Under the pieces are notes generated by a model, which was not told the DNA's origin, did no database searches, and was given only the letters and a program-made list of their open reading frames with translations. Made by a program: the position numbers and the translations under genes. From Elusimicrobiota bacterium (GTDB lineage: Bacteria; Elusimicrobiota; Elusimicrobia; UBA1565): a stretch of DNA of 34,266 bases. This document shows positions 1-34,266 of this stretch, one piece after another (the stretch's first letter is position 1; the number at the start of each line of letters is the position of its first letter). The stretch is taken from assembly GCA_043819795.1 (NCBI GenBank), contig JBDREN010000214.1:1-34266 (forward strand), in the 5' to 3' direction.

Positions 1-59
1 GGGGGTTGGTTTTACGGGCCTGGTTTTTCTTGATATTTCGGGGTCCGTTAAACGCGCGC

Positions 60-105
60 AAAAAAAAGAGGGGCGGGGGGGGGCTTCAGCCGCCCCCGGC
101 CCCTT
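60..105 (-). terminator. Rho-independent terminator after yggU
   Basis: G/C-rich imperfect hairpin (70-103, 4-nt loop at 85-88) followed on the minus strand by U8 (A-tract 60-67), about 17 nt after the yggU stop. Confidence 0.65.
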
Positions 106-121
106 CCCAGGATCGTCGGGG

Positions 122-385
122 TCAGGGAATCGCCTCCATCACCCGTTTGAGGTCCTCTTCGGTCTTTCCGGTTATCTCGACAGTCTTTTCGCGGCCCTTC
201 GCGCCGCGGATGATGTTGATCGACCGAGGCCTTACCTCGAAGAACTCGGCCAGATACCCTCGGAGGGCTTCGTTCGCTTTCTCGTTGACCGATGCTTCGG
301 TCACTTTGACACGCAACACGCTCCCGATACGGCTGACGACTTCGTTCTCAGGGGCGCTGGGGATGACGCGGACTTTGACGATCAT
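122..385 (-). CDS. yggU: DUF167/UPF0235 (YggU) family protein
   Basis: 87 aa; VKVRVIPSA, LRVKVT..EKANEAL..LAEFF, IIRGAKGREKTVEI match the family pattern; GGGAG RBS; lies next to yggS as is typical. Confidence 0.88.
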   Translation of the reverse strand: MIVKVRVIPSAPENEVVSRIGSVLRVKVTEASVNEKANEALRGYLAEFFEVRPRSINIIRGAKGREKTVEITGKTEEDLKRVMEAIP

Positions 386-453
386 TGTCTCCTCCCTAGT
401 TTGCAGAGGCGCTGTCTGCGGTAAATCGCTCCGGAACGTCTTTCATCATCTGC

Positions 454-1179
454 TCATCCGGCGAAGAGTGACGTGCCGATGCGGACAAGGTTAGCGCCTT
501 CCTCGACCGCGATCTCGAAATCCCGGCTCATTCCAAGCGAGAGATAAGGTCCCTCTCCCTCGCCGTCGTCTCCGCGCGGAAAAAATCGTTCGAACAGCTC
601 TCGCAGCTTGCGGAAGTGGGGCCGGACCGACTCGATGGGCTCGAGGAACGGTGCGATGCCCATCAGCCCTCGGATCCGGAGCCTCGATAAGGGCCGCAAA
701 CGCCGCAGAAAGGCCTCGAGTTCGCCGGGAGCGACGCCGGACTGGGTCTCTTTGCCGGTCAGCTTGACCTGCACCAGGACCCGCTGTCTCTTTTCGTCCT
801 TGTCGAGCCGAAGCCGTTTGTCCAGGGCCTCGGCCAACCGCAGGGAGTCGACGGAGTCGATCCAGTCGTACATCTCGAGAGCCGGCGCCACCTTGTTCGT
901 CTGCAGGTGGCCGATGAACCGCCAACCGACCCGGGCGGCTTCCGGTCCGAGCGCCTCTCGGCGCCGGCGTCCGTCCTGGACGCGGTTTTCGCCGAACCAG
1001 CGGACCCCCCCCTTCTCGATCAGGGTCCGGACCGCCGCGATGGGCGCGTGTTTGGTGACGGCGACGAGCTCGATCGTCTTGGGCGCGCGGCCCGCTCGAC
1101 GGGCGGCGGCCCCGATGCGACGCTGGATTCCCGTCAGATTGTCAAGGAGCGTATTTGAAGAAACTTCGCCTTCGATCAA
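454..1179 (-). CDS. yggS: Pyridoxal phosphate homeostasis protein (YggS/PLPBP family)
   Basis: Motifs LVAVTK (PLP lysine), FGENRVQ, FIGHLQTNK, GLMGI, LSLGMSRDF, VRIGTSLF. The TTG start is uncertain. Confidence 0.93.
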   Translation of the reverse strand: MIEGEVSSNTLLDNLTGIQRRIGAAARRAGRAPKTIELVAVTKHAPIAAVRTLIEKGGVRWFGENRVQDGRRRREALGPEAARVGWRFIGHLQTNKVAPALEMYDWIDSVDSLRLAEALDKRLRLDKDEKRQRVLVQVKLTGKETQSGVAPGELEAFLRRLRPLSRLRIRGLMGIAPFLEPIESVRPHFRKLRELFERFFPRGDDGEGEGPYLSLGMSRDFEIAVEEGANLVRIGTSLFAG

Positions 1180-1331
1180 TGCATGGACATTATATCAAAT
1201 CCCCCCCCAAAAAGACAGCGCGGCAAATCCCCCTCATCCGCGAGATGGATCAGGACGGCGAATACGGGGCCTGGCAAAGGCCCCGGCGCCATTTTTCTGA
1301 CGGTTATTTCGGAGCAATTGCCGGGCGCACC

Positions 1332-1365
1332 AAAAGGAAGGCCCCTGGCTTGCGCCAGGGGCCTT
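1332..1365 (-). terminator. Rho-independent terminator of groESL
   Basis: Perfect 12-bp stem AAGGCCCCTGGC/GCCAGGGGCCTT with a GCAA tetraloop on the minus strand, followed by CCUUUU. Confidence 0.75.
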
Positions 1366-1393
1366 TGTGCGGCTGGTACGGGTGTTATAGGGC

Positions 1394-3019
<1,626 letters not shown>

Positions 3020-3065
3020 TCAGATTCCTCCTGACAGTTTCGTATGTATATCTTCCGGCAAGGCT

Positions 3066-3377
3066 TTACTTCAGAATGCCCAGGATGTCCTCCTGGTGCA
3101 TAATAAGGAAGTCCTCGTCGTCTATCTTGATCTCGGTCCCGGAGTACTTCCCGTAAAGGACCCTGTCCCCCGCCTTCACTTCCATGGGGAGGACCTTTCC
3201 GTCCTCGGTCGTCTTCCCTTTGCCGGCCGCGACGATCTTCCCTTCCTGGGGCTTCTCTTTCGCGGTGTCCGGGATGATGATGCCGCTCTTCTTCACTTCC
3301 TTCTGCTCGAGGGGCTGTACGAGAACCCGGTCTCCGAGGGGCTGTATCTTGACTTTGTAGAGAGTCGCTTCAGCCAT
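3066..3377 (-). CDS. groS: Co-chaperonin GroES (Cpn10)
   Basis: 103 aa; [10 protein letters not shown], mobile loop [33 protein letters not shown] at 3388-3392. Confidence 0.99.
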
Positions 3378-3422
3378 TGTTGTTCTACCTCCACGTGCGT
3401 TAGCATATTCGGCGAGTGCTCA

Positions 3423-3449
3423 TTGGCACTCTGATCCGTTGATTGCTAA
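3423..3449 (-). promoter_or_regulatory. CIRCE element (HrcA operator), proximal
   Basis: Minus strand reads TTAGCAATC-N9-GAGTGCCAA versus the consensus TTAGCACTC-N9-GAGTGCTAA (2 mismatches); it abuts the -10 box upstream of groES. Confidence 0.92.
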
Positions 3450-3478
3450 TTATAGCAACATATCCCCAAAGCTGTCAA
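3449..3478 (-). promoter_or_regulatory. sigma70-type promoter of groESL
   Basis: TTGACA (3478-3473)-N18-TATAAT (3454-3449), with an extended TGn before the -10. Confidence 0.88.
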
Positions 3479-3498
3479 TCGTCTATTGGGAGTGCTAA
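3472..3498 (-). promoter_or_regulatory. Second CIRCE element overlapping the -35 box
   Basis: TTAGCACTC (perfect left arm)-N9-GATTGACAG (degenerate right arm that contains the TTGACA -35). Confidence 0.7.
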
Positions 3499-3530
3499 TT
3501 TCGCCCCGGCGCCGCGGTGGGCGGGCGGTG

Positions 3531-4898
3531 TTAGTCTTTCTTTTCTTCCGGAGTGAGCGGCCGAGGGGGGGCGGGCGGCTCGAGAGGTTCTTCCCCGCGG
3601 TCTTTCGGTTTGAAAGAGGGCGGACGCGGGGAAAGATACCGGCTCATGAGGTCCGTCAATCGATTCACGGCGGTCCGCCAGGGAGCGGGAACCGGGACGT
3701 ATTCCTCCGCCGGCCGCGACTCGCCCGTGGGTCGCGGACTTACTTCCTCCGGGGCGGACATATGGTCTTCGGCGCGGCCGGACCCGGGACCCGTGGCCTC
3801 GCCGACCACCTCGGACTCCCTCTCCTCATGGACGGGACAGGGCTCCTCGGCTTGCCCGCGTCCGGCTTCAGGCGCCGGGGCCCCTCCGTCCACGGGCCGG
3901 TCGCCGGGGGTGGCCGGCTCCGGGGCTGTCTCTCGGGCAGGGACCGCCGGCGCTTCGATAGGATCGGCCGTTCGCGGCTCGGGCGGGCCGACGTCTTCGG
4001 CGGGCGGGCACATGCCTTCGTTCGAAGCGCCGGGAAGAGCCGCGGCCTCGTGGGCGGGCTCGGCCGCGGCGGCTTCTTCGCGCGGCGGCTCGGGCTCCGG
4101 AGTCTCGATAGTCGCCGGGAGGCCGGGGACTCCTCGGGCGATGCCGGCGACGCTCGCGGGCAGCATGTCTCCGAGCAGCTCCTCCAGCCGCCGGATCACG
4201 CCGAACGACTTCGCCAGGGTGAATTCCTTGTCGGCCAGCTCTTTGGTCAGGTCGTCGCAGACCCGGGTCTGACGCTCGAGGCCCCTGGAAACGCTCGCTT
4301 CGCCGCGATGGGTCTCCTCGAGCTCCCGCCTGAGCTCAACGATCAGGCCTTCGAGTTCGTCGATCTTCCGTTCGCGCTGGGCGGCGTCGGAGCGCATCCG
4401 GGTCAGGTTATCCTGGAGCTTCTTCTCCCTGTCCTGGAAGCCGGCGATGAGGTCGGCGCGTTCCTGCAGGTATGCGTTGCGCTCGCGCATGGCGAGCAGC
4501 TCGTTGTTCAGCTCCACGATCTGCCGCTGCAAAGACTGCGTAAGGGCGCGCTCGGCCCGGCGGTTCTCGAGCTCCTTCATGAGCTCGCTCACATGCCGGA
4601 AGAGCCGGTTGCTCGAGTCCGAGAGGATGTCGTTGGGGCCCTTCGCCATGCCGGGCTCCGCGGCCCCGGGCGCCTCGGCTTCCGGCGCTTCCGGGGGCAG
4701 CGGCCGCTCCGCCGCCACGCGGCGGCGCAGGGCATCGAGGATTTCCGGGAGCTGGCCCGCGTGCCGCCAGTGGCGCTCCTCGATCCCGCCGGCGGCCGGG
4801 CAGACCATCGATGTCTCGGTGAAGCCCGGGGTCGCCGCGAGCTCGTCGGGCTCGTAGCTGCCCGGGACCTCGCCGTTGATGTAGACCCAGTATCTCAC
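3531..4898 (-). CDS. Hypothetical protein: N-terminal GYF_2/DUF4339-like domain, coiled coil, Pro/Glu/Ala-rich disordered tail
   Basis: RYWVYINGEVPGSYEPDEL...SMVC...HWRHAGQLPEI resembles GYF_2; heptad-rich region at about aa 100-235; GTG start overlaps the upstream stop (GTGA). Confidence 0.7.
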   Translation of the reverse strand: MRYWVYINGEVPGSYEPDELAATPGFTETSMVCPAAGGIEERHWRHAGQLPEILDALRRRVAAERPLPPEAPEAEAPGAAEPGMAKGPNDILSDSSNRLFRHVSELMKELENRRAERALTQSLQRQIVELNNELLAMRERNAYLQERADLIAGFQDREKKLQDNLTRMRSDAAQRERKIDELEGLIVELRRELEETHRGEASVSRGLERQTRVCDDLTKELADKEFTLAKSFGVIRRLEELLGDMLPASVAGIARGVPGLPATIETPEPEPPREEAAAAEPAHEAAALPGASNEGMCPPAEDVGPPEPRTADPIEAPAVPARETAPEPATPGDRPVDGGAPAPEAGRGQAEEPCPVHEERESEVVGEATGPGSGRAEDHMSAPEEVSPRPTGESRPAEEYVPVPAPWRTAVNRLTDLMSRYLSPRPPSFKPKDRGEEPLEPPAPPRPLTPEEKKD

Positions 4899-5920
4899 GC
4901 AGCGGCCTCGTCCCCCGGCCGCAGACGGGAGAGCGAGTCGAGCAGGCCGCGCAGCTCACCCAAGCGCTCCTCGTTGGACTCCTGCATCTCGCGAAGCTTC
5001 ATCTCCAGGTAGCGGGTCGTCTCCCTAAGGCGCTCCTCCGCTTCCCGCTGGCGTTCGGCGAGCCGGGGCTCGATCTCCTTGTTGCGGCTGGCGAGGTCGT
5101 CCATCCTGCGGAGGCTCTCCGCCATCTCGCTCTGCACCGAATCGCGGCTGCGGACGAGGCGGTCCTGAAGAGAGGCGGCCTGCCGGCGCAGCTCTCCCAG
5201 GGAGCCCTGCAGGGCCGCGTCGCGGGTCGACTCGTCGGCGAGCGTCTTCTCGAGCTCCTCGATCCTGCGGACGAGATCCTTTTTCTCCCGCTCCAGGTTT
5301 CCTTTCTGGTCGTAGGCCGACTTGATCTCCGCTTCGAAGCTCTCCAGACGCGTCGCCTGCCGGGAATACTCCCTTTGCAGGAACTGTTTGTTTTCCGTCA
5401 TCGTCCGGATCTGCTCGTTAAAGTGCCGCGCCTGGTCCTCGAGCCGTTGGATCTGCGTCTCGTAGTCGTCCTGGGCGCGGGACATCTTGACCTGAAGATC
5501 GGCGATCTGCCGCTGCACGTCGCCCTCGTGTTCGCGCAGGTCCTTGTTCTCCCGCTCGATCCGCTCGATCCGCGATTGGAGGCGGCCGCGCTCCTCCGCG
5601 AGCTTGCGCAGCTGCTCGTCGAGGGTCTTGCGTCCGACCGTTCCGGGCGCGCTCCTGAGCTTCTCCAGCTCCCCCTTGAGCAGGCGGATCTCCTTGCGCG
5701 AGAGATCTAGCTCCTTGTTGATCTGCTCGGTCTCGAACGTAGGCTCGGGCTCGGCCTCGAGCTCCGTATGCTCTTTCTTCCACCAATCCTCGAAGTCCGC
5801 GACCTCCCGGTCGATCTGGTGCGGCCGGCCGGAGGGACCGGCCTTAACGTCCCGCATGGCCTTGTCCACGTCGCGATTGAAATCGTCGAGCCAGCCCTCG
5901 TAGGGGTCGGGTGTCTCCAT
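4895..5920 (-). CDS. Long coiled-coil cytoplasmic protein
   Basis: 341 aa from ATG 5920 (the ORF track starts at TTG 5935); E/K/R/L/Q-rich heptads over about 280 aa; no signal peptide or TM segment. Confidence 0.75.
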   Translation of the reverse strand: METPDPYEGWLDDFNRDVDKAMRDVKAGPSGRPHQIDREVADFEDWWKKEHTELEAEPEPTFETEQINKELDLSRKEIRLLKGELEKLRSAPGTVGRKTLDEQLRKLAEERGRLQSRIERIERENKDLREHEGDVQRQIADLQVKMSRAQDDYETQIQRLEDQARHFNEQIRTMTENKQFLQREYSRQATRLESFEAEIKSAYDQKGNLEREKKDLVRRIEELEKTLADESTRDAALQGSLGELRRQAASLQDRLVRSRDSVQSEMAESLRRMDDLASRNKEIEPRLAERQREAEERLRETTRYLEMKLREMQESNEERLGELRGLLDSLSRLRPGDEAAA

Positions 5921-5974
5921 AGGCCGATGGTCCAAGGGTAGGATAAGCAGATTGCTAAATTATTGCTGCAGAAA

Positions 5975-7036
5975 TCACCAACCGCGTTCCTCGATGAACC
6001 TCGATAAGCTGCGGTCATCGGGATTCAGCTCCAGGGCTTTGCGCAAGGACGTCCGAGCGCGGCGTTCGTTCCCGAGCGCGTATTGGGCGGAGCCCAGCTT
6101 GGTCCAGGCCCGGCTGTCGTCCGGAGCCAGAAGCAGGGCGCGGCGGCAGGCCTGGATGGCGGCCCCGAAGCGGCGGTCGAAAAACGCCTGGGAGGCCTGC
6201 CGCAGCTCGTGGTGCACGAGCGCGTGCAGCGGGAGGACGCCGTCCGGGTCCGCCTTGATCCCGGTCCGCTTCTCCAGGACCCGCAGCAGGGTCCGGCGCG
6301 CTCCGTTGCCCGGGTCCGCGCCCAGGGCCGCCTGGGCGTAGAGCACCGCCTTCATATTCTCTCCGGCGGCGAAGGACTCGATCGCGAGCCCGGCGTGCAG
6401 GGGCCCGTCGCCTCCCTCGTCGCTGTAGAGCTCGGGCGACGGGGCGTCGAGCTTGCCCAGCTCCGCCAGCAGACCGCTGCGGCGCGTGTTCACCTTCCTC
6501 AACGGCGCGTTTTCTTCGCGGTCCCGCTCCGCCTTCTTGAGGAGGGGAGCGGTTTTCGCCGCGGCCGGTTCGTTCGCGGGAGGGGCCGGCATCCCCCCCT
6601 CCGCGCCGGGCTCGCGCGTACGGGGCCGGGCGTCGGGCTCCAGGTCCGGGCGGTTTCCCATGGGCCGCGTCCGGACGTCGTCCCCGGCGTCGTTATCTGG
6701 GTCGGCCTTGGCTGCCTCGCCGTCGGCGGGCGGAGAGAGCTGCGCGGCGCCGGCGCCATCCAACGAGGTGAGGAACCAATCGGCCCAAGGAGCCATTCCC
6801 GGGCCGGGGCTTTCCGGAAAGACCACCGAGGGGCTCGCGGCGGCGCCGGACGCGGTACTGGGCCGCTGCCGTGGCTCGGTGCGCGTTTCGTCCCCGCTGC
6901 GCGGGGACGTCCCTTCTCGTGAGGATTCAGGGAGGGGTACGACTTCGCGTAAAGGCGCGGCCGTCAGGCAGCCGGAGAGAAGCGCGCAGGCCGTGGGCAG
7001 CAGGGCGGCCTTCGGGAAGCGGCGCGGGGCCCTCAA
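5975..7036 (-). CDS. Putative lipoprotein with C-terminal TPR repeats
   Basis: Basic N-terminus, hydrophobic stretch and lipobox LSG-C; Pro/Ala-rich linker; TPRs (AWTKLGSAQYALG...ALELNPDD); TTG start overlaps the upstream stop. Confidence 0.75.
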   Translation of the reverse strand: MRAPRRFPKAALLPTACALLSGCLTAAPLREVVPLPESSREGTSPRSGDETRTEPRQRPSTASGAAASPSVVFPESPGPGMAPWADWFLTSLDGAGAAQLSPPADGEAAKADPDNDAGDDVRTRPMGNRPDLEPDARPRTREPGAEGGMPAPPANEPAAAKTAPLLKKAERDREENAPLRKVNTRRSGLLAELGKLDAPSPELYSDEGGDGPLHAGLAIESFAAGENMKAVLYAQAALGADPGNGARRTLLRVLEKRTGIKADPDGVLPLHALVHHELRQASQAFFDRRFGAAIQACRRALLLAPDDSRAWTKLGSAQYALGNERRARTSLRKALELNPDDRSLSRFIEERGW

Positions 7037-8481
7037 GAAACCGCGCCCTCCGGGGGATGGACCGCGGGGGGGCCCATGGGATCGATGCGCTTCCAGCGGA
7101 CGAGGATCCGCGCGCGCGCGCGGTCCGCCTGCTCCAGCGAGTCCGGGACCAGATACTCCGCCTTCTCTCTCACCATGTTCCGAAGCACGGCCGGCAGAGC
7201 GCTCAGAATGGGGTTTCGGGCGTCGTCGGGGACATCGTAGAGGCTCAGAGCGATCTCATCGCAGGAGAACGGGCTCAGACAGCGCCGAAGCACGGCCGGA
7301 TCGGCGCCCGACAGGTCCGCCATCGTCGGAAGCTCTTTCTCGAGGGACCGGACCTGCCCCGGCGCTGAGGCCGCGAGATAATGGAGGACCTGCCCGCGCG
7401 TGCGCTCGGGGCAGCGCAGGAGGATCTCCGCCAGGAGCCCTTCCCCTTGCGCCACCGCGGCGAGGTGTCGGCTCAGCATCCTTCGGGCCGCCGGCGGGGG
7501 CGGCTGGCCGGCGGGCGTTTCGGGCGGGCTGAGCAGCAGGGCCTTGGCGATCGCGAGGCCGGCGGCGTCCGGCAGGCGGCGGAACACGGCCGCCGCCGTT
7601 TCGTGGTCCACGGACCGGAGGACCGCGACGGCCGTCCCCACGGTCTGTTCGCTCAGGAACTCGACGATGGATTCCGCGTGGCGGGGGGCGATGAATCCGA
7701 GGCTCTCGGGACGCGCGCGGGCGAGCGACCTGTGCGGCACCTGCGGGTCGGGCGCCCGGCGAGTCGCGCGCCGGCGCGTCAGCGGGAGGATCGCGAGCGC
7801 CAGGACGAGCAGCAGGGCGGCCGCGGCGGCGTACACCGAGGCGGTCAGGACCGCCTCCCGGATATCCGGTTTACGGAGAGCCTTTCTCCAGGTGCTCCCG
7901 ACCGGCGCCCGCGCCACTTGAAGCAGGTCCCCCCGGGCGGGGTCCAACCCGAGTGCCTCGGCGACCGCCGAGCTCGCGGGCTCGAGCTCTTCGCGCCCCA
8001 CGCTCGGATCGACCAGGAGGGTGACGGTCAAGACCTCACCCGCCGGGAATACCAGGGACGGCGCGGCCGCAGCCATGAGAGAGCGGACAGCCTCTTCTTG
8101 GAGGCTGCGGGGCGCGGGATATCCAGGAAGCACCGGCGGGGCGTTCTCGATGCGTTCGGCGATTTCGTCCCAGAGGGCGGCGGGCCGCGTCGCCGGCTCC
8201 GCGGCGATCTCCGGAGCCCGGCTTCGGGCGCGGACGAATGCCCGCGCCTTCCCCACACCCAGGATGTCGGCGAGCAGCACGTCGAGACGCGCCTCGAGGG
8301 AGCGCTCATGAGCTCCCAGGTCCGGGCGCGCGCGGGCCACGGTGCGCGCTTCATCCCCGCTCAGCGGGGACGCGCCCGCCTGTGAATATCCGGGGAGAGG
8401 CGCGGCTGAGCCGACAGGCTCGGCCGCCCAGAACGCGAGGAAGATCGCGGCAAGGATCGGCAAGGGCGCGTTGGTTTTCAC
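7033..8481 (-). CDS. Apparent FliF(ring-building motif)-TM-FliG(middle + C-terminal) fusion protein
   Basis: Signal/anchor; LEARLDVLLADILGVGKARAFVRA and VLTVTLLVD...AEALGLDPARGDLLQV match the two halves of the FliF C-terminal ring motif; TM helix; then FliG_M-like (IVEFLSEQ..TAVAVL..VD.ETAAAVFRRLP) and FliG_C-like (DL..ADPAVLRRCL....DEIALSL...P.SLEQADRARARI) segments. Confidence 0.72.
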   Translation of the reverse strand: MKTNAPLPILAAIFLAFWAAEPVGSAAPLPGYSQAGASPLSGDEARTVARARPDLGAHERSLEARLDVLLADILGVGKARAFVRARSRAPEIAAEPATRPAALWDEIAERIENAPPVLPGYPAPRSLQEEAVRSLMAAAAPSLVFPAGEVLTVTLLVDPSVGREELEPASSAVAEALGLDPARGDLLQVARAPVGSTWRKALRKPDIREAVLTASVYAAAAALLLVLALAILPLTRRRATRRAPDPQVPHRSLARARPESLGFIAPRHAESIVEFLSEQTVGTAVAVLRSVDHETAAAVFRRLPDAAGLAIAKALLLSPPETPAGQPPPPAARRMLSRHLAAVAQGEGLLAEILLRCPERTRGQVLHYLAASAPGQVRSLEKELPTMADLSGADPAVLRRCLSPFSCDEIALSLYDVPDDARNPILSALPAVLRNMVREKAEYLVPDSLEQADRARARILVRWKRIDPMGPPAVHPPEGAVS

Positions 8482-8533
8482 GATCGTCTCCCGGGGGCGT
8501 TTCCCCCAGCCACCGACGGGGGGCCCCTATTCC

Positions 8534-8562
8534 AGTATAGACCCGGGAACGCCGATTTTCAA
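8534..8562 (-). promoter_or_regulatory. sigma70-type promoter of the FliF-FliG-like operon
   Basis: TTGAAA (8562-8557)-N17-TATACT (8539-8534), about 52 nt upstream of the GTG at 8481. Confidence 0.65.
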
Positions 8563-8745
8563 TGGGACTTAAGTCAGCCCCCGTCGCGCGCAGCGCCGAC
8601 CAGCAGGGAGGCCGTGCCCCGCGCCGTATGAGATGTGCGTCGGAGAGAATGAAAAACGGGGCGACGGGGGGGCCAGGTTCAGCCTATCGGGTGGCGGCAT
8701 GGCCCGTCGCCCGCAGGTCAATGCCTGCGCGAGGATGTGGACGGT

Positions 8746-9288
8746 TTAGGTGGCCTCGGGGCTGGAGAAGGACTCGAGCTGCGCGCGGGAGCTCCAGGCC
8801 TCGCCCGCGTATTCCTCGCAGACGTATCCGAGGCCCGGAGCGTAGTAGCGGGTCGCGGAGCCGGCGTCTCCCTCGGCCATGAAGGTGTCGACGCGCAGGC
8901 AGCCGGAGTAGGCCCCGCAAGGCACATCGATCGCGGCATCGAGGGAGGCGATCACATGGCGGTCGGGAGCCTCCATCCAGGTGCTGCCCATCGCGGCCGG
9001 AAGCGGGAACTCCTTGCGGGCGAGGCCCAGCACCCCCCCCTCGCTGAAGACCTCATCGGGAGTCTTCCGGATCCCGTAGGAGAGGCTTTTGACGAGCCGG
9101 CCCTTCCGGGTGCGGGTCAGAGTGGCGCGCGCCCGCGTCTCCCGGCCGGAGGTCCGCACGCGATCGATGACGACCTCGACGGTCTCCACGCCTTCGAACT
9201 CGGTGCTGGTATGCCGGTACGTCCACTTCAGGCCGGGCCGCAGCGGGAAATAATCCGGGGCGAGTCGCGTCTTCGCGGTGTCGCTCAT
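8746..9288 (-). CDS. Hypothetical beta-rich protein (DUF3108/TapB-like motif pattern)
   Basis: 180 aa from ATG 9288; DYFPL.PG.KWTY at the N-terminus and VPCGAYSGCLRV...YYAPGLG.V at the C-terminus; no signal peptide. Confidence 0.65.
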   Translation of the reverse strand: MSDTAKTRLAPDYFPLRPGLKWTYRHTSTEFEGVETVEVVIDRVRTSGRETRARATLTRTRKGRLVKSLSYGIRKTPDEVFSEGGVLGLARKEFPLPAAMGSTWMEAPDRHVIASLDAAIDVPCGAYSGCLRVDTFMAEGDAGSATRYYAPGLGYVCEEYAGEAWSSRAQLESFSSPEAT

Positions 9289-9299
9289 CGGCCATATTG

Positions 9300-9308
9300 T
9301 GGTATAAT
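9300..9308 (+). promoter_or_regulatory. Extended -10 promoter element (TGnTATAAT) upstream of the subtilase
   Basis: TGGTATAAT in the divergent intergenic region; no clear -35. Confidence 0.5.
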
Positions 9309-9454
9309 GCGACCGGTCAAGAATATGGGACTTCCGACCTCGATCGCCGTGGGCCAATGGACGCTTGTCCGGCTGGTGCTTCCGGTTATCCTACGGATAG
9401 GACTTTAGGGCAATGAATCTAAACCCCTTCCCCCATTCCCGGTCAGGAGCCCCG

Positions 9455-11962
9455 ATGAGCCTGTGGATCGCCGGGTTCGTAGCTCTCCATCTCTCGGCGG
9501 CGGCCGTTTCCGCTTCGACGGACCAGGCTCCGACGTCCCCCCTGCTGGACCGGTATCCCCCCGCGGAGGCTGAGTCCATCGTGCGGACGGGCGGGCTGCT
9601 CGGGTTGAGCTTTTCACCCGAGGGCGGCCTTCTGCACGCGAGCAAGGACCGCCTTTCGGGCGAGGTCGAGCGGCGGGCGCTCGAGACCAAAGCCGCCGAG
9701 CGCGTGGTCGTCTTCCTTTCGCGCCTTCCCAAGGAGGATCCCGAGATGGGCATGGCCGTCGCGTTGCGGAGCTACCTGCGGCCGCGGATGGCTCCCCGGG
9801 ACCTCGAAGACAATATGTTCCTCAATAGGGACGAGGAAGGCCGGCTGGTCCTGACCGAGATCGGCAGGAACGCCCTCGTAGACATCTTGACGGCCGCCGA
9901 CGGCCAGATGCTCGAGCCCCCTTCCGAGGAGAACGGGCTCGACGGCGGCGCGTCGGAGGATGCGGAGGCCGAGCGTCCCTTGCCCCCCGGAACGCTAGCG
10001 GCCGTCGGCTCGCGGGCGGTCGCCCGCAATGAGATCGCCCTCGAGAACCCCCGCGCGGCCTTCGACGGAGCCCGGCACGAGCTCGGCGGCTTCGATTGGT
10101 CGGCGCTCGGCGCCGCTGTTTGGGCGCCCGGCGGGGGCGTCGTCGCCCGGGACGGCAGGTTCCCCCGGCCGGTCGCTCCGAGCGGCTCGAAGGGGCTCGC
10201 GGCTCCGGCCGAGCTCGCGGGCTACGCGGTGGACGAGGATGCCGGGACCGTCCGAGTGCTCATCGCCACGGACCGCGAGGTGAGCGAGGATCATTTCAAG
10301 GTGAAAGACCCGGACGCGGTCAAGAGCGAGATTTACGAGCAGGCGGGCCTGAGCGAGGGCCTGCTGGAGCGACACGGCGCCCGGGTGGTCCGCGCGGTCG
10401 ACAACATCGTGACCGTCGACGTGCCCCTGCCGTCGGCGGCGGCTCTCGGCCTGGCGCTCGAGAGGCGGGGCGTCGAGAGCCGGCCGGCCCGCGTATTCAA
10501 GGCCGCTAGAGGCGCTTTCGCCTCTCCGGTCACGGCCATGCTCGGCGGACAGTTCCTTCCTCTGCCGACGGCCGACACTGTGCGCGACGCCGCCTACGAC
10601 GCGCGCCTGGGCGGCCTCGAGGTCCGGCCCCAGCTGGTGGAGAGCCGCGTCCGGCTGGAGGCCGAGAGGCTCCGGGCGGCCGGCATGCGCGGCGCGGGGA
10701 CCATGGTCGGCATCATCGATTCGGGCATCGATCTGCAGCATCCGGACTTCAAGGACGAGCAGGGGCGCAGCCGCATCGCCGCAGCGATGGATTTCACGAA
10801 CGAGGGAGACGACGACGTCATCGGCCACGGCACCCACGTCGGCGGCACGATCGGCGGCAGCGGCGCGGCCTCCGACGGCCAGTACCGCGGCTTCGCCGAC
10901 CAGGCGCGGTTCAAGGTGGCGAAGGTGTTCGGCGAGAAGGGCGAGACCGATGAGAGCGTCATCCTGGCGGCCATGAAGTGGATGGCGTCCGGCGACAAGC
11001 CCGAGGATAAGGTGGACGTCATCAACATGAGCCTCGGCGGCCCGGGCGTGCCGAACAAGGACCCGCTGAGCTCGATGGCCAACCGCCTCACGGTCGAGGA
11101 CAACATCCTCGTGGTGGCCGCCGCCGGCAACGACGGGCCGTGGCCCCGGTCGGTGAGCTCTCCCGGAAACGCCCGATACGCCCTGACGGTCGGCGGCGTG
11201 AACAAGGACGGCGATATCCCGTTCTTCTCCTCGCGCGGCCCGATCGCGGGCACCGAAGGCAATGAGCTCTACTCCAAGCCCGACGTTCTGGCCGTCTCGG
11301 GCGACGTCGATTTCGCGTTGTACGAGGAGCTGGTCATCAAGGAGGCGGGGATCGTTTTTTCCGACAAGGAGGGGCAGGGCGGCGTCGCTCCGGAAAGCGG
11401 GCAGGCCGGGCCGGACGGCGAGAAGTGCATCTACGCTCCCGGCGTCATCGCTCCCCGCAGCAGCAAGGACCCCGACAAGGTCTGTATTCTGAAGGGCAAT
11501 CCGGCCTACCGGTACATGTCGGGGACTTCGATGGCCACGCCGATGGTCGCCGGCATGTCCTCGGACGTCATCGGCTACCTCAAGGCCAACGGCGCGGACT
11601 ACGACGCATTCCAGGTCAAGGCGCTCCTCATGGAGACGGCGCAGGACATAGGGAAGGTCAAGGAGGAGCAGGGCGCGGGGCTCGTCAGCGGCGGGCGCCT
11701 CGTCCAGGCCGTCGTCGACCGGGTGCGGCGCGGGATTCCCGTCGGAAACATCGCGTTCGCCCTGGCGATGCGCATGACGTCCAAGGACCTGGAGCAGATC
11801 CAGCACCAGACGCGCTACCAGATGACCGAGCTCGGCCTGCTCGACACCCACACCGGGCACCTAGTCAACAAGGAAGAGGATATCCAAGCGGCGATCGACG
11901 CCATCCGGAGGGCGCGGCCTCCCCTGGTCGTCCGCCGAGAGACCCCCCTAGAGGCGGTCTAG
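9455..11962 (+). CDS. Secreted S8 (subtilisin-like) serine peptidase with long N-terminal region
   Basis: Triad IIDSG / HGTHVGG / GTSMATP and oxyanion AAGN; AGGAG RBS before ATG 9455; signal peptide MSLWIAGFVALHLSAAAVSA. Confidence 0.92.
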   Translation: MSLWIAGFVALHLSAAAVSASTDQAPTSPLLDRYPPAEAESIVRTGGLLGLSFSPEGGLLHASKDRLSGEVERRALETKAAERVVVFLSRLPKEDPEMGMAVALRSYLRPRMAPRDLEDNMFLNRDEEGRLVLTEIGRNALVDILTAADGQMLEPPSEENGLDGGASEDAEAERPLPPGTLAAVGSRAVARNEIALENPRAAFDGARHELGGFDWSALGAAVWAPGGGVVARDGRFPRPVAPSGSKGLAAPAELAGYAVDEDAGTVRVLIATDREVSEDHFKVKDPDAVKSEIYEQAGLSEGLLERHGARVVRAVDNIVTVDVPLPSAAALGLALERRGVESRPARVFKAARGAFASPVTAMLGGQFLPLPTADTVRDAAYDARLGGLEVRPQLVESRVRLEAERLRAAGMRGAGTMVGIIDSGIDLQHPDFKDEQGRSRIAAAMDFTNEGDDDVIGHGTHVGGTIGGSGAASDGQYRGFADQARFKVAKVFGEKGETDESVILAAMKWMASGDKPEDKVDVINMSLGGPGVPNKDPLSSMANRLTVEDNILVVAAAGNDGPWPRSVSSPGNARYALTVGGVNKDGDIPFFSSRGPIAGTEGNELYSKPDVLAVSGDVDFALYEELVIKEAGIVFSDKEGQGGVAPESGQAGPDGEKCIYAPGVIAPRSSKDPDKVCILKGNPAYRYMSGTSMATPMVAGMSSDVIGYLKANGADYDAFQVKALLMETAQDIGKVKEEQGAGLVSGGRLVQAVVDRVRRGIPVGNIAFALAMRMTSKDLEQIQHQTRYQMTELGLLDTHTGHLVNKEEDIQAAIDAIRRARPPLVVRRETPLEAV

Positions 11963-11968
11963 TAACGG

Positions 11969-11990
11969 GCGCGGCGGCTGCCCGCCGCGC
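11969..11990. terminator. Hairpin between convergent genes
   Basis: GCGCGGCGG-CTGC-CCGCCGCGC, a perfect 9-bp stem; no good U-tract. Confidence 0.4.
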
Positions 11991-12037
11991 GATCCCTTAG
12001 AGATTCTTGATGTTCGGGCGTTGCGCGCGTGCCCCAA

Positions 12038-13288
12038 CTAGTCCGCGCGGGCGCCGGGACGTCCGCCTTCCGGCGGCGTCCCCCTCAGGAAGCGGAAGGC
12101 GTCCTCCCTGCCGCAGGCGCTCTCCTCGCAGAGCCGAGCCCATTCGTGAGCCCCCGCGAAGTCCGGCAGCTCCAGGACGCGGTGGTAGTCCGCGACCGCC
12201 CGGGCGCGTTCGGTCAGGATGTCGTGGGCGAGGGCGCGGTAGAGGTGGAGCAGGGTCGTCCAGCCCGCGGGCGGCTGATCGGGCGGGTTCGCGAGGGCGT
12301 CCGTCAGCCACGTCGACGCGCCACGGATATGGCTGTCCTCCAGGCAGTCGGGGCCGTAGACCCCGCAGACCGTGGCCAGCTGCTTGCGGCGCAGGACCGC
12401 CGGGTCCCGCCCCATGTCCGTGAAGAGCTCCAGGGCGAGCCGGCGGGACTCAACGCCGTCGCCGGTGCGGTTGAGCAGGGCTATCTCGATGAACCGGTAA
12501 TAGGGGCTCGCGGGGAAGTTCCTGCGCAGGTCGCGGACGAGCGTCACCGCGCTCGCATAGTCCCTCTCGTAGAGCAGGTAGAGCGACAGAAGGAACGCCG
12601 CGGCCTGCCGGGAGGCGAAGCGTCCCTTGTCGATCCCCAGCCGGATGCGGCGCAGGCCCCGTGAAGCGTCGCCGGTGCCGCGCAAGAGCAGCCGCGCTGC
12701 GAACTTCAGGACGCCCGGGAGGACCGCGACCTGGTAGTCGAACAAACCGAGGCCCAGGTAGGCGTCGTAGTACCCGGGGTCGTGCTTGAGGCATTTCTTC
12801 AGGTACTTTATGGCCTTCTTTCCGTCGCGATAGGCCGAGATCAGGCGGCGGTCGGCGACTTTCCATTGCCCTCGCAGCCCTAGGACCATCCCGGCGGCGA
12901 AATAGCCGTCGGCGCGTTGAGCCTTGTCCTCGGACTGCATCAGCCGCTTCGCCGTATTCACCGTCCTGAGCACGTGCTTGTCGAAGATGTCCTCGAGGTC
13001 GGGCCTCCCTTCGCGCGTGAGCGATTCGGTCGTGAACTCCCACCATACGGATCCGGCCACGAAGAGGTGGCCGAAGGGGTTCTCCGGGTTCTCGCGGATG
13101 AACTGAAGAGCGAGGTCGCGCGTGCGGACGTATTCGAGGTCGTAGAGGGACACCAGGGCCCGCTTCAGCAGGGGGGCGCCGGACGCCTGCCGGAGGTCCC
13201 CGCCGGCCTCGGCGGTACCCGGGAGCGCGGCCAGGGCCAGGGCGCATGCCCAGGCCGTCAGACGCCTGTTAGGGGGGCAGCCGGTCAT
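12038..13288 (-). CDS. Exported TPR-like all-helical protein
   Basis: Signal peptide ending in AEA; TPR-like segments (CLKHDPGYYDAYLGLGLFDY; AVADYHRVLELP); 21 nt downstream of LOG. Confidence 0.75.
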   Translation of the reverse strand: MTGCPPNRRLTAWACALALAALPGTAEAGGDLRQASGAPLLKRALVSLYDLEYVRTRDLALQFIRENPENPFGHLFVAGSVWWEFTTESLTREGRPDLEDIFDKHVLRTVNTAKRLMQSEDKAQRADGYFAAGMVLGLRGQWKVADRRLISAYRDGKKAIKYLKKCLKHDPGYYDAYLGLGLFDYQVAVLPGVLKFAARLLLRGTGDASRGLRRIRLGIDKGRFASRQAAAFLLSLYLLYERDYASAVTLVRDLRRNFPASPYYRFIEIALLNRTGDGVESRRLALELFTDMGRDPAVLRRKQLATVCGVYGPDCLEDSHIRGASTWLTDALANPPDQPPAGWTTLLHLYRALAHDILTERARAVADYHRVLELPDFAGAHEWARLCEESACGREDAFRFLRGTPPEGGRPGARAD

Positions 13289-13309
13289 CTCGGGATCGCT
13301 CCGCCCGGA

Positions 13310-14236
13310 TCAGCCGGTCGGGGGCTGCTCGTCCAGATGCCCGGAGATGATACTCCGGCGTTTGCGCGCCCACAGGCCGCCCCGGCGCTCCCAGTAGCGC
13401 CGGATCACATCCCAGGCCTCCTCGGCCGATTCCACGTAGCGGATCAGGTCGAGGTCCTTGTGCCCGATGACCCCCTCGCGGGCGAGGGCCTTGAAGCTGA
13501 CCACCCTCGTCCAGTACTCCTTGCCGAACAGCAGGATGGGGAAGGCATGTTTCTTCTTGGTCTGGACGAGCGTCAGCGTCTCGAAGAGCTCATCGAACGT
13601 CCCGAAACCGCCGGGGAAGGCGACCATCGCCTTGGCGCGCATGAGGAAGTGCATCTTGCGCATCGCGAAGTAGTGGAACCGGAAGCTGAGCTCCGGGGTT
13701 ATGTAGGGGTTGGGCACCTGCTCGTGCGGCAGCGTGATGTTGAGGCCGGCGCTCTTGCCGCCGGCTTCCCAGGCGCCGCGATTGGCGGCTTCCATGATGC
13801 CGGGACCGCCTCCGGTCACGATTACGAAGTCCCGTTTCTTGTCGGCCTGGGAGGCGCGCGTCACGATCGACGCGAACTTGCGCGCCTCGGTGTAGTAGCG
13901 CGAGCGGGCGAGAAGCCGCTGGGCGGAGGCGAGCTTCGCCTGAAGATCCTTGTCCCGCGGAGACGACTTCAGGCGTCTTCGCAGAGCGACGACGTTCTCC
14001 AGGGCCTCCTCGGGGGCCTTGATCCGGGCGCTGCCGAAGACGACGATCGTCGAGCGGATGTCGAGCTCGGTGAGCTCCATCTCCGGCCTGAGGATCTCGA
14101 GGTGCATCCGGATCGGGCGCAGCTCCTCCCGTTCCATGAAGCCCGGGTCCTTGTGGGCCCTGCGGTAGGTCGGCGAATCTTGGATCGCGCGCAGCAGCTT
14201 CCGGCGCGTGCCGTGGGTGATGCGTCTCTTCTTCAT
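13310..14236 (-). CDS. LOG family (TIGR00730-like) nucleotide phosphoribohydrolase
   Basis: VFGSAR, TGGGPGIMEAANRGA, LPHEQ.PNPY, YFAMRK and the PGGFGTFDE signature. Confidence 0.92.
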   Translation of the reverse strand: MKKRRITHGTRRKLLRAIQDSPTYRRAHKDPGFMEREELRPIRMHLEILRPEMELTELDIRSTIVVFGSARIKAPEEALENVVALRRRLKSSPRDKDLQAKLASAQRLLARSRYYTEARKFASIVTRASQADKKRDFVIVTGGGPGIMEAANRGAWEAGGKSAGLNITLPHEQVPNPYITPELSFRFHYFAMRKMHFLMRAKAMVAFPGGFGTFDELFETLTLVQTKKKHAFPILLFGKEYWTRVVSFKALAREGVIGHKDLDLIRYVESAEEAWDVIRRYWERRGGLWARKRRSIISGHLDEQPPTG

Positions 14237-14249
14237 TGCGTCTGTCCTC

Positions 14250-15509
14250 TCATTTGATGAATATGAGGCTCAGCTGCGGGACGTAGGTCACCAGCAGCAG
14301 CATGGCGATGTGGATGAGCCAGAATACGAAGGTCGAGCGGTAGAGCTTGAGCAGCGGCTGATCGAACCGGCGGTTCGATAAAAAGAGGTTGAGGCCCAGC
14401 GGCGGCGTCATGTAGCCGATCTCGAGGTTCAGAAGGAATATGATCCCCAGATGGACGGGGTCGATGCCGTACTGGGCGGCGATCGGGATGATGATCGGGA
14501 CGACGATGATGATCGCCGAGAAGATCTCGACCATGTTGATGATGAGGAGCATGATGTTAAGGACGATGAGGAACACGGTCTTCGATTCGACGAACTGGTG
14601 GAGCGCGACGAATATCCGCTCGGGGATCTCGGCGTCGATCATGTAGTTCGTCAGTCCGAGAGCCGTCCCGAGCACGATGAGGATCGCTCCCACGAGCATC
14701 ATGCTCTGCGAGACCACTCGCGGGAGGTCGGACGGCCGCACGTCCCGGTAGATCATCACCTCGACGACGAGCGCGTAGAAGGCCATCACGGCGGCGGCGT
14801 CGGTGGCCGTGAAGAGCCCCCCGTATATGCCCCCGATGACGACGAAGGGGAGGGGTATCTCCCAGGCCGCGGCCCGCGCCGCCGAGAGCACGGCCTCCCA
14901 GGAGAACGGGATGCGCTCGAGGCCCGAGCGCCAGCCGACGACCATGCTGTAGGCCGAGAGGATCGCGACGAGGAGCAGCCCGGGGAGGGCCCCGGCGATA
15001 AAGAGCTTGTCGATTGAGACCTTCGCGACGAGCCCGTAGAGGATGATCGGCAAAGACGGCGGGAACAGGAGCCCCAGGCTGCCGGTGCAGGTTATCAGGC
15101 CGAGCGAGAAGCGTTCGGAGTACTTCTGCTGGCGCAGCATCGGATACAGGAGCCCTCCGAGGGCGATGATCGTCACCCCCGAGGCTCCGGTGAAGGCCGT
15201 GAATATGGCGCAGCTCATCAGGCCCACCACGGCCAGCCCCCCGGGCATCCAGCCGAAGAGGGACTGGGCCAGGGCGAGCAGGCGTTGGGGCGCCTTCGAC
15301 TCGGCGAGGATGAACCCCGCGAAGGTGAACAGCGGGATCGCGATGATGGCCGGAAGGCTCGCGAGCCGGAACAGCTCGATGATGACGGCCGAGAGGTCTA
15401 TCCCGGCGAGGTGGAACAGAAACAGCCCGAGCGCGCCCAGCAGCGCGAAGACCGGCGTCCCGAGGGCCGCCAGCGCGACGACCAGGACAGTGACGAGAAG
15501 CGCGGTCAT
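14250..15509 (-). CDS. dctM: TRAP transporter large permease
   Basis: Highly hydrophobic; AIPLFTFAG, GSLGLLFPPS, GIDPVHLG, TPPLGLNLF. Confidence 0.95.
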   Translation of the reverse strand: MTALLVTVLVVALAALGTPVFALLGALGLFLFHLAGIDLSAVIIELFRLASLPAIIAIPLFTFAGFILAESKAPQRLLALAQSLFGWMPGGLAVVGLMSCAIFTAFTGASGVTIIALGGLLYPMLRQQKYSERFSLGLITCTGSLGLLFPPSLPIILYGLVAKVSIDKLFIAGALPGLLLVAILSAYSMVVGWRSGLERIPFSWEAVLSAARAAAWEIPLPFVVIGGIYGGLFTATDAAAVMAFYALVVEVMIYRDVRPSDLPRVVSQSMMLVGAILIVLGTALGLTNYMIDAEIPERIFVALHQFVESKTVFLIVLNIMLLIINMVEIFSAIIIVVPIIIPIAAQYGIDPVHLGIIFLLNLEIGYMTPPLGLNLFLSNRRFDQPLLKLYRSTFVFWLIHIAMLLLVTYVPQLSLIFIK

Positions 15510-16033
15510 GAGTGATCGTCCGCGGGGCTCCCCCCGTCGGGACCTCTCAGCTCGAGGGCGGCGCAGGCGGCCTTGACGGCGTAGTGGACGAGCAGCAGCA
15601 GGAAGCCGGCCGGCAGGATGACCTCGAAGACCCAGCTGGGGACGTGGAGCCCGCCCACCGAGAACAGGACGGCCCCGGCCCCGAACTCGTCGCGCAAGAA
15701 GGTCCAGGAGGCCGAAGCCAGGAAGCCGCAGACGAGCGCCGTGAAGGCGTGACAGAGCAGTTGGACGCCGGAGCGGAGCCGGCCGCTCAATAGGCGCGTC
15801 GCGGCGTCCATGGCGAACTGCTTGTCCCCGCTGGCCGCGAGCGCGGCGCCGAGGAAGCCGACCCAGAGCACGAGATGGCGCAGGAAGGTGTCGGCCCAGA
15901 GCAGGCCCGATGAGAACAGCCCGCGCAGGACGACCTGCAGGAAGCTGAGGACCACCATGACCACGATGAAGGCGATCAGCAGCGCCTTCTCGGCGCCCAT
16001 CAGCCAGCGTTCGAGGGTCTTGAGGGTCCTCAC
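15506..16033 (-). CDS. dctQ: TRAP transporter small permease
   Basis: Four TM segments; LQVVLR, LWVGFLGA; likely GTG start at 16033, 7 nt after the dctP stop. Confidence 0.88.
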   Translation of the reverse strand: MRTLKTLERWLMGAEKALLIAFIVVMVVLSFLQVVLRGLFSSGLLWADTFLRHLVLWVGFLGAALAASGDKQFAMDAATRLLSGRLRSGVQLLCHAFTALVCGFLASASWTFLRDEFGAGAVLFSVGGLHVPSWVFEVILPAGFLLLLVHYAVKAACAALELRGPDGGSPADDHS

Positions 16034-16040
16034 CGCGGAG

Positions 16041-17090
16041 CTACTGCTTCTTGCTGGAGTCGGAGCGCTTCCGGCGGAAGGACTCCAGCGACTTCTCAAC
16101 GCGGTCGAGGAGCTCCTCGGAGTAGAGCCGGCCGACGAGCAAGCGTCGGGCCTTGCGCCCGGCGTCTTCGTAGGCGAGCGCCTGCTTCTCGGAGGCCGGC
16201 CGCGTGAGCTTCAGGCCCTCCTTCTCGAGGGTCTTCATCGCCTTCCGGTTCTCCTCGCGGGTCAGCTGGCTGAGCCGGCGCAGGTGGCGGCGGGAGACCT
16301 CGACGAGGACCTCCTGATGCTCCTCGGAGAGCCGGTCGTATCTGCTCTTGGAGATCAGGGCGGCGCCCGCGGCGTTCGCGAAGGGCACGGAGTACACGTA
16401 CTTGGTCTTCTCATGCCACTGGAGGGCGATCGCGTAGAGCGGGGCCGAGTAGACGGCGTCGATGAGGCCCGTCTGCAGCGAGGTGTTGACGTCGGTGATG
16501 GAGAGCGGGATCGGGTGGAGGCCCAGGACCTGGCACGCCGCCTCGGCGATGGGGTCGCCTTCCCATATCCAGAGCTTGAGGCCCTTCATGTCCTCCGCCG
16601 ATGTGACCGGGGAGTTCGAGAAGACGTGCACGAATCCCACCTCGCTCCAGCCGAGCAGGACGTAGCCCTTCTCCTCGAAGGCCTTCTCGAAGTCGCCGGC
16701 GAACTTCTCGTAGATATGGTCGACCTCCTCGTGGCTCCGGAACAGCCACGGCGCGTCGAGGATGCGCACCTCGGGCGCGATCTCCCCGAGGCCGACGCCG
16801 GTGAATCCGCCCGCGTGCAGCTGGCCGACGCGGATCTTGCGCACCATGTCCTTCTCGTCGCCCTGGCGGCCCCCGGTGTAGAACTTGAACCGGACCTCGC
16901 CTCCGGTCTTCTCCCGGACCTCTTCGTCGATGGCCCGCATGACCTTCATGGCTTCGGTCCCGTCGGGAGCCAGCGTGGCGAACTTGATGCGCGCGGCCTG
17001 GGCCGGCGCGCAGAGAAGCGAGACGGCCGCGACCAGGGCCGGGACCGGCAGGCGGCTCCGGCAAGGAGAATGCTCTCTAGAATAGGTCAT
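16041..17090 (-). CDS. dctP: TRAP substrate-binding protein (TatP_T type)
   Basis: Signal peptide ending in AQA; KFATLAPDGT, GGRQGDE, LQTGLIDA; W in place of the usual Arg in GLK.R. Confidence 0.93.
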   Translation of the reverse strand: MTYSREHSPCRSRLPVPALVAAVSLLCAPAQAARIKFATLAPDGTEAMKVMRAIDEEVREKTGGEVRFKFYTGGRQGDEKDMVRKIRVGQLHAGGFTGVGLGEIAPEVRILDAPWLFRSHEEVDHIYEKFAGDFEKAFEEKGYVLLGWSEVGFVHVFSNSPVTSAEDMKGLKLWIWEGDPIAEAACQVLGLHPIPLSITDVNTSLQTGLIDAVYSAPLYAIALQWHEKTKYVYSVPFANAAGAALISKSRYDRLSEEHQEVLVEVSRRHLRRLSQLTREENRKAMKTLEKEGLKLTRPASEKQALAYEDAGRKARRLLVGRLYSEELLDRVEKSLESFRRKRSDSSKKQ

Positions 17091-17955
17091 CGATCTGCTC
17101 CATGAGATTCTTGGATTTAATCTTGGCCACCTCGTCGGCGAGGCGGGCGGCCGGCAGGCCCCCCGCGGGAGCCTCCTGGATCTCGTCGTAGAGGTTGCGG
17201 AAGAGCGCGTCGTCGAGCACGGCCACCGCGTAGTACTTCATGGCGAGCAGCTGGGCCGTAAGGAAGCGACGTCCGGTCCGGGCGAGGGCCGCGTCGAGGT
17301 GGGCTTTCGCCTTGTCGGGGTCGCCGCCCGCCAGGCGCGGGCGCGCCGCGTAGTAGACGCCGAAGAAAAGGTCCGGTCCGCCGAACTGGTAGCCGGGCTC
17401 CAACTCCAGGACCCGCCGCATGAGCCGCACCGCCTTCGGCACGGCGGCGAGGGCCTCCGCGTCGTTCTTCGCCATGTTGGCCCAGCCGGCCCAGGCCGTG
17501 GCGGTCCAGTAGAGGCCGGGAACGTCCTTGCGGCCCGCCGAACGCAGGGCCCGCGACATGTCGTCGGGCTGCATGCGGTCCAGCCCCGCGAGCCGTTTGT
17601 TGCGCGCGAGGAGCCTGAGGCCGTAGCCGGCCGCGCGCTTGTAGAACTCCCGGGCGCGGTCGGGGTATTCGTCCTCCAGAAAGAGGAACGCGTACCCGGC
17701 GAAACCTTCGGCCAGGGCCTTCAGCAGCCTCCGGTTGCGGGGGCCGTTCTGCAGCAGGGCTTCGAGGAGCTTGAGCTGGCCGGGCATGGTCTCGCGGGCG
17801 AGAACCGGGTCCGGCTCCTCATAGAAAGCCGTGGCCCCGCGGTCGAGAAGATGGGCCGTCGTCCGCAAGGCCGTCGTCCGCAGGCTGCACCCGCCGACGG
17901 CCGCCGCAAGCAGGAGGACGGGAAGAAGCCGCCGGAACCCGACGTAGGCGTTCAT
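17077..17955 (-). CDS. tatT: TRAP-associated TatT component (TPAT lipoprotein, cryptic TPR)
   Basis: 292 aa from ATG 17955; lipobox VGG-C; EPDPVLARE..P..LKLLE, GYAFLF, GG.D.AKAH; located directly upstream of dctP. Confidence 0.85.
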   Translation of the reverse strand: MNAYVGFRRLLPVLLLAAAVGGCSLRTTALRTTAHLLDRGATAFYEEPDPVLARETMPGQLKLLEALLQNGPRNRRLLKALAEGFAGYAFLFLEDEYPDRAREFYKRAAGYGLRLLARNKRLAGLDRMQPDDMSRALRSAGRKDVPGLYWTATAWAGWANMAKNDAEALAAVPKAVRLMRRVLELEPGYQFGGPDLFFGVYYAARPRLAGGDPDKAKAHLDAALARTGRRFLTAQLLAMKYYAVAVLDDALFRNLYDEIQEAPAGGLPAARLADEVAKIKSKNLMEQIDDLF

Positions 17956-17963
17956 ATTAGGGG

Positions 17964-17972
17964 ATTCTAGCA
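17964..17972 (-). promoter_or_regulatory. Extended -10 element (TGCTAGAAT) for the TPAT operon
   Basis: Lies 8 nt upstream of ATG 17955 with no Shine-Dalgarno. Confidence 0.5.
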
Positions 17973-17991
17973 AACCCGAATCCTGTTTCGC

Positions 17992-18075
17992 AGGCCTCCC
18001 CCGCGGGGAGGCCTTGCGCTTTGTCGAGGGGGCCAAGAGCTCCCTCTCCCTGCGGGAGAGGGTTGGGGTGTGGGG
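17992..18075. repeat. REP/BoxC-like palindromic intergenic element
   Basis: Hairpins AGGCCTCCCC/GGGGAGGCCT (17992-18014) and CCCTCTCCC-N3-GGGAGAGGG (18042-18062) followed by TTGGGGTG; resembles a widespread short palindromic repeat; only one copy in this window. Confidence 0.55.
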
Positions 18076-18157
18076 GCGGACTTCCTCTATAACCCAGAGG
18101 ATCAAGCGCCGGTCGGCCGCTTCGCGCGACCGGCGCTGACAGACCTGCGCTTACATC

Positions 18158-18186
18158 TTGCATTCCTCGGGTTCTCATGGTAAATT
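18158..18186 (+). promoter_or_regulatory. sigma70-type promoter
   Basis: TTGCAT-N17-TAAATT with extended TGn; 8 nt upstream of ATG 18195. Confidence 0.5.
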
Positions 18187-18194
18187 TATGCAGG

Positions 18195-19115
18195 ATGTCC
18201 GAGCAAAAGGGGAACAGGCTGGCGATCGTCCTGGGCTTGCTGTTCGTGAGCGCGACGGGCTTGGTCGCGCTGGCGGTGCTCTTGGGCGGGGGCCGGGGGC
18301 CCGATTCGAAGCCGGCGGCGGCCCCGGCGCCTCCGCCCGGGATCCCCCGGCGGACGTCGGTCTTCGACGAGGCGCGCTCCGAAAGGGAGCTCGACGTTCA
18401 GATGTCGCAGCGGAGCCTCTACCGGCGCGGCGAGGATTCCGCCCTGAGCATGGTCCCGCGTCTGGACCGCGGGCCGGCGCCGGACGAGGAACGGCAGCAG
18501 GCGGCGCCTCATCGCCCGCCGCCCGCGAAGAAGCCCGCCCCCGCCGAGCCCCGGAAACTGTCCGGGAAAATGAAGGCGGTCCTGGATAAGCTCATGCAGA
18601 CCTTCGTCGGAGGGTCTTCGGACGATGACGAGAACTTATATCGCGCCGGCGCCACGCAGGGGCTGCTTTTTCGGGCGGCCGGGGTCGGCCTGCGCTATCC
18701 TAAGATCGTGCAGTTCGTCCTCGACAACGATCTCGTGGTCAAGGGCTTCATGAAGCAGCCGCGCATCCGGCAGAACTGCCACAATCCGCAGGCGCTCCAG
18801 AGCTATCTGATGGACACGAAGGACCCGACCGGCATCACGCTCGGGATGAAGACGTTCCTCGACTCCACGAAGCATCCGGGTTCTACCACCGCGCTGATGG
18901 GCAGCAGGGTCGTCAATGCCGTCATGAAGGAGTGCACGGCGATCCAGACGGTGAGCAAAGACCCGCAGGCCATGCTTCAGATCTCGCTGGCCAATCCCGA
19001 GTTGTTCGCTACGCTGGCCAACCCGTCCATCGCCATGGCCATGGCCCGGTCCCCGATGACGAAGGGCCTCTTGAATGACGTCCAGGATTCGAGAGGCGCG
19101 GCCCTGGGGCAGTAG
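18195..19115 (+). CDS. Membrane-anchored hypothetical protein
   Basis: N-terminal TM segment (LAIVLGLLFVSATGLVALAVLL), Pro-rich linkers, Met-rich helical C-terminal domain. Confidence 0.7.
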   Translation: MSEQKGNRLAIVLGLLFVSATGLVALAVLLGGGRGPDSKPAAAPAPPPGIPRRTSVFDEARSERELDVQMSQRSLYRRGEDSALSMVPRLDRGPAPDEERQQAAPHRPPPAKKPAPAEPRKLSGKMKAVLDKLMQTFVGGSSDDDENLYRAGATQGLLFRAAGVGLRYPKIVQFVLDNDLVVKGFMKQPRIRQNCHNPQALQSYLMDTKDPTGITLGMKTFLDSTKHPGSTTALMGSRVVNAVMKECTAIQTVSKDPQAMLQISLANPELFATLANPSIAMAMARSPMTKGLLNDVQDSRGAALGQ

Positions 19116-19119
19116 GACG

Positions 19120-20292
19120 ATGTCCATCTACCTGCAACGTTCGGCGGACAACATGGAGCGTCTTTTCCCCGGGCTTCCGTGGACCGTGCGCATCTCCTAC
19201 GGAGCCAAGAGCCGGACGTTCGGCAGCGGCCCCGAGCGCGCCGAGTTCGCTTGCCGCGGCGAAGCGCCGCTGCGGGACCTGGCGCGGGGGCGGCTTCCGG
19301 CCTTCATGGACCGCTACGTGTTCGGCGAGGTGGATTTTCTGGGCGACATCTACTCGGTCGTGGGGATCCGCAACTATCTCAGCCAGCAGAAGGATTGGAT
19401 CGTGGGCCTGGGCAAGCGTTTGCGACACTTGGGGACGACGCTGTTCCCCTCCTCGGTGCGGCGCAAGCTGGTCGCGGTCTCATCGCATTACGATCTGCCA
19501 AACGCGTTCATCGAGTCCTACTTGGATAATCGCACACGCGCGTACTCGTGCGCGATGTGGAAGGACCCCGCGAACATCGCCCAGCCCGACGACGAGACGC
19601 TGGAGGAGGCGCAGGACCGAAAGTTCCGCTCGGCCGCCGAGGAGCTGGAGGTCCAGCCCGGCGACAAGTTCCTCGACGTGGGCTGCGGCTACGGCTACAT
19701 GGTGAACCTCGTCGAGAAGGATTTCGGCTGCCGGAACGTCCTCGGCATCACCCTTTCGGAGAATCAGGTGGCGACCGGCTACTCGAAGAACCTCAAGCTG
19801 AGGCATTACCACGAGCTCGAGCCGGACGGAAGCTTCGACAAGATCTACACCTGCGGCATGGTCTCGCACCTCGACCGCTCGGAGATCCGGCGCTACTACC
19901 GCCACATCCACGGCCTGCTCAAGAGCGGGGGGCGGTTCTGGATGCACGGGATCGTGCCCCCGGCGAACGGCTTCGGGATGACGAACTATAACAGCCTCTC
20001 GGGGACGTTCAGCCAGAAGTACGTCTTCCCGGACCACTACCAGTTCCCGGTCCACGTGCATCTGCAGGTCATGGAGGAGGCCGGTTTCCGCGTCAAGAAG
20101 GTCCACTTCCGATACGGGCACTACTCGAAGACCCTGCGTCACTGGTACCGGCGCTACGTCGAGAACCTGCCGCGCACCCGCCACCTCATCACGCCGGTCA
20201 CCGAGCGGGTTTGGCACCTCTTCCTGACCTACGCGTCGGTGCTCGACGGCCCGCACAGCGTCATCAAGCAGATCCTGGCCGAGAAGGCCTAA
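19120..20292 (+). CDS. Cyclopropane-fatty-acyl-phospholipid synthase family SAM methyltransferase
   Basis: HYDL.N, YSCA.W, LEEAQ..K, LDVGCGYG, GITLS.NQ, KYVFP, HYSKTL.HW; ATG 19120 is 4 nt after the previous stop. Confidence 0.88.
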   Translation: MSIYLQRSADNMERLFPGLPWTVRISYGAKSRTFGSGPERAEFACRGEAPLRDLARGRLPAFMDRYVFGEVDFLGDIYSVVGIRNYLSQQKDWIVGLGKRLRHLGTTLFPSSVRRKLVAVSSHYDLPNAFIESYLDNRTRAYSCAMWKDPANIAQPDDETLEEAQDRKFRSAAEELEVQPGDKFLDVGCGYGYMVNLVEKDFGCRNVLGITLSENQVATGYSKNLKLRHYHELEPDGSFDKIYTCGMVSHLDRSEIRRYYRHIHGLLKSGGRFWMHGIVPPANGFGMTNYNSLSGTFSQKYVFPDHYQFPVHVHLQVMEEAGFRVKKVHFRYGHYSKTLRHWYRRYVENLPRTRHLITPVTERVWHLFLTYASVLDGPHSVIKQILAEKA

Positions 20293-20294
20293 TC

Positions 20295-20321
20295 AGCGCC
20301 GCAAGCTCGCCTTGCGGTGCT
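20295..20321. terminator. Hairpin between convergent genes
   Basis: AGCGCCGCAAG-CTCGC-CTTGCGGTGCT, an 11-bp stem with one G-U pair, directly after the methyltransferase stop. Confidence 0.5.
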
Positions 20322-20405
20322 TGCACCTCTGAGTTATTAGGATCCCCGTCGCAAGAGACTGCCGTAGTCGTTGCGGCCGCAGACTTTTCGCGCGGCGGCG
20401 GGCTT

Positions 20406-22592
20406 TTACTTGAAGATACTCCGGAGAAGGTCCTGCCCCGTCTTGATCGCCTTCTCCACGCCGGGCTGCTTGAGGAGTGAGGCGGGATCGAGCTTCACGA
20501 CCGGATGGCTGAGGCTCCCCCGGATATTGAAGCCGATGGGCCCCGAGATATTGAGGCCGACCTGGGCGCCGAGCTTGGTGGAGACGTGGAGGTCGAGACG
20601 ATCGGCGACGAGATCCGCCGTCCCGGTCATCTGGGCGAAGGCCGCCCGCGAGTCGAGTCGGGATTTGCGGATTTTCATGACTCCCTTCTCCACGACGTAG
20701 TCGCCGACGATCTCCTTGAACTGCACTTTGTCGAAGGCCGGGAACAGGGGGATCTTCACCAGTCCGGCCGCCTTCTGCAGGGCCATGACCGGAAGCAGGA
20801 TGGTCTTGAGAAGCGGCCTGGAGGCGCTGAGAGTTTTCAGGTCCTCGAAGCGCCCTTCCCCGATGTGGAATTTGACCTCCCCCCCCAGCTTCGAGAGATC
20901 GGCCGCGACGCCATGGAGGCTCCATGCGAGGGTGGACGCCGCCGCCTGGAACTTCGGGTGGCGGATCTCGCCGATCACGATTCTGCCCGAGGTCGTGAGG
21001 GAGCGGGCCTTCGGCGGCCGTCGTCCGCTTCCGGGGGAGCTTTCGTGGCCGGCGTCTTTCCCGTCGTCCCCCGCGCTCCGCTCCGGCGCGGATCTCCCGG
21101 CGTCCGGGAGCAGGCTCAGATCCAGAACCGACAAATCTCCGTCCAGAAAGAGGCGGGGCTTCGGCCCGCGGTAATCCCTCGCGTCGACCTTCATCCGAAG
21201 CTCCGCTCCGTTCCATTTTCCACGGACCTCCCCTTGGACGGCCTCGGGGGAGAAGGCGATGCTCCCGCCGAGCCCGGCGAAGGTCTGCTCCCGGGCCGTG
21301 AATCCGGCCCGCTCTAGGGCGATGCTCCCGGAGAGCTCCGGAGAGGAGGACGGTCCCTTCACCCGGATGTCGAAGTCCGAGTGCCCGCTCGGCGCGTATG
21401 CGGTCGCTCCCGGCATGAGCTTGGCGGCCTCGGCGAGCGGCGCCCGCGAGCTCCTGATGCGCAGATCCAGAAGCGGCGCCTCGCGCCCGTCCGGGGCGCG
21501 ACGCACGCTTCCGTCGAGCCGGAGCTCCAACGGGCCCCAGCCCAGGCTGGCCGACCGGATGCGCCAGAGGTCGCCGGTCTGCTCGGCGCCGCCTTTCAGG
21601 AGGAATCCCTTTCCCGAGAGGGCCACCGCGGGCAGTGAGATCCCTTCTTTCCGAAGATGGACTTGGACCGTCCCCTTCAGCGGCGGCAAATGGAACCCTT
21701 CGGGGACCGGCGCGAGGGGGCCGATCTCCTCGGACTTCAGCTCCGGCAGCGAGAGCTCCAGGTCGGCCTTCGGGGCCCCAAGTTCCCGGATTCTGCCTTT
21801 GAGCCGCGCTTCCAGCCCGCCGAGCCTGAGCTCGAGCGACTTGAGCTCTACGGAGGCCCGGTCGAGCTCGCCGTCGGCCGCGTCGATCGTGGCGTGGGCT
21901 TCCACGCGGCCCGACCAGGCCGGTGTCGTCGAGGAGACGGAATAGTAGCAGTCCAAGCGGAGGTCGAAGGACCGCTCCAGGCTCGGTTCGTCGGCCGAGA
22001 GCTCGATGCCGCTGAGACTAGCGCGCGTGCCGTCCCTCCGGTCTTCGTAGCTGACCGACCCGTCGCGCAGGCGGAGGCGCGAGATACCCAGCCCCAGGAG
22101 GCCTCCCCCTCCCGGTTCGGCAGGCTCGTTCTCCGGGGCTTCGGCGGATGGCGCGGCGCCGGCCGGGGCGGCGGAGGTCTCCTTGGATTCTCCGGGCGAG
22201 GGCGCGGCGGCCAGAACGTTGAATGCGCCGTCGGCTCCACGGACGACCTTCAGCTCCCATCCGTCGAGCGCCAGCTCGGTGACGCGCAGCTCCCGTCGCC
22301 GCAACAGGGCCCATAGCCGGAGGGAGACGCGCAGCCGCCGCGCCTTCACGATCGTCCCCGCCTTGAAGTCCGGTATCTCGGAGATCTCGACGCCCTCGAG
22401 CCTGGCGCCGCTCAGGCCGATGGATGACGAGGCGATGCGGATCTCGCGTCCCAGCGACGCCCCGAGCCGCTCGACGACGAAGGCCTCGATCCTTTCGGGC
22501 GGAAAGAACACCTTCAAGGCGATGACGGTCGCGGCCAGCGCCGCGACGAGCAGGGCGGCCGCCGCCAGAAGGATCTTGGCCCGGGAGCGCAT
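20406..22592 (-). CDS. AsmA family protein
   Basis: N-terminal anchor, SLGREIRI / LRVSLRLWALL N-terminal pattern, G.FN motif, long beta-rich body, C-terminal I.GSLSHPVVKLD. Confidence 0.85.
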   Translation of the reverse strand: MRSRAKILLAAAALLVAALAATVIALKVFFPPERIEAFVVERLGASLGREIRIASSSIGLSGARLEGVEISEIPDFKAGTIVKARRLRVSLRLWALLRRRELRVTELALDGWELKVVRGADGAFNVLAAAPSPGESKETSAAPAGAAPSAEAPENEPAEPGGGGLLGLGISRLRLRDGSVSYEDRRDGTRASLSGIELSADEPSLERSFDLRLDCYYSVSSTTPAWSGRVEAHATIDAADGELDRASVELKSLELRLGGLEARLKGRIRELGAPKADLELSLPELKSEEIGPLAPVPEGFHLPPLKGTVQVHLRKEGISLPAVALSGKGFLLKGGAEQTGDLWRIRSASLGWGPLELRLDGSVRRAPDGREAPLLDLRIRSSRAPLAEAAKLMPGATAYAPSGHSDFDIRVKGPSSSPELSGSIALERAGFTAREQTFAGLGGSIAFSPEAVQGEVRGKWNGAELRMKVDARDYRGPKPRLFLDGDLSVLDLSLLPDAGRSAPERSAGDDGKDAGHESSPGSGRRPPKARSLTTSGRIVIGEIRHPKFQAAASTLAWSLHGVAADLSKLGGEVKFHIGEGRFEDLKTLSASRPLLKTILLPVMALQKAAGLVKIPLFPAFDKVQFKEIVGDYVVEKGVMKIRKSRLDSRAAFAQMTGTADLVADRLDLHVSTKLGAQVGLNISGPIGFNIRGSLSHPVVKLDPASLLKQPGVEKAIKTGQDLLRSIFK

Positions 22593-22604
22593 AAGCGTGT
22601 CCTA

Positions 22605-24329
22605 TCAGCGGCGCCTGAGACGGTCGGTCGCGCTCCCTTCCGCGAGGACGGCGTCCGGGCTGCGGAGCGCGCTCCGGCTGGCGCTTCCGAGCAGATCGAA
22701 GGCCTGGCCGGCCCGGAGGGTCGCCACCCACCGGTCGTTGCCCGGCCCCCCGTTGAGCGCGTAGGCCAGGTCCAGGCGAAGGACGCCTCCCGAGGTCGAG
22801 CGCGACGGCGAGAGGCGGAGGCCGAAGCCGACATCGCTCTTGAAGGAGTCCAGGGCCAGCGGCCCCCCCTCCCGCGTGACATGGCCGGCGTCAACGAATG
22901 CGACGCCTCCCAGATAGAGCAGATGGAAGAACTCCCTGTCCAGGAAGAGCCGGTCCTCGAAGTTGAAGAGGATCGAGCGGCCGCCCGTGAAGCTGTTGTT
23001 CTTGTAGCCGCGCAGGCCGCTGTCCCCGCCGAGGATGATCTGCTTCTCCCCGTCCAGGCGTCGCGTGGTGTTGAACTCGACGTGCCCCACGAGGGTCTGG
23101 CCCATCGCCCAGCCGGGCTTCCAGAAAAGGTTCAGATTCGCGTAGAGGAGCGCGTTCTCGAACGCGCCGCCCGCGGCCCGGGCGTTGGCGCCCACCTGCG
23201 CCAGCGCGAAACGGCCCGGCCCGAAGCCGAGTCCCTGCTGGCTGAGCGCCGTGAAGACCCACCGGTCGCGGTCGCTCCCCCAGGAGCGCAGCATCGGTCC
23301 GGCGCTCAGGCTGAGCTCGTTGCCGAGGTTGAAGTCCTCGACGCGCTGCATCCGGTCGATGTTGATCTCCTTGAGGTAGCGCGGCTGGATCCACGAGTAG
23401 CCGAAGACGGGCCCCGAAAGTGTGCGGTCCTCGGGAAGGGTTCCCGGAGTCGTGCCGTCGGCGGCCGTGAAGAGGCTGCGGGCGAAGAGGGTCCCCACGC
23501 TGGCGCGTTGAACGAGGCGCGTCGAGTCCCCCAGGCGCCGGCCCACCGACGCGCGGACGGTCCGGAAGTCCTGCAGGAACTCCGTGGTGTCGTCGGCGTT
23601 CTGGTAGAGGGTGTTCTCCTGGACCACGCGCGCCCAGGAGACGTCCATCGCGTGGCGCGTCTCGAACGAGAAGAAGGGGCGGTGTACCATCACGCCGATC
23701 TCGTCGCCGCGCGACGTCTTGGAATAGTGCGACGTCAGTTGCTGCCAGGTGTTCAGGACCCGGGGGTCGACGTAGCGCAGCTCGTTGCGGGTCTCGGAGC
23801 CGATCTCGGAATGAAAGAAGCTGACCTCCTTCCCGAACCCCAGGAGGTTCCCCTCGCGGACCCCCGAGACGAAGAAATGCTCCCCGCCCTCGGTCCCCAC
23901 CCCCAGTTGGGGCGCCAGGGTCCAGGAGTCCTGCGTGCGGATCCCCACGTCCAGCCGTCCGTCCGGACGGAGCATGGGCCTCATGTCGGCGTGCCGGATG
24001 AAGCCCAGAGAGCGCAGGTTGCGCTCGGTCTCGAGGGCTTTCAGGTTCTGCCAGGGGTCGCCGGGACGCAGCAGGGCCTCGCGCGCGACGACCCGCTCCC
24101 GCGTCAGGATGTGGATGCGGTTCGCGATCCGGAACGGCCACCAGTCCTCGCCGGGCACCGAGGGGTCGAAGACGTTCGTGCGTTCTATGGATATCGTGGC
24201 GATCCGGCCGGTCGTTTGGGGCAAGGCCCCGGCGGCGCTCTCCGGGGACGCGCCTTCCCCGGCGGAGCCGGCGTAGGACCAAGGCGCGGCCAAGAGGATG
24301 CCAAGGGCGGCGAGCCGGACGGCCGTCAT
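22605..24329 (-). CDS. Omp85/BamA-TamA family outer membrane protein (POTRA + beta-barrel)
   Basis: 574 aa from ATG 24329 (ATGA overlap with the metF stop); POTRA-like TRERVVARE.L..PGD...ETERNLRSLG; barrel motifs GGDSGLRGY, AFVDAG, DVGFGLR, GQAF. Confidence 0.85.
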   Translation of the reverse strand: MTAVRLAALGILLAAPWSYAGSAGEGASPESAAGALPQTTGRIATISIERTNVFDPSVPGEDWWPFRIANRIHILTRERVVAREALLRPGDPWQNLKALETERNLRSLGFIRHADMRPMLRPDGRLDVGIRTQDSWTLAPQLGVGTEGGEHFFVSGVREGNLLGFGKEVSFFHSEIGSETRNELRYVDPRVLNTWQQLTSHYSKTSRGDEIGVMVHRPFFSFETRHAMDVSWARVVQENTLYQNADDTTEFLQDFRTVRASVGRRLGDSTRLVQRASVGTLFARSLFTAADGTTPGTLPEDRTLSGPVFGYSWIQPRYLKEINIDRMQRVEDFNLGNELSLSAGPMLRSWGSDRDRWVFTALSQQGLGFGPGRFALAQVGANARAAGGAFENALLYANLNLFWKPGWAMGQTLVGHVEFNTTRRLDGEKQIILGGDSGLRGYKNNSFTGGRSILFNFEDRLFLDREFFHLLYLGGVAFVDAGHVTREGGPLALDSFKSDVGFGLRLSPSRSTSGGVLRLDLAYALNGGPGNDRWVATLRAGQAFDLLGSASRSALRSPDAVLAEGSATDRLRRR

Positions 24330-25195
24330 CCCTTCCTTAGGTTCGAAAGGACGGTGGCGGTCGCCTGCGACTTGTTGAGGGTGTAGAAGTGGATGCCGGG
24401 CGCCCCCCCCTCCAGGAGTTCCCGGCATTGGCGCGTGGCGTACTCGACGCCGTAGCGCGCGACGGCGTCCTTGTCGTCGGAGATCGGCGTGAGCGCGTCG
24501 ATCATCTTCCGGGGCAGACTCGCCCCGCACATCGTCGTGAACTTCCGGATCTGCTTGAAGCTCGTCACGGGCATGATCCCGGGCACGATCGGACACCGTA
24601 TGCCGATCTCCCGGGCGCGTTCCACGAAGTCGAAGTAATCCGCGTTGTCGAAGAACAGCTGCGTGATGATCCAGTCGCCGCCGGCGTCCACCTTGTCCTT
24701 GAGGCGGGCAAGATCCTCCTCCTTGGACGGGGCCTCGGGGTGTCGCTCGGGGTAGCCGGCGACGGCGACGGCGAAGGCGCCGGCGTCCGAGCGGATGATA
24801 CGCACGAGGTCCCGCGCGTACGGCACCTCCCGCTTCTCCGGCGGGAGCGGCTGAGTGTCGCGCGGCGGATCCCCGCGCAGCGCCACGATGTTCTCGATCC
24901 CGTAGGAGCGGATCCTGGCCAGGATCGAGCGGAGCTCGGCCCGCGTGTGGGCTATGCAGGTGAGGTGGGCCGCGGTCTCGATACCGAGCTCGTTCTTGAT
25001 CGTCCCGGCGGTCTCGATGGTCCGTTCGGGGGCGGTGCCGCCCGCTCCGTAGGTGATCGTGACGAAAGAGGGGCCGAGCTCCTTGAGCTCGCGGACGGTC
25101 CGCTTGAAGCGCGGGGTATCGCCCGGCTCTTTCGGGAGAAAGAACTCAAAAGAGAACACCGGCTTCCCCCGCCCGAAGAGCTCCGGTATCCTCAT
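24326..25195 (-). CDS. metF: 5,10-methylenetetrahydrofolate reductase
   Basis: FSFEFF.PK, ITYGAGG, AHLTC, ALRGDPP, AGYPE.HPEA, ITQLFFD, GIHFYTLN. Confidence 0.97.
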   Translation of the reverse strand: MRIPELFGRGKPVFSFEFFLPKEPGDTPRFKRTVRELKELGPSFVTITYGAGGTAPERTIETAGTIKNELGIETAAHLTCIAHTRAELRSILARIRSYGIENIVALRGDPPRDTQPLPPEKREVPYARDLVRIIRSDAGAFAVAVAGYPERHPEAPSKEEDLARLKDKVDAGGDWIITQLFFDNADYFDFVERAREIGIRCPIVPGIMPVTSFKQIRKFTTMCGASLPRKMIDALTPISDDKDAVARYGVEYATRQCRELLEGGAPGIHFYTLNKSQATATVLSNLRKG

Positions 25196-28149
25196 CGAGC
25201 CTTCGCTGATGGTTTCTCGGGGACCTGGGACTGGCTGTTCTTGATGAGCTTCTGGTACTCGTCGACCATCGTGGGATCGCGGTTGACGGACAGGGCGAGC
25301 TTATAGTCCGCCGCGGCGTTTTCGAACATGCCCAGATTCACGTACGCGGAGGCCCGGTTCCGGTAGTACCGGTCGTAGTCGGGATGGAGCCGGATCGCCT
25401 GGCTGAAATTCTCGATCGCTTTCTCGTAGCTGCGCTGCGAGAACTGGCAGAGCCCGATGCCGTTGTAGGCGGAAGCGTGGTGCGGCGAGAACTTGAGGGC
25501 GAAGCGGTAGTTCTCCTGGGCGAGATCGATCTTCTTCATGAAGTAGCGCAGGTTGCCGGCCTTTACGTACGTCTCCGGATGCGGGTCGTCGGTTTGGGCC
25601 CGCAGGGCCGCGATGACGAATTTGAGGCCGGCGTCGTATTTCTGCCGGGCGGTCAGGTTCGTCACCAGGCCGATGTATGTGTAAGGGTCGTCCGGGGCGA
25701 GCTGCACCGCGCGCCGCAGGTCCTGCTCGGCCGCGTCGAGCGAGTCCTGGGCCGCCAGGGCCGCGCCGCGGGCCAGGTAGGCGGCCGTCAGCTTGCCGTC
25801 GATCTCCAAGGCCTGCGTGTACTCTAGGATCGCGCGGTCGAAGCGGCCCGCGTTGGCGAGCGCGTTGCCGCGGACGACGTACGTGTAGGGGTCGTCGCCG
25901 TCCCGGTCGAGCAGTTTCCCGAGGGCGTCGATCCGTAAGCTGTAGTCCCATCCCGGGCCCGGTTCATCGCCCATCGTCAGGTCGGCCGTCTTCACCTGGA
26001 AATCGATCGCCATCGCCTCGCGGTAGGCCCGGTCGGACTGTCGGTACTGCCGCAGCGCCGCGTGGCCGAGAGAGCGCGCCAGCAACACCTGGGGACGTCG
26101 GGGCCCGAGGCGGCTGCCGTCGTCGAGGTCCCGGACCGCGTCCGCATAGTCGCCCAGGGCCAGGTGGGCGAGTCCGCGCTGGACGTAGGCCTCGGCGTAT
26201 TCGGAGTCCAGACCCAGAGCGTCGATGCAGGAGGCCACCGCGGGCTTCGGCTGGCCCGCCAGGCGTTGGGCATGGCACAGGGCTGTGCGCGTTTCCACGG
26301 AGCCGGGATCCAGGCGCACGGCCTGCCGGAGCTCCCGGATCGCCGCGCGGTACTCGCCGAGCCCGCCGTAGGCCAGCCCCAGGTAGTGGTAGGCCCGGGC
26401 GTTCCCGCGGTCGAGCGAGACCGCCTCGTCGAGCTGGCGCAGGGCGGCCGGATAGGCGCGTGAGCGCAGATGCAGGAGCCCGAGGGTCATGTAGAGCTCC
26501 GACGTCTCCGGTGACTCCTTGATGGCAGCCTCGATGTCCGCGTACGCCTGCTTCACGTTCCCGAGGTTGAAATAGGCCTCGGCCCGGTAGCGGAGGACTC
26601 TCTCGGCCGGCGCCTTGAGCTCGATGGCGCGGTCGAGGGCGGCGATCGCCTTCGCGTCGTCTCCCCTCCTGAGTCGCGCCGCTCCCAGGTTCAGGTGATA
26701 GCCGGCGTTGTCCTCATCGAGGGCGATCGCCTTCGATATGTCCTCGACCGCGGTGTCGTAATCGCGGAAGATCCGCGCCCGGAGGACGCCGCGGATGTTG
26801 TAGGCCTCGGCGTGCTTCAAATCGGCCTCCAGCACGGCGTTGAGATCGGCGAGGGCTTCTTCGTACGCTTTGACCTCGGCTTTGAGGTTCGCGCGCGCGA
26901 GCAGGGCCGGCACGTAATCCGGGGCCATCCGGATCGCCTCGTCTAGGTCCCTTTGGCCGTCGCGCCTCTCTCCCATCCGGAGCAGGAGCTTCCCCCGGGT
27001 CGTCAGCAGCAGCGCCGACTTCGAGCTGATGCGCACGGCCGCGTCGATGTCCTTAAGCGCCTCGCGGTCGGCCTCGATATTCTCGAACGCGTTGGCGCGT
27101 TTGAGCAGGGTCGTAGGGATCTGCTCGCGCATCGTGGGGTCCGGGTGACGCTCGATGGCTTCGAGCGCCTTGGTGTACATCCGGATGGCCTCGTCCCAGA
27201 GCCCGGACTCGGTGAAGCGACCGCCCATCGCCAGGGCCGCCGGAGGGTGCGGGATGTCGAGATTCAAGGTCTTGCGGAAATCCGCGAGCGCGGACTCCTT
27301 GTCGCCGCCGCGGTAGCGGACCTCGCCGCGGTTGTAATAGGGCGCGTAGTCGGAGGCGTCCGTGCGGATCGCCTCATTGAAGTCCTTGTCGGCGGACTCC
27401 TCGTCTCCGGTCTTCAGGTGGGTGAGGGCCCGGCAGAGGTATGCGTAGCTGTAGTCCGGGTGGAGCTTGATCGCCTGCGAGTAGGCGGCGAGCGCGCGCC
27501 GAGTGTCCCCCCCTTGCGCGAAAATGACGCCGAGAAGCCCGTAGGCCAGGGCGAATTCGCGGTTGCCGTTGAGGACGCGGGTCAGCTCTTCCTTGGCCGC
27601 GGGGTCGCGGCCCGTCTCGTGATACGCCCGGGCCAGGTGGTAGCGCGCCATCAGAAAGTCGGGGTCCACCTTGAGCGCGCTCTGGAAGTCGCGGATCGCG
27701 GCCTTCGGGTCGTCGAGCGCGCGGTGCGTCCGCCCCCGGCCCAGGAAGGCGTCGGCATGGTCGGGATCGCGCTCGATGGCATCGTCGTAATCGGAGAGCG
27801 CTTTCCGGTACTCGCCGGCCAGGACGCGGGCGTTGCCCCGCCAGCAATAGGCCGTCGCGTCGCGACCCGGGCCGCCGCGCAACGCGCGCTTCAGATCCCG
27901 CGCCATGCCGGCCCGGTCCCCGAGGGCGTGGCGGACCTGGGCGCGGGCGGAGAAGGCCGGCTTGAAGCTCGATTTCTCCGAGATGGACCTGGAGAGGCTG
28001 CTCAGGGCGGCGCTGAAGTCGCCGCGGCGGTAATGGGCGAGGCCCTCCTCGAAGAGGTCTAGGGCCTTGACGCGGCTGCCCGCGTGAAGGGACCCGCAAT
28101 GGAGGACGGGCAACGCGGCCAGCAGGAGAGCGGCGAATAGTCGCGGCAT
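25192..28149 (-). CDS. Giant exported tetratricopeptide-repeat protein
   Basis: 985 aa from ATG 28149; signal peptide; near-continuous 34-aa TPRs (roughly 25); stop overlaps the metF start. Confidence 0.88.
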   Translation of the reverse strand: MPRLFAALLLAALPVLHCGSLHAGSRVKALDLFEEGLAHYRRGDFSAALSSLSRSISEKSSFKPAFSARAQVRHALGDRAGMARDLKRALRGGPGRDATAYCWRGNARVLAGEYRKALSDYDDAIERDPDHADAFLGRGRTHRALDDPKAAIRDFQSALKVDPDFLMARYHLARAYHETGRDPAAKEELTRVLNGNREFALAYGLLGVIFAQGGDTRRALAAYSQAIKLHPDYSYAYLCRALTHLKTGDEESADKDFNEAIRTDASDYAPYYNRGEVRYRGGDKESALADFRKTLNLDIPHPPAALAMGGRFTESGLWDEAIRMYTKALEAIERHPDPTMREQIPTTLLKRANAFENIEADREALKDIDAAVRISSKSALLLTTRGKLLLRMGERRDGQRDLDEAIRMAPDYVPALLARANLKAEVKAYEEALADLNAVLEADLKHAEAYNIRGVLRARIFRDYDTAVEDISKAIALDEDNAGYHLNLGAARLRRGDDAKAIAALDRAIELKAPAERVLRYRAEAYFNLGNVKQAYADIEAAIKESPETSELYMTLGLLHLRSRAYPAALRQLDEAVSLDRGNARAYHYLGLAYGGLGEYRAAIRELRQAVRLDPGSVETRTALCHAQRLAGQPKPAVASCIDALGLDSEYAEAYVQRGLAHLALGDYADAVRDLDDGSRLGPRRPQVLLARSLGHAALRQYRQSDRAYREAMAIDFQVKTADLTMGDEPGPGWDYSLRIDALGKLLDRDGDDPYTYVVRGNALANAGRFDRAILEYTQALEIDGKLTAAYLARGAALAAQDSLDAAEQDLRRAVQLAPDDPYTYIGLVTNLTARQKYDAGLKFVIAALRAQTDDPHPETYVKAGNLRYFMKKIDLAQENYRFALKFSPHHASAYNGIGLCQFSQRSYEKAIENFSQAIRLHPDYDRYYRNRASAYVNLGMFENAAADYKLALSVNRDPTMVDEYQKLIKNSQSQVPEKPSAKAR

Positions 28150-28180
28150 ACAGTGCGCCGGGGGTCGCCGGCGCGCTAGA

Positions 28181-28209
28181 AGCATAAGGTATGCATGTTA
28201 AATATTCAA
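28181..28209 (-). promoter_or_regulatory. sigma70-type promoter for the TPR-metF-omp85-asmA operon
   Basis: TTGAAT (28209-28204)-N17-TATGCT (28186-28181) in an AT-rich patch. Confidence 0.55.
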
Positions 28210-28237
28210 GTCAGCCGCGCGGGCGAGGAGGGGCCCA

Positions 28238-28516
28238 CTATTGGGAAACCTTGACGGCGAGCCTGATGTCCTCGAGCACTCCGGCGACCGCTTCGCACCG
28301 CTCCAGAGGGCCGTGGTACACTACGGCCGCGCCCTTACTATGCACCTGCCAGGAGAACGCGCGGGCCGCGGACAGCGAGCAGCGGACGGCCTTGATCAGC
28401 TGGCGCTCCACCTCATCGAAGCTGTGGCAGTCGCAGTTGAAGAGGATGACCCTCCACGCGCAGACCGTCCCGGTGGAGTCGAGGGTGCGCTCCTCTTGGC
28501 GGGTCGAAGTGGTCAT
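28238..28516 (-). CDS. clpS: ATP-dependent Clp protease adaptor ClpS-like protein
   Basis: 92 aa from ATG 28516; WRVILFNCDCHSFDEV, QVHSKGAAVV, G.LERCE match the ClpS core. Confidence 0.85.
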   Translation of the reverse strand: MTTSTRQEERTLDSTGTVCAWRVILFNCDCHSFDEVERQLIKAVRCSLSAARAFSWQVHSKGAAVVYHGPLERCEAVAGVLEDIRLAVKVSQ

Positions 28517-28528
28517 TAAGAATGGGCC

Positions 28529-28585
28529 ATTATAGTAAAAAAAAGGTAAACAGTATTGACAAAATACCGTTTTGGGCCAATACTG
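28529..28585. promoter_or_regulatory. Divergent promoter region with operator-like inverted repeat
   Basis: Minus-strand TATAAT at 28534-28529; plus-strand TTGACA (28556-28561)-N17-AATACT; inverted repeat CAGTATTG (28551-28558) / CAATACTG (28578-28585). Confidence 0.6.
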
Positions 28586-28638
28586 GAAATAGACGCGCAT
28601 TTCAGGATCCTCGTTCGCGCGGGCGCACGGAGGCGCGT

Positions 28639-28851
28639 ATGCGTCGCTATTTCCGATTGCCGGTTCTCGTGCTAGAGCCCGGAGCCGGCCGAGGCTACAT
28701 CCGCGCGTCGGCGCGCGTGCCGGGACTCGCCCCCGAGGTGGACGCTTTCCTGGAGCAAGCCCTGGATCCCGACCCCGCGCGCCGCGTCCGGAGCGCCGGC
28801 GGGTTCTCCGCCGGGATGGACCGGCTGCCCGGGCCGGCGGACACCGGATGA
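28639..28851 (+). pseudogene. 70-aa ORF consisting of a Ser/Thr kinase C-terminal tail remnant
   Basis: RGYIRASARVPGLAPEVDAFLEQALDPDPARRVRSAGGFSAGMDRL aligns without gaps to the end of the next gene (RGYIKPSAHVPELPEGVDALIDDSLDPNPETRIPSVREFSARLDRL); GGAGG RBS at 28629-28633. Confidence 0.75.
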
Positions 28852-30992
28852 GACCTCCCCCCATCGCGCTGTTGTGCTTGTTCGCGGCAGCGGTGTCGGC
28901 CCGCCCCTGCCTGGCGGAGCATTCCGGGCGGTCTTCCCCTTCCGGCCGGGCCGTCCGTTCCGGACCCGCGCGTCCGGCCGGGGGCGCCTCCGCCGGAGCG
29001 GTGGACAACCAGGGGCGCTACAAGGATCTCACGGACGGGTGCCGGCGCAGGATCAAAGCGGGCGATCTGGCCGGCGCGATCCGGCAGGCGGAGGAGGCGA
29101 TCCGGCTGCTCCCCGGCAGGACCTCGGCCCATAATCTGAAGGCCCGCGCCTTCAACATGCTCGGCCGCTTCGAGGACGCGGAGAAGGTCGCGCAGCGGTC
29201 CATCGAGATGGGAGACAAGGCGCTCTCCGTCCCCTACCAGAACCTTATCCTGGCTCAGCTGCACCTGGGCCTCTACCGGGAGGCGCTCGAAAACGCGGAC
29301 CGCGCCATCGACGAGAAAAAGCTGGCGGACGCCGAGCTCTTCGCCCTCCGGGCCTTCGCTTACGAGGGGCTGGGCCAGGACGGCGCGAAGAGGATCGACA
29401 TCGATCGCGCGGCCAAGCTGGCTCCGGAGCGCTACAAGAGGCTGGCGCAGGCGGCCCGGATGGGCGGCGCGATATTCCTTCCCGAGAAGGGAGCGGGATC
29501 GGACCGGTGGACCGGCGGGATCGCGGAGGCCGACGCGCTCATCCGGGCGGCGCCGGAGGACCCCTGGGGCTACCAGCTGAAAGCCGCGCGCTCGCTCCAG
29601 GCCGGGCGGTTCGGAGAAGCCGCCCAAGCCGCGCGCCGGGCCATCGTCCTCATCCCGAGAGCGAACATCGGCGCCTGGCATAACCTGATCTTCGCTCAGC
29701 TCAATTCGGGCCGGAGCCAGGAGGCCCAGCTGAGCTCGATCCGTGCCACCGAGCTGATCCCGGGCGACGCGCAGCTGTTCGCTTTCCGGGCCTACGCCCA
29801 CGAGCAGCTGGGCCAGGAGGACGCCAAGCTGGACGCTATAAGGCGGGCGGCCGAGTTGGACCAGGCGAACTATCAGGCGAAGCTCGACACGGCGCTGCGC
29901 GGCGAGCGGATGTTCTTCCTCATGACGGGGAGGAAAGCGGGCGGGCCGGCGGCGCTCCTGCGGGACCTGTCCGGGCGCCTCGGCTGGCCGGCCGTGCTGG
30001 GAGCGGCGGCGCTGGTGTTGGGCTCTCTCGGGGCGATCGGCTACGGCGCGTGGAGGAGGGCGCTCGCCGCCCGGCAGGCCGAGGCCGAGGCGATGCTCGA
30101 GATGGAGGATGATGACGAGGGCGGCCTCCTGGCCGGGAAGTACCGCTTCACGCGCATCATCGGCAAGGGCGGGATGGGGCAGGTCTGGGCGGCCACCGAC
30201 GAGTCCCTCGGGCGGGTCGTCGCCATCAAGAAGATGACCGAGGAGCTGGGCAAGCTCGGCTCCAAGGCCCGGGAGTTCTACCTGAAGGAGGCCCGCACCG
30301 TCGCCTCGCTGCACCATCCCCACATCATCGGGATCTACGAGATCCTCGACCGGCGCTCGGGGCTCTACCTGGTCTTCGAGATGGCCTCGGGAAAGACCGT
30401 GCAGCATATCCTGGCCGAGAGCCGCCGCCTTTCGGTGGAGAAGGCGCGCGAGATCCTGAGCCCCGTCTGCGAGGCGCTCGACTTCGCGCACAGCCGCTCC
30501 ATCGTGCACCGCGATCTCAAGCCGGCGAACATCATGCTCACCGACCAGGGCTTTGTGAAGGTCATGGATTTCGGCATCGCGCGCAAGATCAGCGAGGAGG
30601 TCGGCGCGTCGGACGGCCGCCAGGCGCCCGTGCGGGACAAGCGCGGGATCCTCACGGACCATACGATGACCATCGTCGGCACGCCGGTCTACATGTCGCC
30701 CGAGGCCGAGCAGGGGGTCGTGACCCCCGTCTCCGACATCTTCTCGATGGGGGCGTGCCTCTACGAGATGGTGACCGGGCACCAGCCCTTCGACGCGCGC
30801 GCCGGCATGATGATAAAGATCGACCGCGGCTACATCAAGCCCAGCGCCCACGTGCCGGAGCTGCCGGAGGGCGTAGACGCGCTCATCGACGACTCCCTCG
30901 ACCCCAACCCCGAGACGCGCATCCCGTCGGTTCGCGAGTTCTCCGCCCGGCTCGACCGGCTCTGCGGAGAGCGGGAGGACCGGAAGTCATGA
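28848..30992 (+). CDS. Receptor-like Hanks-type Ser/Thr protein kinase (signal peptide, TPR ectodomain, TM, kinase)
   Basis: GKGGMG, VAIKK, LKEAR, HRDLKPAN, DFG, GTPVYMSPE, SDIFSMG all intact. Confidence 0.93.
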   Translation: MRPPPIALLCLFAAAVSARPCLAEHSGRSSPSGRAVRSGPARPAGGASAGAVDNQGRYKDLTDGCRRRIKAGDLAGAIRQAEEAIRLLPGRTSAHNLKARAFNMLGRFEDAEKVAQRSIEMGDKALSVPYQNLILAQLHLGLYREALENADRAIDEKKLADAELFALRAFAYEGLGQDGAKRIDIDRAAKLAPERYKRLAQAARMGGAIFLPEKGAGSDRWTGGIAEADALIRAAPEDPWGYQLKAARSLQAGRFGEAAQAARRAIVLIPRANIGAWHNLIFAQLNSGRSQEAQLSSIRATELIPGDAQLFAFRAYAHEQLGQEDAKLDAIRRAAELDQANYQAKLDTALRGERMFFLMTGRKAGGPAALLRDLSGRLGWPAVLGAAALVLGSLGAIGYGAWRRALAARQAEAEAMLEMEDDDEGGLLAGKYRFTRIIGKGGMGQVWAATDESLGRVVAIKKMTEELGKLGSKAREFYLKEARTVASLHHPHIIGIYEILDRRSGLYLVFEMASGKTVQHILAESRRLSVEKAREILSPVCEALDFAHSRSIVHRDLKPANIMLTDQGFVKVMDFGIARKISEEVGASDGRQAPVRDKRGILTDHTMTIVGTPVYMSPEAEQGVVTPVSDIFSMGACLYEMVTGHQPFDARAGMMIKIDRGYIKPSAHVPELPEGVDALIDDSLDPNPETRIPSVREFSARLDRLCGEREDRKS

Positions 30993-33532
30993 TGATCCCG
31001 GACATCCGGCATCGTGGTCTGCTGACCGCCGCCGGCCTGCTTCTTTTCGCCGGGCAGGCCATCTACTCCGGGATGCGGATCGACTTCCTCAGCCCGGTCT
31101 CCGGTCCCGTGCTGCGGGCCGGGAGCTCGCCGTGCGAATGGAGTTGGACCTGCTATTTCAATTATTGGGCATGCATGGAAAGGTGCAAGCGGTATCTTCG
31201 CGAAAGGGAAGAGGCGAGGAAGAATGTCGAGGGGGCCAGGTCGGAGCTCGACGCGATCGTCGAGGAGAACGCGAAAAAGGCCGAAGAGGAGCTGAACTCG
31301 GGCGTCGACCCTGCGGCGTACGAGGATGACCGCACGCAGCGGGAAGCCGCGGCCGACGAGGCCCTGGGAAAATATATGGGTGCCGAAGATAAGTACCGGA
31401 GCTATTGGAATGCATATCGGTACGAGGATGCCCAGCAGGTCGAGGAGGCTATCGATGCCCGCAGGGAGGCGGAGGCCCGCCAGCGCGAGGCGCAGCGGCG
31501 CCAGAGGGAGGAGGCCCGCAAACGCATGGAGGAAGCCCGCCGGCGTCAGAAAGAGCTTCTGACGATCGGGCAGGAGGCCGCTCGCCGCAGGCAGGAGGAG
31601 CAGGCCCGCAGGGAAGCCGAACGGCGAGCCGAGGCGGAACGGTCCGGCAAGGACCCGGGCGCGCTCCGGGGCTACGAGCTGTTCATCCCCGAGGTGGGGC
31701 CCGGCCAGGCGGTGGACCCCAACGAAGCGCCAAAATGGGGCGGCGGGGGCCTGGACCTGGCGGCGCTGCCCAGAAACCTCAGGGCGCCTTCAAGCGCGAA
31801 GCCGCCAAGCCGGAAGTCGCCGCGCTCGGTCGCGCCGGTCCTCGCCCGGAACCTGGGAGGGCCCATAGGGGGCGAATCGACGCGTCCGCCCGATTCGGGG
31901 TCCGGACCCGTCCTCCCCGACGTCAAACGGCGTGTGGGGTGGTTCAGGGACAATGCCGGGGATCTTATCGACTCCGGGAGAGAGAAGCTCTTGGACGGGA
32001 ATCTCGGGGGAGCCCTGCTGGACGCCGAAAAGGCCATCCATTCCGATCCCGACGCCGCGGCCGGATACCTGCTCAAGGCTCAGGCGCTGAGCCGCCTGGG
32101 ACGCCATGAGGAGGCGGAGGCGGCCGCGTTGGAGGCGCTCCGGCGCGACCCGGACGACGTGGAGGCGCTGCGCGTGCTCGCAATCTCGCAGCTCAAGCTC
32201 GGGAAGAACGAGGACGCCGTGGAGACCGCTTCCCGCCTCCTGGAGCTCGATCCTGACGACGCCGCGGCCTACGCGTTGCGGGCGATGGCCTACGAGGGGT
32301 TGGGCCTGCGCGACAGCATGCTGGCGGACCTCGAGCGGGCCGCCGCCCTCTCGGAGCGCTTCAGCGAGCACCTGAAGCGCGCGAGGGCGGGCATGCGCAT
32401 TTTCGACCCGGACGCCGGGGACATCTGGGACCTCCTGGGGGGGATCGGCTACCACCCCTGGTGGAGAAGGATCTCGCTCATCTTGCTCGGCTTTCTCGCG
32501 TTCGGCGCGGCGGTAGCGCTTCTTCTGGCGTCATGGCTCCGGCGCCGCATGGCGCCCGTCCCCGCCGCGGCCGCGGCGGCCGCGACCGGCGGCGCCACGG
32601 TGCCTCTGGTGGGCGTGCCGACGCAGCCTCTGTCCGCCGCGGGAGCCGGAGGCGGCACCGCCCCGGTCGACACGTCGGGGCTCTTGGGCGGCAAGTATCA
32701 GCTCATCCGGCTCATCGGCAAGGGCGGAAAGGGGCAGCTCTGGGAGGCCCGGGATTGGTCGCTCGACCGTTCGGCCGCCGTCAAGAAGATGACTCTGGAA
32801 GGAGCTCCCCAGGAGGTCGAGGCCAGGAAGCTCTTCATGAAGGCGGCCCGGACGCTGGCCGCGGTCCATCACCCCAACATCATGGACATCTACGAGGTGC
32901 TGGACCTGCCTTCCGGCATCTACTTCGTCTTCGAGATGCTTCCCGGCAAGACCCTCAGGGAGATCATGGACGCGGCCAAGCGCCTGCAGCCTGCGGGCGT
33001 GCGCAAAGTCCTCGCGCCGGTCTGCGCGGCGCTCGAATGCGCGCACGCGTACGGCATCGTCCACCGCGAGCTGCGGCCGTCGAACATCGTGGTCAGCGAC
33101 CAAGGCCATGTGAAGGTGATGGGCTTCACGGTGGCGCGAGCGTCCGCATCCGTTCAAGGGCCGGGGCCGGCGGGGTCGCAGACGGCCGGAGGAGACCCGT
33201 CCGCCGCGGCGGTGTCCCCGCGGCCGGCCGGCGACGGCGCCGCCTATCTGCCGCCCGAGGCGGACGGCGGGACGGCCGTGCCGACGCCGGCTTTCGACGT
33301 ATTCTCGCTCGGGGTCTGCGCCTACGAGATGCTGACGGGGCAGGCGCCCGTCCGCTCAGGGCAGCGGGTCTCGCTGAGCCTGAGCCTTCTGCCGCCCGGC
33401 CTTCCGCCCGAGGCGGAGGACCTTCTCACCCGGGCTCTCGATCCGGACCCCGCGCGGCGATTCCAGAAGGTGAGCGAGTTCGCGAGCCTGCTCGCGGCGT
33501 TTCCCTCTCAGCCGGCCCCCCCTTCCGGCTGA
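30989..33532 (+). CDS. Receptor-like Ser/Thr pseudokinase (signal, Cys4 motif, charged helix, TPR, TM, degenerate kinase)
   Basis: 847 aa from ATG 30989 (ATGA overlap); kinase fold present, but with HRELRPSN, GFT for DFG and MKAAR for xKEAR. Confidence 0.88.
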   Translation: MMIPDIRHRGLLTAAGLLLFAGQAIYSGMRIDFLSPVSGPVLRAGSSPCEWSWTCYFNYWACMERCKRYLREREEARKNVEGARSELDAIVEENAKKAEEELNSGVDPAAYEDDRTQREAAADEALGKYMGAEDKYRSYWNAYRYEDAQQVEEAIDARREAEARQREAQRRQREEARKRMEEARRRQKELLTIGQEAARRRQEEQARREAERRAEAERSGKDPGALRGYELFIPEVGPGQAVDPNEAPKWGGGGLDLAALPRNLRAPSSAKPPSRKSPRSVAPVLARNLGGPIGGESTRPPDSGSGPVLPDVKRRVGWFRDNAGDLIDSGREKLLDGNLGGALLDAEKAIHSDPDAAAGYLLKAQALSRLGRHEEAEAAALEALRRDPDDVEALRVLAISQLKLGKNEDAVETASRLLELDPDDAAAYALRAMAYEGLGLRDSMLADLERAAALSERFSEHLKRARAGMRIFDPDAGDIWDLLGGIGYHPWWRRISLILLGFLAFGAAVALLLASWLRRRMAPVPAAAAAAATGGATVPLVGVPTQPLSAAGAGGGTAPVDTSGLLGGKYQLIRLIGKGGKGQLWEARDWSLDRSAAVKKMTLEGAPQEVEARKLFMKAARTLAAVHHPNIMDIYEVLDLPSGIYFVFEMLPGKTLREIMDAAKRLQPAGVRKVLAPVCAALECAHAYGIVHRELRPSNIVVSDQGHVKVMGFTVARASASVQGPGPAGSQTAGGDPSAAAVSPRPAGDGAAYLPPEADGGTAVPTPAFDVFSLGVCAYEMLTGQAPVRSGQRVSLSLSLLPPGLPPEAEDLLTRALDPDPARRFQKVSEFASLLAAFPSQPAPPSG

Positions 33533-33918
33533 TCCGGGGCTTCCGGGCCGGACGTCCCGTATTTCCGGCGGCTTCGTCCGCGGCGCCGGGCCTTGCGCTT
33601 TCGGACGCGCTCCGTTTCTTTGACCCGAGTGGAGGTCGCCGGCGCCGCCCGCGTCTCGATGCGCTCCACCAGCTCGCGCAAGGCGAGGAATCGGTTGACG
33701 CTGCGGCGCCGGTCTTTCTGACAGCGGATCGTGAGGCCCAGGGGCGGGTAGCGCAGCTGGACGCAGTTGGCGGTCTTGTTGATCTTCTGGCCGCCCTTCC
33801 CCCCTCCCCGGACGAACGTCTCCTGGACGGCCGCAAGGTCCAGGCCGACGCGCTCGATTCGGGCGCGCAGGTCCCGGATCTTGCCTTCGGACACGGCGAA
33901 GCGCTCGTTGAGGTCCAT
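33508..33918 (-). CDS. RF-1 domain peptidyl-tRNA hydrolase (ArfB/C12orf65-like ribosome rescue factor)
   Basis: ETFVRGGGKGGQKINKT GGQ motif, CQKDR..SVNR, basic C-terminal tail; no codon-recognition domain. Confidence 0.88.
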   Translation of the reverse strand: MDLNERFAVSEGKIRDLRARIERVGLDLAAVQETFVRGGGKGGQKINKTANCVQLRYPPLGLTIRCQKDRRRSVNRFLALRELVERIETRAAPATSTRVKETERVRKRKARRRGRSRRKYGTSGPEAPDQPEGGAG

Positions 33919-34022
33919 AGAGAGTGGTCCGACGTCGGATAAGGATCCGGCGAGATATTATAGCGGACTCGACCCCAAAACCCGGCGGCCCGAGCGCCGC
34001 GGGGCAAGCCTGCGGCGCTGGC

Positions 34023-34051
34023 TTGACTTATCAGCGGAGCGGGGTTATCCT
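34023..34051 (+). promoter_or_regulatory. sigma70-type promoter
   Basis: TTGACT-N17-TATCCT, about 90 nt upstream of ATG 34143. Confidence 0.6.
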
Positions 34052-34142
34052 GAGGCGACGACTGCATTCGACCCATAACGACGCTCCGGCCGACGGGCTG
34101 TCTTCCCTGGAGCCCGGCCGGAGACGCCGAGGAGAACCCACG

Positions 34143-34266
34143 ATGAAGGCGAGAAGCTTCCTTTTTAGCATGATCCTGGCCGCGGCGGGCCTGAGTCTGG
34201 CCTTGGCGCCAAGCGCCCGGGCCGCGGATTCCGACGGCGACGGGATCGAGGACGCGGCCGACAATT
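34143..34266 (+). CDS. Secreted thrombospondin type-3-repeat-like protein (5' part, runs off the window)
   Basis: Not in the ORF track; AGGAG RBS; translates as MKARSFLFSMILAAAGLSLALAPSARA-ADSDGDGIEDAADN, a signal peptide plus a DxDxDG Ca-binding repeat. Confidence 0.75.
   Translation, partial: MKARSFLFSMILAAAGLSLALAPSARAADSDGDGIEDAADN

Follow-up and report, generated by a model that had tools for sequence, protein, structure and literature searches.

The window, a 34,266-nucleotide stretch of an Elusimicrobiota genome, carries on its minus strand a gene that joins parts of the flagellar rotor proteins FliF and FliG in one polypeptide, together with genes for a predicted lipoprotein and two coiled-coil proteins:

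3531..4898, minus strand: 455-aa protein with a small N-terminal domain, a coiled coil and a disordered Pro/Glu-rich tail
4895..5935, minus strand: 346-aa cytoplasmic coiled-coil protein (no TM, no signal peptide, no hydrophobic segment)
5975..7036, minus strand: 353-aa predicted lipoprotein, downstream gene (LSGC lipobox by eye; Pfam TPR_1, 5e-10)
7033..8481, minus strand: FliF(RBM3-like)-TM-FliG(M+C) fusion gene, 482 aa, clade ‘E’ (ORF, Pfam FliG_C, family profile, model and Foldseek)
7084..7374, minus strand: FliG C-terminal (torque-helix) domain, aa 370-466, with V, E-K and S in place of the canonical charges (Pfam FliG_C, Foldseek)
7447..7695, minus strand: FliG middle-domain-like segment, aa 263-345, with QTVG at the EHPQ position (phmmer alignment to 1lkv; family profile)
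7765..7869, minus strand: TM helix, aa 205-239, equivalent to FliF TM2 (Kyte-Doolittle, model helix, profile alignment)
7894..8325, minus strand: RBM3-like periplasmic FliF domain, aa 53-196, containing ALGLDPARGDLLQV (model, profile A4, Foldseek)
8401..8481, minus strand: signal peptide or membrane anchor at the N terminus (aa 1-27), either cleaved or not (hydrophobic aa 5-27; model helix 7-19)
8534..8562, minus strand: TTGAAA-17-TATACT, resembling a promoter and lying 50-80 nt upstream of the GTG (consensus pattern match only)

The 482-aa open reading frame, which starts with GTG and has a coding signature (GC3 of 0.85 versus GC2 of 0.55), is a natural FliF-FliG fusion. The first-pass annotation, made from the sequence alone, had described one chain with a signal peptide or anchor and one TM helix, in which a FliF part is followed by the FliG middle and C-terminal domains, whereas the N-terminal FliF ring parts (RBM1/2) and FliG_N appear absent. 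This description was borne out: Pfam, the family profile and Foldseek support the fusion, the N-terminal hydrophobic segment has an equivalent in all paralogs, the single strong TM segment spans aa 209-237 (Kyte-Doolittle peak of 2.59) within the model helix at 205-239, and neither FliG_N nor YscJ_FliF (PF01514, RBM1/2) has a Pfam match in the protein at E ≤ 1. The region N-terminal of FliG_M consists, in the model, of a disordered linker and the TM helix.

For the cytoplasmic part, Pfam FliG_C (PF01706) matches aa 370-466 above its cut-off (4.7e-9, 36.9 bits versus 23.3), and a FliG_C profile search of the genome returned the fusion at 39.1 bits; FliG_M (16.4 bits versus 25) and the FliG equivalog TIGR00207 (15.9 bits versus 226.7) do not reach theirs. 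A single-sequence alignment to FliG_MC of T. maritima (1lkv) is unbroken over aa 263-471, the family profile A3 matches the same structure at 2.2e-49, and the family profile also recovers the FliG_M chains 3soh/4qrm at 2e-13. All 13 Foldseek matches of the AlphaFold model at E ≤ 1e-3 are FliG or FliG-length C-ring chains, and the FliG_C region (pLDDT 86-95) superposes on 1qc7_B (TM 0.78, rmsd 2.0) and 8ucs_H (TM 0.78, rmsd 1.7). The first-pass annotation had allowed for the contrary outcome of an MgtE_N-like match alone. Pfam MgtE_N does come slightly under its cut-off over aa 268-315 (2.7e-5, 25.1 bits versus 25.9), and a cytoplasmic part that is an MgtE_N-type Mg2+-sensing domain instead of FliG was considered; however, with FliG_C above its cut-off, a continuous FliG_MC alignment, 0 MgtE chains at E ≤ 0.01 in the family-profile search that reached FliG at 2.2e-49, and FliG or FliG-length chains at every one of the 13 Foldseek matches, we regard this reading as ruled out for practical purposes. 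The weak match is explained by the fold that MgtE_N and FliG have in common.

The identity of the periplasmic part and its TM helix as FliF RBM3/collar and TM2 is supported by the family profile, this sequence alone being below the cut-off of YscJ_FliF_C (PF08345, 18.2 bits versus 23.8, aa 151-193). Profile A3 matches residues 240-549 of Salmonella FliF (6scn) at 1.6e-13, in an alignment that extends through residue 549 and covers TM2, and it spans both halves of the engineered Vibrio FliF-FliG fusion 8z4d (945 aa) at 9.7e-40. The periplasm-only profile A4 recovers FliF chains at 1.5e-9 to 4e-8 (7.5e-9 among them) and SpoIIIAG at 1e-3, and Foldseek matches the domain to FliF S-ring/RBM3 chains (probability 0.9-0.99, TM 0.40-0.49, E 0.1-0.5). 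The predicted topology is alpha-beta-(helical insert with an invariant LPG motif)-beta-alpha-beta (H55-74, E79-87, H99-113, H125-139, E149-157, H163-177 and E186-191 in the model). P119 and G120 of the LPG motif are invariant in the A4 alignment, in which the family stretch ‘LgldpergDelsivRapl’ lies on FliF VGYSENRGDLLNV (9yh6) and VGFDQGRGDLLNV (Vibrio); the FliF C-terminal ring motif that had been noted by eye is thus present as the RGD stretch of the family.

The fusion resides in a genome without a recognizable flagellum. YscJ_FliF, FHIPEP, FliM, FliMN_C, Flagellin_N, Flg_bb_rod and FliP, all searched with positive controls in four flagellated genomes, have 0 matches in this 90.3%-complete genome, and FHIPEP has none in the four related genomes. 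Canonical fliF and fliG are likewise missing from the genome, all five of its FliG_C loci being fusions. The complete flagellar system in which this gene might have been the working rotor gene was accordingly not seen, and the earlier proposal that the protein is uncoupled from FliM agrees with the 0 matches to FliM/FliN.

The gene is not the orphan that it had been taken for. It is one of five paralogous FliF-FliG fusions in the genome, and 143 of the best 150 matches in a public protein library span both halves in one stretch, so that at least 143 clusters have the same architecture. As an estimate of family size, the 946 library matches at E ≤ 1e-30 were rejected because canonical FliG can score as well (T. 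maritima FliG_MC reaches 172 bits against the family profile). Four other genomes of the same taxonomic family contain five to six FliG_C loci each. The fusion aligns end to end with its four paralogs, to which it is 19-21% identical, and with five orthologs, and shows the family plan of signal/anchor, RBM3-like domain (LPG, RGD), TM helix, FliG_M and FliG_C in one chain. In a single FastTree run rooted with canonical FliG, which covers only half of the alignment, it falls inside the fusion family, with clade E nested above MotAB-linked clades. Three paralogs, of types A, B and C, adjoin genes for MotA, for MotB (plug, OmpA) and for giant surface proteins (loci C218, C56 and C237 each comprise a giant protein, TPR protein(s), the fusion gene, MotA and MotB/OmpA), whereas the copy under study does not. 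Six MotA_ExbB loci were found in the genome; three are short and ExbB/TolQ-sized, and the other three are those beside fusion paralogs. The literature searched yielded no description of a FliF(RBM3)-TM-FliG(MC) fusion family.

Full-length clade E orthologs occur in all four other genomes of the window's taxonomic family. Outside it, the 301 genomes of the phylum that were searched gave no match better than 2e-28, and a pattern search of genome contigs with the single fusion protein gave 103 pattern matches and no confirmed relative. Clear orthologs are thus seen in their own taxonomic family only, always in the same gene neighbourhood. MotA and MotB have 0 tblastn matches in the 34-kb window and in four ortholog loci of 16-20 kb; MotAB accordingly lie within ~10 kb of the clade E fusion in none of five genomes. 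For the other types in other genomes, MotAB are nearby at 1/1 A, 1/1 B and 3/5 D loci, those of type D being 4-5 kb off on the other strand where present and absent in the remaining two.

The downstream lipoprotein gene shares 4 nt with the fusion gene, and its predicted product combines a long Pro/Ala/Glu-rich linker with C-terminal TPR repeats. Its ortholog lies 3' of the fusion gene in locus L029 and is visible in L020; no TPR gene was found beside the fusion ortholog in genome G182. Among 15 clade E and sister proteins scanned for extra domains, only P0005 (832 aa) has one, a TPR domain that places the fusion and the TPR protein in one chain. Gene calling may, however, have merged two overlapping genes into P0005. 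The 346-aa protein, syntenic in three of the four related genomes, has weak Pfam/NCBIfam matches of coiled-coil type only. The 455-aa gene overlaps the 346-aa gene by 4 nt and is syntenic in all four; its product matches no Pfam family and otherwise has weak coiled-coil matches only. Its nearest Atlas neighbour is an Elusimicrobiota hypothetical cluster (0.96); GYF_2 clusters at 0.80-0.87, together with inspection by eye, offer a lead to a GYF_2-like N-terminal domain. No Pfam match was obtained for the upstream 203-aa ORF, and Rfam, run over the entire window with its gathering thresholds, returned 0 matches and thus no riboswitch, of the c-di-GMP class or any other. The promoter consensus scan gave two sites versus 0.3 expected in shuffles. 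Three sequencing runs were listed as sharing query words, the shares being 0.25 for DNA, 0.06 for a groundwater metatranscriptome and 0.05 for a marine run, all below one half; at 90% likeness, 0 reads aligned in runs X2 and X1, a result that is silent on expression and habitat.

The EHPQR motif of FliG_M and the MFxF motif serve in FliM binding and switching. Both are lost in the fusion, as the first-pass annotation had stated, and its placement of MFxF on LPTM holds: HMMER, with MAFFT concurring, puts MFVF of T. maritima FliG_MC (1lkv) there. Its register for EHPQ (EQTV) does not, both programs aligning EHPQ to Q-T-V-G. R297 of FliG is a torque-helix charge that contacts MotA; for R281 and D288/D289 of E. 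coli FliG, contacts with MotA are described in PMC12505986 and PMC7564593. By alignment to 1lkv with HMMER and by MAFFT, the fusion has V, E/K and S at the equivalents of R281, D288/D289 and R297, which upholds the earlier reading of R281, D289 and R297 as V, K and S under positions that we take to be equivalent, the transfer of E. coli numbers to the aligned FliG sequences of T. maritima and Elusimicrobiota being our own mapping.

What had been called eroded motifs is, however, a family-wide change. Gly stands at the R281-equivalent in 102 of 164 fusions, among them MotAB-adjacent ones, and in 70 of the 77 members of the clade with the MotAB-linked types A and C. Consequently, the step from lost charges to lost MotA coupling fails: MotAB-adjacent paralogs miss the same canonical charges, and their loss is no proof of uncoupling. 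Clade E departs from this family pattern in its own way, with a hydrophobic residue in place of Gly at the 281-equivalent and a basic one at the 289-equivalent in 12 of 21 members, against E in 61 of 77 members of clade A+C; 15 of 21 members keep an acidic residue, E or D, at the 288-equivalent, which is E in this copy. With 0.58, FliG_C is more conserved within clade E than within any of the other three clades. This value may merely mirror the narrower taxonomic spread of clade E. Judged from the alignments, the torque helix of clade E is remodelled yet conserved, carrying a clade-specific signature and not the marks of decay.

In sum, paralogs A-D have the same end-to-end domain plan, the LPG and RGD motifs and the loss of canonical FliG charges in common with clade E, but differ from it in several respects: the clade E locus lacks MotAB, a giant surface protein and a histidine kinase, its partners are the TPR lipoprotein and two coiled-coil proteins, its torque helix has a hydrophobic residue at the 281-equivalent and a basic one at the 289-equivalent, and its clear orthologs are confined to one taxonomic family. 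The earlier suggestion of a partner other than MotA is probably right, given that MotAB are near 0/5 loci and that the three MotA-like genes each adjoin another paralog.

We tentatively interpret this copy as a stator-independent trans-envelope scaffold that derives from a non-flagellar rotor and is not itself driven, a reading to which we give a probability of roughly 0.45. The RBM3-like domain would oligomerize in the periplasm as RBM3 of FliF does and would there meet the TPR lipoprotein, whose gene overlaps the fusion gene at its downstream end. Beneath the membrane, a FliG_MC layer would be borne by the single TM helix; in place of MotA, the remodelled yet conserved torque-helix face of this layer may bind the operon's two coiled-coil proteins in the cytoplasm. 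Clade E would therefore descend from a rotor protein and now serve as a static platform for anchoring or positioning, perhaps in the service of the MotAB machines of its paralogs. The lack of MotAB at all five loci, the conserved synteny, the 4-nt overlaps, P0005, the clade-specific torque helix and the tree speak for the scaffold. Against it stand the acidic 288-equivalent kept in 15 of 21 members and the superposition of FliG_C on MotAB-bound FliG (8ucs_H), on account of which stator contact is conceivable. FliF self-assembles as a ~33/34-mer ring. An oligomer model of four copies of aa 53-196 (alignment A3) scored 0.25, 0.33 and 0.19 versus a mark of 0.42 and argues neither for nor against a ring. 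It is doubtful that clade E forms a stator-free self-assembling RBM3/FliG_MC ring; such a ring would link the outer TPR lipoprotein with a cytoskeleton of coiled coils in the cytoplasm and, in these flagellum-less Elusimicrobiota, would position or gate the MotAB-driven adhesin machines of the paralogs.

The same evidence could also describe a working rotor turned by MotAB encoded elsewhere, namely by the three sets that adjoin paralogs A, B and C, with its output passed on through the TPR lipoprotein. The whole family is without canonical R281 and R297, yet most of its types adjoin MotAB, so that a non-canonical interface must serve, and this copy has both an intact, confidently modelled FliG_C fold like that of MotAB-bound FliG and the acidic 288-equivalent typical of its clade. 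The D-type loci show that linkage can be loose, and since motAB of flagellated bacteria are often unlinked to fliG, missing adjacency is no proof of missing stators. However, every MotA-like gene of the genome already adjoins a paralog, none of the five clade E loci has MotAB nearby, the 281- and 289-equivalents depart from those of clade A+C, and coiled-coil operon partners were noted at no other locus; we thus consider a driven rotor unlikely. Somewhat less probable still is a minor or regulatory subunit that co-assembles with the other four paralogs in their rings and, as adaptor, brake or positioner, brings the coiled-coil proteins to them. The common RBM3-like, TM and FliG_MC plan of five paralogs that align end to end, the five-to-six-copy repertoire kept in 4/4 related genomes and the invariant LPG and RGD motifs of the periplasmic domains would suit such mixing, but an identity to the paralogs of just 19-21% and an operon and TPR partner of its own would not. 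That the gene is a decaying, functionless duplicate is hard to credit: although its FliG_C score is the second lowest among the five paralogs (39.1 bits) and neither E nor P is left of the E-x-P to which EHPQ is reduced in most of its clade (E is kept in 15 of 21 members), its 482-codon frame is intact with a GC3 of 0.85, orthologs with conserved synteny exist in 4/4 related genomes, FliG_C is conserved within the clade (0.58) and the cytoplasmic domains of the model fold confidently.

The periplasmic part of the fusion is homologous to canonical FliF from RBM3/collar through TM2 (FliF 240-549, 1.6e-13; RGD motif) and the cytoplasmic part to the M and C domains of canonical FliG. Whereas FliG_N of flagellar rotors binds FliF's C-terminal tail, the fusion is one polypeptide that lacks RBM1/RBM2, this tail and FliG_N; its collar insert is predicted, with moderate confidence, to be helical and not beta, its FliG part lacks EHPQ, MFxF and charges of the R281/D289/R297 type, and its genome lacks the export gate, rod, FliM/N and flagellin. 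With SpoIIIAG and other RBM-type ring builders it has the alpha-beta-beta-alpha-beta motif with an insert in common, but the match to SpoIIIAG is weak (1e-3), there is no sporulation context and the fusion carries FliG domains.

Engineered Salmonella and Vibrio FliF-FliG fusions are described as assembling rings (PMC6079021, PMC11481574, PMC10941966; PDB 8z4d/8z4g). They too join FliF covalently to FliG, but are laboratory-made from the full-length proteins in flagellated hosts, whereas the Elusimicrobiota fusion is natural and trimmed to RBM3-TM-FliG_MC. A natural FliF-FliG fusion has been described from Chlamydiaceae, bacteria not regarded as flagellated (Bergeron 2016, PeerJ, PMC4768692). 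By that paper's description, the chlamydial protein resembles the present one in its signal/anchor, short periplasmic RBM region, TM segment and cytosolic FliG-like part, but has ~330 aa, an RBM2-like region without a SpoIIIAG-like RBM3, a FliG_M-like region only, a co-occurring FlhA and a proposed link to the injectisome; the Elusimicrobiota fusion has an RBM3-like domain, FliG_M and FliG_C, 482 aa and no FlhA (FHIPEP) in its genome. The literature searched contained no natural fusion from green sulfur bacteria; as far as searched, those of Chlamydiaceae, in which different domains were kept, are the only ones in print.

In these Elusimicrobiota, which have no flagellum, the S-ring-building part of FliF is joined straight to FliG's torque-bearing half, and a genome has five such copies that have diverged. 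This is a natural experiment on the FliF-FliG core without export gate, rod and switch. Most copies appear to be wired to MotAB and giant surface proteins, which would constitute an undescribed proton-driven envelope machine, whereas in the copy under study the stator genes are gone and coiled-coil partners have been added. Given that the whole fusion family lacks the canonical charges, their loss should not be equated with the lack of a stator. With 482 aa, the fusion is a compact candidate for ring-assembly work, and comparison of clade E with its MotAB-linked sisters could reveal the residues that turn a FliG ring into a rotor. Should clade E form a static ring, a rotary rotor would have been domesticated into the smallest natural MS/C-ring, and the case would show directly that non-rotary functions can evolve from the FliF-FliG core.

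The gene at 7033..8481 on the minus strand is an intact ORF of 482 aa with a GTG start, and its codon signature (GC3 of 0.85 versus GC2 of 0.55, in a genome of 68% G+C) marks it as a real gene. Pfam recognized FliG_C at aa 370–466 of the product (36.9 bits, cut-off 23.3), with YscJ_FliF_C (aa 151–193, 18.2 versus 23.8 bits), FliG_M (16.4 versus 25 bits) and MgtE_N (aa 268–315, 25.1 versus 25.9 bits) falling under their cut-offs; FliG_N and YscJ_FliF (RBM1/2) were not found in the protein. A hydrophobicity scan revealed an N-terminal signal/anchor and one strong transmembrane (TM) segment at aa 209–237. In a phmmer search against PDB sequences, aa 263–471 aligned without interruption to Thermotoga maritima FliG_MC (1lkv, 4.8e-5), placing EHPQ on Q-T-V-G and MFVF on L-P-T-M; the torque helix carries V, E-K and S at positions that we equate with R281, D288/D289 and R297 of Escherichia coli. 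The features described in the first-pass annotation are thus present, correct in nearly every detail, including the reading of MFxF as LPTM; the loss of EHPQ stands as well, but its register, read as EQTV, was one residue off.

More sensitive comparisons relied on an alignment of 18 sequences (the fusion protein, five database relatives, four orthologs from related genomes, and paralogs). Searched against PDB sequences, its profile matched FliG_MC (1lkv, 2.2e-49), full-length FliG (3hjl, 3.8e-32), FliF of Salmonella (6scn, 1.6e-13; profile positions 31–291 on FliF residues 240–549) and of Vibrio (1.4e-9), as well as an engineered 945-aa Vibrio FliF–FliG fusion (8z4d, 9.7e-40). A second profile, of the periplasmic part alone (14 sequences), matched FliF chains (1.5e-9 to 4e-8) and SpoIIIAG (1e-3). 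The earlier comparison with the C-terminal ring motif of FliF proved correct, because this profile aligns the family motif 'LGLDxxRGDxLxV' onto FliF 'VG(Y/F)xxxRGDLLNV'. The AlphaFold2 model built with the 18-sequence alignment (mean pLDDT 74.5; 86–95 across most of aa 350–466) comprises a periplasmic domain of alpha-beta-(two-helix insert)-beta-alpha-beta topology, a long TM helix (205–239), a disordered linker and an all-helical cytoplasmic part. All 13 Foldseek matches in the PDB at E ≤ 1e-3 were FliG or FliG-length chains of C-ring entries, and the FliG_C domain, taken by itself, could be superposed on both 1qc7_B and the FliG chain of a MotAB–FliG complex, 8ucs_H (TM 0.78, rmsd 1.7–2.0); FliF S-ring/RBM3 chains were retrieved with a probability of 0.9–0.99 and TM of 0.40–0.49 at weak E values (0.1–0.5). 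Given these profile, model and Foldseek matches, the protein is FliF from RBM3 to TM2 fused to the middle and C-terminal domains of FliG. It is devoid of RBM1, RBM2, the FliF tail and FliG_N, the last two being the parts that join FliF to FliG in a flagellum.

The assembly (4.99 Mb, 241 contigs, 90.3% complete) encodes a GroEL that shares 80–84% identity with homologs from MAGs annotated as Elusimicrobia or Elusimicrobiota. Searches of this 90.3%-complete genome for YscJ_FliF, FHIPEP, FliM, FliMN_C, Flagellin_N, Flg_bb_rod and FliP, with four flagellated genomes as positive controls for the seven families, yielded no match. The gene had been called an orphan, which is wrong: the genome contains five FliG_C loci, YscJ_FliF_C is also matched in four of the five frames, and all five translations follow one plan, namely, signal/anchor, RBM3-like domain, TM, linker, FliG_M and FliG_C. 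No canonical fliF or fliG was found elsewhere in the genome, with YscJ_FliF unmatched and every FliG_C locus a fusion. The gene under study is referred to as type E, and the four paralogs reside in the following contexts.

Type A, contig C218: giant 2928-aa surface-type protein, TPR protein, fusion with C-terminal TPR, 777-aa unknown, MotA, MotB (plug and OmpA)
Type B, contig C56: giant 2811-aa protein, TPR protein, histidine kinase and fusion in one frame, 390-aa unknown, MotA, MotB, OmpR-type DNA-binding protein
Type C, contig C237: giant protein (at least 1394 aa, reaching the contig end), SLT, flavin reductase, fusion, MotA, MotB, TPR protein
Type D, contig C220: fusion flanked by two histidine-kinase-type genes

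Six MotA_ExbB loci are present in the genome, three of them short and ExbB/TolQ-sized, the other three being those beside types A, B and C. The giant proteins of the latter cassettes (C218, locus L012; C56, L014/L015; C237, L016) carry fn3, Laminin_G_3, PKD and a FlgD_ig-like C-terminus. The type B kinase, with HisKA and HATPase_c in Pfam, runs into the fusion without a stop (together 828 aa; C56:15135-17621, minus strand; L014:10136-12622), an arrangement that recurs in genome G291 (L027:409-2922, 837 aa). At C237:9181-9849 and 9852-10526 (L016), tblastn revealed two tandem MotB-like frames after MotA, only the second of which was listed by the gene caller.

The family extends far beyond this genome. 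A profile of the fusion, its orthologs and paralogs produced 13,293 matches at E ≤ 1e-3 among 1.84 billion representative proteins, and 143 of the best 150 (E ≤ 3.4e-59, 322–847 aa) cover both profile halves in one stretch, so that the family comprises at least 143 clusters at 50% identity; the 946 matches at 1e-30 were not taken as its size, since canonical FliG sequences can reach such scores too. Within the phylum sample, 74 of 301 genomes and 52 of 98 genera have a match. Flagella are probably present in some bacteria of the same class, judging by a canonical FliG in genome G064 (334 aa, with EHPQ, MFSF and 'SERAA..KED..GPQK') that lies behind a 525-aa FliF-sized ORF (L033:3913-6498 for the pair). 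Our literature search yielded no published description of a non-flagellar FliF–FliG fusion family, and a natural fusion in green sulfur bacteria, mentioned in the first-pass annotation, could not be traced there. The one published natural FliF–FliG fusion found is that of Chlamydiaceae, described as a protein of ~330 aa with an RBM2-like domain and FliG_M only, without RBM3 (Bergeron, 2016; PMC4768692). Within this family of natural fusions, which we did not find in print, the present gene is a novel and divergent member.

Motif columns were compared across 164 fusion proteins aligned with three canonical FliG sequences (that of L033 and two more). The R281 equivalent is G in 102 fusions and R in 5, the K264 equivalent mostly G, E or D, and 133 fusions have P, S or T at the R297 equivalent. 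Only E-x-P remains of EHPQ (E in 127, P in 115).

Residues at torque-helix columns by clade (E. coli FliG numbering of equivalents)
Clade A+C (MotAB-linked here), n = 77: 281, G in 70; 288, E/Q in 77; 289, E in 61
Clade B, n = 24: 281, K/R in 12; 288, Q in 17; 289, T in 10
Clade D, n = 39: 281, G in 28; 288, E/D in 33; 289, A/S in 25
Clade E (including the present fusion), n = 21: 281, V/L/I/T in 16; 288, E/D in 15; 289, R/K in 12

Thus, on the aligned sequences, the 'eroded' motifs are a trait of the whole family. Uncoupling from MotA had been deduced from the lost charges; this deduction fails, because paralogs encoded beside MotAB lack the canonical charges too.

Full-length orthologs of the fusion are found in all four other genomes of its taxonomic family (E 1e-61 to 1e-112), each of which has five to six FliG_C loci and none of which has FHIPEP; outside that family, no match in the 301-genome sample was better than 2e-28. 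The conserved gene order is S8 peptidase, (203-aa ORF), fusion, (TPR lipoprotein), 346-aa coiled-coil protein, 455-aa protein, groES, groEL. The corresponding and other features of the window are as follows.

1394-3016: groEL
3066-3377: groES
3449-3478 (-): perfect sigma-70 consensus upstream of groES (TTGACA-18-TATAAT plus extended TG, 12/12)
3531-4898 (-): 455-aa protein
4895..5935 (-): 346-aa coiled-coil protein
5975..7036 (-): TPR lipoprotein
7033..8481 (-): FliF–FliG fusion
8534-8562: promoter-like site by pattern match, 50–80 nt upstream of the fusion gene
9413-11962 (+): 849-aa subtilase (Peptidase_S8, 8e-46)
14250-18105 (-): TRAP transporter with TAtT component
20406-22592 (-): AsmA/YhdP-like 728-aa protein
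25192-28185 (-): 997-aa TPR protein
28848-30992 (+): Ser/Thr kinase with N-terminal TPR

The fusion, TPR, coiled-coil and 455-aa genes likely form one operon, with 4-nt overlaps between the first two and the last two; groESL, having its own consensus promoter, is a separate unit. One relative has a protein of 832 aa that combines the fusion with the TPR protein, either because the two genes are genuinely joined or because the gene caller merged them. The divergent subtilase, syntenic in all four related genomes, is possibly linked to the operon. By eye, the N-terminus of the 455-aa protein resembles GYF_2; neither this nor any other Pfam family was found in it, its GYF_2 neighbours in the Atlas score 0.80–0.87, and GYF_2 clusters occupy seven of ten structural rows with TM below 0.5.

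Homologs of MotA/MotB are missing from all five clade E loci (the whole 34-kb window and four ortholog loci); they were found no more than 10 kb from the fusion in 1/1 type A, 1/1 type B and 3/5 type D loci of other genomes. In the latter three (L116, L118 and L120, from genomes G296, G234 and G190, respectively), the MotA–MotB pair is 4–5 kb away on the opposite strand; the type D fusion of the present genome has no stator neighbour. In a single FastTree run (463 columns, rooted on canonical FliG as a half-length outgroup), clade E (21 sequences, support 0.83) adjoins clade D, and both nest above B and A+C. Since clade E nests above MotAB-linked clades, its stator-less state looks derived.

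Starting from the established architecture, paralogy, missing flagellum, gene contexts and conservation pattern, we infer by analogy with FliF that the RBM3-like domain most probably assembles into a ring in the periplasm, beneath which the fused FliG_MC would form a cytoplasmic layer with no need for FliG_N. In types A–C, neighbouring MotAB units would drive rotation of the predicted ring. Our tentative preference for clade E is a static trans-envelope scaffold (probability roughly 0.45), because its loci have lost the stator genes, the helix on the stator side is remodelled yet conserved, and the operon encodes both a lipoprotein, which bears TPR repeats and a long linker and would lie outside, and two coiled-coil proteins, which would lie inside. 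A rotor borrowing stators in trans, for which the genome offers the MotAB pairs of types A–C and the clade E loci none of their own, is a possible but distinctly less probable reading, and an adaptor subunit of rings mixed with the other paralogs, which share its plan, is more doubtful still.

Decay of a duplicate gene is very improbable: clade E has a FliG_C signature of its own, 'ALP..vremVre.lr.lVP.S', and the highest within-clade conservation (0.58, versus 0.55 in D, 0.46 in A+C and 0.45 in B), a figure that its narrower spread may inflate. Judged by these columns, its FliG_C is not decaying. Least probable of all is that the cytoplasmic part is not FliG but a sensor domain of the MgtE_N type, the near-threshold MgtE_N score being set against matches to FliG_MC in sequence and to FliG chains in structure. 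As a putative scaffold or otherwise, the fusion is a compact, stator-less member of its family and a useful contrast to its MotAB-linked sisters.
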